Virus record (IMG/VR): IMGVR_UViG_3300033149_006574
Span: 1 to 64,000 of that record
DNA: 64,000 nucleotides
Direction: 5' to 3' (one strand)
Source of the DNA: a virus
Part shown: one piece after another, positions 1-64,000 of the stretch
How the letters are laid out: every line of letters starts with the position of its first letter
How positions within the stretch are numbered: position 1 is the stretch's first letter
Made by a program: the position numbers and the translations under genes
The notes under the pieces: model-generated
What the model was told of the DNA's origin: nothing
The model's input: only the letters and a program-made list of their open reading frames with translations
Database searches by the model: none

Positions 1-3000
1 AGTAACCTCAGGTCTTGCCCCCGCTGGTGTAACTATTTCCTGTCCATGCAAAATTGCAGGAACTTCTTGAGATGGCAAGCCAGGAACTATACCACCACCT
101 TGAAATCGAGGAAGGCTTCTAAAATATGCCGAACTCGGCATAATCCATCCCTCAAACCCATTTCTTATTGCCACAAGATTTCTATTTGCAATTTTTAGTT
201 CCTTATTGGTATCATCATATTTACCAATTATCCACTCCAATCTTTCTTCAATCTCATCAGTACCATCTTCAACTTTATCTCCTATGTCTTCAGTTGTTTC
301 AATCTGCTTTCCTATCAGACCACCCAATAAGCTCCCTACAGCGGTCCAAGCTGCTGATACAGCTGGCCCTATTCCTGGAATAAGTCCTGTTAACGCTCCT
401 GCTAGTGAACCCAACTCTGCACCAGTTTTTGCTTCATTTTTAACAATTGTTTGAGTTCCATCCTGATTGTATTTTATAGTTTCTGCTGTAGATGCCCAAA
501 GAGCATTAATTATATAACTTGCTGCCAAAAGCGAGGTTTCTGCCAATTTACCCGTTTGAGATTTTAATTCATTTTTTATTGCTTCACTATTTTTAACAGA
601 AACATTAACTATTTTTTTATCTCCTTCACTTACCCTGCCCTGTATAGCCAATGGTAATATTCCCCCAGCAATTGTCGCAGTTGTAGGTACATTTGTACCT
701 CTGCCCCCAGTAGCCCAAGTTTCTTGTACGCCCTGAATTAAAGGTGCTAATTTGGTTCTACTTAGTAATTCGTCAATACCACTAAATAACCTGTCCAGTA
801 TCTTTTCTTGCCAGGCGTCACCAATCTTACTAAATACATTTGATATGGTTTCACCAAGTTGTCTCCATTGCTGTTCATGCTTTGACAATCCGCCTTCTGC
901 TACTTCATACCAATCAACTTCAAGGTCAAGTATATCCATCAGCCCCTGTTTAACAGGTCCCTGTATTTCTTCTTTAGCTTTCTCAATTGCTTTTGCATAT
1001 TCCTCTTGATATTCATATAATAATTTTTGTACCTGTAACTTATATTCTAATTCTGTAATTATTCTTCTTTCCCCTCTACTTTCAAGTTCACGACTTGCAA
1101 TTAATTTTTCCCTAAGCTCTGCTAATTTTGTATTTATATCAAATATTTCTTTATTTTTATTAACAATTTCTAGCAAGGCATATTTATGTTCAATTTCAGA
1201 TTTTATCCGGTTAGATGAAAGTGCCGAAAGCTCTTTTTCAACTTTCAACTGCGACTGTATCCATTTAACGATATCTCCTATTACTGCCTTATCCTGTAGG
1301 TCTATTCCCAATTTTTTCAATCGCTCTGATGTAATTTCTTTACCCGATTCCAATAAATTTCTTATTGCATTCAATTCTTTTTTCGTTACATCAGGATATT
1401 TAATAAGAATATCATGAATATTTTTTTCATAATATTCTCTTTCTCTTAAGGCTTTATCCAATGCTGTCTCTTCAATTGCTGTTCGCCTAATAAAATATAA
1501 TTCTTTTTCCCTTTCTCTTACAGCTTTTCTAATTTCTTCAACTGCATATTCCCCCATCTTAGCTATTATTTTCGCCAATTGAAGCTTCTTCAACAACTTA
1601 TCAAGGGCATCGCCCATTAAATTTAATTCTTTCTTACTGATCCCATAATTTTCATATGCAATATTCTCTATTTCTCTGATAATATCCCATCTCTTTTTAT
1701 CTTTATGAAGTAATTCATCAGTTATCTTTCCCTCTCTTACCATATCAGCAATTATTTCTCTTACTGCAACAGTAACTCGGGCTTGATGTGCAAACAATTC
1801 TGGATATTGTTTAATCATTTCTCTAAGCCCTTTTGGCATGGCAGCGAAGATTTTCTCTTGGTCTACACTTAAATCTTTCCCTGTTCTTAGCATCTTTGCT
1901 ATATTACTTAAAATTCCCAATTCCTCTTTTGATATCTGTCCAGTAATGCCCGCTACAATCAAATTGGACCTCATAATCTGAGCACGTTCCTTAATATTCT
2001 TAAGGTCTTCCTCATTTAATTTCATTCCAGTTCTGATAGCTTTTGTAGTATCTACACTTATTATTCCTAGCGAATTTGCAACTCCATTGACTTTTTCAAG
2101 GATGACATTCCATTCTTTAGTTTCAGACAAAGATTTGGCCATCTCTTGCCCTATTTGTTGAATGGCAAAAATAGTATCTGAGAACCATTGTTTCATTAAT
2201 ATTGAAAATTGTCTACTAAAAGTTTTTTCTTGAGCAGTTCTCATTTTTGATGCAGTAAATTCAACACTACCAGTCAATTCTTCAACTGCTTTTTTCCAGG
2301 CCTCATAATGGCCCAGTATCATTGTAATTCCTCTTCCTGCTCTTCTTCCGAAAACCTCGTAAATCCTACCCAATGTCTCAGCAGAATCTATATTGTCCTT
2401 AGTTCTTTCATGTAATTGTTCCATAATATCTATAAAATTAATTGGCCTAGTTGGGTCAAAGGCAATATAAAATTCCCTTCTTAATTTATCACTATCTTTT
2501 GCAAGGCGAACGAAGCTATTGAGGAGAGTTGTACCTGCTCTACTACCACGAATAAGATGTGTATTTAGAAAGCCTATAGTTCCAACCAATTCCTCAAATG
2601 ACATATCCAAAAGACCAGCTGCACCGCCTACATACTTGAAAGCATCTGCAATTTCATTAAGTTCTACTTGATGCTGTGAATAAGCATATGACAAAACATC
2701 AACTATATGGCGAAATCTTTCTGCTTGGAAGAATGTTCCTTCCATTCGGTCGCTAAATAATTTATATGCCCCAGCTACAAGACGAGCGGTAGTTTTTAAA
2801 TCAGACTGTGTAGCAATTGCCAGGTCCAATTCATGTCTAAATCCTGCCATAACATCAGAAGTTTTAAGTCCTATAGTCGCTAGATGATACATTGCATCCG
2901 CCACTTCTTTAAAGCTCATACTAGAAGTTTTACCATAACTATAAACCGCTCTTTCAAGGTCACCAAATTTTCTTTCAAATCCCATTGTTATATTTAAAAC

Positions 3001-3903
3001 TGCATTAACCCTGGCCATTGCTGTTTCTGTTTCTGATGCTTGTTTAAATAATGAAGTAAAAGCCCGTGTTACTGATCTTATTCCTGCATAGGCCATTGTC
3101 CATCCAAAGGCCCAAATAAACATTTTCCTTGCAAATTGTGCTATCATACTGCCAGATTGCTTCAGTTTATGAGCAAACATTTCCATCTTCTCTTTTTGTG
3201 CTTCACTAAGTTCGACGCCCTTTTGTTGAGCTGAAAAGAGCAAATTATATCCTTGACGATAATAATTCATTTTATCGCCAGTTTTTCTATATCTTATTTC
3301 AAGTGCCAATAATTTCTTATTAAGCGTTTCTGCAGTGGGAATTTGGCCTTTAAATTGTTTGGTGAGAAATTGTTGCTGTTTTACTAGTTCTTTTATTCTT
3401 TCAATTTCATCTCTGGATAGGGGTTCCCTCTTATGCATTAAAAGATTTAACTCTTCATTCGTTTCAGCTAATCTTCTTGCAGTTATATCTGTATTAATAT
3501 ACCCTTCAATTAATTCCCTTTTTCTCTGAGCAGTAATTTTTGTAGCCAATTGTTCTTGCTGAAGCCCCTTAACCGCTTTTGCTCTTTCTCTTGTAACTCT
3601 TTTTATCTCCCTCGCAGCTTTTTCACGTTCAGCTATGGTTTTTTCCAGTGCTTTTTTGATCCGCCCGGCTTCTTTTACAGTGGCTCTCTCTTCAGTGGTA
3701 TCTTCTTTAAATGCTTTAATTGCTTCTCTATATTCTTTTGCCTTACGAGTAAGAGTATCTCTTTGACGCTTAAACTTATTTTCTTCTTTTGCTAGGCCAC
3801 TAATCTTTCTTTCTAATTCTTTAATCTGAGCACTGGTTTCACGAAAACCTGTAGGCTCAGCATTTATAATAAGATTAATTAAATCTGTAGATATACTAGC
3901 CAT
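1..3903 (-). CDS. Tail tape measure protein (TP901-like core), 3' end beyond the window edge
   Basis: Not in the ORF track. ATG at 3903 (MASISTDLINLIINAEPTGF); segments I translated by hand are in frame through to base 1. TMP core ...KEVADAMYHLATIG...DLAIATQSDL...EIADAFKYVGGAAGLLDISFEELVGTIG...GSRAGTTL and C-terminal GGIVPGLPSQEVPAILHGQEIV. Confidence 0.92.
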   Translation of the reverse strand, partial: MASISTDLINLIINAEPTGFRETSAQIKELERKISGLAKEENKFKRQRDTLTRKAKEYREAIKAFKEDTTEERATVKEAGRIKKALEKTIAEREKAAREIKRVTRERAKAVKGLQQEQLATKITAQRKRELIEGYINTDITARRLAETNEELNLLMHKREPLSRDEIERIKELVKQQQFLTKQFKGQIPTAETLNKKLLALEIRYRKTGDKMNYYRQGYNLLFSAQQKGVELSEAQKEKMEMFAHKLKQSGSMIAQFARKMFIWAFGWTMAYAGIRSVTRAFTSLFKQASETETAMARVNAVLNITMGFERKFGDLERAVYSYGKTSSMSFKEVADAMYHLATIGLKTSDVMAGFRHELDLAIATQSDLKTTARLVAGAYKLFSDRMEGTFFQAERFRHIVDVLSYAYSQHQVELNEIADAFKYVGGAAGLLDMSFEELVGTIGFLNTHLIRGSRAGTTLLNSFVRLAKDSDKLRREFYIAFDPTRPINFIDIMEQLHERTKDNIDSAETLGRIYEVFGRRAGRGITMILGHYEAWKKAVEELTGSVEFTASKMRTAQEKTFSRQFSILMKQWFSDTIFAIQQIGQEMAKSLSETKEWNVILEKVNGVANSLGIISVDTTKAIRTGMKLNEEDLKNIKERAQIMRSNLIVAGITGQISKEELGILSNIAKMLRTGKDLSVDQEKIFAAMPKGLREMIKQYPELFAHQARVTVAVREIIADMVREGKITDELLHKDKKRWDIIREIENIAYENYGISKKELNLMGDALDKLLKKLQLAKIIAKMGEYAVEEIRKAVREREKELYFIRRTAIEETALDKALREREYYEKNIHDILIKYPDVTKKELNAIRNLLESGKEITSERLKKLGIDLQDKAVIGDIVKWIQSQLKVEKELSALSSNRIKSEIEHKYALLEIVNKNKEIFDINTKLAELREKLIASRELESRGERRIITELEYKLQVQKLLYEYQEEYAKAIEKAKEEIQGPVKQGLMDILDLEVDWYEVAEGGLSKHEQQWRQLGETISNVFSKIGDAWQEKILDRLFSGIDELLSRTKLAPLIQGVQETWATGGRGTNVPTTATIAGGILPLAIQGRVSEGDKKIVNVSVKNSEAIKNELKSQTGKLAETSLLAASYIINALWASTAETIKYNQDGTQTIVKNEAKTGAELGSLAGALTGLIPGIGPAVSAAWTAVGSLLGGLIGKQIETTEDIGDKVEDGTDEIEERLEWIIGKYDDTNKELKIANRNLVAIRNGFEGWIMPSSAYFRSLPRFQGGGIVPGLPSQEVPAILHGQEIVTPAGARPEVT

Positions 3904-4746
3904 TTAATGCCTCATCTGAGAATTTAATTACTTTTGATTTTGCATCCGATTTTAAATTTGTTTTTTTGTTCATTTCATTCATTTCATTTATTTCTGTAAT
4001 TTCATCAAGTAATAATTGCTCATCAGTAAGTCCATATTTTAAGTTTCCTTCAGCAAGTTCTCCCCAGATTTCTCTTCCGAAGGGATTAAGCCCCCACCGC
4101 TTGGCGAAGGCTCTTCGTCTTTTCCAGGCGGGGGCGTTTGCAATTTTTTTATTTCTTCTTCATTTTTTCTTATTTCTATTATATATTTACTTATTATATC
4201 ATTTGCCTCTGCCATAGAAAGAATTTCTCCAACCTGCTGAGGAGAAGAAAAGATTTTTTTATCATGGTTTTCTATATCTCTTAAGGAAAGAAAGATAAGA
4301 ACTGACATATTAGCATTACGCTCAATTTCCTGAAATACATTCCTCTCCTTATAACTTTCATATTCAATAAGTAGATCCCCCTCAGGAGGATCGGGAAAAT
4401 ATAACACACTGGTTATAGGGTCAAAGGTATATTTTTCTTCAGGAACAGTATTATTATCTAACTTAATAGATAATGTATCCTCTTTGGGTGTTCCTTTAAG
4501 GTGATACATTTTACGCTTTCCATCGGCCTTTATTTCATTACTTATTTTTTCCAATGTTATTAGACCAAGCCTTACTGCTTCTTCTAATTTCTTATTGAAA
4601 TATGCTGTAAAATAAACACGACTGTCATAACCAATTCTTGCCCACCATACTTTCCTATTTTTCCCAAGGAAATTTATTTCCATTTCCCCTTCAGGTCTTA
4701 CAACCTCAATAATTTCATTTTCATTTTCGTTTTCTTTTTTAATCAT
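3896..4746 (-). CDS. Tail assembly chaperone, -1 frameshifted long form (gpGT-like)
   Basis: The -1 frame after A-AAA-AAA (4150-4144) reads IANAPAWKRRRAFAKRWGLNPFG...GLTDEQLLLDE...DEALNG* and stops at 3896, overlapping the TMP start. Confidence 0.75.
4039..4746 (-). CDS. Tail assembly chaperone (gpG-like, short form)
   Basis: Lies between tail tube and tape measure genes; carries a slippery site near its 3' end. Confidence 0.7.
   Translation of the reverse strand: MIKKENENENEIIEVVRPEGEMEINFLGKNRKVWWARIGYDSRVYFTAYFNKKLEEAVRLGLITLEKISNEIKADGKRKMYHLKGTPKEDTLSIKLDNNTVPEEKYTFDPITSVLYFPDPPEGDLLIEYESYKERNVFQEIERNANMSVLIFLSLRDIENHDKKIFSSPQQVGEILSMAEANDIISKYIIEIRKNEEEIKKLQTPPPGKDEEPSPSGGGLIPSEEKSGENLLKET
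4090..4150 (-). promoter_or_regulatory. Programmed -1 ribosomal frameshift signal (slippery A7 plus stem-loop)
   Basis: ATA AAA AAA TTG, then 8 nt downstream a GCCCCCGCC/GGTGGGGGC stem enclosing CGAAG/CTTCG. Confidence 0.75.
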
Positions 4747-4785
4747 TTCTCTTTCCTCCCCTATGTCTTTATTAATTTATATAAC

Positions 4786-4829
4786 AAAAAAGGGGGATAC
4801 ATACCAAAAATGATATATATTCCCCCTTT
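4786..4829 (-). terminator. Rho-independent terminator after tail tube gene
   Basis: AAAGGGGGA...TCCCCCTTT inverted repeat with a T-run on the minus strand. Confidence 0.6.
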
Positions 4830-4863
4830 AATATTTTCACCTTATAAAGAAGCCCCCTTTCTT

Positions 4864-5565
4864 TTATGTCTTCTTATGAACTATCCTTACCACATCCCCA
4901 TCATCTGGTGCGGTATTAAATGTGATTTTGGCATTTACTGGCGTTGCCGCTTCTGGATCGCCAGCAATAAATGTATAATCTGTCGATTTAATACCAGCAC
5001 CCTTCTCTACAAAATAAACTTCGTCTTCATCGGTAAGTGGCTCAGTAAGCTCAAATTCTTTAGTCGTGCCATCGCCTTCTTTCTGCGTGACAGTTGCTTC
5101 GCCTTCAACTTGAACATTTATATCCGAACCACCTTCTATCGTATACTCAACCGTAGCTTCAACCGCCTGTGTTCCTGATTTTGTTCTTGCTTTCCATCCA
5201 TTTATGACCTGAGTAAGATTATAATTACCCGTATCGGGATCCCTATATCTTGCACATATATTAACCTTTGTTGAATCTTCTAATGTTAGACTCTTAGATG
5301 TAGTGGGATCAATCCCCCAAAGATATGCAAGTTCAACCAAATCTCTTCCGAGAAGTGTAATAGAAGCACCATAACTCGCAGTTCCATATAATACCTTGGT
5401 AGCTTCAACTCCAAGCTCAGAAACCCTGGTCTCAGTCTGCTCTTCTGTAGGATTGCAGTTCTGCGCCCCCCTCAGAAGATGTTCTGAATTATCTGAGGGT
5501 TTTATAATATAAACCTCTACTTCTTTTCCCTGATAACCTGCAATATCGTGTCCTGTGAAACCCAT
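4864..5565 (-). CDS. Major tail (tube) protein
   Basis: Synteny, Thr/Gly-rich beta-type composition, strong SD (GGGGGTGA), C-terminal GDGTTKEF..ITFNTAP domain. Confidence 0.7.
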   Translation of the reverse strand: MGFTGHDIAGYQGKEVEVYIIKPSDNSEHLLRGAQNCNPTEEQTETRVSELGVEATKVLYGTASYGASITLLGRDLVELAYLWGIDPTTSKSLTLEDSTKVNICARYRDPDTGNYNLTQVINGWKARTKSGTQAVEATVEYTIEGGSDINVQVEGEATVTQKEGDGTTKEFELTEPLTDEDEVYFVEKGAGIKSTDYTFIAGDPEAATPVNAKITFNTAPDDGDVVRIVHKKT

Positions 5566-5596
5566 GTTGTATCACCCCCTTTTTTTAATATTTTTT

Positions 5597-6040
5597 TTAT
5601 TCTATGTGGCTTACTTCAAATGTAATTAAAGCCCTTTCTTTAGCAATATTTTCAAAGACATAAGCATACGAATATTCAATGGATAAATTTTTTATATATA
5701 AAAGACCAATCCGTTCCTCTGGATTTTGGTCATAATCCATCAAAGGAACAGTTCTTTGAGAACTGAAAATATTATGTATTTCGGAACAAATTTTATCTCT
5801 AACAAATTTATCATCAGTAAATAAGTTACATTCAAATCTTATCGGCTTATTATATTTTCCACCCAATTCATATTCATCTGTAGGCATCAAAGAGGATATC
5901 TCCAGCGCCATACATGGTATCTGAAGCTCTTGCTCAGTTTCAGGCCATTTAGGAACAATCGTAAGATCTGTTATTCCAGATTCTTTTAGCTTTGTATCAA
6001 GAAAATTATAGATGGTTTCCTTAATATTTGAAATTTTCAT
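5597..6040 (-). CDS. Tail terminator/completion protein
   Basis: 147 aa, directly upstream of the tail tube gene. Confidence 0.55.
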   Translation of the reverse strand: MKISNIKETIYNFLDTKLKESGITDLTIVPKWPETEQELQIPCMALEISSLMPTDEYELGGKYNKPIRFECNLFTDDKFVRDKICSEIHNIFSSQRTVPLMDYDQNPEERIGLLYIKNLSIEYSYAYVFENIAKERALITFEVSHIE

Positions 6041-6044
6041 TTTT

Positions 6045-6722
6045 TTATAATTTTACGGGAACCATTCTGCCAGATCCTAATACCTCTTTTAAATGCATAT
6101 CAACTAATGCAGGTACAAGTCTTTTTAATGTTCTACGAAGTTCATAACGACTTCTTCTAATAAAACCAACGCCCTTGTATCCTGGATGCCAAAATGGTCC
6201 GTATCTTAATATGAACCCCGTCTTATCAAATAGCCTCTCATCTGACTTGGTTACTTTACCATAAACTTCTTCAAGACTTCTAAGATGAACTTTCATCAAA
6301 TTTGGAGATTTAATTTCATGCGCTTTAGCTCCACCCTCAACTACTCGCCAATAGGGAAAAGGTTGTTTGCCCATTCTTGCCGTTCTTTTTATACACCAAT
6401 CATCTAATTTTTTCTGGTCAAAAACTCGACCTATAATGCAATATTTTCTTTCTACCCTTTTCGGTCCTTCAAATTTTACCTCTTCTTTTTCAATCCTATC
6501 TACCAACCCATCAGTTTCCCATCCCTGGTAACTACCTCTTAAAATTTCTCCTGCACGACTAGGCAAAAGCCTCAATTCCTTTTCTATAATAGGGCTAAGA
6601 AATTTAAGTAGAGTTTTTCCCTGAGCAAACCCCCTTCCTTTAAAATAGCCCATAACAGCGCTATTAAATTCAATCTTCTGCCTTAGGTAATACATTTTCT
6701 TTTTTCTTATCTTTAAATACAA
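6045..6722 (-). CDS. Neck/virion morphogenesis protein (HK97 gp10-like)
   Basis: Basic protein with YWRVVEGGAKAHEI and WHPGYKG motifs; synteny. Confidence 0.55.
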   Translation of the reverse strand: MYLKIRKKKMYYLRQKIEFNSAVMGYFKGRGFAQGKTLLKFLSPIIEKELRLLPSRAGEILRGSYQGWETDGLVDRIEKEEVKFEGPKRVERKYCIIGRVFDQKKLDDWCIKRTARMGKQPFPYWRVVEGGAKAHEIKSPNLMKVHLRSLEEVYGKVTKSDERLFDKTGFILRYGPFWHPGYKGVGFIRRSRYELRRTLKRLVPALVDMHLKEVLGSGRMVPVKL

Positions 6723-6990
6723 TAACAGATTTATTTGGTATTACCCTACTCTGTGACAGGATAATATTTGCAATTTGAATTAAATCATTTCCCTGTCTAA
6801 GAAGAATCTTGCGAATCTTGGCAAAACCCGTTTCTTTTCCTCTTTCGCCTTTGTTAAAAAATTCAGGCTTAATGTCATAATTCTTAGTTTCCTCTTCAAT
6901 CGCTGTCAGAACAGTTTTGAATATCACATTCATTCTGTTCTTAACCATCCATGCAAATCTTTTTTCTGCTGTTTGCTGTTCTTTTTCCAT
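6670..6990 (-). CDS. Hypothetical protein in head-tail module
   Basis: ORF with RBS inside the late operon. Confidence 0.5.
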   Translation of the reverse strand: MEKEQQTAEKRFAWMVKNRMNVIFKTVLTAIEEETKNYDIKPEFFNKGERGKETGFAKIRKILLRQGNDLIQIANIILSQSRVIPNKSVIVFKDKKKENVLPKAED

Positions 6991-6994
6991 TTTT

Positions 6995-7441
6995 TTAATC
7001 CTCCTTTCTTTTTATACAAACAACTCGAACTTTTGTCCCCAAGCTATTTTCTGTAATATTTTTAATTGTAAATTTTGTATTATCTGGAGACTCAAGAAAT
7101 AAATCATTTTTCTGCACATTTTCCAAATAAGTTGTCTCATCTTTATCAAAATCTATTATTGCATCACCTGATATAAAACTTCCTATTTCAAATTGCTTCC
7201 TAACATCTTCTGTTAGCCAATAAAGAAGCCCCTTTGCTTTTCTAGTTTCAAAGGTCTTAATCCAATATTCGCCCCCACAAGTAGGACAAGAAGGATTTTT
7301 GCTTCTATTATATAATTTATCCAAAGTGCAATCAGGACAAGGGGTAATTGATTTTAAATATTTTATAGTAAAATCAAACCCATAATTATTCCTGATATCA
7401 TTCTCTATTCTTCTGATATATGTTTTATGTTTATCAAGCAT
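6995..7441 (-). CDS. Head closure/stopper protein with CxxC-CxxC insert
   Basis: Follows the adaptor gene; CPDC...CPTC motif. Confidence 0.55.
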   Translation of the reverse strand: MLDKHKTYIRRIENDIRNNYGFDFTIKYLKSITPCPDCTLDKLYNRSKNPSCPTCGGEYWIKTFETRKAKGLLYWLTEDVRKQFEIGSFISGDAIIDFDKDETTYLENVQKNDLFLESPDNTKFTIKNITENSLGTKVRVVCIKRKED

Positions 7442-7449
7442 CTTGAAAC

Positions 7450-8061
7450 CTAAACTATTACAGCTAAGGGTTCCTTAATCCCAATACTTGCTAACAAACG
7501 CTGAAGCTCATTATCAATATCTCTAATCTGGTTACTATATGGCATATCGTCATATCTTAAAGTATACTGATCTAATTTTTCTGATGTAAGCCCCTGACTA
7601 TCATAATTCCCTTTTGCAAAAAGAACTAATCTTGAAGCTATAAGAAAACAAGCCCTTTTAGCAAGTTTCAGAATATTTTCATCAGTAAAGCCCCATTTAT
7701 AAATAATCTTAATGTTTCTTTTGCCCTCTGGGAATAACGCATTATTCTTCAAAACTATTTTTCCAATTTCATTATAGAGATAATAGGAATCACTGTCCTT
7801 TGAGGTAGTATTAATTGTCAAAGAGCTGATTGAGATCACAGGATAATGACGAAGGAAAAGAACGCTCTTTTCATCACCATCATAAATTTCTGTAACCTCA
7901 GTTTCTTCAAATCTTTTATTTGTGGAACTCAGCAAAATGTCCTCAGCATCTGACATATATTGCTGAATTTCATTATCTGTTATAATAACAGGCGTGGCTA
8001 GGTCGCTTTCTACCTTAGTAAATTTTCTAATTTTATCAATGTAACTATTATCCAGTAACAT
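7450..8061 (-). CDS. Head-tail adaptor (gp6/gp15-like)
   Basis: Directly after capsid; YDGD..LFLRHYPV, NIKIIYKWG, SEKLDQYTLRY motifs. Confidence 0.7.
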   Translation of the reverse strand: MLLDNSYIDKIRKFTKVESDLATPVIITDNEIQQYMSDAEDILLSSTNKRFEETEVTEIYDGDEKSVLFLRHYPVISISSLTINTTSKDSDSYYLYNEIGKIVLKNNALFPEGKRNIKIIYKWGFTDENILKLAKRACFLIASRLVLFAKGNYDSQGLTSEKLDQYTLRYDDMPYSNQIRDIDNELQRLLASIGIKEPLAVIV

Positions 8062-8081
8062 TTAATTCCTTCCTTATTTTA

Positions 8082-8130
8082 CCTGGGGTCTGGAGGGAAG
8101 GCGAGACAAAATTAAAATCCAGACCCCAGG
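8082..8130. repeat. 13-bp perfect inverted repeat after the capsid gene
   Basis: CCTGGGGTCTGGA / TCCAGACCCCAGG; no U-tract on the coding strand, so probably an mRNA-stabilising hairpin. Confidence 0.7.
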
Positions 8131-8140
8131 GGAACAATTA

Positions 8141-9043
8141 TTATGTCCCTATATTTTTAATAACACAATGAAGCTTTGATGCACCTTTAACAGCCAGTGC
8201 CTCATATCCATTTATCCTGAATGCCCTAGCATCTGCAGTAACTTTAACTTCCTCATACCCAATTTCTTTTGCTACTGCCATAACCAGTTTCGAACGGTCC
8301 AGCACAAGTGCGTAACTTGCTGAACCTGAAGGCGTAGCACCATTAGCAACATCTGTCGGTACATAAGCTGATACATAAACAGGAATACCCTTATAGGATA
8401 CCAACTTAACCCCAGGCGTTACTTCTACTTTCTCCCATTCATATTTATATTGACCCCTGAAATACTTATCCAAATTCAATTTATCTCTGGCAGAAATCAC
8501 AATTAGAGTAGGTATTCCACCATTATTCACAATCTTAGAAATTGCTTCATCCAGTGCATCCAATCCATCACTGGAGCCAAGAGAGTTACCATAAAGGTTA
8601 ACTTCCTGTGTTATCTGCTTCCTTAATCCATCAAATTCTTTTGAATTACTTGAAGAATCTCCCTGAATAATAAGTTTCTCTTCTAATTGAGCAAGTGCTT
8701 CTGTTGCTCCTTCAATCTCCGAAGCCCACGGATCCAATATATCTCCGCCTACTTTAAGCATAAGGCCAGAAACCTGCCCTTCTGCTTCTATCATCTTTAT
8801 GGATACAGACTTACGTCCATATGTCGACTGAGTTGCCCCAAAGCTATCAGTCTCATCATATGCTTTTGCTGTTGCCAATGCACTTCTTTCATTCCATTCA
8901 TAAGCATTTGTGGACCATTTTACCCTCTTAATAAGAGTTCTCAATGGACAAATCTTATTCGCCAGTTCTATAAGCTCTGGATCAATTTTTTCTGGAATCA
9001 AAGCTGTTGCATCCGTTGTTAACGCTTTTTCAAGATCAAGCAC
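8141..9043 (-). CDS. Major capsid protein (HK97 fold)
   Basis: Follows protease/scaffold; ALIPEKIDPEL, EEKLIIQGD..EFDGL, YKGIPV motifs; SD AGGAGGTGA. Confidence 0.85.
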   Translation of the reverse strand: MLDLEKALTTDATALIPEKIDPELIELANKICPLRTLIKRVKWSTNAYEWNERSALATAKAYDETDSFGATQSTYGRKSVSIKMIEAEGQVSGLMLKVGGDILDPWASEIEGATEALAQLEEKLIIQGDSSSNSKEFDGLRKQITQEVNLYGNSLGSSDGLDALDEAISKIVNNGGIPTLIVISARDKLNLDKYFRGQYKYEWEKVEVTPGVKLVSYKGIPVYVSAYVPTDVANGATPSGSASYALVLDRSKLVMAVAKEIGYEEVKVTADARAFRINGYEALAVKGASKLHCVIKNIGT

Positions 9044-9088
9044 CTTATATCACCTCCTTTTTTTCGTTTTTAATTTAAATTAAATTTT

Positions 9089-10204
9089 TTATTTGCTTTC
9101 TATTTGCTTTTTTAATTTTAAGCGAAGCCTTTGTTCCAATGGAAGGCTGTTCCACTCCTTTTGAAATTCTTCTTTATCAATTTCTTCACTATTTACTAAT
9201 TTCTTTTTTTCATTTCCAGGAATTTTTGATAATACCTGAGTTATTGTTTCTTCAATATCTTTTTTTGTTACTATATTCTTCTGAATCTCCTCCAATGCTT
9301 TTTCGACATTACTTTGTTCCTCATCATCAGAAACTTCTTTTTTCTCACCATAACCATAATCCCCATCTTTTCCTTCTTCCAGTTCAGCTATAAGACCCTG
9401 TAAAATATTAATAATCTTCTTTAATTCAGCGGAAACTTTTTTGACATCGGGATATTTGTCTTTATCCTTAGCTTTTTCGGTATTCTCATCTTTTTGTATC
9501 TCATCTTGCTTAGTCTCGTCCTTCGTCTCTTCTTTTACTTCTTGGTTTGTTTTAACTTCTTCCGTTTTCTCTTCATTCTTCGTCTCATCTGTTTCAGTTT
9601 TCACTTCATTCTCTTCGGGCTTTGTCTCATCCACTTCTTTTTTAACGATTTCACCCATGTTAGGTTCACCTCCTTCTTCGTCGTAATTTTCAAGTGCTTT
9701 ATTCATATACCAAGATACGACCTTACATTTAACATTCGCAGGCAAAGCAACTAAGCTTACCTCCCTAAATGTAAAGTCCAATATCTTTGTAACCCAGCGT
9801 TTAATTTTTTCAGAATATTCTTGTACAACCTTTTTTATGCTTCCCCCGAGACTAAATCCATCTAATATTCCTTCTTTTATCTGTTGCCAGATATCTTTAC
9901 GGGTTTGTGAAATTAAAGCCTTAATCCAGATTTTCGCAGGTTGTTCATCTAGAAATTTATGTTCAACAACTCTACCCACCAATATTTCTGGATTATGTCC
10001 ATATAAAAGCTTATCCCTAGTATCTAAACTACGTTCTGCATTCCGTAACGCTTCAGCTGTAAGATACATTGGAGGTTCCGAATCATCTTCTCCTTCGACA
10101 GCTGCGTAACCTTCTACAAACCATTTTTCTTCTTTCTCTTTCTCGCTTTTTTCTGTCCAGAATTTCTGAACTTTTACCGGAAATTCAAATGGGTATTCTT
10201 TCAT
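9089..10204 (-). CDS. Prohead protease fused to an acidic scaffold domain
   Basis: VEGYAA, LYGH, GFSLGG, EVSLVALPAN (HK97 protease); Glu/Lys-rich C-half with an internal AGGAGGTGA-ATG (MGEIVKKE) suggesting a nested scaffold start. Confidence 0.88.
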   Translation of the reverse strand: MKEYPFEFPVKVQKFWTEKSEKEKEEKWFVEGYAAVEGEDDSEPPMYLTAEALRNAERSLDTRDKLLYGHNPEILVGRVVEHKFLDEQPAKIWIKALISQTRKDIWQQIKEGILDGFSLGGSIKKVVQEYSEKIKRWVTKILDFTFREVSLVALPANVKCKVVSWYMNKALENYDEEGGEPNMGEIVKKEVDETKPEENEVKTETDETKNEEKTEEVKTNQEVKEETKDETKQDEIQKDENTEKAKDKDKYPDVKKVSAELKKIINILQGLIAELEEGKDGDYGYGEKKEVSDDEEQSNVEKALEEIQKNIVTKKDIEETITQVLSKIPGNEKKKLVNSEEIDKEEFQKEWNSLPLEQRLRLKLKKQIESK

Positions 10205-10270
10205 TTTTAAAAATCCTCCTAAAAAATAATTTATCCCTTCATTAATTAATTAGGATAATGGCGACGATTT

Positions 10271-12610
10271 TCATTTTGATTTTAATTTCTCCAGGGCCTC
10301 TGGATGCTTTTTATAATACGGTTCTTGATTTTTAGGCTTTGAGAAGACCCATATTCTCTTTCTTTTATCCTTTACTGGAACATATGTTAATATATATCTT
10401 CCATTTAAATATTTACCATGAAAGATGAATTCAAGAAAATGATGTCCATAAGGATAATATTCTACCTGGCTATGTTCTATATCATAAAGATAACCATAAG
10501 TATTAGCAGTTGCACCCACTTCTCCAGGATTTGCAATATATGGAAAATTATTGGGATTTAACCATCCGGGAGGAATTAATTTTTTTAACTCGCATAATGT
10601 TGGCAATCCCTCAAGAACTTTATATTTACTTTTTGGATCTGTATTCCCGGGAGTGTCTAAGGTAAATCCAATCGCAGCTTTCAATGGGGGCATCCAGACC
10701 CTTAGGTCAAGATGAGAAGAATTAGTCTTATCTATAAGTCCTTCAGATTTAATCTTTTGAAAGCTTTTAAAATTAGATGGCTTTCGCTTTTTAAGTACTT
10801 TTATTTCCTCTTCATTCAAACCCCTGATATGTTCCTGCAAAACGAATTTTGTTTTTTTACCTTTACCCAAGAACGTTCTATAGGGATTATCTTCTCCCAC
10901 CATAGCACCACCCTCTTCTCCGGTAAGTGCCTTTTGTAATAGCTCTTCGACAGAAATATCAAGGGTTGAAAAAGAATCAATGGAGTTCACCACTTCTGTA
11001 GAACCCCGTCCGCTTTTAGCAAGTTTTTCAACTTCTCTAATTGAATATGGTTCTTTTTTACCAGGTTCGGTTCCTCTAAATACGGGATTATCCCAGGTAA
11101 TTTTCTTTTTACCATCTTCTTCTTCCAATTTTATTTCTGCTACATAAACTTCAATAATATCACCCACTTTAATGGGTGTTTCTCTAACATTAATGTTATA
11201 TGTTCTGCCAATTTTAACATAATATTTCCCATTATATTCTTCTACATTTTGATACTTTTCTTTCTCCTCATTCTTTAGGGGGCCTATTAAGCCATCACAA
11301 TTTATAATATTTTTCTTTTTAGTTTGATTTATTTTCGAAACAAGAACATTTACAACCTTCCACATCTTGAGCTTTGTCCAAGCAGTAGTCGAGCCGGTCA
11401 AATTATAAACGCTATCTGCCAATTTGAACATTGCCCCTTCGCTATATTTTATATGTGAAACTTCATTAGAGGCCCTCTTAAGAGCCTGTACAGTATTGCA
11501 AATATAATATTTTGTCTGCTTTAGAGGGCCATTTCCTTTTATAATTTGTTTTAAATATTTTTTTCTTTCAAGAAGTGGCATTTGATTCAATGCCTTGCCA
11601 TCAAGGTAAAGAATATCAAAGAAATGAATAAAAACACCTGAATCACTACCAGGATCATTAGAAGTAGCCCACCTGACAAGGTCTTTTCGTGGAACTTGTT
11701 GGTCACCCTTTTTCTCCAGAAGCTCTCCGTCCAAGATAACTTGATTACAGGGAAGACTTTTAAGTGCTTTTACAATTGATGGCAAATATTTGGATCTATC
11801 CTTTTTAGCATCCTCAAAATAAATCAAAACTTTATCGCCATCTCGCTGGCATATTACTCTCAATCCATCGAATTTCTCTTCTACCACAACCCCTATTTTT
11901 AATTTTTCAGGTGTCAGCCACCATTTCATTAATTCATCTAATTCAAAAAATCTGGAGGCATATTCGGAAGGTTTTAATGGTTTGAATTTGGAAAATAATT
12001 TTAATTTTTTCTGAACCTCATCTATCATTTCTGTAACATAATGCCTTCTTAATTCGGGGTATTTAAATAAGCCAAGAGAAAATAATGGAATATAATCATC
12101 ATGTGGCCCTTGAGGATTCCAAATAAAATGCAAATTCTCTCTTATTTCTTTAGGAAACAAACGGGATATCCTAAGTTCCAGTGATTTATCCCTTCGCCAT
12201 TCCTCTGCCCTTATGCAAATATCAATGTCTTCAGGTGCATCCGATTTTACAGATGAACCAACAATACTTATAAAATCTGGAACATAAACAAGCGATCTCA
12301 AATTCTTAACCATTTCAAATAATTCCTTTTTCATCTTACCTTTTTCCTGTGCCTGGCTATGTTTATCCAGATTGTCCATAATACGATGTTTTAATCCTCT
12401 TTTTTTCATTTCCCTTACAACCAACACATGCCATCCTATAACATCCTCTTGAGTATATTTCTCTACATTTTTTCCCCACCATTGATGTAATCTACGATGT
12501 ATATTTAACAATTCTTCGTCAGATATATCAGACAATTTTTGAGGAGTAATTTCAGCAAAAGTCATTTTTATAAAATCTTCCAGCGGTACTTTATTTGTTG
12601 TTACTTTCAT
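10271..12610 (-). CDS. Multidomain protein: Pol-beta-type nucleotidyltransferase-like + ATP-dependent DNA ligase + LigD phosphoesterase-like domain
   Basis: IVGSS...EDIDI; ligase motifs EEKFDGLR, ILDGEL, FFDILY, EGAMFK, WTKLK plus OB-like region; C-terminal FVLQEH...HLDLR...FHGKYLNGRY. Confidence 0.85.
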   Translation of the reverse strand: MKVTTNKVPLEDFIKMTFAEITPQKLSDISDEELLNIHRRLHQWWGKNVEKYTQEDVIGWHVLVVREMKKRGLKHRIMDNLDKHSQAQEKGKMKKELFEMVKNLRSLVYVPDFISIVGSSVKSDAPEDIDICIRAEEWRRDKSLELRISRLFPKEIRENLHFIWNPQGPHDDYIPLFSLGLFKYPELRRHYVTEMIDEVQKKLKLFSKFKPLKPSEYASRFFELDELMKWWLTPEKLKIGVVVEEKFDGLRVICQRDGDKVLIYFEDAKKDRSKYLPSIVKALKSLPCNQVILDGELLEKKGDQQVPRKDLVRWATSNDPGSDSGVFIHFFDILYLDGKALNQMPLLERKKYLKQIIKGNGPLKQTKYYICNTVQALKRASNEVSHIKYSEGAMFKLADSVYNLTGSTTAWTKLKMWKVVNVLVSKINQTKKKNIINCDGLIGPLKNEEKEKYQNVEEYNGKYYVKIGRTYNINVRETPIKVGDIIEVYVAEIKLEEEDGKKKITWDNPVFRGTEPGKKEPYSIREVEKLAKSGRGSTEVVNSIDSFSTLDISVEELLQKALTGEEGGAMVGEDNPYRTFLGKGKKTKFVLQEHIRGLNEEEIKVLKKRKPSNFKSFQKIKSEGLIDKTNSSHLDLRVWMPPLKAAIGFTLDTPGNTDPKSKYKVLEGLPTLCELKKLIPPGWLNPNNFPYIANPGEVGATANTYGYLYDIEHSQVEYYPYGHHFLEFIFHGKYLNGRYILTYVPVKDKRKRIWVFSKPKNQEPYYKKHPEALEKLKSK

Positions 12611-13901
12611 GCGCTATTTCCTTGAGGCGTTTTGGTGAAAGAACGGCTTCTTCAGCCTTTGAATACGGAATCAAAAGAACATCTCCCCATTCCACTTCAC
12701 TCAAGCCTCTGTCAAGCCTGATCATATTTATGGTTTTAATAAGATTCTTAAGATCGTGTTCTTCAAGCTTAATTTGCTCTGATACATCAAGAGCACCAAG
12801 TGGATTGAATTTTATTTTTGCTTTTGCAGGTTTAAAATATACTTTCAAAAGTTTTCTGTCTATTCTGTTTTTAACGATTCTCTGATATCTTGAAATGACA
12901 AGGGTTCTAAAAAGCGAAATCTGTTGTGATGCATTTTCTTTCGTCCCACCCGAAAGGCCAAGAATAATTGGTTGCATTCTCCAGAGTGCAAAAATCTTTT
13001 CTCTTAAGCCTTCTGCATAAGTCGAAAATTCCATATCTTTATTGGAAAGAGAAACAGGAGTTACTTTAACATTCCCACTGGTAACAAGATTGGCATGTGG
13101 CTTCCCCTTTAATTGAGAATTAAGCAGATCGGTAATTCTTTCAAAATCCTCCTTACTAACATTGCCGACATCTATATGCAATCTTGGAGTAGCATTATTT
13201 TCAAAAAATGCGCCATTATATTGTTCAGCATAAATATCCGATGCTATTACTTTTTGCAATGTTTGAATTGGCGATTTACTATAAATTTCTTCCCCTACTG
13301 ATGGCATTCTGAAATAAATAATTTCATCAGGATCATATTCCTGAGTCACTCTTGCCACTTTTTGAACGAATTTAACAATAGAGCCATTTTTCACTTTAAT
13401 CTTTATTGTTTCAGGTGAAAGGGCATAAATCTTAAAAGGAAATTCAATATCCTGAACTTCTTTCTCAGGGTCTTCAACCTCCTTTACGAATTGAAGGTAT
13501 TTGTTTTTATTAAACGGAACGTACCAATAAGCTACATGATAGAGAGCAAGATTCAAAAATAATTCTTCCAGCAGGTCATCAAAAGTATCTTCTTCATTAG
13601 GCCTTTCCGTGAACTCTTGCAAAACCTCAAGCCAGCGATCATCAATTTTAGTTCCGATTTTGGAAGGAACAAAACGAAAGCCCGCAGCGGTTGCTCCGGA
13701 TGCAATTGCTTCAACCACTGCTCTGACCCAGACATCCTGGTTATAGCATTTCGTAACGGTGGTAAGATTAAATGGAAGTGCTTTCTCTTCAGAGTTTAAA
13801 AAGGAAAATCCTGCAATTGTAGGGACATAAGATTTTTTTATTTCAATTTGTTTTTTTAAATTTTTTGATCCTTTGGGCCGACCTCTTTTCTTTTTAATCA
13901 T
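12591..13901 (-). CDS. Portal protein (HK97 family)
   Basis: WVRAVVEAIA, RPN, EIIYFR, FFENNATP, KDMEF, TINMIR motifs; follows TerL. Confidence 0.92.
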   Translation of the reverse strand: MIKKKRGRPKGSKNLKKQIEIKKSYVPTIAGFSFLNSEEKALPFNLTTVTKCYNQDVWVRAVVEAIASGATAAGFRFVPSKIGTKIDDRWLEVLQEFTERPNEEDTFDDLLEELFLNLALYHVAYWYVPFNKNKYLQFVKEVEDPEKEVQDIEFPFKIYALSPETIKIKVKNGSIVKFVQKVARVTQEYDPDEIIYFRMPSVGEEIYSKSPIQTLQKVIASDIYAEQYNGAFFENNATPRLHIDVGNVSKEDFERITDLLNSQLKGKPHANLVTSGNVKVTPVSLSNKDMEFSTYAEGLREKIFALWRMQPIILGLSGGTKENASQQISLFRTLVISRYQRIVKNRIDRKLLKVYFKPAKAKIKFNPLGALDVSEQIKLEEHDLKNLIKTINMIRLDRGLSEVEWGDVLLIPYSKAEEAVLSPKRLKEIAHESNNK

Positions 13902-13905
13902 ATTT

Positions 13906-15339
13906 TCACACCTCTAACATTTCGAATTGAAAGATACCTCCCTGTTTCTCGAACTGGGGTAATATTTCAGCAACAATAGCACAGCGAAGCATATCCACAT
14001 GATGGTCCTCTTCGTTCGGATAAATTATGGTTCCGTCTTTTGCAGTTGCCCTGGTCGAATTGTGCAATTCATCCAGTAAAGAATAGTCTGAGGAGGGGAC
14101 TTTAATCATATTTTCAATCATTGCTTGCTCAAGTTTCAAAGAGGACCACACTTTGACCCTTTGTGTTATTTTTTTCCCATCTGATGTTTCGCCCAGCTTA
14201 ACATGCTTGCCGAAATTAACTGGAACGAAAGTAAATGGCCCCTCATAATTAATAAGGTCTAAGGCGACAGATTTTCCCGCACCACCCTCATCAATCGCTA
14301 CCCAGCATCCTGGAAAACGATTAATTAAAAATTTAAATAATTCCGTTTGTTGACTATAAATCACGCCATTAAGAATATATTTACCAAATAAATGCAATGC
14401 GCCTTTATCCGTTTTATTCCACAGTCCTATAACGGTGGGACTTGGTGAATAAGCAATATCAGCTGAGATTATTACAGGAGCGGTTTTTGAGATTGGTTCG
14501 GGAACCTCAAGATGTTCGAAATCAATTTTTTGGTCCGCCTGAAAATCCAGATTTACGATTTTGTAATCCTCATACTCAAAATTTGATATAAGATCCAGCG
14601 CTCTTGGTGCAAAGGCTAGATCTCTGAAAGTTTTTGACCATTCTGCAAGCACCTGTGTCCTGTACATAAAGCTCGAGCGACCACCATACATTCTTGCCAG
14701 AAAATCATCCTGCTGTTTGGTATAATCGGGTCGGTCAAATTTAGTAATAGTCTTCTCCTTAAAAAAAGTCTCCTCTTCCAGCGTCCTATAAAGATATGAT
14801 TTTCTCACATCATTTGGCACTCCAAGAACGCGAATTTTTGTATTCGTTTTAAGACAGCCCTGTAATTGTTCCAATGGCTTTGTGGTAAATATCTGTCCCT
14901 CATCTATCCATACGACGTCCGGGTGTAGACCGAAAAAAGTTTTGCCACCCGAAAATCCTGCAACTCTTGAATGTAAAACCGTTTTGTTTTTAAATTGTAT
15001 CAAATAATCGGGGGCTCTTAAAACCCTTTCAACCTGAGTCTTTAAAAAGCTATCGTTTTCAATCCTCAGGATTATTCTGTCCATTGTTGGAGAAAGATGA
15101 GCTTTGTTGGGAGTAGTAAAAAGAAGTTCCCTCTCTTTTTTCTCTGAGTTATCAAGGCATTCCCTTATAATATCAGCTTCCAGTGTTTTTGTTTTACCCA
15201 CGCCCCTTGCGGCGGAAACATGATAAAATTGAAATGCTTTATAACGAATTGATATCCTTTTTTGGTAGTCAAAAGGATCCATCTGATTCCAGAACCAGAA
15301 CCACGAAACAGGATTTTTCACAAGCCAGGCAAGTTTCAT
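13906..15339 (-). CDS. terL: Terminase large subunit
   Basis: Walker A ARGVGKT, Walker B WIDEGQ, RNase H-like acidic motifs ADIA, IDEGG, DHHVD. Confidence 0.88.
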   Translation of the reverse strand: MKLAWLVKNPVSWFWFWNQMDPFDYQKRISIRYKAFQFYHVSAARGVGKTKTLEADIIRECLDNSEKKERELLFTTPNKAHLSPTMDRIILRIENDSFLKTQVERVLRAPDYLIQFKNKTVLHSRVAGFSGGKTFFGLHPDVVWIDEGQIFTTKPLEQLQGCLKTNTKIRVLGVPNDVRKSYLYRTLEEETFFKEKTITKFDRPDYTKQQDDFLARMYGGRSSFMYRTQVLAEWSKTFRDLAFAPRALDLISNFEYEDYKIVNLDFQADQKIDFEHLEVPEPISKTAPVIISADIAYSPSPTVIGLWNKTDKGALHLFGKYILNGVIYSQQTELFKFLINRFPGCWVAIDEGGAGKSVALDLINYEGPFTFVPVNFGKHVKLGETSDGKKITQRVKVWSSLKLEQAMIENMIKVPSSDYSLLDELHNSTRATAKDGTIIYPNEEDHHVDMLRCAIVAEILPQFEKQGGIFQFEMLEV

Positions 15340-16055
15340 ATTTTAGGGATTGGGGTAGCGGTAAACCCCTGTAATTCGGGTAAATAATTTAACACTTCTA
15401 TCTCCTGCCCGCAATAAGGACATTTTAAAACATACATTTCTGGATGCAATCTGGACCATTTTTCATATTTTTGAAGCACATCGGCAATAGTATCTTCCAG
15501 CGTCATGGCCTGAGAGTCAGACTTTTGCTTTTCCTCAAGCCTCTGACTTCTCAAAAGAGATAAATCCTTTTGTAGCATCCTGAGCTCTTCCGTAATTTTT
15601 ATAAGTGATTGGTGCAAATAATATTTGTCTTTTGCCGAAGAAGTTGTGGTAAGTGAATAATCAATTCTTTTGGATTCAAGCTCAAGCATAAGCAATCTTG
15701 TCAAAAGCGCCAGATCCGCTGTTTCATAGATCGAGGTATCTTTTAAATATTCGTCTCTTCTTTTGACCCAGAACATTTTTTCCTGCTCATTTTTCAAAAA
15801 TACCACGGACTTATCTGGTGCAGTTTCAATAAAAATATCTTCTTGTTTTTTAGAATCCTTTTCCTTACTCTTTTGCTGAAAAGCTTTAAACTGTTTAAGT
15901 TTCGGGATCACGGACCTGCAGGTCGGACAGAGAGTGGGCAATTGTTTGCCGGGATAGTGAAGGACCCTGAACTTTCTCTTACACTGCTGGCATATCTGCA
16001 CCTTAATCTCGCCTGTGGCTTTTTTCTCAAATTTCTTAATCAAATCTTCAGTCAT
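15336..16055 (-). CDS. Probable terminase small subunit with Zn-ribbons
   Basis: Overlaps the TerL start (ATGA); helical core; CxxC motifs. Confidence 0.5.
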   Translation of the reverse strand: MTEDLIKKFEKKATGEIKVQICQQCKRKFRVLHYPGKQLPTLCPTCRSVIPKLKQFKAFQQKSKEKDSKKQEDIFIETAPDKSVVFLKNEQEKMFWVKRRDEYLKDTSIYETADLALLTRLLMLELESKRIDYSLTTTSSAKDKYYLHQSLIKITEELRMLQKDLSLLRSQRLEEKQKSDSQAMTLEDTIADVLQKYEKWSRLHPEMYVLKCPYCGQEIEVLNYLPELQGFTATPIPKI

Positions 16056-16067
16056 TTTCTCCCCTTT

Positions 16068-16259
16068 TTATGTAAGCTTGTTTGTGGACAGAACGCGGGT
16101 CTCGATATTTATAGCATCAAAATATTCTGAAGGTATAAGAACCCTTCTGCCAAAATGAATTGCGGGAATATTCCCTGCTTTAATATGCCTCTGTATCGTT
16201 CTAGAAGAACATTTTAAGATTCTCGCAGTCTCTCTGATTGTTAAAAATTTATCGTTCAT
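16068..16259 (-). CDS. Excisionase-like (HTH_17/MerR-type) DNA-binding protein
   Basis: FLTIRETARIL..S.RTI...I.AGNIPAIHFGRRVLIP. Confidence 0.85.
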   Translation of the reverse strand: MNDKFLTIRETARILKCSSRTIQRHIKAGNIPAIHFGRRVLIPSEYFDAINIETRVLSTNKLT

Positions 16260-16488
16260 TATCGAATCTGATAAGCGGAATCTTTTTTCTATCCTCCCAT
16301 TCCTGCGCCCCTATTCCAACAAATTCCCCATCGACAGAAAAAAATTCAAGGGATATGCCCATTTTCCTGGACATAATCATCTCAAGCACAGCTTTGCGCT
16401 TAAAAAATTCATCTTCTGCTTTTTGAAATCTCCTCCAGTATGGTTTTAACTTCCTGACCCAAACATCTTTTTTAAATTTTACTTGCAT
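16249..16488 (-). CDS. Hypothetical protein (first gene of late arm)
   Basis: ORF with GAGGGGG SD and an upstream TATAAT. Confidence 0.6.
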   Translation of the reverse strand: MQVKFKKDVWVRKLKPYWRRFQKAEDEFFKRKAVLEMIMSRKMGISLEFFSVDGEFVGIGAQEWEDRKKIPLIRFDNER

Positions 16489-17575
16489 CTTACCCCCTCA
16501 CTATTATATATGACATATGGCGACATAAAACGACAAAAAATGAAAAAATCGCACAAAAATTAAAAATTCAAAAAAATAAAAAAATTCTTTAAATTCTTTC
16601 TCATGATCATCCCAGTACCGGTACTAGATACTCAGGTATAATAATATAATATATATAAATATATGCTAATCAAATATTTAATACCGGTTTATGCTATATA
16701 TACCGGAGAGCAACTAAGTATCTATTTGAGCTAAGTTTATTCTAGATCTATTACAATTAAGCTATAAAGTTACATAAAGTCTATTCATGTTAATACCGGC
16801 TTTGCATAAATATAGCGACAAATATGATTTTATGTCACAGATGTTCCGGCACCTTTCTTAAAGAAAATGAATAAAAAAGAAAAAAATATTGTTAAAAAAA
16901 GAAAAAAATTTGCTTTCCTCTGCTTTCTAGCTGAAATTGCCAGTCCAGCCCTGCTATAGGAATGCCACCAGAACAATTCTTTGCCCTAAATTTTCGATTT
17001 TCTTGCCCCGAGCCTACCTGACCTATCTCCCAGGAGCATCTAAGCCCCAAAATCGCCAAATTTTTGCTCACAGAGATATGTCCTGCTCTAGAGAAAGAGA
17101 AAAAAAAGAAGAGGAACTAAATAGAAAAAATCCGGAAAGCACAATTTGAGGCCTCAGTGTTATAGCTAATTTCGCACCAGAGCAACGGAAAGGGGGATTT
17201 CAGGCGAGATTTTTAAAAACACGTGTAATTGTATCAGAATAGACAGTTCGTGGCTTAAATCGCAAAATTTGACTGTCAAGTCCCCCTCAGATTCCATTAC
17301 TAATGGGAAATCGAGAGCGAGTGGAATTTTTAAAAATGGTGGGGTCAAATGAGAGGCACTATCCCACAACCCCTTGCCACGCCTTGATTTTTTTACTTCC
17401 CCCCGCTTTTGAATTATCTTTATGGTTATTAGCATTCCAGTGGTTTGGTAAAGCGATACTTTACTTCACATAATAACACTTGTGTCAAGTAGTTGTTACC
17501 ACTTCACTTGTCATTAGCAAGATTGAAGTTTGAAGCGTAAGTAGTTGACTTTTCCACTCCATATATGGTATAACA
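16489..17575. promoter_or_regulatory. Divergent non-coding control region (candidate packaging/origin region)
   Basis: ~1.1 kb without a credible ORF; A-tracts, GACA 10-bp phased repeats, TACCGG repeats; the coding strand switches here. Confidence 0.6.
17545..17574 (+). promoter_or_regulatory. Sigma70-type early promoter
   Basis: TTGACT-18 nt-TATAAC with TG extended -10. Confidence 0.6.
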
Positions 17576-17773
17576 TTAGTAGAATTGAAAATGAGAGGAG
17601 ATTGAAAGAATGACAAACTTGCAAGGTTTTATAGTTATGGAAAATTTAACAAAACAACAAGCGAAAAGATTAGTAAGGATTCTTACACACGCAAACTTTG
17701 GAATTTCCAATAGAAACGAAAAATATTCAGTGTATGGATTAGTAGACAAAGAATACTTTGACATAGTGAAATA

Positions 17774-17983
17774 GTGAAAATGAATACTTGGGACAAGTTG
17801 CAAGTATATAGTAAGCCGCAAAAGAGATATTATCGCAAGCGGCGTAAATTATTTACGAAGACAAACGCTACAAGTTTATGCGATAGTTGCGGCAATTATC
17901 AATGCAAGTTTAAGAATAGACAGGTAACAATTTTAAGTTGCAACAATTATATACCTTGTTTCAAAGCAGTAAGTAAATTGTAA
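17774..17983 (+). CDS. Small Cys-rich hypothetical protein
   Basis: LCDSC..C...C motif. Confidence 0.55.
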   Translation: MKMNTWDKLQVYSKPQKRYYRKRRKLFTKTNATSLCDSCGNYQCKFKNRQVTILSCNNYIPCFKAVSKL

Positions 17984-18002
17984 GGAAGGGGGGTGAATTT
18001 AG

Positions 18003-18266
18003 ATGATTAAAGCCAAACAGATGGAAGTGACTCCATCTACAAGCGGGAAGATAAAGTATATATCGATCCCGACTCCACGATGGAGCAAGGTAAGTAAAGC
18101 ATTCACTCCGACTGGTAACGCTTCACCGACTGATGTTGCTGCTTCACTACTTGCCAACATCTTCTACGATAATCCGACACCAGAGCAATTCGCCGCATTC
18201 AAGGAAGAGATTAAGGCAGCCAGAAAAGCAGCAGCGGAAGAAGCAGAGGAAGAAGCAGAGGAGTAG
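18003..18266 (+). CDS. Early protein with acidic tail
   Basis: Strong SD GGGGGGTGA; followed by a terminator. Confidence 0.7.
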   Translation: MIKAKQMEVTPSTSGKIKYISIPTPRWSKVSKAFTPTGNASPTDVAASLLANIFYDNPTPEQFAAFKEEIKAARKAAAEEAEEEAEE

Positions 18267-18277
18267 AGCCCGTAAAT

Positions 18278-18332
18278 TGCGGAGTGTGTGGCAGTTTGTT
18301 AGATTGCTTTCACACTCCGCAGTATTTTTTTT
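18278..18332 (+). terminator. Rho-independent terminator
   Basis: TGCGGAGTGTG...CACACTCCGCA followed by T8. Confidence 0.75.
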
Positions 18333-18571
18333 GTTCAAAAATTTTTTTTGGTCTCATAAAATTATATTTATAAATTGAATAGAATCATATTCGCAAATTA
18401 AAAATATTTCCGGGAGGAATTATCCGATAGAATATCCTGATGAATATCAGGAAAATAGGGTTAAACTGTGCGATATTTGCGCAAGGCGTAAATACTGCAC
18501 ACGAAGGCATAATGTATACAACATTTATCAGTGTAAAGCGTGGTCTCCAAGAATTACAATAACAAGAGCAA

Positions 18572-19045
18572 TTGCAGCGGGGGAAAAATAAAATGATTTC
18601 AGGAATTAAGAAAATAAATATATATGGTGACGGAATATTAAAGATAGATAATAGAACCTCTGATAATAATATCAGGCAGTTATTAGAAAACATTTATCAG
18701 AGGATTATCTCCGTTGTGCCAATGACAGCACAGCGGAAAGAAGATTTAGACAATTTATTAATTATATTGAAAGATGGGCATTGTTCCAAAAGATTCTATG
18801 GTCAATGCTTCTATAGCGAGAAGAAAATTACATTATATTATAATGATTCTGCACAAATACAGAGAACATTTGCGCATGAATTATGTCACTATTTGTTCCA
18901 AGATGCAAGAAGAAGAACGGGCCTGAATTTTTCTATATATTCTAACAGTCGCAAAGTTAGAGAATATCTAGCAAACACGTTCGCCAAATATATAATAGAA
19001 AATGCACAGGACAAATTGAAAGCATTTTGTGCATTATACAAATAA
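18572..19045 (+). CDS. ImmA/IrrE-like zinc metallopeptidase
   Basis: RTFAHELCH (HExxH) and E..ANTFA. Confidence 0.7.
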   Translation: MQRGKNKMISGIKKINIYGDGILKIDNRTSDNNIRQLLENIYQRIISVVPMTAQRKEDLDNLLIILKDGHCSKRFYGQCFYSEKKITLYYNDSAQIQRTFAHELCHYLFQDARRRTGLNFSIYSNSRKVREYLANTFAKYIIENAQDKLKAFCALYK

Positions 19046-19088
19046 TAAAAAAACAATATAAAAAAAGGGAAAATTTTTTCGGGCATTT

Positions 19089-19346
19089 TTGGCTGAAAAG
19101 TTATCAGCATTTTTGAAGGATTCCGGGGGGGAAGGAGGTGATAAAATAATGTTGGTAGCGCATTATCGGACAAAAAAGGATTTAAAAAATAGCATCGGGA
19201 AAGAATTAAGATTCAGCGAAACATCAATGTTTGGACCAGAATATGGTCCAAATAAAACACTAACAGTTGTTGGACCGGATGCATATCAGCGTAAATGGTT
19301 TGCAATGGTCCAGATGAAGGATGGAATAATAAAATCTGTAAAATAA
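19089..19346 (+). CDS. Small conserved phage hypothetical protein (true start probably MLVAHY)
   Basis: Y.TKKDLK..IG..L.FSETSMFGPEY...VVGP...RKWFA; SD AGGAGGTGA. Confidence 0.7.
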   Translation: MAEKLSAFLKDSGGEGGDKIMLVAHYRTKKDLKNSIGKELRFSETSMFGPEYGPNKTLTVVGPDAYQRKWFAMVQMKDGIIKSVK

Positions 19347-19354
19347 ATTTTTGA

Positions 19355-19544
19355 GCTGGCGGGCAGGCGGGCGAAGCCGGTTCTTCCGCACCGGAACAGT
19401 TTCCGGAATAATCTCGAGATGGCACGGGATTAGCGGATAGCATTCAGGTGATCAAGCCATCTAAGCCGGATGCGACAAGAATGAGGCACTGGATGTAAAA
19501 TTTCATCCACTGTACCAGAGCGGGTTCGAATCCCGTCGTCAGCA
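19355..19544 (+). ncRNA. tRNA-like structured RNA (~190 nt)
   Basis: Acceptor-like stem GCTGGCG/CGTCAGC, canonical T-arm GCGGG-TTCGAAT-CCCGT, internal hairpins; GC-rich intergenic island. Confidence 0.65.
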
Positions 19545-19961
19545 TCCTTTTTGGGGAGAAAAAAATGAAAAAGCCAAATAGATTACCGGTAGTGAATATC
19601 AAATTTTTTCTGGACAAAAGGTTAAAAGAACTGAGAATGGTTAATAATCCGCATATACGAATTCATTTAGATGAACAGGAAGGAGAGGAAAAATGTTATT
19701 TACAATCTTAGAAAAACTGGCGATAATTTTTGGGCTAATATTCATTGCCTGGGTCACAAAATTTTTGAGATAAGGAAAATTATATGATTTGGATATTATT
19801 TGTTGCAGTGATTGTTATAGGCATTGGGTTAACAATTGAAGATATTTACAGAATAAGGAAGAAAATAAAGAAAAAGAACAATGACAAAAAAAAGAATTTA
19901 GAATGTAGAAAATATCCGGATTCACAAAACTGAGCAAATATCTATAAAAAAGGAGGGTAAG

Positions 19962-20426
19962 ATGCCAAACCATTGTGAGAATGTGCTATTTGTCTCGTGC
20001 AAAGAAAAAGACAAGGATGAACTTCTTAGGTTCAGGGAATTTGCGAAAGGTGAATGTCCCTGGAAAGAAAAAGATGAAGAACCGATTAAAGAAGAATTTT
20101 GTTGTAACAAATTTGTTCCAGTTCCAAAGAAAGTAATTAGACAGGGTTTTGATAAAGCCGGTTATGATTGGTGTGTTGCAAATTGGGGTACAAAATGGGG
20201 AGCATATGATATACAAGTATTCGTTTCCCCATTTATTTTAAAATATATGTTTTCTACCGCCTGGGGTCCATTCTCAGAAGACTTTATGATTAAAATGAGC
20301 AAAAAATTTCCCGCATTGGAATTTGTGCTTATGTATAGAGAACCTGGAGTAGGTTTTAGTGGATCAATGTTCGTAAAGACCGGAGAAATGATTGATAGCC
20401 ATTTTCGTGATTGGGTGAACAGTTGA
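19962..20426 (+). CDS. DUF1281/YubB ferredoxin-like protein
   Basis: MPNHCEN, YDWCVANWGTKW, FSTAWGP, YREPG.GF.G. Confidence 0.75.
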   Translation: MPNHCENVLFVSCKEKDKDELLRFREFAKGECPWKEKDEEPIKEEFCCNKFVPVPKKVIRQGFDKAGYDWCVANWGTKWGAYDIQVFVSPFILKYMFSTAWGPFSEDFMIKMSKKFPALEFVLMYREPGVGFSGSMFVKTGEMIDSHFRDWVNS

Positions 20427-20454
20427 AAAAAAGGAAACAGTTGAAGAAAAGGAG

Positions 20455-20694
20455 GTGATCAAAAAAATGGAATCTATGCTAAAGGATCAAAAGAAATCTA
20501 TATTAAAAAGTACTTTTATTAACATTCTTATGAAAGCATCTTTTGTATTGAAAACACCATTAGAGCTTTTACAACTAGAAGTAAAATACGATTACGACAC
20601 TGATAAAATGGAATATACATTTTATGATAATACGACCAATCAGATGCTCTTGCACATTCACGGGTTAGAAGAATTAGAAAAAGCGGAGGCGTAA
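20455..20694 (+). CDS. Hypothetical protein
   Basis: ORF with SD in the early operon. Confidence 0.5.
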   Translation: MIKKMESMLKDQKKSILKSTFINILMKASFVLKTPLELLQLEVKYDYDTDKMEYTFYDNTTNQMLLHIHGLEELEKAEA

Positions 20695-21082
20695 AATGAA
20701 ATCCGAAAAGATTGAAGTTTCCACCGCCGGAATGTTGAAATTAGCAATGTATAACGAAAAAGAATTTGATAGATTCAACTCTCTCATAGACCAGGGAAAA
20801 ATTACCGAAGCAGTAAATCTGATAAATTCCCTTTATCCTGAGCCTGATCCTATAAAATAACTATGAAAAAAATACAGAATAAAAATAATTGGCATTTCGT
20901 GAGAATTCCAGGAGGTTATCAGCCATTTCGTGCAAAACGGGTCCTTTTTTGGATTTTCCTATCAAATGGTGAGAATAAAATAATATTTGCTCCATTTAAA
21001 AAATCTTTTCGGAAAGTGGGAGAACATAGTGAAGTAATTTACATTTGAGAAAAAGGGACTGAAATAGAATAGGAGGCTGAAA

Positions 21083-21407
21083 ATGAGCTATGATATTTAT
21101 TTGAAAGATAAAGATGGAAATAATTTTGCCTTAGAAGTTCCCTTGGAAGAGGGCGGAATTCAGCTAGTGGGTGGAAACATTGATACCTGGCTCACAATAT
21201 CTGGATAAAAAGAAGGGAATCCGGTGGTTATATGGGAGAAAGGCAAAAGATTGTATTAAAAGATTGGAAAAAGCAATTGAACCGTTTAAAGATGCTCCGA
21301 CTTATAAGGACTATTGGGCGCCAACCCCTGGAAATTGCGTTAAACCTTTAAAAATTTTCTTAGAATGGTGTAAAAAATATCCCGAAGGGGTTTTTACAGG
21401 AGATTGA
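21083..21407 (+). pseudogene. Frameshifted conserved phage hypothetical gene
   Basis: AGGAGG-ATG 21083 MSYDIYL...GG...DTWL stops at 21208; the continuation QYLDKKKGIRWLYG...DYWAPTPGN is in the +1 frame. Confidence 0.6.
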
Positions 21408-21482
21408 GAAAAAAAGGAATCCTTAGATTAACATTTCGCTTATCAAAAAATTTTCTGGATTTCTAAGAAAAAGGAGAGCAAA

Positions 21483-21773
21483 ATGAAAAGAACAATCAGA
21501 GAATGGATGAAAAGAAAGCCATCGCAAAAGGAAATTAAAAAAAATGAAAGATTCATTGAGGATATCAGGAACACTGTTCAGGCTTTTCTGCCTGAAAGTG
21601 AACAATGGAAGATGTCGGCCTTCAAAAATCAGGCTGGATTCCTTGACTACGAAGGGAATCCAGAACTTGATTGGGAAAATTGCACTCTCAACAATTGGCA
21701 ATTGCTTTGGGCTGCTGGTATAGAGGATGATGACAATTATATCTTGAGCGAAAATGAAGGATATCTAATTTGA
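21483..21773 (+). CDS. Hypothetical protein
   Basis: ORF with SD. Confidence 0.55.
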   Translation: MKRTIREWMKRKPSQKEIKKNERFIEDIRNTVQAFLPESEQWKMSAFKNQAGFLDYEGNPELDWENCTLNNWQLLWAAGIEDDDNYILSENEGYLI

Positions 21774-22138
21774 GAAAAAGGAGGAGAAAAATGACAAAAA
21801 CGTGTGAAGAAAGAATCGATGAAGAGTTAGAATCTAGGCTTAAGGATTTTAAATTAGCATTGGACGGGAAATATGGGGAGGCGCTTGGTGATAAAGATAT
21901 GGAGATTGAAGATTTTCTTGATTTTATCAATAATTATGCACTTGCCTATGACGATGATGCTCATTATCGGGCAAAGAGACTGGAACTGTCCTGGGGCGGA
22001 CCACAGGATTATTTCTTATTCTTTGAAGATGGGATAATCGAATATCATTTCTTGCACTGGTTCGATGGAGCAAAAAGAACGCTAGAAGGAGAGAATTATA
22101 AAATTATGGCGGAAGTCAGGGACCGCCTTTCGTTTTAA
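21770..22138 (+). CDS. Conserved phage hypothetical protein (LSWGGP motif)
   Basis: RLELSWGGPQD...EYHFLHWFDGA; probable start ATG 21791. Confidence 0.65.
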   Translation: MRKRRRKMTKTCEERIDEELESRLKDFKLALDGKYGEALGDKDMEIEDFLDFINNYALAYDDDAHYRAKRLELSWGGPQDYFLFFEDGIIEYHFLHWFDGAKRTLEGENYKIMAEVRDRLSF

Positions 22139-22143
22139 ATTAT

Positions 22144-22285
22144 GGCTGGTTGTGGCAAAGACCAAATGTATGTGCCAATTAGAACGAATGGCAGATGCGA
22201 TGCCAATAATCCTGCTGGCGAAAGCGCCGAGTAGGTGAGGATGTAGCAATTCGTTTAGTGGGTGAAAATCCTGCCGGCCAGCCCA
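22144..22285 (+). ncRNA. Second tRNA-like structured RNA (~140 nt)
   Basis: Closing stem GGCTGGTTG/CGGCCAGCC, T-arm-like GTGGG-TGAAAAT-CCTGC, and stems TGGCA/TGCCA (x2), AACGAAT/ATTCGTT, CCTGCT-GGCG-AAAG-CGCC-G-AGTAGG. Confidence 0.6.
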
Positions 22286-22314
22286 CAAAATTTTAAAAAA
22301 AGGAGGTTAAAGGG

Positions 22315-22854
22315 ATGAATAATTATCTGAAAATTAATATGAAATCTAAGATTTTGCCGGAATATGCGGAAAAACTTGAGGATGAATTATTAAAGTTCTT
22401 CACTGAGAAGGATATAATAGTTGATATATTTGATAGTGTAACCGGTAATAATACACAAAATTACAACAAAGCCAGAAATAAAAGAGCGCAATTTACAACG
22501 GGGTATATTGAAAAATGGCTTGGAACAAGATTTACAAGCTCCTATTATTCAACGAAACAGTGGGAATCTTTCCTCAAAGATTTTAAACATGCCATAAAAA
22601 ATTCCCTTCCCGAAGGTTCCCGCCTGGTTAACTGGTTAAAAGGACATTTTGAGGTATCTGGTTTCATTGTCCGGAATAATAAATATGTCTATTTTTCAAT
22701 ATCAGATGTAAGATACTGGCAAGATGAATGGTATCATAAAATTTTAATCCGCACTGCAAGCGGACCAGAAGATTATATGGGTGGTTCAAATAATTATACC
22801 GACCTTCCGCATTTTAAAGGGAATGTGGAAAAATTATTAGAGAGGGGTGAATAA
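22315..22854 (+). CDS. Hypothetical protein
   Basis: GHFEVSGF...YVYFSISDVR...ILIRTA...DY.GGSN motif. Confidence 0.65.
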   Translation: MNNYLKINMKSKILPEYAEKLEDELLKFFTEKDIIVDIFDSVTGNNTQNYNKARNKRAQFTTGYIEKWLGTRFTSSYYSTKQWESFLKDFKHAIKNSLPEGSRLVNWLKGHFEVSGFIVRNNKYVYFSISDVRYWQDEWYHKILIRTASGPEDYMGGSNNYTDLPHFKGNVEKLLERGE

Positions 22855-22857
22855 AAA

Positions 22858-23025
22858 ATGAGAGAATGTAATTACATTATAGGTTTTGAAAACGATGGGA
22901 GAGCCATTTATGGTAATGATGGGTTTAATTGGATATGTTCATTTACTCTTGCTCAGGCAAAACAAAAAATAAAAGAGATTCCCCGTAAAGATGTGAAAAT
23001 TTATAAACTTGTAGAGGTAAAATAA
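22858..23025 (+). CDS. Small protein, paralog of 46915-47094
   Basis: Hand translation: MRECNYIIGF...TLAQAKQKIK...KIYKLVEVK (55 aa). Confidence 0.65.
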   Translation: MRECNYIIGFENDGRAIYGNDGFNWICSFTLAQAKQKIKEIPRKDVKIYKLVEVK

Positions 23026-23177
23026 TTTAGATTTGATGACAATAAAGGGAGGAATAATGAAGAGAATGACAAAGATATGGTTTAAAATTATAAATGTCCT
23101 TATTTATATTTTAGTTTTTGCGGGAGTACTTTTAATATTTTTACTAGCATTTTGAACTCTGAGGAGGATTTAAAAAA

Positions 23178-23504
23178 ATGACCAAACAAGAAGCAATTGA
23201 CAGGAGCATCGCCCACTGGGAAAGAATGATAAGATGGGTAGAAAAACAACCGAAAAAAGAAGAAGTAGATATTTATTCGATGGTAGATGAAATTGATGAA
23301 GGCACAGGATCAATGGACTGCCCGCTTTGTAAAAAATATCAATGTAAATGTGATAAATGTCCGCTTGGGAAAGAATTTGGTTATTGCATTGACCAAGAAT
23401 CAGTTAATGCTTATTATGAAACATATCTCTCAGAAACTTGGGATGAATGGCTTAGAAATGCAAGAATTTTATTAAAGCAATTAAAATCGTTACGGGAGGA
23501 ATAA
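23178..23504 (+). CDS. Cys-rich hypothetical protein
   Basis: SIAHWE...DCPLC...C.CDKCPL...C. Confidence 0.65.
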   Translation: MTKQEAIDRSIAHWERMIRWVEKQPKKEEVDIYSMVDEIDEGTGSMDCPLCKKYQCKCDKCPLGKEFGYCIDQESVNAYYETYLSETWDEWLRNARILLKQLKSLREE

Positions 23505-23909
23505 AAAATGTTTACCCTGACAAAAGAACAATGTTTATCAAGATTTAGAGTTATTTGGCAGAATTATTCGCAAGAAGAACAGAAAAAAATATTGATTGAA
23601 GATTTAATTGAGCTAGCTTATAAATCAGGATACCATGACGGATGGTATGACGCCTCTAAAAATAAATGAAAGCATATTTAACCTCAATAACAAATGGAAC
23701 AATTTTAATAGGGAACACGCTTTATTGTCTGCCCCTTCGCACTCAATGTCCAGGAAAAAGAGAAGGGCTAAGAAGATATCCCTGGGTAGCGGTAAAGGAG
23801 AACAGTTGGGCATCCGCCTGGAAGGCAAAAGAAAAATTGATAGAAAAATATAAGTGCATATTGGGAAGAAAATTTAAATTATCAGATTTATGGAAGGAGG
23901 TGAAGGAAA

Positions 23910-24152
23910 ATGAAGGTCATTAAGTTTTGCGCCATTGGTTCTAATTGGTCTTTAGGCCAACAACTAGGACTTGGTCGGCAAGAGAGATGTTGGGCAGTGG
24001 AAATTGAATCCCCCTCACCGGGAGCATTAGAAATAACGGAAAAGAAGCCTGGGGTCTATGGGCTTATCAGAAAATATTATCGGCGTTTTGATTCTTATCA
24101 AGATGCTGAAAAGTTCTGCAAGGAGGAGAATAAAAAAGATGAACAAAAATGA
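23910..24152 (+). CDS. Hypothetical protein
   Basis: ORF with SD. Confidence 0.5.
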   Translation: MKVIKFCAIGSNWSLGQQLGLGRQERCWAVEIESPSPGALEITEKKPGVYGLIRKYYRRFDSYQDAEKFCKEENKKDEQK

Positions 24153-24558
24153 GGACTTAGTTAGAGAATTTCAAGAAATGGCGGAAGGAATAAAGCACCA
24201 GAATAGAGACATAGAACACGCCATTAAATATGGCATTGCACTCTGCATTGATAAGGTGCAAAATAAAAATGGAAAGGGGGTGAATAAGATGAACGAAGGA
24301 ATCAGGTATATCCCGGGAACAGAAGAGGGACATCACTATCTGGTAGTCTTCGACAATGGTTCTTATACCATAGGGATAAGAGCATTGGGAGGCCCGGATT
24401 ACAGAGTAAGAATTATTGCGAATGAGGATGGCGAAGGGAATGTTGCAGACCTCTCCTGCATCGGCGATTTCACTCTTAAGGGGGATCATATTTCAGCTGT
24501 GTGTAGTGATGTAGTTCGAGGGATTGAAACTGCAGCGGAGATCATTGGTGCAAAATAA
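24058..24558 (+). CDS. Hypothetical protein (internal starts likely near 24139 and 24289)
   Basis: Two SD-ATG sites in the same frame. Confidence 0.5.
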   Translation: MGLSENIIGVLILIKMLKSSARRRIKKMNKNEDLVREFQEMAEGIKHQNRDIEHAIKYGIALCIDKVQNKNGKGVNKMNEGIRYIPGTEEGHHYLVVFDNGSYTIGIRALGGPDYRVRIIANEDGEGNVADLSCIGDFTLKGDHISAVCSDVVRGIETAAEIIGAK

Positions 24559-24649
24559 ACATCAGAGATGATAACAATCAGATGGGAAAAAATCCGGAGG
24601 CAGTGGGATTTAAAAAAGTCCTCTCTGCCTCCGGTGGAGGTTTTAGAAA

Positions 24650-26011
24650 ATGGAAACAGGTCGAAAATTAGTAAAAATAGCGAATTTGATCCTCACATAT
24701 GAGGAATTTCGAATACCTAAGAAAATAGTTGCAGAAAATTTCATTATAAAGAAAAAGGACTTTGGGTGCATTGTTTACAAATTAAATGGTAGAAAACCTT
24801 TTATCGATATAATCATAAGTAGGACTAAGATACCGGAAGGATTTAAAGCAATAATAAAAGGTTATTTGAATTCAAAAAGTTCTGCTTATAAGGAATTTCT
24901 CGTAAAGCAATATCTTTTCGGTCTTAAAAAGAACAGTCCTCTTTTTAATCCAACAGCAGAAGTTCTTCTAAGTAAGCCCTTTTCAGAAATACTAGAAAAA
25001 GAATTTATTTTTTATGTAGTACAAAGAAAGCCGTGCCTTCTTGCCAAAAAGCCCCTTCTGAGGATTAAAAATTCAGCTCGTCCTGCCTGGATATTTTATC
25101 CCTCATCAAGAATATATATTAAATGGCCACCAATTAGCATTCAGAAATTGGCAAGAATGAAATATTTCCCATCGATAAAAATAGCAGGTTCAATGGTAGC
25201 AGTTCCTATAGGAATGGGAATAAAACTTTTAAAAGATAAAAGTATTCATATTGAGGAGAAGAAAGGAGAATTTTATCTTGTACCCGAAGATATTTTTAAA
25301 AGAATGGAAAATAATGATTCCTTTAAGACAATTTTAAATTTGCTTAAAGAATCTAGAACGGTAGACTTAACTTTCCTATGTGCAAAATACTATTTACTCG
25401 ATTATATTTTAACGATAGCAGATAGATTTGACATTGATACATTTGAAGAAAGGGCTGAATTTGGGGAACTACAGAATTTTTTATTAGACCTTTTTATAGA
25501 ATATATAGCATTTGCTTGTTATAGTGAATTAAAGCACAGCAGAAAAAAAATAGCAGAATCCTGGAGGATAAAACAAATACTAAATAAAAAAGAGTTAAAA
25601 TTATTTAATTGTATACCGATAGATGATGTGCCATCTCAGCGTTCTTTTAGGCTTATTAAATTATTAATAAATTTCCCTGTTGATAATAAAATACCCGATA
25701 TTTTGAAAATGGCTAAGAAATTGTTCTCTTTGCGCTGGGAGAGAGGTTATGGTGGAGAAAAATGGAAAATAATTGCAGATATAGGTTTAAAATATGTTAA
25801 TGAGGACATTAATAAATCTGTTTTTATAGATACCGTATGGAACATTCAGCATAATAACGGAACATTTTTCGATAAGGGAAGGGAATTTTTATACTATGGT
25901 CATGTACGTGATATATTAGATGCGAAAAATGAGGGTGAATGGGAAATATTATTATCGAAATGTCCGCAACTTGCAAAAAAATTATGGGAGGTAAAAAGAT
26001 ATGACAGATAA
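24650..26011 (+). CDS. Hypothetical protein with C-terminal YGG..W / QHNNG..DK domain
   Basis: WERGYGGEKWKIIA...FIDTVWNIQHNNGTFFDKG. Confidence 0.7.
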   Translation: METGRKLVKIANLILTYEEFRIPKKIVAENFIIKKKDFGCIVYKLNGRKPFIDIIISRTKIPEGFKAIIKGYLNSKSSAYKEFLVKQYLFGLKKNSPLFNPTAEVLLSKPFSEILEKEFIFYVVQRKPCLLAKKPLLRIKNSARPAWIFYPSSRIYIKWPPISIQKLARMKYFPSIKIAGSMVAVPIGMGIKLLKDKSIHIEEKKGEFYLVPEDIFKRMENNDSFKTILNLLKESRTVDLTFLCAKYYLLDYILTIADRFDIDTFEERAEFGELQNFLLDLFIEYIAFACYSELKHSRKKIAESWRIKQILNKKELKLFNCIPIDDVPSQRSFRLIKLLINFPVDNKIPDILKMAKKLFSLRWERGYGGEKWKIIADIGLKYVNEDINKSVFIDTVWNIQHNNGTFFDKGREFLYYGHVRDILDAKNEGEWEILLSKCPQLAKKLWEVKRYDR

Positions 26012-26795
26012 ACAGAATGAAAAGAAGACAGAAAAAACAGAAAAAATATCAAACAGCAATTTTTATACCGGAGGCTTTTATAATATTGGAAGGTTCTGTG
26101 ACCATAAGCCATTATTAGATGGTTTATTGTTTTGTGGCAGTAAAGCAGAAGCTGAGGAATATTATCGGAAAAATCAGGATGTTAAATTATGGGTTTCATT
26201 AAATGAAAATCCTCAGAAAAATTTACCTTTTGATTCTGAAAATAAATTATTTGCACAAAGAGCTAGAATAATTTACTATCCTATAGAGGATAGAGGGGTT
26301 CCTGTTTATGAAGGATTCTCTTCCTTAATAGATTTGATTTTGGAATATTTAAATAATAAGAAAAAAGTAATAATAAATTGTTTTGGAGGTCATGGGAGGA
26401 CAGGGCTTGTCTTGTGCTGTGTAATGGGCAAACTTAAGCCCGAAATATCAGATATTATAAAATATTGTAGAGACATTTATTGTAAACAAATTATTGAATC
26501 ACTTAAACAGGCAGAATTTGTGTTCAAATTCTTAAACAAGAAGTTACCACAAAAATATGTTGAGGAATTTGATATATCCTGGCCACCAAAAACAAAGCAG
26601 ACCTTTTTTCTTACCGAAAAAGATAAAAAGCAAAAAGAGGATACTATTTCCGAAAATGAGCAAGATGATGAGTATTTCCCTTATTTGAATTGTGGAATCT
26701 GTGGGCGCAGGGGAAATCTTAAGTATGAGCCTAGTCTCCAGATGTATCTATGTAGAAAATGTAGAAGGAGATATTATGCTACAGGGAAAATATAA
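26001..26795 (+). CDS. Protein-tyrosine/dual-specificity phosphatase-like protein
   Basis: PIED.G.P loop and CFGGHGRTG (CX5R) active site; C-terminal Zn ribbon. Confidence 0.85.
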   Translation: MTDKQNEKKTEKTEKISNSNFYTGGFYNIGRFCDHKPLLDGLLFCGSKAEAEEYYRKNQDVKLWVSLNENPQKNLPFDSENKLFAQRARIIYYPIEDRGVPVYEGFSSLIDLILEYLNNKKKVIINCFGGHGRTGLVLCCVMGKLKPEISDIIKYCRDIYCKQIIESLKQAEFVFKFLNKKLPQKYVEEFDISWPPKTKQTFFLTEKDKKQKEDTISENEQDDEYFPYLNCGICGRRGNLKYEPSLQMYLCRKCRRRYYATGKI

Positions 26796-26817
26796 AAAGG
26801 AAAGGCGGTGAAAAGGA

Positions 26818-27051
26818 ATGGATGGTGATGTTAAATCGATTGAAAAAACTTGCATCAGAGAATTTTATTCCGTTGAGATTGAAAACGGAAATGATAATGC
26901 TGAAATAGTAGTGGAATGTTGGGCAGTTGCTGAGGATAATTGGCTCCCGGAATGGGAGATTGACTATCTGGATTGCCCGGAAGATTTAAAACAAAAAATA
27001 GATAAAGATAAAGTAATAGACCTGGTAAAAGACTGGCGTGGGGAGAAATAA
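26818..27051 (+). CDS. Acidic hypothetical protein
   Basis: ORF with SD. Confidence 0.5.
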   Translation: MDGDVKSIEKTCIREFYSVEIENGNDNAEIVVECWAVAEDNWLPEWEIDYLDCPEDLKQKIDKDKVIDLVKDWRGEK

Positions 27052-27238
27052 GAATGAATAGAGCGTGGTGTGATAAATGTATTAACATGACAGGTGGTCT
27101 ACGAAGGGTGCAATTTCGTAGATTAGGCAAATCAAATGGCTCTTATTTTTACAAAACGGTACAGCGTATTTGCAAACGTTGCAGAAAAAAATATTTTGGA
27201 TCTTGGAGGTATGCAAGAGAAGATGAAAGGAGGCAAAA

Positions 27239-27832
27239 ATGAGCACAAGAGGATGTGTAGCAATCAAAAAAGGGGAAGGCTTTTGTGGAGTTTACAATCA
27301 TTTCGACTCATATCCTACCGGATTAGGATATGAACTTTGGCAAAAGTTGCAGGAGTTGAAAAAGAATGGGACATTGAATCAATTTCCACAAAATCTACTA
27401 GCATTTGATGACTGGAAAAATTATTTAAATGGTGGAATATGCCCATATTGTGGGAAAAAGGGATTTGGACAAGCCCATTCCATTGATGGTAAATTATTTG
27501 GGGATTTAGATAAAGAAATTCTGAATAATGTAAAAAGAACGGGTTTTCCTGATCCTGATTCAAAGTATCATTCTCATGGAGAATTAACAGATAAAATAAC
27601 ATCAGAGAATTGCGATCCATTATTTATAGAATGGGTATATGTAGTGGAAGTTAAAAAACATCGAATGGACATCTTATGCTCTACTAGGGATACAGGTTGG
27701 CATGAAGAGGATCTGGGAAATGGCCAAACATTTAGAACACCTAATTATAAGCATGTATTGGTCACTACAATAGATTTGAATGGAAAGGAACCTAATTGGA
27801 AAAAGATAGAAGAAATGAGAGCAAAACTATAA
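27239..27832 (+). CDS. Conserved phage hypothetical protein (MSTRG...YNHFDSYP...EWVY)
   Basis: Motifs typical of a widespread early phage family. Confidence 0.7.
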   Translation: MSTRGCVAIKKGEGFCGVYNHFDSYPTGLGYELWQKLQELKKNGTLNQFPQNLLAFDDWKNYLNGGICPYCGKKGFGQAHSIDGKLFGDLDKEILNNVKRTGFPDPDSKYHSHGELTDKITSENCDPLFIEWVYVVEVKKHRMDILCSTRDTGWHEEDLGNGQTFRTPNYKHVLVTTIDLNGKEPNWKKIEEMRAKL

Positions 27833-27863
27833 AAACATTTTTCTTAAAAAAAGGGAGGGCAAA

Positions 27864-28406
27864 ATGCACATATTGATTAGAGCAATTGTCTACGGGAAAG
27901 ATAAAGAGGAAGGACTTGAACAGGCGAGAAGTATATTTGAGGGATTGTGTGAATATCAGCACCCATTTGATTATTATTCAATGTTCGACGAAGAAAATTT
28001 TGGTAAATGGGCAAAAGGCCGATGGGGAAATTTACCAGCGATTACTTTAGCCAAAAGTAAAAAAGGGAAGGAATTAATCCGGGAAGGAATGAATTTAACT
28101 AAAAAATTTTTTATGCAGTATATTAAAAAAGTAAGAAAAATATTAGATGAATGCAAAAACGATGAGGAGCTATTTGAACAGAGATATGTAAATATAGATA
28201 AAGATATCAGATGGAATTGTTATCCATTAGGAGAAAACCGGGGGCCATTTACATATCTTTATGATAATGATGGGGAAGGAATAAAAACTCCATCCCATTT
28301 GAGAGATGTATTGAATAAATGGAAAAGCATATATGAGGGAAAAGGAAAAAGCAATCCATATAAGGACAAAAAGATATGGGTTGTTCCGGCTGACATGCAT
28401 TTTTAG
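27864..28406 (+). CDS. Conserved hypothetical protein (FDYY...VVPADMH)
   Basis: N-terminal MH, PFDYY and C-terminal DxH motifs. Confidence 0.65.
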   Translation: MHILIRAIVYGKDKEEGLEQARSIFEGLCEYQHPFDYYSMFDEENFGKWAKGRWGNLPAITLAKSKKGKELIREGMNLTKKFFMQYIKKVRKILDECKNDEELFEQRYVNIDKDIRWNCYPLGENRGPFTYLYDNDGEGIKTPSHLRDVLNKWKSIYEGKGKSNPYKDKKIWVVPADMHF

Positions 28407-28415
28407 AGGGGAGGG

Positions 28416-28754
28416 ATGGAGCAGGCGCTATGTGATGAATCATGCGGAGCAGGGCTGACGCACATAAACCGATGCAAAACATGCCTCCCCGATTATAAAA
28501 AAGGAGGAACCGTGGAAAAGAAAAACGAATATCGGGAGCTAATGGTAAAATTCTTAGGAGATTTATTTAAGATATTTAATAGTCAATCTCCTAAGAATGA
28601 AGAAGAATCAAAAAAAGCAATTATGGAATATCTCCGTTCTCTTGAAGTAATGCTTCTATTAGCCTTACCTCATTCAGATATGATAAGAATGCTAATAGAG
28701 GATCTGCGAATAATAATTGAAAGCAGGGAAAAAGATAAGAAAAAAATTAATTAA
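28416..28754 (+). CDS. Helical hypothetical protein (probable start GTG 28512)
   Basis: AGGAGG before GTG. Confidence 0.5.
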   Translation: MEQALCDESCGAGLTHINRCKTCLPDYKKGGTVEKKNEYRELMVKFLGDLFKIFNSQSPKNEEESKKAIMEYLRSLEVMLLLALPHSDMIRMLIEDLRIIIESREKDKKKIN

Positions 28755-28773
28755 ATAAGGAGCTTATAGGAAG

Positions 28774-29097
28774 ATGAATAAATGGATAATGATGGGAGAA
28801 GTAAAATGGTTTTTAATGTGGAATGAAATTTTATCTAGTAATCCGCATCTAATAAACCAAAAAGAAAGATTAGAGAAAATGCTGTTACAGATTAAAAATA
28901 TTAGAAAGGAAATGGTATTCATTATATCCTCTCTCCCAAAAGAAAATGGATATAAGATATTATTATCAATAATTATGAGCATTTGTGTAGCATTTATTTC
29001 AATTTTACCCCCAAGCACAGAAAGAACTAACCTAATAACTGGGATAATCAAACTCTTGGACAAAATAGATAGACCGGAAGATGGAGAAGATGAATGA
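28774..29097 (+). CDS. Helical hypothetical protein
   Basis: ORF in the operon. Confidence 0.5.
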   Translation: MNKWIMMGEVKWFLMWNEILSSNPHLINQKERLEKMLLQIKNIRKEMVFIISSLPKENGYKILLSIIMSICVAFISILPPSTERTNLITGIIKLLDKIDRPEDGEDE

Positions 29098-29360
29098 CTA
29101 AAGCTGCAGTAATAAAAATGGCTCTAGAATGTTTTGTAAGAAGAGCTAATTTGCATAATTCTATAAGATTTAAATGCAAATTTTCAAATTTAGAAGTAGC
29201 ATTTACAAAAGATGTCCCTGAAGATATAAAGAGGGATGTTTATAGTTTATTCAACGAAATTGTTCTTTCGATTGGTGAAGAAGATAAATATGGGAAAATT
29301 AAATTAATTGAATCTCCCATGTCTGTAGTATCAAGAGATAAAAGCCTATGGGATAAGTAA
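29094..29360 (+). CDS. Hypothetical protein
   Basis: ATGA-coupled to the previous ORF. Confidence 0.5.
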   Translation: MTKAAVIKMALECFVRRANLHNSIRFKCKFSNLEVAFTKDVPEDIKRDVYSLFNEIVLSIGEEDKYGKIKLIESPMSVVSRDKSLWDK

Positions 29361-29375
29361 AAAAGGAGGAAAAAA

Positions 29376-29558
29376 ATGATATATACTGCGAAATGTCCAA
29401 ATTGTGGAAAAATTATTGAGGTTTGTCAATCGGATTATCTAGGTTATCCGGTATTTGACGAAAACTCACGCATTGATACATTTTCCTGCCCTAAATGTGG
29501 AACGAGATTGATTACAGAAGTTAATATTAAATTAAAGGAGGTGGGGAAAGAATGTTGA
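29376..29558 (+). CDS. Zn-ribbon protein
   Basis: CPNCG...CPKCG; SD AGGAGG. Confidence 0.65.
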   Translation: MIYTAKCPNCGKIIEVCQSDYLGYPVFDENSRIDTFSCPKCGTRLITEVNIKLKEVGKEC

Positions 29559-29821
29559 TATTTGGTGTTTATTCTAATGGCGAAGAGTTTGGAATATCAG
29601 ATGGGAAGAACATATTTTGGTTGTTTGAAGGCCAAAATTTTCTGGATGAGGATGTAGATCTGAATCAGGGAAAATCTTTTTTAACACCATTTGTTGTGTC
29701 AACGCACGGCAAAGATAAAGTAAGAGTTAAAGATGGCAAGAAGATAATTGCAGAATATAATGTAGCCCCAGATGTTGTTAATTCGTTGATTAAAATGAAA
29801 AAGAAGTTGACGGGCATTTAA
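29552..29821 (+). CDS. Hypothetical protein
   Basis: ORF with SD. Confidence 0.5.
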   Translation: MLIFGVYSNGEEFGISDGKNIFWLFEGQNFLDEDVDLNQGKSFLTPFVVSTHGKDKVRVKDGKKIIAEYNVAPDVVNSLIKMKKKLTGI

Positions 29822-29826
29822 AAGAA

Positions 29827-30297
29827 ATGAATCAGGGTTGCTCTTGTGAAAAATGTGTAGCTGCTTGCTGGCATACCCCAGGTTGGTTTGGCTCGATTGA
29901 AGAAATTGAAGGGGCTGCTAGACTGATGGGAATGCCGGTAAAAGATTTTGTTAAAGAATTTCTTATCCAGGAATATTGGGTAGGGGAAGAAGAAGATATT
30001 ATTGTTCCTTCTCCACGCAGAAATTTTGATAGATATAAAGGACCAAAAGAAACAGATTATTCAGAGATTTTTAAAGAAGAAAATGGCAAAGGCTTTGTTC
30101 TAGCTAGTTGGGGACATAATCTCATAAGAGGATATGCTTGCATTTTTTTAGATGAGAATAATAGGTGTTTAATCCATCAGAGTAAGCCCAGAGAATGCAG
30201 AGAATGTTTTGTATGTAAGGGCCAATTTATTGATAGAAGCGATTTATTACCATATTGGAAAGAACATCAGGATTGGATAGGGGAAATGGAGAGATGA
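29827..30297 (+). CDS. YkgJ-like Cys-cluster (Zn/Fe-chelating) protein
   Basis: C.CEKC...C and CIFLD...CLIH..KP.EC. Confidence 0.7.
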   Translation: MNQGCSCEKCVAACWHTPGWFGSIEEIEGAARLMGMPVKDFVKEFLIQEYWVGEEEDIIVPSPRRNFDRYKGPKETDYSEIFKEENGKGFVLASWGHNLIRGYACIFLDENNRCLIHQSKPRECRECFVCKGQFIDRSDLLPYWKEHQDWIGEMER

Positions 30298-31097
30298 CAA
30301 TAACGAAAGATAAGATAAAAGAATTTTTAACTATGGCCAAATTATCTGGTCATTCAAATAATACGATAGCAGGATATGAGGGAGATTTAAATCAATTTTT
30401 CAATTATTCACGGGACTTAACTAAATCAAAAATAAATTCATGGATCGTAGATTTATACAATAAAAAAAGAAAATCAGCAACAATTCAGAGGAAAGTATAT
30501 GCACTAAAATCATTTGCTAAATTTTTGGGAAAAGAAAAAGAAATACCATCAATCAAATTCCAAACCAAGAAGCTATTACCGAAATATTTAAAACAGAAAG
30601 AAATTGAGATAGTATTGAGTAAAATTAAAAGCTTAAGGGACAAAGCAATATTTAATATTCTTCTATGCACTGGATTAAGAATCAGTGAATTAATTTCTAT
30701 AAATAGGGACGATATTTCTGATAACAAAATTAAAATAAAAGGCAAGGGGAATAAAGAGAGGATAGTTATTTTATCCAAGCAAGCCCTTAATATTTTAAAA
30801 AAGTATTTGGAAACTAGAAATGATGAGAATCCTGCATTATTTTTAGGTAATAAAAAGCAGAGGATAACCAGAGGTGGTTGTTATTTCTTAATAAAACATT
30901 GGTTACAATATTGCAATATTAATGGGAGCCCACATTGGTTAAGGCATACTTTTGCAACAAAACTTATTAAATCTGGCATGAGTATTTATGCATTATCAAA
31001 ATTATTAGGGCATTCATCTCCAACAATAACTCAGCGTTATGCTCATTTAGAAACCGCAGATTTGGAACAGGAATATGCAAAATACTGGAGGGATTGA
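30294..31097 (+). CDS. Tyrosine recombinase (XerC/D-like)
   Basis: TGLRISE, KGKGNKER, HWLRHTFAT, LLGH, TQRY; start ATG 30294 is coupled to the upstream stop. Confidence 0.93.
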   Translation: MTITKDKIKEFLTMAKLSGHSNNTIAGYEGDLNQFFNYSRDLTKSKINSWIVDLYNKKRKSATIQRKVYALKSFAKFLGKEKEIPSIKFQTKKLLPKYLKQKEIEIVLSKIKSLRDKAIFNILLCTGLRISELISINRDDISDNKIKIKGKGNKERIVILSKQALNILKKYLETRNDENPALFLGNKKQRITRGGCYFLIKHWLQYCNINGSPHWLRHTFATKLIKSGMSIYALSKLLGHSSPTITQRYAHLETADLEQEYAKYWRD

Positions 31098-31357
31098 TGA
31101 AAATTGAAGATTTGATAAGCAAAGGAAAAATACCATTCCCTATTTGGCTTAAGCATACAGGATTTCTTAATTATTCATATGATGAAAACGGGGATATTAT
31201 AGATATTTGTTTTGACCATTTGCCCTATCTTGGCAAGAAAGCTAAATTTTGGTCTTCTATTTATTTATATAATGACTATTGGATTATAGATACAAGAGAT
31301 GGTTCAGCAAGACTTATTGATTTTGATAAATGGTTCGAAGATAGATATGGAAGATAG
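31094..31357 (+). CDS. Hypothetical protein
   Basis: ORF in the operon. Confidence 0.5.
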   Translation: MMKIEDLISKGKIPFPIWLKHTGFLNYSYDENGDIIDICFDHLPYLGKKAKFWSSIYLYNDYWIIDTRDGSARLIDFDKWFEDRYGR

Positions 31358-31361
31358 GTAG

Positions 31362-32150
31362 ATGGAAAATAAAATCAATTCAATTATTTGTGGTGATTCG
31401 TTAGAAGAACTTAAAAAGATAAAAAGTAGGTCTATTGATTTAATTATTACATCGCCCCCATACAATACGGGAATTTCGTATGATAAACATGATGACAGAC
31501 AGGATTATAAAGTATATCTAAATAATATGGCAAAAATATTTGAACAATGTTATCGGATATTGGTTAAAGGCGGTCGCATAGCACTAAATAGTCCCTCAAT
31601 GATTATGCAGCATACAGGTTCAAGAGTAGCATATCTTAGCATTGATTTTTTATTAGCATTGAGAAAAGTTGGGTTTCAAGACCGCGAAATGATAATTTGG
31701 ATTAAGTCAAAGCCATCTAAAATTGGAAATGAATGGGCTATTCTTCCATCAGGGCATAGTACAAGTTGGGGCAGTTGGAAATCAGCTTCTAACCCTAGTA
31801 TAAGGGATGCAAGTGAATTTATAATTGTTATGCATAAGGAAACGCCAAAATTACAAACAAAAGGAATATCAGATATTACAAGAGATCAATTTTTGGCATG
31901 GACGACCAACGCCTTTTATTTTCCACCAGAGACATCTATGCGCAGATTTCATCCAGCTCCATTTCCTTTGGAATTGCCAAGGCGTCTTATTCTATTATAT
32001 TCATGCAAAAATGCGATAATTTTAGATCCATTTTGTGGAATAGGCACCACATGTCTGGCTGCGAAAAGATTAGGTAGAAGATATATTGGGATTGATATTT
32101 CTCCAACATATTGCAGAATTGCTAGAGATAGATTGAACGAGTTGCTTTAA
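31362..32150 (+). CDS. DNA methyltransferase, beta class (probably N4-cytosine)
   Basis: TSPPY; HPAPFP; LDPFCGIGTT. Confidence 0.92.
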   Translation: MENKINSIICGDSLEELKKIKSRSIDLIITSPPYNTGISYDKHDDRQDYKVYLNNMAKIFEQCYRILVKGGRIALNSPSMIMQHTGSRVAYLSIDFLLALRKVGFQDREMIIWIKSKPSKIGNEWAILPSGHSTSWGSWKSASNPSIRDASEFIIVMHKETPKLQTKGISDITRDQFLAWTTNAFYFPPETSMRRFHPAPFPLELPRRLILLYSCKNAIILDPFCGIGTTCLAAKRLGRRYIGIDISPTYCRIARDRLNELL

Positions 32151-32230
32151 TTACCCCCTCAGAGCCTCAAATTTGCGATTTAAGAGGGGAAATAGGAAAG
32201 GGAATAGGTAAATAAGAGAGAAGAGAAAAA

Positions 32231-33280
32231 ATGGAAGATAAACAGGAATTAGGGAAGCGATTATTAGATATCGTATTAGATAGAGAGCCAGATTATAATC
32301 CACCAATACTTTTAGGAAAAGATAATTTAAGACCTCAGAGCTTTTCAGATTTCATAGGGCAGGAAAAGGTTAAGGCTCAACTTAAAATTGCGGTAGAAGC
32401 ATCTCAAAAATTATCTACTTCAATAGACCATATTCTTTTAACTTCTTTTTTACCTGGAACGGGAAAAACAACATTAGCTAATATAGTGGCAAAAGAAAGA
32501 AAGGTAAAATTTTATATGGCTAATGCGGGAAGCATAGAGAAATATGTAGATTTATTTTGTTTATTAGGACAAGCCAGAAAGGATAAAAATCCAATTATAT
32601 TCATAGATGAGATACATAATTTAAAAACAGCATTAGCGGAAAGTATTTACAATGTTATGGAAGATCCTAATATGGAATTAACATATGAAGAATCTAACTG
32701 GGGAACAATTAGTTTTAAAATGCCACCATTTACTTTAATAGGTGCAACTGCAGGAAATCAAGGAATGTTACCCTCTCCATTTTTAGATAGATTTGGAATT
32801 AAAATAACATTGGAAGCTTATACAATTGAGGATATTATAAAGTTAATTAAGAAGAATATTAAAAAATTTCATATCAATTTAAATCAAAATGTTATAGAGG
32901 CTTTAGCCCAGATGTCTTGTTACACTCCTCGTCTGGCTAATAATTTACTGAAGCAATTATATAATTATTGTATTGTTAAAAAGATTAAAAATATAACAAT
33001 GAAAGATTTTTCTGCATTTAAGAAATTATATGATTTAGATGATTTAGGGTTAGATATGCCATCCCGTATGATTATTAAGGCATTAGCTGAAAGTCCTAAG
33101 GGTGCATTGGGAATCGATTCCCTTGCCAGAAAAACCCGAATAAATAAAAATACTATGATTCAGATTTATGAACCTAAATTGCTTGCATTGAAATTGATTG
33201 ATTATATGCCACGTGGTCGTGTATTAACACAAATTGGAAAGAGGTATTTTATTGAGAAAATGGATAAAAAGGAGAAATAA
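32231..33280 (+). CDS. ruvB: Holliday junction branch-migration helicase RuvB-like
   Basis: LRP..F.DFIGQ, DHILL, PGTGKTTLA, FIDEIH, PPFTLIGAT, DRFG, TPRLAN, YEP.L..PRGR. Confidence 0.9.
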   Translation: MEDKQELGKRLLDIVLDREPDYNPPILLGKDNLRPQSFSDFIGQEKVKAQLKIAVEASQKLSTSIDHILLTSFLPGTGKTTLANIVAKERKVKFYMANAGSIEKYVDLFCLLGQARKDKNPIIFIDEIHNLKTALAESIYNVMEDPNMELTYEESNWGTISFKMPPFTLIGATAGNQGMLPSPFLDRFGIKITLEAYTIEDIIKLIKKNIKKFHINLNQNVIEALAQMSCYTPRLANNLLKQLYNYCIVKKIKNITMKDFSAFKKLYDLDDLGLDMPSRMIIKALAESPKGALGIDSLARKTRINKNTMIQIYEPKLLALKLIDYMPRGRVLTQIGKRYFIEKMDKKEK

Positions 33281-33317
33281 TAGCCTCTAATTTAAATTAT
33301 ATGGCTATTTTGACCCC

Positions 33318-33346
33318 TTGACAACTGTCCATTTGTGAAATATAAT
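33318..33346 (+). promoter_or_regulatory. Consensus sigma70 promoter
   Basis: TTGACA-17 nt-TATAAT. Confidence 0.85.
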
Positions 33347-33371
33347 CAAGAAAAAAGGGAGAAAAAAGTAA

Positions 33372-33809
33372 ATGGAAAGTAGAGAAAAAGCACGAGAAAG
33401 ATCTAGACTTTGGTATTTGGCTAATAAAGAGCGTCATAAGGAATATAATAAGAAATATTATTCTCTCAATAAAGAAAGGGTTAGAGAGTATCAAAGAAAA
33501 TATCGTAGGGAACATAAGGATTGGTATAAAAATTATTATTTAGCTAATAGGGAGAGAATTTTACAAAAACAAAGAGAATGGCGTATATCCCATTTTAAGG
33601 TTAAAAAGAAATTGGTTCCTGACAATTGGATAACAACGCAACAGGTCTGCCAAATGCTGAATGTTTCCAGGGAAAGAGTGCGTCAATTAAGAAATGAAAG
33701 AAGGATTCCATATCTTGAATTAAGTTCTCATATTCTTATCTATCCTAAAGATGAAATAGAGAAAAAGAGGAGGATGAGAGATGTCAAAACCAGCAAGATT
33801 ATTAGTTAA
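33372..33809 (+). CDS. HTH_17-type regulator with N-terminal basic repeats
   Basis: (KEYxxKYYxxNKER)n plus WITTQQVCQMLNVSRERVRQL. Confidence 0.75.
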   Translation: MESREKARERSRLWYLANKERHKEYNKKYYSLNKERVREYQRKYRREHKDWYKNYYLANRERILQKQREWRISHFKVKKKLVPDNWITTQQVCQMLNVSRERVRQLRNERRIPYLELSSHILIYPKDEIEKKRRMRDVKTSKIIS

Positions 33810-34125
33810 AGAAGTGGCAAGGATAATGGATACTTCAAATGTATATGCTCAGAGAATGATTAATGCTGTGATTGCGGGTATTTTAAGAGAAATTATAGAA
33901 AAAGGAGAATGTTCTATTTTTAATTTTGGTTTATTTTATACCCATCGAAGAAAATCATACGTAGCTCCATTCGATAAGAATGTTATTATTCCCCCAAAAA
34001 TTCAAATTTCTTTTCGTCCATCTAAAAGTGTAAAAAAGCTGATCAACTCTAAAAGCCAGGAGGAACAAAGTGGAGAACAAAGTGAAGATGAGGACAGGGA
34101 GTTTGGACAGCATTCCGATACCTGA
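33781..34125 (+). CDS. HU/IHF-family DNA-binding protein
   Basis: G.CSIFNFGLF..R...IPPK..ISFRPSK. Confidence 0.8.
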   Translation: MSKPARLLVKEVARIMDTSNVYAQRMINAVIAGILREIIEKGECSIFNFGLFYTHRRKSYVAPFDKNVIIPPKIQISFRPSKSVKKLINSKSQEEQSGEQSEDEDREFGQHSDT

Positions 34126-34306
34126 GTTAAATAATTTTCATAATAAGCTTGTAGGGAAATTGGCAGAAGGAATAATTCAAAGTGTTGAGTTATATGTCAG
34201 GATCCATATTCAGCCAAAACCTAAGTGGTTACCAAAATGGCTCTGGTATAAAATTTTAAAGAGATTATTGGTTTTACAAAGATTTTCGGACTTCAACCAT
34301 GAATAA
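34070..34306 (+). CDS. Hypothetical protein
   Basis: IQPKPKWLPKWLW motif; AGGAGG SD. Confidence 0.55.
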   Translation: MENKVKMRTGSLDSIPIPELNNFHNKLVGKLAEGIIQSVELYVRIHIQPKPKWLPKWLWYKILKRLLVLQRFSDFNHE

Positions 34307-34454
34307 AATCTATGCTATGCACATTACAATAGAAATTAAAGCCAGAAGCTTAGAAAGTGCATTAAAAAAATTGGAACCATTAAAAAATCGCAAAAAATAT
34401 AAAGTAGTTAAAATAGAATATGCGAATGCATATAGAAAGTAGGGGTTTATTAAA

Positions 34455-34967
34455 ATGCAATTTGATCTAAAAAGGGTTAAAGAAGCTGAGGAATATCTGA
34501 GGGATTATAATAAGGGCCAAGATATATTTGAAAGGGTTTATCGGTCATATCATGGTAGCTATAAAATTATTTGGGCAAGGTATGATGCAATTTATTTTCT
34601 GTATCTATCACTCTACATATTGAAACTGGTTAATAAGACCGAAAATGATGAAGAGAAGCTTATTAAAGTTATTAAACCATGTATTAGAAAGTCATCCCTT
34701 ACACAAAAGATCTTTAGCGAAATGGTTAAAAATGATTTCATGAAAGTAAAAAAAGCTTGGTACGACATTGAAGACCATATAATTCCATACTTAGGTTATT
34801 TAATCTTTTTCAAAACTATTCTGGAATGTCTTATTGAGTATGCCCATAAAAGAACTGGAAATGAACCATATGGAAGATTCATAGAATATTTTGAAGGAAC
34901 TGCTGAATATTTTATAGGAGATTTATATGTATCAGAAAAGAAAAAAGATAAAATATCCAACCGATAA
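34455..34967 (+). CDS. Hypothetical protein
   Basis: 170 aa ORF. Confidence 0.55.
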   Translation: MQFDLKRVKEAEEYLRDYNKGQDIFERVYRSYHGSYKIIWARYDAIYFLYLSLYILKLVNKTENDEEKLIKVIKPCIRKSSLTQKIFSEMVKNDFMKVKKAWYDIEDHIIPYLGYLIFFKTILECLIEYAHKRTGNEPYGRFIEYFEGTAEYFIGDLYVSEKKKDKISNR

Positions 34968-35223
34968 AAATGTTTTAAGAATTATTAAAAAATTTCTACA
35001 TGATTATCAGGTAGTTGGTGTTCTACGTACAACTCCAGTTCAAGAATTTTGGATAGCAGGAATGCCACGTATAGAACATACCGGTGCTTGTAGAATTACT
35101 TTAGAGGGATATAAGTTACGGAAATGGGAATTAAAAAAAAAGAATAAGAAAGGAGGGTAATTAAAATGACAGATGTTAAAGATTTCGATGAAAATTCAAT
35201 TGAAATACATGAGGGGGTAACGG

Positions 35224-35514
35224 ATGAAAGGTAATTTTAAAAACTTTCCATATTTGAAAGAAGTATTATGCAAGATGTGTTCAATGGTTGGAGCTGATTT
35301 TAATAAAATAGATTTTAAGGAAAGATATTGGTTTCGAAAATATTCTTGGACACAGGAAAAAGAAAAAGAATTTTCTGAATGGCTTTTCAATTATTTAAAA
35401 ACTAATAGAAAAGCAAGAAATGAATTAATGGAAGTTCCTTTAAATAATAACAAAGCTATAAAAAATTTTATTCAAATGTTTCTTCTCTCTTATGGTTGGA
35501 CTTACACAGAATGA
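35224..35514 (+). CDS. Hypothetical protein
   Basis: WF..YSWT...F.EWL motif. Confidence 0.55.
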   Translation: MKGNFKNFPYLKEVLCKMCSMVGADFNKIDFKERYWFRKYSWTQEKEKEFSEWLFNYLKTNRKARNELMEVPLNNNKAIKNFIQMFLLSYGWTYTE

Positions 35515-35909
35515 AAGGAGGCTCAAAATGTTTAAATTTTTTGCTTGGGTAGTTATGGTAACTATAGTTTTAAAGTTATTGATCACCCCGTATTATGCTG
35601 GACAAAAAAAAGAAAAAGGGCATTTTGATATATCAGATATTATTGCGACAATAGTTGAAGCAACGATATTGGTGCCTTTATGTTTAAGAGTTCTGGAAAT
35701 AATTTAAATGGAAAAATTGGAAGTTAAAATTTTGGGATATATGGTAAGAGGCATTAAACTCGAATTAATATACTTACCGCAAATGTCCTCTAAATATTCC
35801 ATTAGAACCGGAAGGACTATGCTTGATTCTTTCGATAATGAGGAAAAGGCAACAATATATTTCAATGGGGTAAAAGAAGGAATAGAAATAGGCTATAACC
35901 AGAAAGGGG

Positions 35910-36167
35910 GTGAATAAGATGAACCGGGAAGACTGGAAAGATTTTTGCACATTTGTTCTCGTTATTGCAATCATTATAAGTATTTCATTTGCCATTGTTA
36001 GTGTTCCGCTTTTGATTAGCTCATCTAAACGGGCTAGAGTGATTAATGAAGAATTCGGAACACAATATACAACTTGGGATATGTTTTTGGCAGGAAAAAC
36101 AATTGAAAGAGTATTGATAGGGCAGAAACATCATATTGAAATTAATGAGGAGGTGATTGGTAAATGA
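35910..36167 (+). CDS. Membrane protein
   Basis: One TM helix; IN..FGTQYT. Confidence 0.55.
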   Translation: MNKMNREDWKDFCTFVLVIAIIISISFAIVSVPLLISSSKRARVINEEFGTQYTTWDMFLAGKTIERVLIGQKHHIEINEEVIGK

Positions 36168-36415
36168 TCACATTAGGAAAAAAAGTAAAAGATAGAATAA
36201 CAGGCTTCGTAGGAATTGCAACTGGCAGGGCAGTATATTTGAATGATTGTGTTCGCGTTCAGGTTACACCTTCGAAACTCAAAAATCCAAAAGCTGAACC
36301 CGAATGGTTCGATGAAGAGGATTTAAAAGAAATTGGACCAGGAATACTTACTAAGCCCAAAAAGCCAACGGGTGGTCCACGTAGATATGAACCAAAAAAG
36401 AGGAGGATAAAATGA
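36164..36415 (+). CDS. Conserved phage SH3-like hypothetical protein
   Basis: LG.KVKDRITGF.GIAT.R..YL..C...WFDE..L...GGP. Confidence 0.7.
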   Translation: MITLGKKVKDRITGFVGIATGRAVYLNDCVRVQVTPSKLKNPKAEPEWFDEEDLKEIGPGILTKPKKPTGGPRRYEPKKRRIK

Positions 36416-37407
36416 AAGAAAAGGAACAGGAAGAATTCGTGAATGGAGAGAAAACATTAGTACCAACAGAAATAATCTCTCCGCTAGAGGCAATTACAAA
36501 AGGGGAGATTGATACGCAGATTGCAACAGCAAAGCGTTATCCACGCTCAATTGATGCATTCTATAAGAATGCTCTTTCAATGGCAACTGGTAATAAGGAT
36601 ATCGCCCAGAGATGTTTTTATCGCTTAGAGAGAACGGATAAAAATGGGAAAAAGGTAATAATTGAAGGGCCTAGTATTCGTTTAGCAGAAATATGTGCTA
36701 ACTCATGGGGAAATTTTAGATATGGTGCTAGAATTGTAGGTGAGAACGATAAAACAGTGGTAGCACAGGGCGTTGCTTTTGACCTGGAAAGAAATGTTTC
36801 CTCTTCTATTGAAGTCTCTCGCCGAATAACGACAAAAACAGGACAAAAATTTTCCGATGATATGATACAGGTTACTAAGAATGCAGCCTGTTCAATTGCA
36901 CTAAGAAATGCTATTAATAAGGTAATACCCTATGCTTACATACAGGGTATATATGAACAGGCAAAACAAGTCGCAGTGGGAACAAAGAAAACATTGAAAA
37001 CTCGAAAGAAAGAACTCTTGGAAATGTATAAAGAATTGGGAATAACGGAAAAACAACTTTTAGAGAAATTAGAAAAACCAAGTATGGCAGATATTACACT
37101 TACGGACATTGAAAGAGGGTTAGGCCTTTACACTGCGATAAAAGATGGCGATACGACAATTTCTGAACAATTTGGCCCAAAGTCCACTAAGCCAGAAGTA
37201 GAAATGCCACAAGCAAAAAAGCCAGGAAGGCCCTCTAGCTTTCTTCTCGAAATTAAACCTCTAGTAGATAAAGTAAAAGATTCTAATAGTTACGAAAATC
37301 TATTAAATAACTTTGGCGTATCTTCGCCACTTGAAATTCCGAAAGAACAACAAGAGGAATTTCTAATACAATTAAAAGAAATAGCAAATGCAGAATCTTC
37401 AAGCTAA
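36412..37407 (+). CDS. Probable ssDNA-annealing recombinase
   Basis: IDTQIATAKRYPR, EGPSIRLAE, WGN, DLE.N, A.RNAI; adjacent to an exonuclease. Confidence 0.65.
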   Translation: MKEKEQEEFVNGEKTLVPTEIISPLEAITKGEIDTQIATAKRYPRSIDAFYKNALSMATGNKDIAQRCFYRLERTDKNGKKVIIEGPSIRLAEICANSWGNFRYGARIVGENDKTVVAQGVAFDLERNVSSSIEVSRRITTKTGQKFSDDMIQVTKNAACSIALRNAINKVIPYAYIQGIYEQAKQVAVGTKKTLKTRKKELLEMYKELGITEKQLLEKLEKPSMADITLTDIERGLGLYTAIKDGDTTISEQFGPKSTKPEVEMPQAKKPGRPSSFLLEIKPLVDKVKDSNSYENLLNNFGVSSPLEIPKEQQEEFLIQLKEIANAESSS

Positions 37408-37963
37408 GATAAAAGATTGGCCACATGTAACTGAAATTCTCAAGGCAGAAAGCTTTATTGATTATTCATCTATTAATGAAGACATCTTGTCTGCTAATCA
37501 GCGTTTTGGAACAGCAGTGCATAAAGCCACAGAGCTTTCTGACCTTGAGATATTAGATATAACAACTCTATCAAAGTCACTTATCCCTTATCTTAATGCT
37601 TGGGAAAAAGCAAAAAAAGAACTTGGATTAAAAGTATTAAAACAGTATGTAGAAAAATTAGTCTGGTCAAATCGATGGAAATTCAGAGGAACGCTTGACC
37701 GGATTATGGAAAGAAGGGGGAAATTAGCCCTGATAGAAATAAAAGCAACAGCTTCAATTTTACCGGCTAATTGTCTTCAAACTGCTTTCTATCAAATTGC
37801 TTTTGAGGAAATGACCAGGAAAAAGATAAAAGAACGGTGGGTCATACGATTAAAACCTGATGGTTATGAGGCAAAACTTTGTAAAGAAATGTCTGATAAA
37901 GATGTTTGTATCGGTATGGTGCAATCATATTATTGGAAAAGAATGCATTTGAAAAGGGGGTAA
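37388..37963 (+). CDS. PD-(D/E)XK exonuclease
   Basis: PHVTEIL, GTAVH, GTLDR, IEIK, LQTAFY. Confidence 0.8.
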   Translation: MQNLQAKIKDWPHVTEILKAESFIDYSSINEDILSANQRFGTAVHKATELSDLEILDITTLSKSLIPYLNAWEKAKKELGLKVLKQYVEKLVWSNRWKFRGTLDRIMERRGKLALIEIKATASILPANCLQTAFYQIAFEEMTRKKIKERWVIRLKPDGYEAKLCKEMSDKDVCIGMVQSYYWKRMHLKRG

Positions 37964-37965
37964 TC

Positions 37966-38643
37966 ATGCCAACGAAATTAATCCCAAAAGAGGCAGAAGA
38001 ATTTGTAGGTAATACTCTTCAGGAACTCCAGAGGATTACAGAAGTAAATATTACTAGTAAAGAAGATTATATAAGAGCAAATGATATATTGAAACAGATA
38101 AAGAAAAAAGAAAAAGAATTACTGAATATCCGTTTATCAATAACCCGTCCTTTGGATGATAGTAAAGCAAAAATAATAGATTTTTTTAGACCAACACAAG
38201 AAAATTTAGCAAGAGTAAAGAATATATATAATAATGCTATGATAAAATGGCATCAGGAACAAGAAAATAAACGTATAGCTGAAGAAAAACGTTTGCAAGA
38301 GCTGGCAAAAAAAGAAGAGGAAAAAAAGCGTCAATCCTTATTAAAAAGAGCAGAAAAGCAAAGAGAAAAAGGTAATATAGAAAAGGCAGAAGAACTAAAA
38401 GAAAAAGCAGAGGATATATATATCCCTTCCCCTGTTGTTATATCAGATGAACCAAAACCAAAAGGAACTTATATAATTAAAACTTGGAAATATAAAGTAA
38501 TCGATATTTCGAAAGTAGACCGGAAATGGTTAATACCAAATGATAAAATGCTTACAGATTTTGCAAGGGCAACAAAAGGACAAGTGCCGATAGAAGGCAT
38601 AGAGTTTTATTGCATAGAAACTATTGCTAATAGAGAAACGTGA
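37966..38643 (+). CDS. Coiled-coil protein of recombination module (Gp157/Gam-like)
   Basis: Coiled coil; W.YKVID...I.GIEFY C-terminus; likely start ATG 37966. Confidence 0.55.
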   Translation: MPTKLIPKEAEEFVGNTLQELQRITEVNITSKEDYIRANDILKQIKKKEKELLNIRLSITRPLDDSKAKIIDFFRPTQENLARVKNIYNNAMIKWHQEQENKRIAEEKRLQELAKKEEEKKRQSLLKRAEKQREKGNIEKAEELKEKAEDIYIPSPVVISDEPKPKGTYIIKTWKYKVIDISKVDRKWLIPNDKMLTDFARATKGQVPIEGIEFYCIETIANRET

Positions 38644-38772
38644 AAAAAGATGAAGAAAATTTTTAAATATCAAATACCTTTTGAACATCAGTATTTTGAC
38701 CTTGCTTTACCAAAAGGTTCACGAATTTTAACTTTACAATTGCAGGATGGTATTCCTTATTTATCTATTCCG

Positions 38773-39976
38773 GGCAAGAAGACCCCATCCGCAAGGGTGG
38801 GGATGAATTGCCTCTCTTGATTTTTAGGCAGAAGTAATATATCACATAAATATGAGATTAACATACAAATACAGACTTTTTCCCGCAAAGAAACACGAGA
38901 CAATTCTTGACAAGACATTGGAAGAATGTCGCTGGCTCTATAATCATTTCCTTAAAGAACGCAAAATTTCCTGGGAAAAGAATAAAAAATCTCTTAATTA
39001 TCATTCTCAAGCAGTATCCATTCCTAAACTTAAAAAGCAAAGACCATCTCTTAATTCCATATATTCTCAGGTCCTGCAGAACGTTGCTATTCGTGTTGAC
39101 CTTGCATTTAAGGCATTCTTCCGCAGAGTTAAATCTGGTGAAAAACCAGGTTATCCTCGCTTCAGAGGACAGGGTAGATATGATTCGTTTTGTTATCCTC
39201 AAACAGGATTCAAGATAATTAAGAATAAACTTAATCTTTCTAAAGTAGGTTCTATTGAAATCAAAATAAAAGGAATTATTAAGAACCTTACTATCAGAAA
39301 ACAGAGAGATAAATGGTATGCCTGTTTTTCCTGTGAAGTTAAGAGTAAACCTCTTAAAGAATCTAAACATGCTATTGGTATAGATATGGGACTTGAAACT
39401 TTTGCCACATTTTCTAATGGCCAAAAGATAGAAAATCCTCGCTTTTTCAAGACAGACCAAAAGGCACTTGCCAGAGCCCAAAGAAAATTGTCTAAACAGA
39501 AAAAAGGTTCTCTTGAAAGAAAGAAAGCTAAAAAGATTGTTGCTCGTATTCACGAAAGAATCTCTAATAGACGAAATAACTTTTGCCATCAGGAAGCAAG
39601 AAAGATTATCAATCGCTTTGGTATAATTTGTATTGAAGATTTGTCTATCAATCAAATGCAAAGAGACAACTTCAGAAGTATTAACAGGAGCATTGACGAT
39701 GTAGCGTGGGGACAATTTGCTCAATATCTCTCCTACAAAGCAGAATACGCTGGTAGGCAATTGATAAGAGTAAATCCTGCTTATACATCGCAAACTTGTT
39801 CTCGGTGCGGACAAAGACAAAAACTTAAATTGTCTGAACGTGTATATCATTGCAACTCCTGTGGTTTTTCGCTTGACCGAGATATAAATGCTTCTCTAAA
39901 CATTTTGAGATTGGGAACACAATCTCTTGGTATCCAATCCATAGAAGCCCCTTCCGTCAGGTAGGGGAATGTTCAC
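38773..39976 (+). mobile_element. IS200/IS605-family element (tnpB only, no tnpA)
   Basis: Left end GGCAAGAAGACCCCATCC-GCAA-GGGTGGGGATGAATTGCC; right end AGAAGCCCCT...AGGGGAATGTTCAC; removal restores the host ORF with no target duplication. Confidence 0.85.
38852..39964 (+). CDS. tnpB: RNA-guided endonuclease TnpB
   Basis: TYKYRL, GYPRF, RuvC GIDMG / IEDL / DRDINA, Zn finger CSRC..CNSC. Confidence 0.95.
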   Translation: MRLTYKYRLFPAKKHETILDKTLEECRWLYNHFLKERKISWEKNKKSLNYHSQAVSIPKLKKQRPSLNSIYSQVLQNVAIRVDLAFKAFFRRVKSGEKPGYPRFRGQGRYDSFCYPQTGFKIIKNKLNLSKVGSIEIKIKGIIKNLTIRKQRDKWYACFSCEVKSKPLKESKHAIGIDMGLETFATFSNGQKIENPRFFKTDQKALARAQRKLSKQKKGSLERKKAKKIVARIHERISNRRNNFCHQEARKIINRFGIICIEDLSINQMQRDNFRSINRSIDDVAWGQFAQYLSYKAEYAGRQLIRVNPAYTSQTCSRCGQRQKLKLSERVYHCNSCGFSLDRDINASLNILRLGTQSLGIQSIEAPSVR

Positions 39977-40062
39977 GATGATTCGTCAGTTCAATTTATT
40001 GGAATGTTTCAAAGGGTGGGATATGTATTCCATTTGTTTGAACTTTTTATAGGAGGGGAAAA

Positions 40063-40305
40063 ATGTTGAAAAAAGATGTAATTGGTTTAATTTTACTCTG
40101 TATTGGGTTAGCTTTAGGTGCATGGCTGGGAGCTAAGATAATGTTAATTGACGGGATAATTCAGATAATCGAATCAATAAAAGCTCATCCAACAATTACC
40201 TCAGGAGTTACTTGCGGAATTGTTCGTGTTTTATTTTCGGGTGTGATTGCTTGGTCAATTTGGGCTATAACTATTGCAATATGGAAATCTTTCTTTTCTG
40301 ATTGA
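40063..40305 (+). CDS. Two-TM membrane protein
   Basis: Two hydrophobic helices. Confidence 0.6.
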   Translation: MLKKDVIGLILLCIGLALGAWLGAKIMLIDGIIQIIESIKAHPTITSGVTCGIVRVLFSGVIAWSIWAITIAIWKSFFSD

Positions 40306-40479
40306 CATGAAAATGCCTAAAAACATCAAAAAACTTCGTTCGGTTTGTTGCAATGCAAGAATAAATGTATCTAAATTCTTCCCTGATTTTTTGAGGGATG
40401 ATCCTAAAACAATGAAGCAGGGAACAAGCTATTTCATTTGTGTAAAGTGTGGTAAGCCATGTAATGTAAAAATAGAAAA

Positions 40480-41061
40480 ATGAAATTTGGAAAAGATTTA
40501 ATCATATTTGATTTAGAATGCACAGGTAGTGATAAAGAGCTTTATTCAATTTGCGAAATTGGTGCTGTTCGGGTATGCAGAGTTTCGCTTATAATTATAG
40601 ATGAATTTCAATCACTAGTTAAACCCTATATTAATAATTTTGAACCAGAAGCAATGGCGGTTCATAAGATACCTATTGAGATGCTTCAAAAAGCACCTGA
40701 TATAAATATAGTTCTTGATAAATTTGAAAATTGGATTGCTAAGGGTAATAATTCAAAATTGGAATCAAATGAACTTGCCTGTCGTAAGGTTACACTTGCT
40801 GGCTGGGGTGCTTCATATTTCGATGTGCCATTTTTACAAGAGGCATATAAAATCATTAATCGCCCCTGGCCATTTGATTATAAGGTAATCGATGTAAAAA
40901 CAATTGTTCGTTGGGAGTTTGCAAAGCAAAATAAACCCTTTAGAGGGGGGTTAGATAAATGTAGTAGACGATTAAATTTTACAATGGAAGGAACACATCA
41001 TCGTGCTATCGATGACGCTAAAACAACAGCTAGAATTTTGAGTGCAATTTCTTATTGGTAG
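40480..41061 (+). CDS. DEDDh 3'-5' exonuclease
   Basis: FDLECTG, FD..FL, HHRAIDDA. Confidence 0.9.
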   Translation: MKFGKDLIIFDLECTGSDKELYSICEIGAVRVCRVSLIIIDEFQSLVKPYINNFEPEAMAVHKIPIEMLQKAPDINIVLDKFENWIAKGNNSKLESNELACRKVTLAGWGASYFDVPFLQEAYKIINRPWPFDYKVIDVKTIVRWEFAKQNKPFRGGLDKCSRRLNFTMEGTHHRAIDDAKTTARILSAISYW

Positions 41062-41070
41062 ACAAAACCA

Positions 41071-41409
41071 GTGCGAAAAATAAGATATTTATATAATAGA
41101 GAGACAGAAAGAACCTTAGAATATCTTAAACAACGATTACATAAAGTTAGGGTTGTTCTTGCAGGACCACAGACTATTGATAAAGAGCATTTAGGCGAAT
41201 GCTATAGGGACAATGGTAGAATAAAGATTAGAATTAAAGCAAATACCAGGAGCATAAAAAAAGTTCTTTTACATGAGATATTAGAGGCAATAGCGATGAT
41301 TCTCTATAAAACGAATCAGGTCATAGATGTCAATAAAAATACCAATATAGAAATATTTGACCACGCCAATATAGATAGAACAGTAAAAAAAATATTAAAA
41401 CAAAAATGA
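41071..41409 (+). CDS. Metallopeptidase-like (HExxE) hypothetical protein
   Basis: LGEC...I.I...LLHEILEA. Confidence 0.5.
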   Translation: MRKIRYLYNRETERTLEYLKQRLHKVRVVLAGPQTIDKEHLGECYRDNGRIKIRIKANTRSIKKVLLHEILEAIAMILYKTNQVIDVNKNTNIEIFDHANIDRTVKKILKQK

Positions 41410-41792
41410 GCTATCAAAAAATAAGAAAGCCGGTAATTTGTATTGATTTTGATGGTGTAATAGCAAATTATGATGAGGGCTGGAGGGGAGAAAATGTCTT
41501 TGGCGATCCCATACCATTTGCCTCAGAAACAATTCAAAAATTAAAAAGTGATGGCTGGTATATAGTCATTTTTACTACTCGGCAGGAAACAAAAGAATTG
41601 CGTGAGTATTTATCAAAAAATAATATACCTTATGATGCTATAAATTCAATAGAGCATAATCCTCCGAATACTTCTATCAAACCGTTCTTTGATATGATTC
41701 TTGACGATAGAACGCCACATACTTATGGTAAAAAATGGAACTGGAAAAAGATTTATAAATTAATAAGAAAACATTATCCACCATGGTTTTAA
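41406..41792 (+). CDS. HAD-superfamily phosphatase
   Basis: IDFDGVI, FTTR, KP...LDDR. Confidence 0.85.
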   Translation: MSYQKIRKPVICIDFDGVIANYDEGWRGENVFGDPIPFASETIQKLKSDGWYIVIFTTRQETKELREYLSKNNIPYDAINSIEHNPPNTSIKPFFDMILDDRTPHTYGKKWNWKKIYKLIRKHYPPWF

Positions 41793-41797
41793 TCTAA

Positions 41798-42568
41798 ATG
41801 CTTGCAATAAAAAATACAATACTCTGTGATGATTGCTTGAAAATTTTACCCCAAATTCCTGATAGTTCAATTGATCTTGTGTTTACTGACCCGCCATACA
41901 ATGAAAAATATAAATATAGGGGTACGGGTTTTATAGATTATAGGGAAGATTATTATGAATTTCTGGAAAAAGTTTTGATAGAATTGAAAAGAGTGCTTAA
42001 AAATACAGGTTCTTTATATATAAAACATTCTTCACGACAAATAAACAAATTAATACCATTATTAAATAAGTATTTTATATATAGAAATCTAATCGTCTGG
42101 ATATCAAATTCTCAAGCTCACCCAAAGAAAAATTATGATAGTTTCTATGAGCCAATTTATTTTTATACTAAAACAGATAATTATATTTTTAATAAAAGGG
42201 CTGAATTTAGAGCTAAACCACCAAATTATTGGTCAGGTTGTGGTAAAGAATTTGTAGGACTTCTAAATAATTGTTTCTATGATATAAAAAAGATACAAGC
42301 GGGCTGTTTAAAAAAAGTAGAGGGTGATACCATAGGTCATGAAAAATTGCATCCTTGTTCAATGCCAATACGATTAGCAGAAAGAATAATTAAGGTGTCA
42401 AGCAATGAAGGAGATATTGTAATGGATCCATTTGCTGGCTCCTGCACCACAGCAGTTGCAGCTATAAGAACAAAAAGGAATTTTATTTGCATAGAAAAAG
42501 AAAAAATGTATGCTGATTATGGGAAGCAAAGAATTAAAAACATCCAATATCAAAAATTATTGCTATAA
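41798..42568 (+). CDS. DNA N6-adenine/N4-cytosine methyltransferase (beta class)
   Basis: TDPPY; HP; DPFAGS.TT. Confidence 0.92.
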   Translation: MLAIKNTILCDDCLKILPQIPDSSIDLVFTDPPYNEKYKYRGTGFIDYREDYYEFLEKVLIELKRVLKNTGSLYIKHSSRQINKLIPLLNKYFIYRNLIVWISNSQAHPKKNYDSFYEPIYFYTKTDNYIFNKRAEFRAKPPNYWSGCGKEFVGLLNNCFYDIKKIQAGCLKKVEGDTIGHEKLHPCSMPIRLAERIIKVSSNEGDIVMDPFAGSCTTAVAAIRTKRNFICIEKEKMYADYGKQRIKNIQYQKLLL

Positions 42569-42599
42569 ATAATTTCTAAGATTTGAAGGAGGAAAACTT

Positions 42600-43115
42600 A
42601 TGGACAAAAAGGAATCATCAGAAAAAAAGAACATAGCGGGCGAAAAAGTAAAGGTGGAAGTTGAAATTAATTATTATGATTATAAAGTATTGGAGGAACT
42701 TGCTAAAAAAGAGGGGAAATCGCATGGAAAACAGATAACTGTTTCGGATTTAATTAGAAAAATCGTTTACAAAGAATTAAGCTTTTTATCCTCAACGGTA
42801 AAAGAACAAAGAGAGATTTTCGACTATTGGAACAGTAAAGAGGTTATAAAGCATAAAAACTTTACTAGATGTCGTAGACATATTTCGTCAGCACTCAGGG
42901 TATACAAGGTTGAGGAGATTAAGCAAGCAATTGACAATTATGTAACTGTTTTAAATGATGAGCGAAGTTATTGGAATTATAAATGGGATTTAATAAGTTT
43001 TCTTTTAAGGGGTGTAGATAGGTTCTTAACTTGTAATAAACCGCTTCAGTCTTTTCGTAAGTTTACCGGTTCTAAGAAAGATGAAATGCCAATTAAATAT
43101 AATAAATTAACCTAA
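42600..43115 (+). CDS. Replication initiator/helicase-loader-like protein
   Basis: IFDYWN...IKQAIDNY...W.L..FL; directly upstream of DnaB. Confidence 0.6.
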   Translation: MDKKESSEKKNIAGEKVKVEVEINYYDYKVLEELAKKEGKSHGKQITVSDLIRKIVYKELSFLSSTVKEQREIFDYWNSKEVIKHKNFTRCRRHISSALRVYKVEEIKQAIDNYVTVLNDERSYWNYKWDLISFLLRGVDRFLTCNKPLQSFRKFTGSKKDEMPIKYNKLT

Positions 43116-43118
43116 AAA

Positions 43119-44441
43119 ATGGCTTCCAAAGAAATATTTCAGGATAAAGAAGCTGAAGAAGCTTTACTTGGTTGTTTCCTAATAGATAACAATATTTTAG
43201 ACCTTGCTCTTAGTTATTTAAAAAAGGAAGATTTTTATTTTAAAAAAAATCAATTTCTCTTTGAGCAAATGCTCAAAGTATATAAAAAGCAAGGTGCATT
43301 TGATTATGTTATATTATATCCATTAGTAAAACAACAAATATCCTCACAAGAACTTCTTGATTTAATGGAAAAGCCATCGACAGTTCAGATGGCAAATGCT
43401 TATCTAAAGCGTATAAAAATCCTCTCCTGTGAAAGACAAATACAGAATCTTGTTTTAAAATTACAAGGACAAAGTCAGTCAATAGATAACGTTCAGCTAA
43501 CAGAAAAAATAGGATTATTAAAAACAGAACTTAATAAAATAGAAAATGAATTAAATCTAGAAGAAGAATTTAATTTTCAAAAGGATTTAACCGAAACGCT
43601 GGAAATAACTGAAGAATTAACAAAAAAAGAATCATTAGCATTTCCAACAAATATACATATCTTTGACAAACATTTTGGAGGATTTCATAGACAAAGAATC
43701 TATATTCTTGGTGCAAGACCGGGGCATGGTAAAACCTCTTTCTTAGCATGGTTTACTGCTAATATTAGTAAATATGGATATAAAGTACTTTATATCAGTC
43801 CAGAAATGGCTAAAAAAGACCTTATTTTAAGAATGCTCTGTAGTCAGTCAAATATTGAGAATCGGATACTGGAGAATCCTAAACTATTAACAGAAGAAAA
43901 TTGGAAAGTTATAACAAATACTGCGGCTAAGATGTATGATTATAAAATAGCCATTTATGATAAAAAATGTTCCATTCAACATGTAAATTTTCTTGCCCAA
44001 AAAATAAAACCAGATATTTTAATTATTGATTACATACAGCATATGCAATTTAAAAGTATGGAATTTCGTGCTATAGAGATTAATAATATTATGAATGAGC
44101 TTAAAAATATAGCTAAAGAAAATAATTGCAGTGTTATTATAGCTAGTCAGATAAGCAGACAGATAGAGGAAAGGCAATCTAAACTACCAATGTCAAGTGA
44201 TTATAAAAGCTCTGGGAGTATAGAAGAAGGTGGAGATATGGCTATGTTTTTATTATGGCCATATAAATTTAATTTAAGAAATAATCCTAAAACACATTCT
44301 CCCTGGCAGGAAGAAGATAAACATATAATCACGATAGTTATATCGAAAAATAGATTTGGTCCGACAGGAGATTTTGAGTTAAGATTCAATTATGAGAATT
44401 ATTCTTTTGAAAATTTACAATTACTAAAAGGAGGAAGTTAA
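43119..44441 (+). CDS. dnaB: Replicative helicase DnaB
   Basis: EAEEALLG, GARPGHGKT, SPEM, IDYIQ, SQISR, SGSIEE, KNRFG. Confidence 0.95.
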   Translation: MASKEIFQDKEAEEALLGCFLIDNNILDLALSYLKKEDFYFKKNQFLFEQMLKVYKKQGAFDYVILYPLVKQQISSQELLDLMEKPSTVQMANAYLKRIKILSCERQIQNLVLKLQGQSQSIDNVQLTEKIGLLKTELNKIENELNLEEEFNFQKDLTETLEITEELTKKESLAFPTNIHIFDKHFGGFHRQRIYILGARPGHGKTSFLAWFTANISKYGYKVLYISPEMAKKDLILRMLCSQSNIENRILENPKLLTEENWKVITNTAAKMYDYKIAIYDKKCSIQHVNFLAQKIKPDILIIDYIQHMQFKSMEFRAIEINNIMNELKNIAKENNCSVIIASQISRQIEERQSKLPMSSDYKSSGSIEEGGDMAMFLLWPYKFNLRNNPKTHSPWQEEDKHIITIVISKNRFGPTGDFELRFNYENYSFENLQLLKGGS

Positions 44442-44443
44442 AA

Positions 44444-44692
44444 ATGGGGTATGATTTAGAAAGGCGAGTAGAAGATTATCAGAGGACAACGGAAAAATTA
44501 GTAACAGAAGTAAGAGAGTGTTTCAATAAAAATAAAGAAAGGACGGGAGAGGCAAAGGGACAGGAAGTTTTACTCTTTTTAGCATGCATTCTAACCTTTA
44601 TCCGTGCTGTTATGCCACCTGAAATGAGAAAAATGTTTATGGAAATGGCAAGAAAAATGGAAGATGAAAAAATATCGAACAATACTTATTGA
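44444..44692 (+). CDS. Helical hypothetical protein
   Basis: ORF with SD. Confidence 0.5.
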   Translation: MGYDLERRVEDYQRTTEKLVTEVRECFNKNKERTGEAKGQEVLLFLACILTFIRAVMPPEMRKMFMEMARKMEDEKISNNTY

Positions 44693-45218
44693 TCCACCCT
44701 GGCAATTAAAATTGACAGGACTATATCGAACAAGAAAATTACGTCCTGCGAAATTAGTATATCCAACAATGACGATAGAGGAAATAAAAAAAATACCGAT
44801 AAATGAACTTGCTGATATTGGCTGTCATTTATGGTTATGGGTTACCAATCAAACATTACCATTGGGGTTTGAATTAATTAATCATTGGGGTTTTAAATAT
44901 CATGCCCCAATTACTTGGGTCAAACCCTCTGGTTGTGGAAATTATTTTGTGCATAGAACACAACATATCCTGTTTGCTTACAAACAAAAATGCCAATTTA
45001 ATAAAGCACGGTATAAACCAACAGTATTCTTTACCTCTATTCCTAAGCGACATTCAGAAAAACCAGAAGAAAGTCATCAATTGATAGAGAGCATATCTGA
45101 TGAACCAAGATTAGAACTTTTTGCACGTAAGAAACGAAATGGATGGGACTGTATTGGTAAGGATATAGATGGCAAGGACATTTTAAATTACTTTTTTTGG
45201 GCTTTTCATAAACCATAG
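44664..45218 (+). CDS. MT-A70-family adenine methyltransferase
   Basis: IDPPW, LWLWVTN, HSEKP, LELFAR..GW. Confidence 0.9.
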   Translation: MKKYRTILIDPPWQLKLTGLYRTRKLRPAKLVYPTMTIEEIKKIPINELADIGCHLWLWVTNQTLPLGFELINHWGFKYHAPITWVKPSGCGNYFVHRTQHILFAYKQKCQFNKARYKPTVFFTSIPKRHSEKPEESHQLIESISDEPRLELFARKKRNGWDCIGKDIDGKDILNYFFWAFHKP

Positions 45219-45430
45219 AAGGAGGTAAACTATGAAAAAGCGAATTGAAATCACCAAAGTTAAGAATGGTTATATTGTTGAGTGTGAGGATTCCAATAAT
45301 ACTACAAAAATTTATGAAGCTGATGATAAAGACCCAGTTATTAGAATGTTATATGATATATTGAAATATTTTGATGAAATGAGTTCTTAGATATGATTTA
45401 AGAAAGATTGAGGATTGAGGAGGAGAACCA

Positions 45431-45679
45431 ATGAGAAAAGACGCAGTTATCGGTGAAGTTTATGGTGAACCTGCAGAGTCAAAAGAGATATTTGCAAAGT
45501 ATAAGCAAGAACGCCACGCTAAAAATGTGTGGAAAGCAAGGTTTATCGTGGTAGCAATACTATGGATTTGGTCTGCTATCTATGCTATGAATTTAGAACA
45601 GAAATTGCGGATAGCACAAAGTCAACTGGAGATAGCAAGGCAGGGAGTAGTAAATTTGGCTGAACAGGAGGAGAGATGA
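45431..45679 (+). CDS. Single-TM hypothetical protein
   Basis: TM helix plus coiled coil. Confidence 0.55.
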   Translation: MRKDAVIGEVYGEPAESKEIFAKYKQERHAKNVWKARFIVVAILWIWSAIYAMNLEQKLRIAQSQLEIARQGVVNLAEQEER

Positions 45680-46044
45680 AAAATCTGATGAGAAATCTGA
45701 TGGAAGAAGCAAACAATGCAGTAAGATGGCAAAGGCAAGTAGCCCGTGATGTGTATGAGCTTTCGCAAAAATGGGCAAGAAATGCCATAGATAATGAGAT
45801 ACCTTATGGTATTTTATCTTTTGCGATTGCTGAACCTCAAATTGCTGTAACAATAACTGCATTAACATCAACATTTAAGGACGAAGATATTCCAACTATG
45901 TTCTTTATTCCTGCAATGGTACAGAACTTAGCTAAAAAAATAGATAAATCTCAAATGCAAGGAATAAAAAAACTTGCTGAAATATTAGTTAAATTGACAG
46001 AAGAAATTGAGAAGAAAGGAGAGGTAACTGATGGACAGGATTGA
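45676..46044 (+). CDS. Hypothetical protein
   Basis: ORF with SD. Confidence 0.55.
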   Translation: MKNLMRNLMEEANNAVRWQRQVARDVYELSQKWARNAIDNEIPYGILSFAIAEPQIAVTITALTSTFKDEDIPTMFFIPAMVQNLAKKIDKSQMQGIKKLAEILVKLTEEIEKKGEVTDGQD

Positions 46045-46241
46045 CGGAATGCAAAAAGATGAAAAGTATTATCATGCAGATATTACGCTTCATTTACAAT
46101 ACCCGCTGGAAAATGTAGACCACCCGGAGGAAATAATAAGAGGATTGCTTGAAATGCCCCTTGAAGACCTTATCAAGAAATGCGGGGGCAGAAAAGTAGT
46201 ATCCTGCGAAGGGTGGACTGCGGAAGAGGAGATTTGAATTA

Positions 46242-46382
46242 TCGGACAGTAAATCCCGACAGGACGCCACTTGTGTTCCTCTCCATCGGGTGAGCAAAAG
46301 CAAGGGCTATATCCCTGTCGGGTATGTCCGAAAACGGGGGCTGGTTTCCTTTTAGTGGTTGTTGTGGTTGACCAGCTTCCCC
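46242..46382 (+). ncRNA. Putative structured RNA (rod-like hairpin plus second hairpin)
   Basis: TCGGACA/TGTCCGA, CCCGACAGG/CCTGTCGGG, inner stems; then GGGGGCTGGT/ACCAGCTTCC. Confidence 0.4.
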
Positions 46383-46398
46383 AGAAAGCGAGGTCACT

Positions 46399-46692
46399 AT
46401 GCCAATAGATAAGAATGATTACCCGGAAAACTGGAAGGAAATTTCCTTAGCAATTCGTGAGCGTTATGGGCATCGCTGTCAGCGGTGCCATACCGTATCA
46501 AAACCCAAACATGTATTAACGGTTCATCATTTAGATATGGACCCGAAAAACAATTCACTTTCAAATCTGGTGCTTCTCTGTCAGAAGTGCCACCTGCATA
46601 TTCAGGCAAAGGGTAAGATGGACATGAACAGGTTTTATGACATTTTGAATGCGGAGAAGAACTTTGACAAAAGACAGGGGAAGCTGTTATGA
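46399..46692 (+). CDS. HNH endonuclease
   Basis: YP.NW, CQRC, LTVHHLD..N...NL..LCQKCH. Confidence 0.9.
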   Translation: MPIDKNDYPENWKEISLAIRERYGHRCQRCHTVSKPKHVLTVHHLDMDPKNNSLSNLVLLCQKCHLHIQAKGKMDMNRFYDILNAEKNFDKRQGKLL

Positions 46693-46734
46693 GCTGTTTC
46701 TATCAGCCAGCCCCCCCAGAAAGCGAGGCAAGAA

Positions 46735-46911
46735 ATGAATGGATTAAAAGTTGGTGATAAAGTAAAGATAATAACGAAAGGTTATTTGAAGGGGCAAATT
46801 GGCAAGGTTATTAACACAATCAAATTTCCAAGGGAATTTTATATGGTTCAGCTTAAAGGGAGTATTCAGGAATATCTCTTTTTAAGAAGTGAATTACAGA
46901 AAGCGAGGTAA
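46735..46911 (+). CDS. Small KOW/SH3-like protein
   Basis: Hand translation: MNGLKVGDKVKII.KG..KGQIGKV (58 aa). Confidence 0.55.
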   Translation: MNGLKVGDKVKIITKGYLKGQIGKVINTIKFPREFYMVQLKGSIQEYLFLRSELQKAR

Positions 46912-46914
46912 AAA

Positions 46915-47094
46915 ATGAGAAAGCATAATTATCTTATAGGATATAAAGATGGAAAGAATGGTATTTTTGATAACGAGTATTTTTTCATAGAGTTACTTAC
47001 TTTGTCGCAAGCAAAACAAAAGCTTAAAATCTTTTCTGATAACCCGAACCTGAAAATCTACAAACTTGTGGAGGTAAAAAATGACAAAACTTGA
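46915..47094 (+). CDS. Small protein, paralog of 22858-23025
   Basis: MRKHNYLIGY...TLSQAKQKLK...KIYKLVEVK (59 aa). Confidence 0.65.
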   Translation: MRKHNYLIGYKDGKNGIFDNEYFFIELLTLSQAKQKLKIFSDNPNLKIYKLVEVKNDKT

Positions 47095-47505
47095 AAAGAA
47101 AATTATTTCTATTCTCGTCCCATTATCGGCAAATGCGCACAAAAGTGAAATAACAGATGACCAAAGGATGGATGATATAGAAAATGCAACGCAAAAAATT
47201 ATTACCCTCATCAAAGACCTTCTGCCTTGCCCTGTTACACTTCCTACAGCCACATATTATCGTGAGAATGCTGAAGGTTGGAATGCTTATTTTGCAGAGA
47301 TTTTACGCAGGATAGAGGAGGAGTAAATGAATGATATAAATAATAATTACCCACCGGGAATGACAGATATGGATTATCGTTATGTAGGCGAAAAACCTGC
47401 ATATTATTGCAAGAAATGCCATCGTTGGCTATGGTTCCCTTGTAAAAATTGTCCTAATCCTGAAGAATGTTTTTGCGATGGCAAATATAACAAAAAGGAC
47501 GACTA

Positions 47506-47736
47506 ATGGCTATCCGAAAGAAAACGGTTTGGGTTGCAAAATGTAACGGTCTATGCGGTAAAAGCATAATAAAAGATATTAATTTTATCTCGTTCTACTA
47601 CAAATCCGACCTGATTGCAGAACTAAAAAGGCAGGGATGGCATATAGAGAAATACGACAAGGTCTATTGCCCTTCTTGCTACAAAAAGAGACAGAGGGCA
47701 AAGGCACAAGTGAAAAAGAACAGGAGGAAGCCTTGA
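47506..47736 (+). CDS. Zn-binding hypothetical protein
   Basis: C...CG...GW...YCPSC. Confidence 0.6.
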   Translation: MAIRKKTVWVAKCNGLCGKSIIKDINFISFYYKSDLIAELKRQGWHIEKYDKVYCPSCYKKRQRAKAQVKKNRRKP

Positions 47737-48524
47737 CCTTCTTGAGCGTAATGTCTGGTTGCGGTGGAATGGATTTAGGAATAGAAAGGAGCGGATTCAA
47801 ATGCAAAGGACAAATAGAGATAATGCCATATGCTTTGAAAATCTTGAAGAAGCATTGGCCAAAAGTCCCGAAACATACGGACATCTTGACCTTTTGTGTG
47901 CGGGATGGCCTTGTCAGGACAATTCAATCGCAGGTAAAAGAAAGGGTATGCAGGGTAAAAGAAGCAGTTTATGGAGTGAAGTTAGAAGACTCATCGGAAT
48001 ATTCTACCCTAAATGGCTTATGCTCGAAAATGTTCCCGGACTTTTCTCTGTCAACAATGGCAAGGACTTCTGGCAAATCATATCCGACCTCGATTCGCTC
48101 GGGTATTGTGTGGCGTGGGATGTGCTGGACTCACAAAACTTTGGAGTGGCACAACGAAGAAAAAGAGTGTTCATTATCGGAAGTTTTGGAAACATCGGTG
48201 CATCCAAAATATTATTTGAGCCGAAAGGCAGTAGCAGGAATGATAAGGCGAAGCAAAAAATGGGGGCGAGGGGGTTATGTATTTCTACAAGAGATGGAGA
48301 AAGGAATGACCCGACGAATGAAACTATTATCGCTTCAACAATTGGAACAAGCACTAACCCCGACCCCAACTACGGAACACACTTCATCGCACAAACAATC
48401 GGAGCATCCCCAAGAGGTAATACTTCCTTTGTATGGCAAGACACTTATATTGCGGAAACTAACTCCCATAGAAAAAGAGAGATTACAGGGATTACCAGAC
48501 AATTGGACTCTCGTAGAGGAATAG
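47733..48524 (+). CDS. C5 cytosine methyltransferase subunit A (motifs I-III, beta-like segment, IX)
   Basis: AGGAGG-TTG 47733; SVMSGCGG, IE, HWP..TDI; SLSEVLE..PKYYLSRKA; LRKLTPIEKERLQGLPDNW. Confidence 0.75.
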   Translation: MTFLSVMSGCGGMDLGIERSGFKCKGQIEIMPYALKILKKHWPKVPKHTDILTFCVRDGLVRTIQSQVKERVCRVKEAVYGVKLEDSSEYSTLNGLCSKMFPDFSLSTMARTSGKSYPTSIRSGIVWRGMCWTHKTLEWHNEEKECSLSEVLETSVHPKYYLSRKAVAGMIRRSKKWGRGGYVFLQEMEKGMTRRMKLLSLQQLEQALTPTPTTEHTSSHKQSEHPQEVILPLYGKTLILRKLTPIEKERLQGLPDNWTLVEE

Positions 48525-48604
48525 TTATTGGCAATGCTGTTACTGTTCAGGTTGCACAATGGTTAGCGAAAAGAATTATAGATTATGAAAGAGGACTTTT
48601 ATGA
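47801..48604 (+). CDS. C5 cytosine methyltransferase subunit B (motifs IV-VIII and X)
   Basis: AAGGAG-ATG 47801; GWPCQ, ENVPG, QRRKRVFIIG, GNAVTVQV. Confidence 0.85.
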   Translation: MQRTNRDNAICFENLEEALAKSPETYGHLDLLCAGWPCQDNSIAGKRKGMQGKRSSLWSEVRRLIGIFYPKWLMLENVPGLFSVNNGKDFWQIISDLDSLGYCVAWDVLDSQNFGVAQRRKRVFIIGSFGNIGASKILFEPKGSSRNDKAKQKMGARGLCISTRDGERNDPTNETIIASTIGTSTNPDPNYGTHFIAQTIGASPRGNTSFVWQDTYIAETNSHRKREITGITRQLDSRRGIVIGNAVTVQVAQWLAKRIIDYERGLL

Positions 48605-49125
48605 CCAATTATCATAAAAACAGATTTGGCAGACGCTACACAGACCGTCTCACACACAAAATTTCTTATGTAATTGCGATATTCTTGCTTCTGACATACT
48701 TTTGTATGACAACCATAAAAATATCGCCTCAAAACGAAAATATGAGCCTCAAGAGCGATAATAAACAGGAGATAGAGGCAATCATTTCAGAGTTAGCTCC
48801 TCAATATGACCTTGACCCTGAATTGGTAAAAGCAATGGTTCAAGTAGAAAGTCAGTGGAAAGCAACCGCAAGAAGCAAGAAGGGCGCAATAGGTCTTATG
48901 CAGGTTATGCCAGAAGTATGCCAATTGTATGTGAAACCCCTGAATTTGAGCGCAGAGGAGGCAAGAAAGTTATTGTATCTAAAGAGGTTCAATCTCCATA
49001 TCGGAATGGCACACCTGAGGGCTTTGCAGGCAAGATGGGGTGATAAGGCATTGGACATATATTCTGGCGGTGCAAGGGATTATGTGAGCAAGATAAGATT
49101 GGCGATGAGGAAGGAGGAACGATGA
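48601..49125 (+). CDS. Lytic transglycosylase (SLT) with N-terminal membrane anchor
   Basis: LVKAMVQVES, GAIGLMQVMP, N..IG..L, YSGG. Confidence 0.9.
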   Translation: MTNYHKNRFGRRYTDRLTHKISYVIAIFLLLTYFCMTTIKISPQNENMSLKSDNKQEIEAIISELAPQYDLDPELVKAMVQVESQWKATARSKKGAIGLMQVMPEVCQLYVKPLNLSAEEARKLLYLKRFNLHIGMAHLRALQARWGDKALDIYSGGARDYVSKIRLAMRKEER

Positions 49126-49779
49126 AAAAGTGTAAAGTTGACGGTTTATTCCATCTGTGGAATTTGGAAAAAGGAATAAATGATTTGTTCGCAGAATATC
49201 CTATTCAAGAAATCAGAATATTCCCCCAGAAATTTGAAGGTGACCAAATGAAAGAAGAATTATTGTTTGCTGTTATCGGATTTTATGAAGAGGAGGAAGA
49301 ATGAAAAAACTGACAGAAAACGAAAAAGTTAAGTATGAGGTTTCCAAAGATGGAACGGGATTACTGGCTTATTTTGAAGACGGTAATTTTTACCACATCC
49401 ATAGTGATGAATTAACGAAATTGGAGAAGTGGATATTAGAAATGTTGAAAGGAATAGAAAAACTTGCTGATATAATAGCCGAATTTGTTGGCAGGTAAAA
49501 GCAAATGAATGATGTTAAATCCTTAAAAGAAAGTTTAAGAATGATTGAATTTTTATGTTACCTTTCCGCAGACCCAGCAAATGATACAAGCGAGCAAAAA
49601 CAAAAACTCATAGATACAATTTATGAAATAGCGCATTTACATTCTGGCTGTAAAAACAAGCATATAGAGTGGAGAAAGAATAGACAAAAACTAAAAAAAG
49701 AATTCAAAAAATGTGGATGGATTTGAGAAACAAGAGGTTCGCAAAACTCAACGGGATAAAACATTGGAAATGGGCTTAA

Positions 49780-50067
49780 ATGATGGACTACCCAATAATG
49801 GAACAATTAAATAAAATAGAAAAGTGGCCTATTAATTCCACAGATGACATAAAAAATTTAATTGATTATATAAGGCGACTATGGTGGTATTCAGAGACAG
49901 GTTTTGTTCTGAAAGGAAAACAGGTCTTACGATTAGAATTACATACATATGGCTGGAGCGGTAATGAAGATATAATAAGAGCATTAAGAAAAAATGATTT
50001 TTGGCTACTTTTCTGGGAAAAAAGCACAAGGGGCGGACATTATTGGTTTAAGATACCTTTATTTTGA
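49780..50067 (+). CDS. Conserved phage hypothetical protein
   Basis: LHT.GWSGNEDII.AL...W.S.RGGHY.F. Confidence 0.65.
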   Translation: MMDYPIMEQLNKIEKWPINSTDDIKNLIDYIRRLWWYSETGFVLKGKQVLRLELHTYGWSGNEDIIRALRKNDFWLLFWEKSTRGGHYWFKIPLF

Positions 50068-50080
50068 TTGGAGGTGGGAA

Positions 50081-50731
50081 ATGGAATATCCAAAAATCCA
50101 AACAATTTTCAAAAGAGATATGACCAAGAATGGCAAGATAATGGTTGACCATTATTCTATGCCAGAATTTGAATATCTGAAGGATAACAAATGGATATTT
50201 ACAGAGAAAGTAGATGGGACGAATATCAGGATAGAATGGAATGGCGAAATTGTAACAATAAAAGGAAAAACCGATAGAGCGTTAATACCAACCTTCCTTT
50301 TTATTCGCCTTCAAGAATTATTTGTTGAAAAAGATAGAACAAATATATTTAGAGAAGTATTTAGACCAAAAGATGATACAGAAAAAATAGATGTGTGTTT
50401 ATATGGTGAAGGATATGGCGCACGAATTCAAAAAGGCGGTGGAAATTATAAACCCGATGGGGTAGATTTTGTTTTAATAGACGTCAGAATTGGTTATTGG
50501 TGGCTTAAACGTGAAGATGTAGAAGATATTGCGAATAAGTTTGGAATAGAAGTTGTCCCAATAGTAGGAGAAGGAACATTGCAAGATATGGTAGAGAAGG
50601 TAAAAAATGGATTTAATTCTAAATGGGGCAATTTTTTGGCAGAAGGCATTGTAGCCAGACCAGAAATAGAATTAAAAGACAGAAAAGGCAGAAGGATAAT
50701 TACAAAACTGAAATATAAGGATTTCAAATGA
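50081..50731 (+). CDS. RNA ligase (Rnl2-like nucleotidyltransferase)
   Basis: YPKI, TEKVDGTN, LYGEGYG..IQK, F...DV, AEGIV, ITKLK; start ATG 50081 after GGAGG. Confidence 0.85.
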   Translation: MEYPKIQTIFKRDMTKNGKIMVDHYSMPEFEYLKDNKWIFTEKVDGTNIRIEWNGEIVTIKGKTDRALIPTFLFIRLQELFVEKDRTNIFREVFRPKDDTEKIDVCLYGEGYGARIQKGGGNYKPDGVDFVLIDVRIGYWWLKREDVEDIANKFGIEVVPIVGEGTLQDMVEKVKNGFNSKWGNFLAEGIVARPEIELKDRKGRRIITKLKYKDFK

Positions 50732-51075
50732 TGAAAACCACTCGCCAAAAAGGTAATTATTATCGCCTGAAGACCAAGCACTGGCTTGAAGCGCACGGGT
50801 GGACGGTGCAGGTCAGCGAGCGAAAAAAGATAAACTACTTCAGGGATAGGAAAACGGGAGAGTTGAAGCAGTTTTATGCACCGATAGATTTATTCGGTGC
50901 TGACCTTGTGGCAATGAACGGGCAGAACATCGTTTTTGTGCAGGTTAAGGCAGGAAAGAAAAATATCGCACAGGCACGGGCGGAGTTCTTATCATATCCG
51001 TTCCCAAAATGCGTCTGGCGATGGATTGTAAGTTGGAAGCCCAAAGCAAGAGAGCCAGAGGTAGAGGAAATCTAA
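50728..51075 (+). CDS. Hjc-like PD-(D/E)XK Holliday junction resolvase
   Basis: KG...L...GW.V, DLFGADLVA, FVQVK. Confidence 0.7.
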   Translation: MMKTTRQKGNYYRLKTKHWLEAHGWTVQVSERKKINYFRDRKTGELKQFYAPIDLFGADLVAMNGQNIVFVQVKAGKKNIAQARAEFLSYPFPKCVWRWIVSWKPKAREPEVEEI

Positions 51076-51159
51076 ATACTAATTAAATACTAATATCTAC
51101 TAAATTAGTATTTAGCAAGGAAATGAAAAAGAAGGGACATTTTGAAAAGGGGGTAAAAA

Positions 51160-51474
51160 ATGAGATTAGAAGGAGAGAAGGAACGGATTCATCTCTATGA
51201 TAAAGCGGAAGATGCAGTTTTGAAGCTATCAGATGGAAATCCTGGTGCATTAATAGTTCTAATAGACTTACTAAAACAACCATCAGGCTTATTGAGAATA
51301 TTAAGATTAGATGCTTTTGGTATATATGGACAATGGATATGGATAGCGTATAAAGATATTTGCAAAGGAAATATAGATCTTTTAATAGAAAAATTGATTA
51401 AGAATGGAGATGAACTGATAAAAGAAATTAAGGAAACGCAAGATTGGAAATACTATCATTCTACAACAGGGTGA
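51160..51474 (+). CDS. Conserved phage hypothetical protein
   Basis: LSDGNPGAL...LD..GIYG..IW...KD.C. Confidence 0.65.
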   Translation: MRLEGEKERIHLYDKAEDAVLKLSDGNPGALIVLIDLLKQPSGLLRILRLDAFGIYGQWIWIAYKDICKGNIDLLIEKLIKNGDELIKEIKETQDWKYYHSTTG

Positions 51475-51480
51475 TAAAAA

Positions 51481-52230
51481 ATGATTAAACCATATTACGA
51501 AGACGGAAATTCAGGGATTACGATATATAATAATGATTGTTCTGATATATTACCACAAATAGAAGAAAATAGTATTGATTTGGTTCTAACTGATCCGCCT
51601 TACGAGTTAGATTGGCGACAGAGTATAAATTTCAAAAATAGAAAATCAATGTTTCATCATAGAGAGGAAACACAAAAATGGGATAAGGACATAAGAACAA
51701 TATATAAGATAATCTTTAAAGAATTTGATCGGATAGTAAAATATACAGGTTCAGTAATTATGTTTGTGCGTTCTGAATATATTTCTTGGGCAATAGAAGA
51801 AGCAAAGAAAAATAATTTTGATAATAAAGCAACAATTGTTTGGCATAAAAAAAATCCGGTAATACAAGTGAGAAAAAAGAACTATTTATCTTCTATCGAA
51901 ACTATCTTATGGGTTGCCAGATGGGCAGAAAAATGCCCTTTTACTTTTAATTTTAAAACTCAAAATGAAATGCATAATTTTATTGAAATACCATTATGTG
52001 GAGGTAACGAACGAACGTGCCATCCAACACAAAAACCCTTAAAATTGATTAAACATTTATTGGAAATACATAGTAATGAAAATGATTTAATTCTTGACCC
52101 CTTTCTCGGTTCTGGCACAACCGCTGTTGCTTGCAAGCAATTAGGACGTAGATGTATCGGGATAGAGGTGTCAGGAAAGTATTGTGACATAGCAACTAAA
52201 CGTCTTTCACAAGAGTATTTGAAATTATGA
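51481..52230 (+). CDS. DNA N6-adenine methyltransferase (beta class)
   Basis: TDPPY; HPTQKP; DPFLGSGTT. Confidence 0.92.
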   Translation: MIKPYYEDGNSGITIYNNDCSDILPQIEENSIDLVLTDPPYELDWRQSINFKNRKSMFHHREETQKWDKDIRTIYKIIFKEFDRIVKYTGSVIMFVRSEYISWAIEEAKKNNFDNKATIVWHKKNPVIQVRKKNYLSSIETILWVARWAEKCPFTFNFKTQNEMHNFIEIPLCGGNERTCHPTQKPLKLIKHLLEIHSNENDLILDPFLGSGTTAVACKQLGRRCIGIEVSGKYCDIATKRLSQEYLKL

Positions 52231-52817
52231 AAAAATATCAAATAATTTATTGTGATCCTCCATGGGAATTCAAAGGAAACTATGGGAAAATAGGAAATAG
52301 CAAATTAAGCGGTTATGGGGCAGAATTAAGATATCCTTTAATGAAAGATAAAGATATTCTTGAATTACCAATTCAAAGAATTATTGATAATGATTGTGCT
52401 TTATTTTTATGGGTAGTTAATTCAAAACTTGATTTCGGAATTGAAGTATTAAAAAAATGGGGATTTCAATATAAACAAATTGCATTTTGTTGGATAAAAA
52501 CCTCGCAGAAAGGAATCCCAAATTGTAGATTAGGTTATTGGACATTAGGGGGAGCGGAATTATGTCTTTTGGGGATTAGAGGACATATGGGCAATAAAAG
52601 AAAAGTCAAAAACATTAGACAAGTTTTATTATATCCAAGGATTGGACATTCTAAAAAGCCACCTCAGATAAGAAAAAATATAGAATTATTATTTGGAGAT
52701 TTGCCCCGTATAGAATTATTTGCCAATGAAAGGGTAGAAGGATGGGATACAATAGGATATGGGATAGATGGGAAAGATATTAAACAAAGCCTTGAAGAGT
52801 TGGATGGTAAATCATGA
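52227..52817 (+). CDS. MT-A70-family adenine methyltransferase
   Basis: CDPPW, LFLWV, HSKKP, IELFA. Confidence 0.9.
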   Translation: MKKYQIIYCDPPWEFKGNYGKIGNSKLSGYGAELRYPLMKDKDILELPIQRIIDNDCALFLWVVNSKLDFGIEVLKKWGFQYKQIAFCWIKTSQKGIPNCRLGYWTLGGAELCLLGIRGHMGNKRKVKNIRQVLLYPRIGHSKKPPQIRKNIELLFGDLPRIELFANERVEGWDTIGYGIDGKDIKQSLEELDGKS

Positions 52818-53140
52818 GCAAAGAAATTACAGATATTGATTTTAAAAAGGAAGTTATAGATTCCGATAAAATTATATTAATAGATTTCTGGGCTCCTTGG
52901 TGCGTTCCATGCTTGCAACAAAAATCAATTCTTGAGAAACTTGAAAAAGAATATAAGGGAAAAATAAGATTTTTAAATATTAATATTGATAAGAATCAGG
53001 TATTTGCCAGTAGGTATTTAATAATGAACATCCCTAATTGCCTAATATTTAAGGACGGAAAACCAATTGAACAAATTGTAGGGCTTGTTTCTACGAATAA
53101 ATTAAGAGAAGCCCTTGATAGGATATTAATGGAGGGATAA
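52814..53140 (+). CDS. trxA: Thioredoxin
   Basis: DFWAPWCVPC, IP, FKDGK. Confidence 0.9.
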   Translation: MSKEITDIDFKKEVIDSDKIILIDFWAPWCVPCLQQKSILEKLEKEYKGKIRFLNINIDKNQVFASRYLIMNIPNCLIFKDGKPIEQIVGLVSTNKLREALDRILMEG

Positions 53141-53141
53141 A

Positions 53142-54635
53142 ATGAAAAAGCTCTTTAATGCTGAACAGGAATCATGGGTCTTACAAGAAATAGAAAAACA
53201 TTCATTTTTTGAGGATATTCTAAAGGGATTGGAAGATACTTGGAAATTAAAGGTAACTCCAACACAGTTCCGTAATTGGTGCGGGAACAAAAGAATAAAT
53301 TATCCTCCACATAAGAATGCCCCTGGTTATTCACCAGAGGAAATAGCATGGTTAAGGAAAAAGGCAGAGGAATATCAACCATATCCTATAAAGATGTGGG
53401 AAGTATTACAAGAATTTAATAAGAAATTTAGTCAACGCTCAAGGGCAGGATTACTTTCTAAATTAGAAGATTTGGGATATACTAATTTTGCATGGACTGA
53501 AAGCGGATATGAAAGAAAAGCAAAAAAAATGGGTTTGGTTGAAAAACAAGAGATGCCCCTCTCCTTTGAAATACTAGAGGCAAAATATCTAAGGGCATTA
53601 AATCTCCAAAAAAAGAAAAATAGGGAGCTTATAAGAAGAATAGCAGAACAAGAGACAATAAAAGAAGCAATAATTTCTCATATAGAGGCTTTACCACCAG
53701 CGCCGATTCCAACATTTCATCTTGAGGCAACAAAAAAATCTCATTTTCTACCAGTTGCATTACTTGGAGATTTACATGCAGGACAGATTGTAGTAAAGGA
53801 AGAAGTTGCGGGATTTGGTGAATATAATTGGTCAGTATTTGTAGCAAGATTTGAACATTGGGTAAATATGTTAATTCGTTTATGTATGGGAGATTTAAAA
53901 GAAAATTATGAAATGAATGAACTAGGAATATTAATGCTCGGAGATTTCGTTAGCGGTGAAATTCATGATGAATTAAAAGCTTCACAAAATATGGGTATGA
54001 TAGAGCAAGTAGTTATGACTGCTTTCGTATTAGCACAGGGACTAAGAGAATTAGCTCATTGGTTTGAAAGAATTGATATTGGTTGTGTTGTTGGAAATCA
54101 TGGAAGAATAACGCAAAAGCCAACATTCTCAAGAAATTGGCAAAGTTATGACTGGCTTGTTTATTTTATCGCAATGATAATGCTTAAAGAGCAGAAAAAT
54201 ATAATATGGAAATTACCAATGTCTTTCTTTGATCTAAAGGAATTTAATGGGCAACATTTTTGTTACATGCACGGGGACAACATACGAATGTATCAACAGA
54301 TCCCCCACTATTCGATAGAGCGAGCAATTGGTCGTATCACACAACTTTTAAATTCCAGGCGCCAATTTGCTGACTATTTCATATTTGGACATTTTCATAA
54401 TTCAGCTGATATTCAACAATGTACGGGCAGAAGGATAATAAATGGTGGCTTTGCAGGAGCAGATCCGTTCTCTTTAAAGGCAATGCTTGTTAGTGCGGAT
54501 CCGGAGCAATTAGTTTTAGGGGTTCATAGAGAAAAGGGTATTCCCTGGGAACGTAGAATAATGCTTAAATATGCTAAGCCTAAACCAGAAAAATATATCT
54601 ATCAAGTTCCTGAAATGGAAAACGCAGTTCTGTAA
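53142..54635 (+). CDS. Calcineurin-like metallophosphoesterase with N-terminal HTH/coiled-coil region
   Basis: GDLH, GD..SG..H, GNHGR, HGD, GHFH. Confidence 0.85.
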   Translation: MKKLFNAEQESWVLQEIEKHSFFEDILKGLEDTWKLKVTPTQFRNWCGNKRINYPPHKNAPGYSPEEIAWLRKKAEEYQPYPIKMWEVLQEFNKKFSQRSRAGLLSKLEDLGYTNFAWTESGYERKAKKMGLVEKQEMPLSFEILEAKYLRALNLQKKKNRELIRRIAEQETIKEAIISHIEALPPAPIPTFHLEATKKSHFLPVALLGDLHAGQIVVKEEVAGFGEYNWSVFVARFEHWVNMLIRLCMGDLKENYEMNELGILMLGDFVSGEIHDELKASQNMGMIEQVVMTAFVLAQGLRELAHWFERIDIGCVVGNHGRITQKPTFSRNWQSYDWLVYFIAMIMLKEQKNIIWKLPMSFFDLKEFNGQHFCYMHGDNIRMYQQIPHYSIERAIGRITQLLNSRRQFADYFIFGHFHNSADIQQCTGRRIINGGFAGADPFSLKAMLVSADPEQLVLGVHREKGIPWERRIMLKYAKPKPEKYIYQVPEMENAVL

Positions 54636-54656
54636 AAAGGAAAAGGAGAGAGCAAA

Positions 54657-55010
54657 ATGGAGAAAATTAGATACGCTTCAGGAATTAGATTAAAATTAAC
54701 TCACCCACGCTTGCCAGAAGAAGAGCCAAATCATAAAAAAAGAGTGGAAATTCCATTAACTCAGAGGGATTGGTACGAAATATATTGTGGCAATTGTATG
54801 CATAATGGTGGACCAAAATTTATAGAGCAAAATCCAGATTGGTTTCTTTGTCCTGCAATATGGCGAGTATCCAGGCCACCCTGTCTTAAAAAAATAAGAG
54901 ATATGATACCACCAGAATTAGAAGAAAGAGCTAAGGAATGGTTAAGAGAAGCAAAAAAAGAGATTACACGTAAAAAACCTCCAGATGGCGAAGAGAAGAT
55001 ATCCTCGTAA
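54657..55010 (+). CDS. Cys-containing hypothetical protein
   Basis: CGNC...CP...PC. Confidence 0.5.
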   Translation: MEKIRYASGIRLKLTHPRLPEEEPNHKKRVEIPLTQRDWYEIYCGNCMHNGGPKFIEQNPDWFLCPAIWRVSRPPCLKKIRDMIPPELEERAKEWLREAKKEITRKKPPDGEEKISS

Positions 55011-55284
55011 ATTAAAACTAATTTTTTTTGATCCCCAAATTCTTGATAAATTTTGGGCGTATCAACCAAAAGAACCGTTAACCAAAGAACGATATCTTCT
55101 TTACAAAAAATTAAATAAAGGAATTAAAAAACTAACCCATAGGCAAAGGAGCTGTCTTAAATTAAGATTCTGGAAACAATATTCAACAACAAAAATAGCA
55201 AATAAATTAAAAATTAGTCGTAGAACCGTTAGAGTGCATATCGAAAGGGCAATAAATAAATTAAGAAAATTTTTAGTCATTTAA
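54985..55284 (+). CDS. Sigma70 region-4-like HTH regulator
   Basis: LT.RQR..L.LRF...S..KIA.KL.ISR.TV..HI.RA..KLR. Confidence 0.8.
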   Translation: MAKRRYPRKLKLIFFDPQILDKFWAYQPKEPLTKERYLLYKKLNKGIKKLTHRQRSCLKLRFWKQYSTTKIANKLKISRRTVRVHIERAINKLRKFLVI

Positions 55285-55285
55285 A

Positions 55286-55987
55286 ATGGAAAGAATTTGC
55301 ATTGGCTCCATTATTAGGGATAGAGAATGGATTCTACCCGCCTTTTTCAATCATATATTAAACATAGAATATCCAAAGGAAAAAATAGATTTAATATTTC
55401 TCTTTAATGATATATCTGATAATTCACTAGATTGCGTTCCATTGGCTTCTTTGAGAGATTATCATTCATTAAATTTGTTTAACCTATATTTTGGTGCTCA
55501 ACCAGATCGAAGGGATGGAAAAAGAAGACAAAGATTCAAGCATTTCGCATTCTTGAGAAATACTTTAAAAGATTATTTCCTTTTACTTACTAAAGCTAAA
55601 TATCTCCTCAGTATAGATAGCGATATATTAGTTTATCCCAAAGCGCTAGAAATATTATTATCACAACAAAAAGATATTATCTCGGCATTAATCACTAATG
55701 ATTATGGAAGGGGAAAATATACAAATGCATTAATGCAAATAGATATTGGAAAGTATAAACATTTAGATTTTGAACAACCTATTTTGCAATGCATCCCTTG
55801 CGATGTAACCGGTGCCTGTTGTCTTATAAAAAGAGAAGTATTTGAAAAAGGTGTTCATTGGGACTATGATTCCTGGGGAGAGGATATTTATTTTTCTAAT
55901 CAAGCAAGGGAAATGGGATTTAATTTATTTACCATAAAAGGGATAGCAAGACATATCATGGGACCAGAAATGCTAGCCCAGAAGTGA
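55286..55987 (+). CDS. GT-A (family 2-like) glycosyltransferase
   Basis: LRN, SIDSD (DxD), TGAC.LI.R.VF, GED..F, H. Confidence 0.85.
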   Translation: MERICIGSIIRDREWILPAFFNHILNIEYPKEKIDLIFLFNDISDNSLDCVPLASLRDYHSLNLFNLYFGAQPDRRDGKRRQRFKHFAFLRNTLKDYFLLLTKAKYLLSIDSDILVYPKALEILLSQQKDIISALITNDYGRGKYTNALMQIDIGKYKHLDFEQPILQCIPCDVTGACCLIKREVFEKGVHWDYDSWGEDIYFSNQAREMGFNLFTIKGIARHIMGPEMLAQK

Positions 55988-56021
55988 ACACCCCTCTACC
56001 TAACGGAAAGAGAGTGTTCAC
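55984..56021. terminator. Hairpin at the convergence of the two arms
   Basis: GTGAACAC...GTGTTCAC between convergent stop codons. Confidence 0.55.
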
Positions 56022-56536
56022 GTAGGTTTCACTACTTGACGCCATCCCAAGTTATATCTGACATAATTTCTCAATGCGGCTGGGGTAGATTGGGCAGAAA
56101 TCCCCAAAAGTAATCCCTGCATTTGTAGTCCTGAAATTACTGCCTCTGAACAATAGTATGCCCAGGGCAATTGTTTGAAAAATTTACAGATTTTCGCAAA
56201 AACGCCAAGCCCATCATATATCGTTTTTCCATCCTGACCAACATACCACCACCCAAGAGCAATTACTTTCTGCTTTGGCAATGGTATCTCGTAGAACTCG
56301 TAAGTATCGTTTTTCCATCTGTCAGGATTATCCTGATGTGGCAGAAATTGCTCACTTCTCATTCTTGGCCAGCCCATTTCATACAACCTGCCAGCGAAAG
56401 GATATTTACAGGTATCGTTTATATCCTCTTCCTGTTCACCGAATATATCAAATGTATGAGACCAACCAGGAGAGAATAACCTTATCAGCCGAGATACCCA
56501 AGTATCAGATCGTGAGAAACCAATGTATGTTTTCAT
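56018..56536 (-). CDS. Permuted papain-like (NlpC/P60, YiiX/YebB-like) enzyme
   Basis: SRLIR...WSH (His before Cys), YD, YYCSE, TP..L; likely start ATG 56536. Confidence 0.75.
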   Translation of the reverse strand: MKTYIGFSRSDTWVSRLIRLFSPGWSHTFDIFGEQEEDINDTCKYPFAGRLYEMGWPRMRSEQFLPHQDNPDRWKNDTYEFYEIPLPKQKVIALGWWYVGQDGKTIYDGLGVFAKICKFFKQLPWAYYCSEAVISGLQMQGLLLGISAQSTPAALRNYVRYNLGWRQVVKPT

Positions 56537-56639
56537 TTTTTTTGACTTCCTTTTTGTCACTATTTTTGTCAAGAATTTATCCTTATTTTTCAATCAGATT
56601 CAAAGATTATCCACAAATTTTTGTCAATTATTTTGTCAA

Positions 56640-56789
56640 TTACCCTAGTCGCCCTGCACCCTTACCTTTTCCAGCGCCTCTGCCATAGCCAGATCCTCCA
56701 CTGCGACAGCCCCCTGTGTTCTGATTCCTATGTCCACCCCCACTTCTACCCCGGCCTTTTCCGCTTCCATTTTTTGCACCGTAAGCCAT
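56640..56789 (-). CDS. 49-aa Gly/Arg-rich peptide
   Basis: AGGAGG-5 nt-ATG; MAYGAKNGSGKGRGRSGGGHRNQNTGGCRSGGSGYGRGAGKGKGAGRLG. Confidence 0.7.
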   Translation of the reverse strand: MAYGAKNGSGKGRGRSGGGHRNQNTGGCRSGGSGYGRGAGKGKGAGRLG

Positions 56790-56896
56790 TTTAACCTCCT
56801 TTTTTCAAAGAGCGGGGGGTCTTTTACCGTCAAAAATCTCTCAACAGCCCGTCCGTATCAGTTAGAGATTTTGAGAGCAAAAGGGATTAACTTTAA

Positions 56897-57088
56897 TTAT
56901 TTCCCCGCTCCCTTATCTTCTTCAATCTTTTTCTTTGTTCTTAGCCCTGCGTAACCAAGAACAAGCCCAATAAGCTCTACGCATTCAACATTCGTAAGCC
57001 CAAGATTGAGCTTTTTGTTTAAGATGATTAACAGTAGTGCAAGCCCAACAAGCAAAAATTCCGATGTTTTAAAACCAGATTTTTTCAT
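56897..57088 (-). CDS. Holin-like two-TM protein
   Basis: K.GFKTSEF N-terminus, two TM helices, charged tail. Confidence 0.65.
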   Translation of the reverse strand: MKKSGFKTSEFLLVGLALLLIILNKKLNLGLTNVECVELIGLVLGYAGLRTKKKIEEDKGAGK

Positions 57089-57211
57089 TGAAAACCTCCC
57101 AGTTTTTTCAAATCATATTCAAAATCAGAAAATGCCCTTTGAATGGCTTTTCTGACCTTGCCAGACGCAAAATATTGCGATTCAAGCCCCCTAAAATTCT
57201 TTTTAGGTATA

Positions 57212-57430
57212 TTATCCTGTCTGGGAATTTTTATCCACATATAATAATCCACAATAAGGGCAAAAAGCCTGTTCAAGGTCGCCATAAAAAACACAGCCAC
57301 AGAAAGGACAGGTATATCTCACTAAATAATCCCTTCTATATTCTCCCGTCCTATCATCGTGATATGTTTCTCTTACAAATCCAATCATTTTTAATGTTGG
57401 GGCTGACGGATTTACGACCTGCCTAAACAT
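57212..57430 (-). CDS. Zn-ribbon protein
   Basis: CPFCG...CPYCG. Confidence 0.55.
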   Translation of the reverse strand: MFRQVVNPSAPTLKMIGFVRETYHDDRTGEYRRDYLVRYTCPFCGCVFYGDLEQAFCPYCGLLYVDKNSQTG

Positions 57431-57532
57431 AAATCCGCTACTTTATCATTGCTCTTGGTCACCAAAAGAGCAACCTCTCGGCAAGAAGTCCCCAGTTTCC
57501 TGCCGCACCCCGCTTACAGGCCAAACAGGGTG

Positions 57533-58063
57533 TTAGAACCTATATCCATAATTCGTCTTGACTATCCAAGCGGGTCTTGAACCTGTTACCGCATTGACCC
57601 TTATTTCAGGTTCGGCAAAGAACTTATCCCCGAACTTCTTTGATATCCTTACGCCGAATATATTTCTTTCAAGATTAGTTTTCAAGGATACATCAAAATA
57701 CTTGTCTTTATAGCCAAGCGATATTAAGAACCTTGGGTTTTTCCATTCAAGCAACGAAAATGTTGTCCCGTAATACAGGCGCTCTCCTCTTGTTATGCTT
57801 GCTTCCTGTGAGTTTATCTTCCCTGCACCATCATATACCCACTTTGCATCTACCTTGTAATCAGCCACAAAGTCAAATCTACCACAGGATAGGGTATGAA
57901 AGTAACAAGTGTTACCTTCGCTCCTCTGAACCCCGAATTCAGCCACTGCTTTTGGCTTCTCAAACTTTTGAGATATACCCCAGTTAAATGGTAGCCCCTC
58001 GCCCTGCGGACTTCCAAACATTATACTGCCTGAAATTATCAATCCTGTTAGGAATTCCCACAT
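57533..58063 (-). CDS. Putative outer-membrane beta-barrel protein
   Basis: Hydrophobic N-terminus, alternating beta-strand pattern, C-terminal NYGYRF. Confidence 0.5.
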   Translation of the reverse strand: MWEFLTGLIISGSIMFGSPQGEGLPFNWGISQKFEKPKAVAEFGVQRSEGNTCYFHTLSCGRFDFVADYKVDAKWVYDGAGKINSQEASITRGERLYYGTTFSLLEWKNPRFLISLGYKDKYFDVSLKTNLERNIFGVRISKKFGDKFFAEPEIRVNAVTGSRPAWIVKTNYGYRF

Positions 58064-58064
58064 T

Positions 58065-58334
58065 TTATCCTCCGAATTTTATTATCGCTCCCATATATCC
58101 GATAATTGCAGAAAGCGTGCCGATGATTAAAGTAACTACCCAATGCGGTCTCTGATATGTCTGGACGATTAAATTGACCATCTGCTTCTGTAATCCTTCT
58201 ATCTGACCACGCAAATGCTCAATATGATTATCTTTCAAATCCCGAATATCATCACGAAGTTCGTAAACCTTCTGCTCTAATTTCGCTAATCTCTCTCCAG
58301 TAGAATATACTTTGCTATTATTATTTTCACCCAT
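58065..58334 (-). CDS. Coiled-coil + C-terminal TM protein (XhlA/holin-like)
   Basis: ERLAKLE...DNHIEHL...P.WV TM. Confidence 0.6.
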   Translation of the reverse strand: MGENNNSKVYSTGERLAKLEQKVYELRDDIRDLKDNHIEHLRGQIEGLQKQMVNLIVQTYQRPHWVVTLIIGTLSAIIGYMGAIIKFGG

Positions 58335-58501
58335 CAGAGTATCTCCTTATGTTTGTTATCTGGCATTTGCTTAATAAACTTCGGCAACTGCTTTGATATT
58401 TTCAACAACGACTCCTTATCCCACGCCGACTGAACTCCTATAATCTTGCCCGTCGGTGGGTCTACAATAAGTATCGTATATTTCTTTGACAATTCACTCA
58501 T
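58334..58501 (-). CDS. Small hypothetical protein (55 aa)
   Basis: Hand translation MSELSKKYTILIVDP...; coupled to both neighbours. Confidence 0.5.
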   Translation of the reverse strand: MSELSKKYTILIVDPPTGKIIGVQSAWDKESLLKISKQLPKFIKQMPDNKHKEIL

Positions 58502-60339
58502 AGTCCCTGCGGTATAATGATATAATTTGGTCTCCTTGTCGGTGCTGGCGGTGGTGCTTCCGATGTTTCCTCTGAACCAAAAGATACGAAGTTATCAAAC
58601 AGAGATAAGTATGTTGCTTTTATCCAATCAGGACTTCTTGCTATATCTGAAATCCTGATTTCATCAATTATTCCATCAAAACGATATGTCCCATTACTAT
58701 CGTGAATAGAACCAATATAAACAGGGCAAGGAGTATCGGCTATATTAGTATTCTCATTTCCAGTATTTGCAATGTCTGCTATCTCACCATTCAAATAAAT
58801 ATCAGTCCCAGAATGGGAATCTCCACTTCCGTCATAAGTCCCAACAGCATAAAACCAAGTATCAGTTGTAATTTCATCACCAGTGTTTCGTCCAGCATAT
58901 CCTGTATGCATAATAAAATTGATATTGTTATTCGCACTCGCAATACCAAACTGCCATTCCATCCATCCATCTGCAATACTTCTTTTTGAGATAATACTCT
59001 GAAAAGTTGTTATGCTGTTTATCTTGAATATTACCTCAAGAGTAAATGGGTCATCATCATAAGTATTTCCGAAAGCAAATCCATCTGAATAAGTATCATC
59101 CCCACAATCTATTTCATCATCAGTTGCGTCAAAATCCAATGCACCATCTACTTTTCCTATAACTTGGTCACTTGATGTCATTGAGCCAGCGGATGTTCCA
59201 TCGTGGTCAAAAGAAGTTGAGTCAATCATCTGCGGTGCAGAACCAGATGGGTCTTCCTGCAGGTGCTGAACCATAACAAAATTGCTATCCCACACCGCTT
59301 CTGGATTAGAGGCATTATCAACATCTGAAGCACCGTAATACATATAAAAATAATCTGTGCTTGCCTGCGATTGAATTGCTGGTATCTCCACGTGAATATC
59401 AGCAGTTCCAGTTGTAGTTGACAGCGACCAATATTCTATCTCAAAATCGCAAGCGGTGCTATCATCAGCATCTATGAATCTGACGGTATTTGAGTCGGTA
59501 GAAAAGTCAAAATGTGTTCCACAGTTTGCGGTTGAAATATGAACTAAAACTGGAAAGTTATTTAATGTTTCATTGGAGGCAGAATTGTCTATAGTAATTT
59601 TTTGTCTGTAAGGCCAAGAATCGTCAAACCACGACGAATGTTTGGTATCCTTAAACTCATCATTATCAACTTTCAGGGTCAATAATCCTTTGCCACCCCA
59701 ACCGTCCTTATACTTCTGCACAGGATAACGGATTATCACCTCATAATATCTTACCTCATTTGCTGGTATCCTGTGATTTCCGATATACTGATATTTCTTT
59801 TGCTTGTAAATTGCCTCGTCAATTTTGTTTGCCTTAATCCATCTTGCAGGCGCAAGAGTATGTGTCCAGCGCTTGATTTCAATTTCGGCGTCCTTGAGGT
59901 CAAAATTAGTATCAGAGAGAATTGCTCGTATGTCAGCGTATTTCGTAGAGTATCCAGTATTCTTGATTGTAATGCCAAAGCGTTGCTCACAGGGACTTGA
60001 AAAGATATGTTTGATTTCCACTCTTGCGTTATTCTTTTCAATCGGAGTTGCAGGGATAGATTTTGACACCCAGCGAGGCGGTTTCCATACTGGCGGTGCA
60101 GGTTCAGGGGGAACATAAGGAGTAGTATCTACTATAACCACATAGGTATCGTTTGAAACGGTATAAGTAGATGCTTCAACGACCCAATGATTACAAGTAG
60201 TATGAGTTACAATGCGAGTAATCCAATTGTCAAAAGAGTTTCCTATTTTTCTCCAAATGTATTGACCACCCGAGACAAAAGCAGAAGCAATAATTAGAGT
60301 AACAATAAAAAATTTAACGCATTTTAAGAAATCATTCAT
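58498..60339 (-). CDS. DUF2341 + LamG/ConA-like lectin domain protein with N-terminal TM
   Basis: W.YRQKITID, NFPVLV, VRF.D, YMYYG, G.VDGALDFD, W.YAVGTYDG, YLNG, FDGIIDEIRIS..ARS..WI. Confidence 0.8.
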   Translation of the reverse strand: MNDFLKCVKFFIVTLIIASAFVSGGQYIWRKIGNSFDNWITRIVTHTTCNHWVVEASTYTVSNDTYVVIVDTTPYVPPEPAPPVWKPPRWVSKSIPATPIEKNNARVEIKHIFSSPCEQRFGITIKNTGYSTKYADIRAILSDTNFDLKDAEIEIKRWTHTLAPARWIKANKIDEAIYKQKKYQYIGNHRIPANEVRYYEVIIRYPVQKYKDGWGGKGLLTLKVDNDEFKDTKHSSWFDDSWPYRQKITIDNSASNETLNNFPVLVHISTANCGTHFDFSTDSNTVRFIDADDSTACDFEIEYWSLSTTTGTADIHVEIPAIQSQASTDYFYMYYGASDVDNASNPEAVWDSNFVMVQHLQEDPSGSAPQMIDSTSFDHDGTSAGSMTSSDQVIGKVDGALDFDATDDEIDCGDDTYSDGFAFGNTYDDDPFTLEVIFKINSITTFQSIISKRSIADGWMEWQFGIASANNNINFIMHTGYAGRNTGDEITTDTWFYAVGTYDGSGDSHSGTDIYLNGEIADIANTGNENTNIADTPCPVYIGSIHDSNGTYRFDGIIDEIRISDIARSPDWIKATYLSLFDNFVSFGSEETSEAPPPAPTRRPNYIIIPQGL

Positions 60340-60626
60340 TATGGTATCTCATACTCTACGTGAAATTGTGCTGGCTTTGAACCTACTGCCGAAACATAGA
60401 TATACAAACTTTTATACGCTGGAATATCGGTTACAATAAACGATGACGCACCTGCACGTGTAGTTCCTGCTGTTATCGTTCCAGTCAAAACATCGGTTGA
60501 AGTGCTTGCACCCCAAGGGTCGCCATAATCAGCGTAATAAAAATCAAGTGTCCAGTTAGAACCGCCCGATTGCGTAATTCCATTTCTTGGTGCGTAGAGG
60601 TTCAAAATAATCGGAAGTATGTCCAC
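60339..60626 (-). CDS. Probable C-terminal fragment of the upstream fibre-like protein
   Basis: Overlaps the 60556 ORF end in another frame; no convincing SD. Confidence 0.4.
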   Translation of the reverse strand: MDILPIILNLYAPRNGITQSGGSNWTLDFYYADYGDPWGASTSTDVLTGTITAGTTRAGASSFIVTDIPAYKSLYIYVSAVGSKPAQFHVEYEIP

Positions 60627-61971
60627 CTAACTTTTCTGCATTATCCACAACCCCATCATTATCGGTATCATAATCTGCCTTGAACATATCTCCGCCGACA
60701 AACTCTCCGCCAGCACCACCGCCAGTTAATTCAAAACCTCTCAAATCCTGATAATACGACCCGTCTGGAAATGTCTGCAAAGTCCACGTATCAGTTGGCG
60801 AACCAGTGCATTTCACGATAACACGACAAATTAAAAATCCCACTTCGTGATATACGGAAGGAATTGTGTAATTAGATATTCCGTAAACATCTGCTATGGC
60901 ATCGCTTTTCTTGTTATATTCCGTAGAATTATCTGCTGGAAGGTTAATCATCAAATGACAGTATTTAGTCGTATCGGATAGCATTCCCCAGATAACACAG
61001 GGAACGTATTTGTTATTCCCTATAGATGAACCGTCGTGATAGACGGTAAATGACGAAATCTGCGGTAATTCCGTCCACGATGATGAGGAAATTCTGTATT
61101 TTATCGTATCGCCAGAGGAAGTATCCAGAGCAGGAAACGTCCAGGCGTGCATCTGGTAAATCGTGCCTTCGGTTACTGAAATATCATTACCAGTTATAGT
61201 TGGCTGACACCCTGAATCCCAGGTGGCACGCAGACGAATTCTGTCTGCGGTGAATCTCATATACTCGTCAATTTTTTCCTCTTGTGAATTCATAAGATAT
61301 ACCGTGACACTACTGCCAGAGCAAGAACCGATTAGTGCATTTCCTATCTGCGCATAATCACCTGAAATCGGATATGAAGTTCCTGTGGTAATATTTACTG
61401 AATCTCCATCAGGTGTAAGCCAGATATATGTCCAGACAGGTGCTGAATCTGTCCCGACCGCAAGCGTAACTGACGAATTCGGAACTACATAATTTTTGCC
61501 AGAGATATGAAACTCCGTGTATGTTGAACCCCCAACATCGTAGAAATACCATTGTGGAGTCCCATCTATTGCTGTAATCTGATGATTTAAGCCAAGGTGA
61601 GATAAACCTTCCGATAGTATATTGATATGTTCTCCTGCCTCATCAAGGGCGTCCTCTACATCGTTTGATTCACCCCAACGATTATTAGTGTCAGAGACAG
61701 AAACATCAGAGGCAGAAACACCTACAAAATTATCCGCCTGTATCGTAGTGCCAACAATCAATCCATCCCAACCCAATATGCTCTTTGCTGTAGTAGTGGA
61801 AGGTCCAATTCGCATATCTCCTCGAAGATAAAGGGTCGCTTTCTCATCAGTTGTGCTAATCTCAATTCCATAATATTTCCCCACTGCATATACGTTACCG
61901 ACAGCAAACAACAGAAATACAGCTGAGAGAGACAGAATTGCCCTTTTTTGCCATTTTTTTCTATTTAACAT
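60556..61971 (-). CDS. Fibre/receptor-binding-like protein with apparent Sec signal peptide
   Basis: MLNRKKWQKRAILSLSAVFLLFAVGNVYA; NDVEDALDE, GDM.K..YD...DGVVDNAEKLGGH...YF fibre motifs. Confidence 0.65.
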   Translation of the reverse strand: MLNRKKWQKRAILSLSAVFLLFAVGNVYAVGKYYGIEISTTDEKATLYLRGDMRIGPSTTTAKSILGWDGLIVGTTIQADNFVGVSASDVSVSDTNNRWGESNDVEDALDEAGEHINILSEGLSHLGLNHQITAIDGTPQWYFYDVGGSTYTEFHISGKNYVVPNSSVTLAVGTDSAPVWTYIWLTPDGDSVNITTGTSYPISGDYAQIGNALIGSCSGSSVTVYLMNSQEEKIDEYMRFTADRIRLRATWDSGCQPTITGNDISVTEGTIYQMHAWTFPALDTSSGDTIKYRISSSSWTELPQISSFTVYHDGSSIGNNKYVPCVIWGMLSDTTKYCHLMINLPADNSTEYNKKSDAIADVYGISNYTIPSVYHEVGFLICRVIVKCTGSPTDTWTLQTFPDGSYYQDLRGFELTGGGAGGEFVGGDMFKADYDTDNDGVVDNAEKLGGHTSDYFEPLRTKKWNYAIGRF

Positions 61972-62008
61972 ATTATCCCCCTTAAAATCGCAAAAGAAAA
62001 TTGATATA

Positions 62009-63160
62009 TTATCCAATAATGCGAACCTCACTGCCAATTAATAGCTCTAGTTGCCCTATGTCAATATTGTAGCCAATTTTAATAATCCCGCTTTCGTAAG
62101 GCCTCGTATCCGTTGTCCACTTTCGTAAATTAGTTATTGATGCAGAACTGGCAATATAATTTTTATCTTCATAATCAACCTTGAAAAGGTGATTGTGAAC
62201 GAAATAATCCTCTCTCGCTGAGGCAGAGGAGTTACCACGAATGAACACATCCCCTAAATAGAACTCATCTCCATCATTGGGAATTGTCGCATATACATAT
62301 CCGCTATAATAGCACCAGCACCATCTTTGATTTATTGCATCATCTGTGTTAATCTTTAATAATGTCGGAACCGAAGTACCAGGTAAAATACTATACGGTT
62401 TTGCAACAACAACCGGGGAAGATAATGTTGAAATTCTAATCCAATATTTTTCTTCTCCGTTCACTGTTGTTTTTATCCAATCATCTATTGAATCCCAATA
62501 TATTCGTCCACCAGAAACAAAATTATCTGTATCATCGGTTACTGTGCTTACAGGGGTTATGCCTGAAGCAATTTCTGTCCATATTGGTGTGGCCCCTTCC
62601 TGATAATACTCAAATTTTAATCCATAACCTGACCCAAGAGTATGAAAATCAAATGTGATAGAAGTAAATTTATTATCAGAGCCGATATAAAGATAATCTT
62701 CGGTAGTCCTTAAAATCTCTTGCTCAGTTTCACCCTCTTGAGACATATCGCTTGTAATATCGTTATAACAGGGCGTAGATAACGAACCTTGGTAATCAAA
62801 TATTTTATCAAACGCTGTAATCGTTTCATTATCAGCTTCACCTCTATATGTAAGCAATTTATCATCAAAATACATCTGATTTTTTGTATTATGAGCAAAA
62901 TCAGATAAGGGATATTTCCAGATAGAATAACCACCTTCCGCCCTTAGATGCGTCCAATTAGCAAATGTTGAAGAAGTATGTCCAAGCTCAACATTACGCT
63001 TGAATTTTCTGTTTAAGGATAAATCTGAATAAAGCTGGTCTATTTCATTTAAATCAAATGCTTTTTGCTCAATTCGGCCTTCTAATTCCTGGTCGTTATC
63101 AGAAAGCCTGTCTTGAGCATCTTTTAATGACTGATTAGGTTGTGTTCGCTTTATTGTCAT
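62009..63160 (-). CDS. Virion structural protein (tail-associated)
   Basis: DYLYIG...F..I.F, WT.I..VTDDT..F..GG.I.W...W..TTVNG..YWIRI. Confidence 0.6.
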   Translation of the reverse strand: MTIKRTQPNQSLKDAQDRLSDNDQELEGRIEQKAFDLNEIDQLYSDLSLNRKFKRNVELGHTSSTFANWTHLRAEGGYSIWKYPLSDFAHNTKNQMYFDDKLLTYRGEADNETITAFDKIFDYQGSLSTPCYNDITSDMSQEGETEQEILRTTEDYLYIGSDNKFTSITFDFHTLGSGYGLKFEYYQEGATPIWTEIASGITPVSTVTDDTDNFVSGGRIYWDSIDDWIKTTVNGEEKYWIRISTLSSPVVVAKPYSILPGTSVPTLLKINTDDAINQRWCWCYYSGYVYATIPNDGDEFYLGDVFIRGNSSASAREDYFVHNHLFKVDYEDKNYIASSASITNLRKWTTDTRPYESGIIKIGYNIDIGQLELLIGSEVRIIG

Positions 63161-63169
63161 GATATTCCT

Positions 63170-64000
63170 TTATACAAATTGTATCTCTCGCCATCCAGGC
63201 GTTGCCTGCAAGGCATCATATATATAGAATTTTTTATTAACTGTATCTCGCCAAAACATACCATCTAATGGTGTAGCCACCTGAGTGTCCGAACATTCCA
63301 TTCGCATTTTTAGCCCTTGATAACCATTAAAATCAATATCTCCCCCCAATATTGGATGATAAAGAGAAATCTTTAGGTTATCCTCTTCTGAAATATGTAT
63401 TGTTGCACCATCCAATTCTTCAGAATTTATGTAAGGATTTTTGTTAAAATTACAATTCTTAATATAAAAATATCCATTTCCTGATCTAACAGCTAAAAAT
63501 ATTTTATCATCTGATTCGAAAGTGCTTGATATTATATTCCAAGTGATAGAATGATCATAAAATAATTCGGCAATTAAACAATAATTAGTACCTTTTACAA
63601 TTGAATCTTGTATAATATTTGTATTATACCATGCTTTAATTTCACCACGGATATTAGAAGATCTAATAATAAAGCTTCGAGCCTCTAATGAACCATCCGT
63701 CCCTATCCAATCATTCGATAAAAAATTAAAAATATTTAATATTACATTATTAATATTAGCAAAAAAGATTTTAGGTTTAAGGCTAGTAGGATTTATACCT
63801 ACCACGGGATCTTCAAAACCAAAGTCCAAATCCGAAAAATAACAAGTAGTTATATTAGAAGCATTAAATTGAAGAAAAATAGGACGATAAGTACTCATTG
63901 CTATTTGTATATCGGGGGAATAAATTTTTAAAGTAAAACTTGATAATTCACAATTTTCATTACAAACAAAAATACCATCCCGATTTTCATTTGGAAAATC
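63170..64000 (-). CDS. Tail-associated protein, 5' end beyond the window
   Basis: The frame of the 63170-63898 ORF stays open to base 64000. Confidence 0.6.
   Translation of the reverse strand, partial: DFPNENRDGIFVCNENCELSSFTLKIYSPDIQIAMSTYRPIFLQFNASNITTCYFSDLDFGFEDPVVGINPTSLKPKIFFANINNVILNIFNFLSNDWIGTDGSLEARSFIIRSSNIRGEIKAWYNTNIIQDSIVKGTNYCLIAELFYDHSITWNIISSTFESDDKIFLAVRSGNGYFYIKNCNFNKNPYINSEELDGATIHISEEDNLKISLYHPILGGDIDFNGYQGLKMRMECSDTQVATPLDGMFWRDTVNKKFYIYDALQATPGWREIQFV

What the first reader, a model, noticed from the sequence alone, without database searches (positions are those of the whole stretch)
10271..12610. Three-domain end-healing/sealing enzyme (NTase + DNA ligase + LigD-PE-like) inside the head-assembly operon
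Seen: a 779-aa ORF overlaps the portal stop and precedes the prohead protease. It has a GS...DxD Pol-beta-type motif, all five ATP-dependent ligase motifs, and a C-terminal FVLQEH...HLDLR segment. Known: this slot usually holds MuF/minor head proteins that are packaged in the virion; bacterial LigD combines ligase, polymerase and 3'-phosphoesterase (FVxQxH..HYDxR) for NHEJ with Ku. I see no Ku in the window. Inference: a late-made, capsid-packaged, co-injected repair enzyme that circularises the genome or reseals restriction/CRISPR cuts before any phage gene is expressed.
Basis: partly seen in the sequence, partly recalled or inferred. Interest (0 to 1): 0.85.

Follow-up and report, generated by a model that had tools for sequence, protein, structure and literature searches.

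The report
Phage head-module DNA end-repair enzyme
Between its portal and capsid-protease genes this uncultured phage encodes one 779-residue protein that joins a small nucleotide-adding-type domain, a complete DNA ligase and a LigD-type DNA-end-cleaning domain. About half of the retrieved relatives are fused to the capsid protease, so it is probably a DNA repair enzyme loaded into the virus head, though nobody has tested this.

Summary
It overlaps the portal stop by 20 nt and is followed by the prohead protease and major capsid genes.

The three domains:
- **N-terminal domain:** it has the invariant G-S...DxD signature of Pol-beta nucleotidyltransferases. The fold is supported only weakly, and this protein has Ser where 76% of relatives have the likely third catalytic Asp.

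The protein belongs to a large family (345 clusters at E<1e-30) found almost only in uncultured viruses. In 80 of the 162 proteins retrieved, the core is fused at its C-terminus to an XkdF-type prohead protease. In viral contigs it sits behind the portal and ahead of the capsid gene, across different head-gene families.

Loading into the capsid is therefore well supported for the family. Packaging and injection of this unfused member remain inferred.

I found no paper describing the family. This scan has already met it on more than 50 other genomes.

The parts
10271..12610 (-). Whole ORF, 779 aa (P0001): helical domain + NTase-like domain + ATP-dependent DNA ligase (adenylation + OB) + LigD-type phosphoesterase
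   Evidence: AlphaFold model, mean pLDDT 83.5
12305..12568 (-). N-terminal helical domain, aa 15-102. It is conserved across the family; its role is unknown (candidate DNA-binding or capsid-docking part).
   Evidence: helices 23-102 in the model; family profile 'Nhel' found in most relatives
12056..12304 (-). Pol-beta nucleotidyltransferase-like domain, aa 103-185. G118-S119 and D128-x-D130 are present; Ser178 sits where most relatives have Asp.
   Evidence: G118, D128 and D130 invariant in 151/151, column 178 Asp in 115/151; PF22600 E 0.054 at aa 73-139; NTP_transf_2 in 2 relatives at 1.6e-6, and at the homologous place in the L004 relative, E 0.0016; Atlas leads
11363..12007 (-). Ligase adenylation (nucleotidyltransferase) domain, aa 202-416, with active-site Lys246
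11003..11362 (-). Ligase OB-fold domain, aa 417-536
   Evidence: all-beta 418-514 in the model; covered by the ligase structural alignments 192-534
10865..11002 (-). Disordered linker, aa 537-582. Its last ~20 residues (GEEGG...NPY) are conserved and lie where LigD PE has its N-peptide.
   Evidence: pLDDT <50 at 537-576; conservation in A4
10316..10864 (-). LigD-type 3'-phosphoesterase (PE) domain, aa 583-765, with a family-specific helical insert at aa ~598-630
12591..13901 (-). Portal gene, overlapped by the start of the ORF
   Evidence: PF04860 1.2e-37, phrog_12 1.4e-44
9089..10204 (-). Prohead protease (XkdF-like, aa 24-123) with a scaffold-like tail. It is the separate-gene counterpart of the protease domain fused to half of the retrieved relatives.
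   Evidence: phrog_9427 3e-15; matches the profile of the fused protease domains, E 1e-8
8141..9043 (-). Major capsid protein
   Evidence: PF17236 2.9e-13, phrog_212 6e-22

Best explanation
The ORF encodes a single-chain DNA end-healing and sealing enzyme. It has an ATP-dependent DNA ligase, a Mn-type LigD 3'-phosphoesterase that would convert blocked 3' ends (3'-phosphate, 3'-ribonucleotides) to 3'-OH, and a minimal Pol-beta-type nucleotidyltransferase-like domain in front.

It is made late, translationally coupled to the portal. Like its protease-fused relatives, it is probably built into the procapsid. It would then leave the head with the DNA and act on the phage's own incoming genome, resealing nicks or breaks (including 'dirty' ones made by host nucleases) or closing the genome ends, before phage genes are expressed.

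Shown here:
- the domain identities for the ligase and the PE;
- conservation of their catalytic residues;
- the fixed place in the head module;
- the recurrent fusion to the prohead protease.

Inferred: packaging of this unfused member, its ejection, its substrate, and whether its NTase is active (Ser178 replaces the usual Asp).
For: Identity:
- PF01068 3e-25.
- K246, G249, E391 and K413 conserved in 157-161 of 161 relatives.
- Foldseek top 7 hits are all LigD PE.
- H594, H633, D635 and R637 align to the Mn ligands and phosphate Arg of genuine LigD (roles from PMC3082917). H633, D635 and R637 are invariant in all 133 PE segments, and H594 in all 116 that cover that column.
- NTase signature invariant in 151/151, with clan-consistent weak Pfam hits.

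Head linkage:
- The gene sits between portal and protease/MCP in the window.
- Portal lies upstream of the gene in L001, L003, L004, L006, L007, L011, L012 and archaeal virus ANMV-1, with three different portal families (phrog_12, 113, 146).
- Downstream, an MCP of two other families (phrog_1623, 1005; the window's own is phrog_212) was found in L001, L003, L004, L005, L007 and L008. L002 has the same ORF layout as L001 but was not scanned. A prohead protease follows in L011 and L012.
- 18/46 relatives by Pfam, and 80/162 by profile, carry an XkdF prohead protease, always C-terminal of the core.
- 9 of 13 viral loci have the fused form and 4 have the protease as a nearby separate gene.
- The window's separate protease matches the same profile.
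- The fusion state changes at least 12 times on the ligase tree.

Early-acting, counter-defence flavour: relatives add Dam-type and other methyltransferases, UDG-like, MBL-fold and Acb1 (anti-CBASS, 2.6e-22) domains. This is the pattern of head-packaged polyvalent effectors (PMC5512222, PMC9503650).
Against: - There are no virion data for any member. No cultured phage in INPHARED has a full-length relative except the uncultured archaeal virus ANMV-1.
- P0001 itself has no protease, MuF or portal fusion, and it sits in an all-unfused clade, so its packaging rests on gene order alone.
- It is the only PF01068 ligase in the 76.6-kb record, so it could also serve replication or recombination.
- The NTase lacks the likely third carboxylate (Ser178).
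- The PE lacks the His84-equivalent (Ile679; Gln in most relatives), so activities may differ from LigD.
- No Ku is present to hold ends together.
- A protease fusion proves entry into the procapsid at most, not retention or ejection.
Confidence: 0.5

Rival explanations
1. A producer-cell role at packaging. The enzyme is made with the head proteins and sits at the portal or procapsid. There it heals nicks, gaps and damaged ends in the replicated DNA just before or while it is packaged, or trims and seals ends inside the filled head. It is not an injected effector.
For: Late-operon position and translational coupling to the portal. Linkage to the portal and protease across the family. From established knowledge, nicks and gaps impair terminase-driven packaging, and T4/T7 ligase mutants have packaging-stage defects (own knowledge, not tested here).
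Against: Fusion to the prohead protease puts the enzyme inside the shell, away from unpackaged DNA. Co-fused Acb1, methyltransferase and MBL-fold domains make more sense in the next host cell than at packaging.
Confidence: 0.2
2. A genome-closing enzyme. The co-injected (possibly pre-adenylated) ligase only joins the phage's own ends, or seals nicks that are natural to the virion DNA as in T5-like phages. It would give a closed circle that exonucleases cannot attack; PE and NTase merely tidy those ends.
For: The IMG/VR record has direct terminal repeats, and the phage is temperate (integrase at 30255-31097), so it must circularise. No Ku is present. A phage ligase dedicated to phage nick sites exists (title of PDB 9hu3).
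Against: Terminase-made ends are clean (5'-P/3'-OH), so a conserved 3'-phosphoesterase is unexplained. Repeats at contig ends usually mean a circular assembly rather than known physical ends. Host LigA normally suffices for cos closure (own knowledge).
Confidence: 0.15
3. An ordinary phage replication/recombination ligase whose place in the late operon is incidental; the flanking domains are accessory DNA-binding or repair modules.
For: It is the only ATP-dependent DNA ligase domain in the record. The phage has its own DnaB and RuvB-like genes.
Against: The position behind the portal is kept across head modules built from different portal and capsid families. Half of the retrieved relatives are physically fused to the prohead protease. 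Neither is expected for a replication gene.
Confidence: 0.08
4. An RNA-repair enzyme (for example against anticodon nucleases), analogous to T4 Pnkp plus Rnl1. PE would remove 2',3'-cyclic or 3'-phosphates, the NTase would add back nucleotides, and the ligase would seal RNA.
For: End-healing plus sealing logic. PE acts on 3'-ribonucleotide ends (PMC3082917). Weak RNA_ligase and capping-enzyme cross-hits occur in a few relatives.
Confidence: 0.05

Closest known systems
Bacterial DNA ligase D (LigD: POL + PE + LIG, works with Ku in NHEJ) and the stand-alone archaeal PE proteins (PDB 3n9b, 3p4h, 3p43, 5dmp; PMC3082917)
   Same: One chain combines an ATP-dependent ligase (adenylation + OB) with a PE-fold 3'-end-healing domain and a nucleotide-adding-type domain. 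The PE Mn ligands (His, His, Asp) and the phosphate Arg are conserved.
   Different: - The polymerase slot holds a minimal Pol-beta-type NTase-like domain, not the archaeo-eukaryotic primase-polymerase.
- No Ku is present.
- The domain order is NTase-LIG-PE.
- The PE has a ~33-aa helical insert, Ile/Gln in place of the second phosphate-binding His, and Trp in place of Tyr.
- The ligase is nearer to archaeal/eukaryotic ligases than to LigD-LIG by sequence.
- It is encoded in a viral head module.
Polyvalent proteins and head-packaged effectors of phages (Iyer et al. 2017, PMC5512222; Iyer et al. 2022, PMC9503650): MuF-, portal- or capsid-peptidase-fused enzymes
   Same: It is a large multidomain enzyme encoded next to the portal. 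Relatives are fused to the capsid-processing serine peptidase and carry variable extra domains (methyltransferases, Acb1, MBL, UDG-like). The logic of delivery with the DNA is the same.
   Different: A text search of the 2017 paper found no ATP-dependent DNA ligase or LigD PE among the domains of polyvalent proteins. That paper finds Pol-beta NTases only in conjugative-element polyvalent proteins. Here the invariant core is a repair module rather than an attack module.
Known virion-carried, injected phage enzymes: P1 DarB, T4 Alt and internal proteins, N4 virion RNA polymerase (own knowledge; partly cited in PMC5512222 and PMC9503650)
   Same: A late-made protein that would be loaded into the head and act first in the next cell. 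A size of about 90 kDa is within the known range.
   Different: None of those is a DNA ligase or end-healing enzyme. For the present protein, packaging is not demonstrated.
Mycobacteriophage Omega/Corndog Ku, which recruits host LigD to circularise the genome
   Same: A phage that uses end-joining chemistry on its own incoming genome.
   Different: Those phages bring Ku and borrow the host ligase. This one brings ligase plus PE and has no Ku.

Membership tests
ATP-dependent DNA ligase (covalent nucleotidyltransferase superfamily; PF01068 + OB) | Motif I KxDG with the adenylated lysine | tested here: met
   K246-F-D-G249 aligns to motif I of 3gde. K246 is conserved in 160/161 relatives and G249 in 161/161.
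ATP-dependent DNA ligase (covalent nucleotidyltransferase superfamily; PF01068 + OB) | Motifs III, IIIa, IV and V, and a score above the Pfam gathering cut-off | tested here: met
   89.4 bits against a cut-off of 26.2. E296, D332, E391-G392, K396 and K413 are conserved.
ATP-dependent DNA ligase (covalent nucleotidyltransferase superfamily; PF01068 + OB) | C-terminal OB-fold domain following the adenylation domain | tested here: met
ATP-dependent DNA ligase (covalent nucleotidyltransferase superfamily; PF01068 + OB) | Nick-sealing activity | not testable with these tools
   Needs a biochemical assay.
LigD 3'-phosphoesterase (PE) superfamily (PF13298) | Eight-stranded beta-barrel PE fold | tested here: met
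LigD 3'-phosphoesterase (PE) superfamily (PF13298) | Mn ligands His-His-Asp and the phosphate-binding Arg (PaePE H42, H48, D50, R52) | tested here: met
   H594, H633, D635 and R637 align to them. H633, D635 and R637 are invariant in all 133 family PE segments, and H594 in all 116 that cover that column. The roles come from PMC3082917.
LigD 3'-phosphoesterase (PE) superfamily (PF13298) | Second phosphate-binding His and the nearby Tyr (PaePE H84, Y88; MbaPE H78, Y82) | tested here: not met
   In the sequence alignment this column is Ile679 (Gln in 86/133 relatives), and Tyr is replaced by the invariant Trp683. A family-specific Lys676 (122/133) lies 3 residues upstream. The alignment in this strand could be off by a residue or two; no structure-based residue map was available.
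LigD 3'-phosphoesterase (PE) superfamily (PF13298) | Score above the Pfam gathering cut-off (31.1 bits) | tested here: not met
   P0001 has no LigD_N hit even at E<=1. 15/46 relatives hit at E<=1, the best at 2e-7. This is a divergent branch.
Bacterial LigD / NHEJ system | Primase-polymerase (AEP) POL domain | tested here: not met
   There is no PF21686 or other AEP hit in P0001 or in the 46 relatives scanned. The genuine LigD proteins P0013-15 do carry it.
Bacterial LigD / NHEJ system | Ku partner encoded by the same genome | tested here: not met
   PF02735 was absent from the 76.6-kb record at E<=10. A host Ku cannot be excluded.
Pol-beta-fold nucleotidyltransferase superfamily (clan of PF01909, PF18765, PF22600) | hG[GS] ... 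DhDh signature on strand-turn-strand | tested here: met
   V-G118-S119 ... D128-I-D130-I lies on strands 107-117 and 129-133. It is invariant in 151/151.
Pol-beta-fold nucleotidyltransferase superfamily (clan of PF01909, PF18765, PF22600) | Third catalytic carboxylate about 50 residues after DxD | tested here: not met
   Column 178 is Asp in 115/151 relatives but Ser in P0001. That this column is the catalytic one is inferred from its spacing.
Pol-beta-fold nucleotidyltransferase superfamily (clan of PF01909, PF18765, PF22600) | Fold or profile match | tested here: inconclusive
   - PF22600 E 0.054 at aa 73-139.
- PF01909 at 1.6e-6 in 2 relatives, and at E 0.0016 at the homologous residues 93-149 of the L004 relative.
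- Atlas leads to viral NTP_transf_2 clusters.
- No NTase appeared among the top 50 in the whole-model VIA search, where ligases fill the list.
Head-packaged polyvalent/effector proteins of phages (PMC5512222) | Encoded in the head module, or fused to portal, MuF or capsid peptidase | tested here: met
   In the window the gene lies between the portal and the protease. For the family, 80/162 retrieved members are fused to the XkdF protease, and the synteny is conserved. P0001 itself is unfused.
Head-packaged polyvalent/effector proteins of phages (PMC5512222) | Physical presence in virions and delivery into the host | not testable with these tools
   Needs virion proteomics and infection assays. 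No cultured member was found.

The most novel reading that the evidence does not exclude
Hundreds of lineages of uncultured tailed viruses of bacteria and archaea carry a Ku-independent, LigD-like DNA end-repair machine inside the capsid, possibly pre-charged with AMP. In about half of the retrieved members it is a physical extension of the prohead protease. It is injected with the genome and re-ligates or heals breaks made by restriction, CRISPR or nicking defences, or closes the genome, before any viral gene is expressed. That would make repair of the damage, rather than inhibition of the nuclease, a general anti-defence strategy.
Probability: 0.4. Interest if true: 0.85.

Novelty: new variant of a known kind. 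Interest (0 to 1): 0.7.

Why it matters
Known phage counter-defences hide or modify the DNA, or inhibit the host nuclease. A repair enzyme shipped in the particle would be a different principle: undo the cut.

It would also be the first ligase-based member of the head-packaged effector class. It would be a natural single-chain, Ku-free end-healing and sealing enzyme, with possible use as a reagent for joining dirty ends.

The family is large, with 345 clusters at 50% identity scoring E<1e-30. It spans bacterial and archaeal viruses. It is absent from cultured phages, which explains why I found no paper describing it.

The fusion to the prohead protease makes the packaging claim directly testable.

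Tried and rejected
Neighbourhoods came from IMG/VR loci instead.
- **PHROGs** has no family for P0001.
- **N-domain homologues:** a search for short stand-alone homologues of the N-domain found none.
- **Genome contigs:** the single-protein scan found no relative. The host therefore stays unknown.
- **Whole-model VIA and Foldseek searches** are filled by ligases and do not test the N-domain.
- **Profile search of PDB sequences** gave only marginal PE hits (E 0.02-0.13) and no NTase. The PE call rests on the fold.
- **Sequencing runs:** no RNA holder is listed.
- **Promoter and terminator scan** of 7000-17500 gave no more sites than shuffled sequence.
- **Literature:** searches for a packaged DNA ligase, a LigD/PE in phage heads, or a ligase-prohead protease fusion found nothing relevant.
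- **Protease cut sites:** a note from an earlier finding, that the linkers carry prohead-protease cut sites, was not tested. I saw no obvious repeated motif in the two linkers of P0001.
- **Rejected reading:** a MuF replacement. The L004 relative has a separate MuF gene between the portal and the ligase gene.
Full report
**1. Observation**

The ORF is real and has exactly the stated coordinates, but it lies on the minus strand. It runs 10271..12610 and encodes 779 aa; the plus-strand reading is closed.

On that strand the order of genes is:
- a 239-aa zinc-ribbon protein (15336-16055);
- a 477-aa protein without any family hit (13906-15339), in the place of the large terminase;
- the portal (12591-13901; PF04860 1.2e-37);
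- the ORF;
- a 371-aa prohead protease/scaffold protein (9089-10204; phrog_9427 3e-15, weak XkdF);
- the major capsid protein (8141-9043);
- a head-tail adaptor (7450-8061).

The ORF's ATG lies 20 nt inside the portal gene, behind an AAGGA sequence. The protease gene follows after 66 nt and has a strong AGGAGG.

The record is a 76.6-kb virus contig with terminal repeats. It carries an integrase, DnaB, a RuvB-like ATPase, DNA methyltransferases and a TnpB.

**2. The three enzyme parts**

An AlphaFold model built on 46 relatives (mean pLDDT 83.5) shows:
- a helical domain (aa 23-102);
- a small alpha/beta domain (107-181);
- a poorly modelled hinge (186-201);
- the ligase adenylation domain (202-416) and OB domain (418-535);
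- a disordered linker (537-576);
- a beta-barrel domain (585-765).

*C-terminal domain.* P0001 has no Pfam hit here, but relatives give sub-threshold LigD_N hits at the homologous place: 5 of 46 at E<=1e-3 and 15 of 46 at E<=1, the best at 2e-7.

I aligned the family with genuine LigD PE domains taken from three true LigD proteins in the homologue list:
- H594, H633 and D635 fall on the manganese ligands.
- R637 falls on the phosphate-binding arginine.
- H633, D635 and R637 are invariant in all 133 family PE segments, and H594 in all 116 that cover that column.

The roles of these residues are taken from PMC3082917. The same paper names a second phosphate-binding histidine, whose alanine mutant lost activity in MbaPE, and a tyrosine. 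In this family those columns hold Gln or Ile (Ile679 in P0001) and an invariant Trp683. A family-specific Lys676 lies three residues upstream.

The domain also has a helical insert of about 33 residues between the first two catalytic strands. It is therefore a true but divergent PE. I expect phosphoesterase chemistry, but the substrate range may differ.

It is invariant in all 151 family N-domains: G118, D128 and D130 at 151/151, and S119 as Ser or Gly.

Supporting hits are weak but all belong to one clan:
- PF22600 (poly(A) polymerase palm) at E 0.054 on aa 73-139 of P0001;
- NTP_transf_2 at 1.6e-6 in two relatives;
- NTP_transf_2 at E 0.0016 on residues 93-149 of the L004 relative, which is exactly the homologous place;
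- language-model and structure leads to viral NTP_transf_2 clusters.

The column about 48 residues after DxD, where such enzymes carry their third carboxylate, is Asp in 115 of 151 relatives but Ser178 in P0001. The NTase of this particular protein may therefore be weak or inactive.

**3. A large, uncultured family tied to the head**

An exhaustive profile-free search found 345 cluster representatives at E<1e-30. Most are 700-2600 residues long.

Of the 162 proteins retrieved:
- 132 hold NTase, ligase and PE together, mostly in the order of P0001. A few have PE ahead of the ligase.
- 80 carry an XkdF-type prohead protease domain, always C-terminal of the core. By Pfam the figure is 18 of 46, with a best E of 8e-33.

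The window's separate protease gene matches the profile of those fused domains (E 1e-8, aa 24-123). The window therefore shows the split form of a gene that is fused in half of the retrieved relatives.

On a tree of the ligase core, the fusion state changes at least 12 times. P0001 sits in a well-supported clade of eight unfused members. Some 'unfused' rows may be truncated proteins.

In 13 IMG/VR loci:
- The protease is fused in nine and is a nearby separate gene in four.
- In L011 and L012 the core itself is split into an NTase gene and a ligase-PE gene.

A portal gene lies upstream of the ligase gene in L001, L003, L004, L006, L007, L011, L012 and the archaeal virus ANMV-1. It is directly adjacent except in L004, where MuF and one further ORF intervene, and in L007, where it lies about 1.9 kb upstream. 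These portals belong to three different portal families.

Downstream, a major capsid gene was found in L001, L003, L004, L005, L007 and L008. L002 has the same ORF layout as L001 but was not scanned. These capsid genes belong to two capsid families other than the window's. A prohead protease follows in L011 and L012.

Extra domains in relatives include:
- Dam-type and other SAM methyltransferases;
- metallo-beta-lactamase-fold domains (also in P0001's nearest relatives);
- a UDG-like domain;
- an AAA ATPase;
- one Acb1 anti-CBASS domain (2.6e-22).

**4. How it most likely works**

*Shown:* this is a ligase plus a 3'-end-healing enzyme, with conserved active sites. Its gene is kept in the head module and is repeatedly fused to the protease that works inside the procapsid.

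*Inferred:*
- In the fused relatives, the whole protein must enter the procapsid with its protease domain.
- The unfused P0001 is made in step with the portal and enters by protein-protein contact.
- It stays in the filled head and leaves with the DNA.
- In the new cell it removes blocking 3' groups, perhaps adds a nucleotide, and seals nicks or breaks in the incoming genome, or closes the genome.

I put this at about 0.5. The domain identity itself I put at about 0.9 or higher for the ligase and the PE, and about 0.75 for the NTase fold.

The rivals are:
- a packaging-stage repair role in the producer cell (0.2);
- pure genome closure or sealing of natural nicks (0.15);
- an ordinary replication ligase (0.08), though it is the only PF01068 domain in the record;
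- RNA repair (0.05); the phage has a separate PF09414 RNA ligase.

**5. Comparison with what is known**

The enzyme works like LigD (heal, add, seal) but is not a member. It has no AEP polymerase domain, no Ku in the genome, a different domain order and a divergent PE.

It fits the concept of head-packaged polyvalent effectors, which includes fusion to the capsid-processing serine peptidase (PMC9503650). However, a text search of the founding paper found no ATP-dependent DNA ligase or LigD PE. That paper finds Pol-beta NTases only in conjugative-element proteins (PMC5512222).

Six further literature searches found no description. Among 50,697 deposited phage genomes, only the uncultured archaeal virus ANMV-1 has a full-length relative, annotated simply as a ligase.

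**6. Earlier findings of this scan**

The scan has met this family before on other DNA: 65 notes in at least 52 genomes hold the search words. Several follow-up reports reached the same reading. I treated these as leads only. The fold, the catalytic residues, the synteny and the fusion census were all tested again here.

**7. Verdict**

- It is a new variant of a known kind: a head-module effector whose core is a LigD-like repair enzyme.
- Interest is 0.7.

Noticed in passing
window 49994-50731 (+): A 245-aa protein of the RNA_ligase family (PF09414, 7e-17) lies in the non-structural region. The phage therefore has a second, separate nucleotidyl-transferase ligase.
   Followed up: partly
window 38852-39964 (+): A TnpB / IS605 OrfB-type protein (OrfB_IS605 4e-27, Cas12f1-like TNB 4.5e-27, HTH_OrfB) lies inside the phage genome.
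   Followed up: no
window 13906-15339 (-): The 477-aa protein in the large-terminase position, between a zinc-ribbon protein and the portal, has no Pfam or PHROG hit at the thresholds used.
   Followed up: no
window 30255-33280 and 41798-44441 (+): Tyrosine integrase (30255-31097), two N6/N4 DNA methyltransferases (31362-32150, 41798-42568), a RuvB-like ATPase (32231-33280) and a DnaB helicase (43119-44441). This is a temperate phage with heavy DNA methylation capacity.
   Followed up: no
L014 (ANMV-1, KP703175) 1913-3193: The gene deposited as 'MutT-like phage hydrolase', directly upstream of the ANMV-1 ligase relative, scores as a portal protein (phrog_146, 2e-30).
   Followed up: partly
L011 8004-11746 and L012 8004-11763: In these two viral contigs the core is split into two adjacent genes (helical + NTase, then ligase-OB-PE). 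It lies between the portal and a separate prohead protease.
   Followed up: partly
relatives P0018, P0021, P0019 and one member of A2: Close relatives add metallo-beta-lactamase-fold domains and an AAA ATPase. One relative carries an Acb1 anti-CBASS domain (2.6e-22), and two show faint Apyc1 (anti-Pycsar) similarity.
   Followed up: no
L008 10829-12079: A DNA methyltransferase gene sits between the ligase-PE gene and the separate XkdF protease gene, inside the head module.
   Followed up: no

What the first reader, a model, noticed from the sequence alone, without database searches (positions are those of the whole stretch)
47733..48604. C5 DNA methyltransferase with motifs interleaved across two fully overlapping reading frames
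Seen: frame A (TTG 47733, AGGAGG) encodes motifs I-III and IX; frame B (ATG 47801, AAGGAG) encodes IV-VIII and X. Both stay open over the same ~720 nt of AT-rich DNA. Known: M.EcoHK31I has a beta chain encoded in an alternative frame inside alpha, and frame A carries a SLSEVLE..PKYYLS.KA segment that I recall resembling it. Here the SAM-binding N-terminus also sits on that chain, giving an A-B-A-B partition. Inference: a heterodimeric MTase from a dual-coding locus. A single polypeptide would need three frame switches.
Basis: partly seen in the sequence, partly recalled or inferred. Interest (0 to 1): 0.8.

Follow-up and report, generated by a model that had tools for sequence, protein, structure and literature searches.

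The report
Two-frame, two-chain phage cytosine methyltransferase
One 0.87-kb stretch of this phage genome is read in two overlapping frames, and the pieces of a DNA cytosine methyltransferase alternate between them, so the enzyme is most likely assembled from two interleaved proteins, a layout shared by hundreds of uncultured relatives and half-missed by annotation.

Summary
Frame A (TTG 47733 to TAG 48524) and frame B (ATG 47801 to TGA 48604) overlap for 724 nt. Together they hold all C5-methyltransferase motifs, and neither holds them alone.

It is not a broken gene or an assembly error. More than 110 frame-B-like and about 85 frame-A-like proteins were called in other assemblies, and nine fetched loci at 40-62% identity keep the frame-A/frame-B split of motifs I-IX.

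Among eight loci the wobble-position signature of purifying selection switches frame about five times:
- A: motifs I-III
- B: motifs IV-VIII
- A: 'SLSEVLE..KYYLS' segment
- B: recognition loops
- A: motif IX
- B: motif X

Each frame stays stop-free where the other is the selected one. A complex model scores ipSAE 0.84 against a best control of 0.01, and its least-error contacts pair motif I with motifs IV and X.

The best reading is an obligate heterodimer of the M.EcoHK31I kind. It differs because the cofactor-binding N-terminus also sits on the overprinted chain.

The +1 frame is ancestral in this clade. Most single-chain relatives also carry a hidden +1 gene (PHROG 16143).

This scan has noted two-frame C5 methyltransferases on other DNA before. 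None of the retrieved notes describes this partition. There is no expression or activity evidence.

The parts
47722..47727 (+). Shine-Dalgarno-like AGGAGG, 5 nt before the frame A start
   Evidence: Read directly from the sequence.
47733..48524 (+). Frame A ORF (chain A, 263 aa): motifs I-III, a spacer, the 'gamma' segment with SLSEVLE..KYYLS, and motif IX. The TTG start overlaps the TGA stop of the upstream ORF (TTGA, 47733-47736).
   Evidence: A start codon sits 8 codons before GxGG in most related loci. About 85 full-length homologues were called elsewhere. Residues 45-167 match PHROG 16143 with E 2.6e-11.
47786..47791 (+). Shine-Dalgarno-like AAGGAG, 9 nt before the frame B ATG. It lies inside frame A codons E-R-S of motif I.
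   Evidence: Purine-rich GAAAGG-type sequence sits at the same place in related loci.
47801..48604 (+). Frame B ORF (chain B, 267 aa): overprinted N-terminal 28 aa, motifs IV-VIII, recognition loops, and motif X. Its TGA stop overlaps the ATG of the next gene (ATGA, 48601-48604).
   Evidence: There are 835 homologues, and the best 120 cover 63-100% of the query (most 85% or more). The ATG lies 36 or 34 codons before PCQ in 107 of 115 B-like proteins.
47733..47885 (+). Segment under frame A selection: motif I (LSVMSGCGG, 47742-47768) through motif III (HTDI). Frame B here is a by-product.
   Evidence: The wobble signature is at the frame A third position, 0.35-0.45 against 0.14-0.34. AF2 pLDDT is 86-93 for chain A residues 1-50, with a 1.7-1.9 A match to the HhaI N-terminus.
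47886..48160 (+). Segment under frame B selection: motif IV (PCQ, 47909-47917), motif VI (ENV, 48026-48034), and motif VIII (QRRKR starts at 48152). Frame A here is a stop-free spacer.
   Evidence: The wobble signature is at the frame B third position, 0.40-0.65. PDB sequence match to M.HhaI residues 68-191, E 1e-16. Chain A residues 60-145 have pLDDT below 50.
48161..48345 (+). Segment mainly under frame A selection: CSLSEVLE (48168-48191), KYYLS (48207-48221), GMIRRSKKWGRGGYVF and a hairpin plus helix. About 48270-48340 is constrained in both frames.
   Evidence: Frame-A-type wobble over 48161-48285. Chain A residues 146-214 have pLDDT 80-93. Near-invariant residues occur in both frames here.
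48346..48420 (+). Variable stretch followed by frame-B-selected recognition loops (FIAQTIGASPRGN.., from 48383). A first frame B patch, TRDGERNDPT, lies at 48287-48310.
   Evidence: Frame-B-type wobble at 48287 and at 48383-48420, with no constraint at 48347-48365. Homologues carry a variable number of 'xIAxTIG' modules.
48421..48521 (+). Segment under frame A selection: motif IX (LRKLTPIEKERLQGLPDN, 48450-48503).
   Evidence: Frame A third position 0.44-0.60 against 0.11-0.29 for the other positions. The frameshift-aware alignment to single-chain relatives places motif IX in frame A.
48503..48601 (+). Segment under frame B selection: motif X (GNAV, 48530-48541) and the C-terminal helix. Only frame B codes after 48524.
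   Evidence: Frame B third position 0.48-0.68. In the complex model, chain B residues 249-256 touch the motif I loop, chain A residues 15-17.

Best explanation
The locus encodes an obligate two-chain cytosine-5 DNA methyltransferase whose two chains are read from the same 724 nt in frames one base apart.

Chain A starts at TTG 47733. It carries the AdoMet-binding motifs I-III, then a roughly 90-residue stop-free spacer, then a small folded segment (SLSEVLE..KYYLS..GGYVF) homologous to a +1-frame protein found across this methyltransferase clade, and finally motif IX.

Chain B starts at ATG 47801. It carries a short overprinted N-terminus, the catalytic motifs IV-VIII, the probable DNA-recognition loops, and motif X.

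Where one chain is folded and conserved, the other chain is a loop of the same length that only has to stay free of stop codons. The two chains interleave to rebuild one C5-methyltransferase fold. That enzyme presumably methylates the phage's own DNA against host restriction.

What is shown: the two ORFs, their recurrence, the alternating selection, and the enforced openness.

What is inferred: translation of both frames, assembly, activity, and the biological role.

Likely origin (inferred): a net loss of about 31 nt between motifs III and IV, in an ancestor that already carried the +1 gene, fused motifs I-III to that +1 frame.
For: (1) Recurrence.
- The best 120 frame-B-like proteins are 45-69% identical, leaving out the window's own protein, and most cover 85-100% of the query. 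Of these, 111 have motifs IV, VI and X but not I or IX.
- About 85 frame-A-like proteins cover most or all of the query (55-100%, most 94% or more).
- 374 clusters at 50% identity match chain A at E 1e-10 or better. They include GC-rich lineages with the same layout.
- Nine fetched loci keep motifs I-III and IX in the +1 frame of motifs IV-VIII.

(2) Selection. The most variable codon position switches frame in the order A, B, A, B/mixed, A, B along the locus in eight loci.

(3) Enforced openness.
- Frame A has 0 stops across motifs IV-VIII in 10 of 10 loci, where shuffles expect 2.7-4.7.
- Frame B has 0 stops inside the frame A segments in 8 of 8 loci.
- In 99 aligned frame B homologues, 165 Met residues in 36 columns inside the overlap are never followed by I, M, T, N or K, which would force a TGA in frame A. 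Beyond the end of frame A the count is 14 of 35.

(4) Starts. Both ORFs have a Shine-Dalgarno-like site. The frame B ATG is fixed 36 or 34 codons before PCQ.

(5) Structure.
- AF2 gives each chain alone alternating confident and disordered blocks, largely complementary between the chains.
- The complex model scores ipSAE 0.84 (median of three runs) against a best control of 0.01. That mark was reached by 58 of 80 solved complexes and by 2 of 110 mismatched pairs. The runs agree in at least 64% of contacts, and the partner's pLDDT is at least 74.
- The least-error contacts are chain B 30-33 with chain A 2-6, and chain B 249-256 with chain A 15-17.
- This pass may rest on likeness to solved single-chain methyltransferases.

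(6) Precedent. M.EcoHK31I needs two chains, and beta lies in another frame inside alpha. Split C5 methyltransferases complement each other (PMC2836561; PMC3404938).
Against: - There is no RNA, ribosome-profiling, proteomic or methylation evidence for this or any relative.
- The conserved frame B ATG and its Shine-Dalgarno-like site are partly by-products of conserved frame A codons ('ERxG' and 'K/E-C'). Their conservation is therefore not independent proof of initiation.
- The frame A start is a TTG.
- Chain B residues 143-238, the proposed recognition loops, are predicted disordered when chain B is folded alone. Their wobble signal is weaker than elsewhere.
- The wobble analysis rests on only eight loci.
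- The complex score may reflect the model's memory of the monomeric fold.
Confidence: 0.75

Rival explanations
1. The enzyme is a large chain made by a programmed -1 ribosomal frameshift near 47880. Ribosomes start at TTG 47733, read motifs I-III in frame A, and a fraction slip into frame B. This would give an EcoHK31I-alpha-like chain (I-VIII, recognition loops, X). The unshifted product supplies motif IX as a beta chain.
For: A single shift at the III/IV junction would restore the EcoHK31I layout seen in 12 fetched loci. The junction holds a T-run (ACC TTT TGT). The frame B N-terminal 28 codons show no selection of their own, so the frame B ATG is not required by the data.
Against: No X XXY YYZ heptamer lies at the junction (sequence), and I did not look for a downstream stimulatory structure. 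An ATG with a Shine-Dalgarno-like site stands at a fixed distance in 107 of 115 B-like proteins. The relatives L004 and L008 start frame B at other ATGs close to PCQ. Fragment complementation makes a frameshift unnecessary (PMC3404938).
Confidence: 0.08
2. The enzyme is a single polypeptide made by several frame switches, or by an unusual decoding mechanism, that stitches all conserved segments together.
For: The conserved segments, taken in order, reproduce a complete single-chain methyltransferase.
Against: About five switches in both directions would be needed. This model does not explain why each frame is kept stop-free through the segments it would skip. No precedent is known to me.
Confidence: 0.02
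3. Only one frame is functional. The locus would be a decaying or frameshifted methyltransferase gene, or an assembly error, and the second open frame would be a side effect of composition.
For: The +1 frame of genes is generally poorer in stops than the +2 frame. Across motifs IV-VIII the single-frame loci average 0.58 stops in +1 and 7.5 in +2.
Against: The split of motifs I-IX between the two frames is kept in independent assemblies at 40-62% identity. The selection signature sits in frame A for motifs I-III, KYYLS and IX, and in frame B for IV-VIII and X. Neither chain alone has a full motif set. Relatives with a closed +1 frame carry the number of stops that shuffles predict, so openness is not compositional.
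Confidence: 0.02
4. Both chains are made, but chain A has a separate role, for example as a regulator or a decoy built on the clade-wide +1 protein. Chain B would work with another partner.
For: The +1 protein (PHROG 16143) also exists in relatives whose main frame holds all ten motifs. That protein therefore has some role beyond supplying missing motifs.
Against: Chain B lacks motifs I-III and IX, and the only copies in this 76.6-kb virus record are in frame A. Those frame A segments are under purifying selection. The complex model places them where the single-chain fold has them.
Confidence: 0.08

Closest known systems
M.EcoHK31I (E. coli HK31, YGGCCR), alpha/beta C5 methyltransferase (Lee, Kam and Shaw 1995, as described in PMC2836561 and PMC3404938)
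   Same: It has two polypeptides, both required. The second is encoded entirely in another reading frame of the first chain's gene and carries motif IX. The first chain carries motifs IV-VIII, the recognition region and motif X. Twelve fetched loci show this exact layout, and in the core tree they sit among the same mixed set of relatives as the window.
   Different: In the window, the AdoMet-binding motifs I-III are also on the alternate-frame chain. That chain spans the whole catalytic core, and the overlap is nearly total (724 of about 800 nt). The conserved pieces alternate six times between the frames. Direct sequence homology to EcoHK31I was not tested because no sequence was available.
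M.AquI (alpha: motifs I-VIII; beta: distal variable region plus motifs IX-X), with artificial fragment complementation of M.HhaI, M.BspRI, M.BsuRI and M.SssI (PMC3404938)
   Same: A C5 methyltransferase fold is rebuilt from two separately made chains. Ten fetched loci have this consecutive alpha/beta split.
   Different: Those are head-to-tail splits at one point, between motif VIII and the recognition domain. Here the two chains are interleaved and share the same nucleotides.
PHROG 16143 ('DNA methyltransferase', 139 positions): the hidden +1-frame ORF inside single-chain phage C5-methyltransferase genes
   Same: Chain A residues 45-167 match it with E 2.6e-11. It lies in the same position and frame relative to motifs IV-VIII and has the same conserved 'NTSE.P...SLS.VLE..KYYLS' core.
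   Different: In those genes the +1 ORF is a free-standing protein of 140-175 aa that ends in 'GILRRA.KRGK.LP', and the main frame holds all ten motifs. Here the +1 ORF is fused to motifs I-III at its N-terminus and to motif IX at its C-terminus.

Membership tests
C5 DNA methyltransferase (Pfam PF00145) | Motifs I (FxGxG), IV (PCQ), VI (ENV), VIII (QxRxR), IX and X (GN.V) are all present. | tested here: met
   All are present, but split between frames: I and IX in frame A; IV, VI, VIII and X in frame B. Frame B scores 142.9 bits and frame A 53.9 bits, against a cut-off of 22.
C5 DNA methyltransferase (Pfam PF00145) | All motifs lie on one polypeptide. | tested here: not met
   No single frame holds them all.
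C5 DNA methyltransferase (Pfam PF00145) | Transfers a methyl group from AdoMet to cytosine C5. | not testable with these tools
   This needs an enzyme assay or methylome sequencing.
M.EcoHK31I-type dual-coded two-chain methyltransferase | The second chain is encoded in another reading frame inside the first chain's gene. | tested here: met
   Frames A and B overlap for 724 nt, one base apart.
M.EcoHK31I-type dual-coded two-chain methyltransferase | Motif IX is on the alternate-frame chain, and motif X and the recognition region are on the catalytic chain. | tested here: met
M.EcoHK31I-type dual-coded two-chain methyltransferase | The large chain carries motifs I-VIII. | tested here: not met
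   Motifs I-III are in frame A, together with motif IX.
M.EcoHK31I-type dual-coded two-chain methyltransferase | Both chains are made, and both are needed for methylation. | not testable with these tools
   The only support is a model: ipSAE 0.84 against a best control of 0.01.
M.EcoHK31I-type dual-coded two-chain methyltransferase | Sequence homology to the EcoHK31I alpha and beta chains. | not tested
   No EcoHK31I sequence was available, and the original paper (PMC306636) is not held.
M.AquI-type consecutive split | Alpha (I-VIII) is followed by beta (IX-X) as successive ORFs. | tested here: not met
   Motif X is in the frame of IV-VIII, motifs I-III are in the frame of IX, and the ORFs are co-extensive.
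PHROG 16143 (+1-frame protein of C5-methyltransferase genes) | Profile match, and position in the +1 frame across motifs IV-VIII. | tested here: met
   Chain A residues 45-167 match profile positions 10-132 of 139 with E 2.6e-11. The frame relation is shown.

The most novel reading that the evidence does not exclude
This is a natural enzyme built from two proteins that are read from the same DNA one base apart. Six conserved segments alternate between the frames: I-III, IV-VIII, the KYYLS segment, the recognition loops, IX and X. Each chain threads as a loop wherever the other chain is folded. The layout arose when a deletion fused the cofactor-binding N-terminus of the methyltransferase onto an older overprinted +1 gene that most phage C5 methyltransferases of this clade carry unannotated.
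Probability: 0.7. Interest if true: 0.8.

Novelty: new variant of a known kind. Interest (0 to 1): 0.68.

Why it matters
- Annotation. Gene callers keep only one of the two ORFs and label it a methyltransferase, although neither chain alone has a complete motif set. Hundreds of database entries are therefore half-enzymes.
- Overlapping genes. This is a long (724 nt), nearly total same-strand overlap in a DNA phage. Both frames contribute essential parts of one fold, and selection visibly hands over between frames about five times. That makes it an unusually clear natural system for studying how overlapping genes share constraint.
- Evolution. Given a pre-existing open +1 frame and a fold that tolerates splitting, indels can shuffle segments between two chains without loss of function. 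This is a ratchet toward obligate heteromers.
- Engineering. An interleaved natural split, with motifs I-III plus IX on one chain and IV-VIII plus X on the other, is a new template for split methyltransferases in targeted DNA methylation. M.EcoHK31I has already served that purpose (PMC2836561).

Tried and rejected
The DNA behind the roughly 200 homologous proteins could not be fetched. DNA-level tests therefore rest on 10 loci, supplemented by a protein-only test (Met followed by I/M/T/N/K).
- Read mapping: no public run holds more than 6% of the sampled words of 47600-48700, and no RNA holder is listed. Read laying was not used. This says nothing about expression.
- blastn against the phage collection found only three short matches at 72-76% identity, all in the motif VI-VIII region. 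No close cultured relative exists.
- Pfam finds nothing for the +1 protein or for the frame A spacer. Only PHROG 16143 does.
- Foldseek of chain A alone against the PDB gave only the 48-53-residue N-terminal match to HhaI-like structures (best E 3e-3). The folded KYYLS segment had no clear match. pdb_via_wide was not tried.
- Tree of the 115-residue core: too few columns to decide whether the window's layout arose once or twice. It falls in two clusters. No claim is made.
- My first shuffle test of frame B openness set a segment boundary upstream of the frame B start and counted the stop before the ATG. It was redone.
- The synonymous-shuffle null does not keep codon-pair context. I calibrated it on relatives with a closed +1 frame, which carry the predicted number of stops.
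- The original M.EcoHK31I paper (PMC306636) is not held.
- Literature searches for an overprinted gene in phage methyltransferases found nothing relevant beyond EcoHK31I and AquI.

Full report
**What is there**

The window is part of a 76.6-kb IMG/VR virus record with direct terminal repeats. Two + strand ORFs lie one base apart on it.
- Frame A runs from TTG 47733 to TAG 48524 (263 codons). AGGAGG sits 5 nt upstream. The TTG overlaps the TGA stop of the preceding ORF.
- Frame B runs from ATG 47801 to TGA 48604 (267 codons). AAGGAG sits 9 nt upstream. Its TGA overlaps the ATG of the next gene, a transglycosylase.
- The two ORFs overlap for 724 nt.

Pfam's C5-methyltransferase profile (PF00145) is split between them. 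Frame A matches profile positions 2-50 and 184-297. Frame B matches positions 32-169, and motif X also lies in frame B. Frame B matches M.HhaI residues 68-191 by sequence.

**Not an accident of this assembly**

Frame B has 835 homologues. The best 120 cover 63-100% of it (most 85% or more), and apart from the window's own protein they are 45-69% identical. Their alignment includes the odd N-terminus and the region where motif IX should be. Of those 120, 111 have motifs IV, VI and X but neither I nor IX. In 107 of 115, PCQ lies exactly 34 or 36 residues from the start.

Frame A has about 85 homologues covering most or all of it, called by gene finders on other contigs. It matches 374 clusters at 50% identity with E 1e-10 or better. 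These include GC-rich lineages with the same architecture: I-III, then the +1 domain, then a long spacer, then IX.

Nine fetched loci (L004-L008, L085-L087, L165) put motifs I-III and IX in the +1 frame of IV-VIII. They come from viral, metagenomic and Omnitrophota MAG contigs and are 40-62% identical.

**Which frame is selected where**

I built a codon alignment of eight loci and looked for the most variable codon position, which marks the wobble position of the frame under purifying selection. It changes along the locus:
- Frame A over 47801-47885 (motifs I-III)
- Frame B over 47891-48160 (motifs IV-VIII)
- Frame A over 48161-48285 (CSLSEVLE..KYYLS..GMIRRSKKWGRGGYVF)
- Frame B or mixed over 48287-48420 (TRDGERNDPT, and FIAQTIGASPRGN after a variable stretch)
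- Frame A over 48422-48500 (motif IX)
- Frame B from 48503 (motif X)

**Both frames are held open where they are not selected**

- Frame A has no stop across motifs IV-VIII in 10 of 10 loci. Synonymous shuffles of the same ORFs expect 2.7-4.7 stops, with P(0) of 0.001-0.03 each.
- Frame B has none inside the frame-A-selected segments in 8 of 8 loci, where 1.6-4.0 are expected.
- A protein-only test reaches further. In 99 aligned frame B homologues, 165 Met residues in 36 columns inside the overlap are never followed by I, M, T, N or K. Such a pair would force ATG-A.., that is TGA in frame A. After the end of frame A, 14 of 35 Met residues are followed by one of these.

This is what translation of both frames predicts. 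A single stitched polypeptide or a decayed gene does not predict it.

**Structure**

AF2 on chain A alone gives confident blocks at residues 1-55, 146-214 and 230-263. Residues 60-145 are disordered. Chain B alone is confident at 10-142 and 240-267 and low at 143-238. The folded blocks of the two chains are largely complementary.

The two-chain model scores ipSAE 0.84 (median of three runs) against 0.01 for the best of three controls. That mark was reached by 58 of 80 solved complexes and by 2 of 110 mismatched pairs. The runs agree in at least 64% of contacts, and the partner's pLDDT is at least 74.

The least-error contacts are chain B 30-33 (the motif IV strand) with chain A 2-6 (the motif I strand), chain B 249-256 (the motif X helix) with chain A 15-17 (the motif I loop), and chain B 104-105 with chain A 125-126. 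From general knowledge of C5-methyltransferase structures, I read the first two as the contacts a single-chain enzyme makes within itself. No comparison of the complex model with a solved structure was run. For that reason the pass may simply reflect likeness to solved monomers. It shows the split is sterically plausible, not that the chains bind.

**Context: the +1 frame is older than this arrangement**

I sorted 244 fetched loci by the frame of I-III, IX and X relative to IV-VIII. This gives several layouts:
- Ordinary single-frame genes
- An EcoHK31I-like layout, with only KYYLS and IX in the +1 frame (12 loci)
- A consecutive AquI-like split (10 loci)
- The window's layout (8 loci, plus L004, where motif X has also moved to frame A)

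Unexpectedly, 55 of 65 non-redundant single-frame genes also have zero +1 stops across IV-VIII, where shuffles expect 1.4-4.8. The few with stops have the expected number, and eight of these form one well-supported clade in the core tree.

Their +1 ORF is 140-175 aa long. In several of them it starts at an ATG that I read as lying in the motif III region. It ends in 'NTSE.P...CSLSEVLE..VP.KYYLS.KA..GILRRAEKRGK.LP'. Just after motif VIII the wobble signature flips to the +1 frame. The ORF matches PHROG 16143. It is open and conserved in 230 phage records, where the rows shown list a single annotated product, usually the methyltransferase.

Chain A residues 45-167 belong to this family. In the single-frame relatives motif I lies 183 nt before PCQ. 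In the window it lies 152 nt before PCQ. The likely origin is therefore a net 31-nt loss between 'TD(I/V)' and 'DLL' that fused motifs I-III to the resident +1 gene. The rest of the enzyme would then have been expressed from an internal ATG. This is inference.

**Comparison with what is known**

M.EcoHK31I is the published precedent. Its beta chain is encoded entirely in another frame of alpha and supplies motif IX, and both chains are needed (PMC2836561; PMC3404938). M.AquI and artificial fragment pairs show that the fold tolerates splitting. The window shares the principle. It fails one defining feature of the EcoHK31I layout, namely motifs I-VIII on one chain.

This scan's earlier notes report two-frame C5 methyltransferases in many other genomes. 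None of the retrieved notes describes motifs I-III on the overprinted chain. Literature searches found nothing closer. I file it as a new variant of a known kind.

**Limits**

- There is no expression or activity evidence, and no public run holds this sequence.
- The frame B ATG and its Shine-Dalgarno-like site are partly forced by conserved frame A codons. A -1 frameshift at about 47880 that makes an alpha-like chain therefore cannot be excluded, although no slippery heptamer is present.
- The recognition loops of chain B are weakly supported.

Noticed in passing
L100:1169-1642, L091:143-637, L093:208-723, L009:1475-1942, L083:1475-1900 (+1 frame of single-chain methyltransferase genes): A hidden +1-frame gene of 140-175 aa (PHROG 16143) lies inside ordinary single-chain C5-methyltransferase genes. 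It is stop-free in 55 of 65 non-redundant loci against shuffle expectation, and it is under its own purifying selection just after motif VIII. It is open and conserved in 230 phage records (147 Streptococcus phages; also C. difficile phages phiMMP02, phiCD505 and CDKM9), where the rows shown list a single annotated product, usually the methyltransferase.
   Followed up: partly
L187:1930-2259 and the L180 C-terminus: In Prevotella-type methyltransferases the +1 frame is closed, with the expected number of stops. A similar 'Y(F/Y)L(T/S)PNAAEGILRRVD.QKRTLF.PLR' domain is fused in frame to the C-terminus of the enzyme. This suggests that the +1 protein is a detachable module of the methyltransferase.
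   Followed up: no
window 48290-48420 and alignment A1 columns 200-380: Chain B homologues carry between one and about five copies of an 'xIAxTIG..NPDPNYGTH'-like module between motifs VIII and X, and frame A stays open through every insertion. This may mean several tandem recognition modules, as I recall from multispecific phage methyltransferases.
   Followed up: no
L004:2810-3745 and L008:1334-2272: Two further variants exist. In L004 motif X has also moved to frame A, so frame B holds only IV-VIII plus loops. In L008 frame B stops right after motif VIII. L004 also carries a second, ordinary methyltransferase gene about 1 kb upstream.
   Followed up: partly
P0232-P0246 (proteins): These GC-rich lineages have A-like chains of 330-567 aa. 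Each has I-III, the full +1 domain ending in 'GILRRA.KRGR.LP..L..AL', a long low-complexity spacer, and motif IX. None has PCQ or ENV. It is the same layout on a larger scale.
   Followed up: partly
window 47733-47736 and 48601-48604: The locus has four-base start/stop overlaps at both ends. TTGA joins the upstream 76-aa zinc-ribbon-like ORF to frame A. ATGA joins frame B to the SLT-type transglycosylase gene at 48601-49125. Both suggest translational coupling.
   Followed up: no
window 38852-39964 (+) and 38858-39850 (-): A 370-codon ORF and a 330-codon ORF lie on opposite strands and cover almost the same DNA. I did not examine them.
   Followed up: no
window 43119-44441, 46399-46692, 49994-50731, 53142-54635: The neighbourhood is a phage replication and nucleic-acid-metabolism module: a DnaB-like helicase, an HNH endonuclease, an RNA ligase and an exonuclease. 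No restriction endonuclease was seen among the neighbouring ORFs scanned, so the methyltransferase looks like an orphan.
   Followed up: partly
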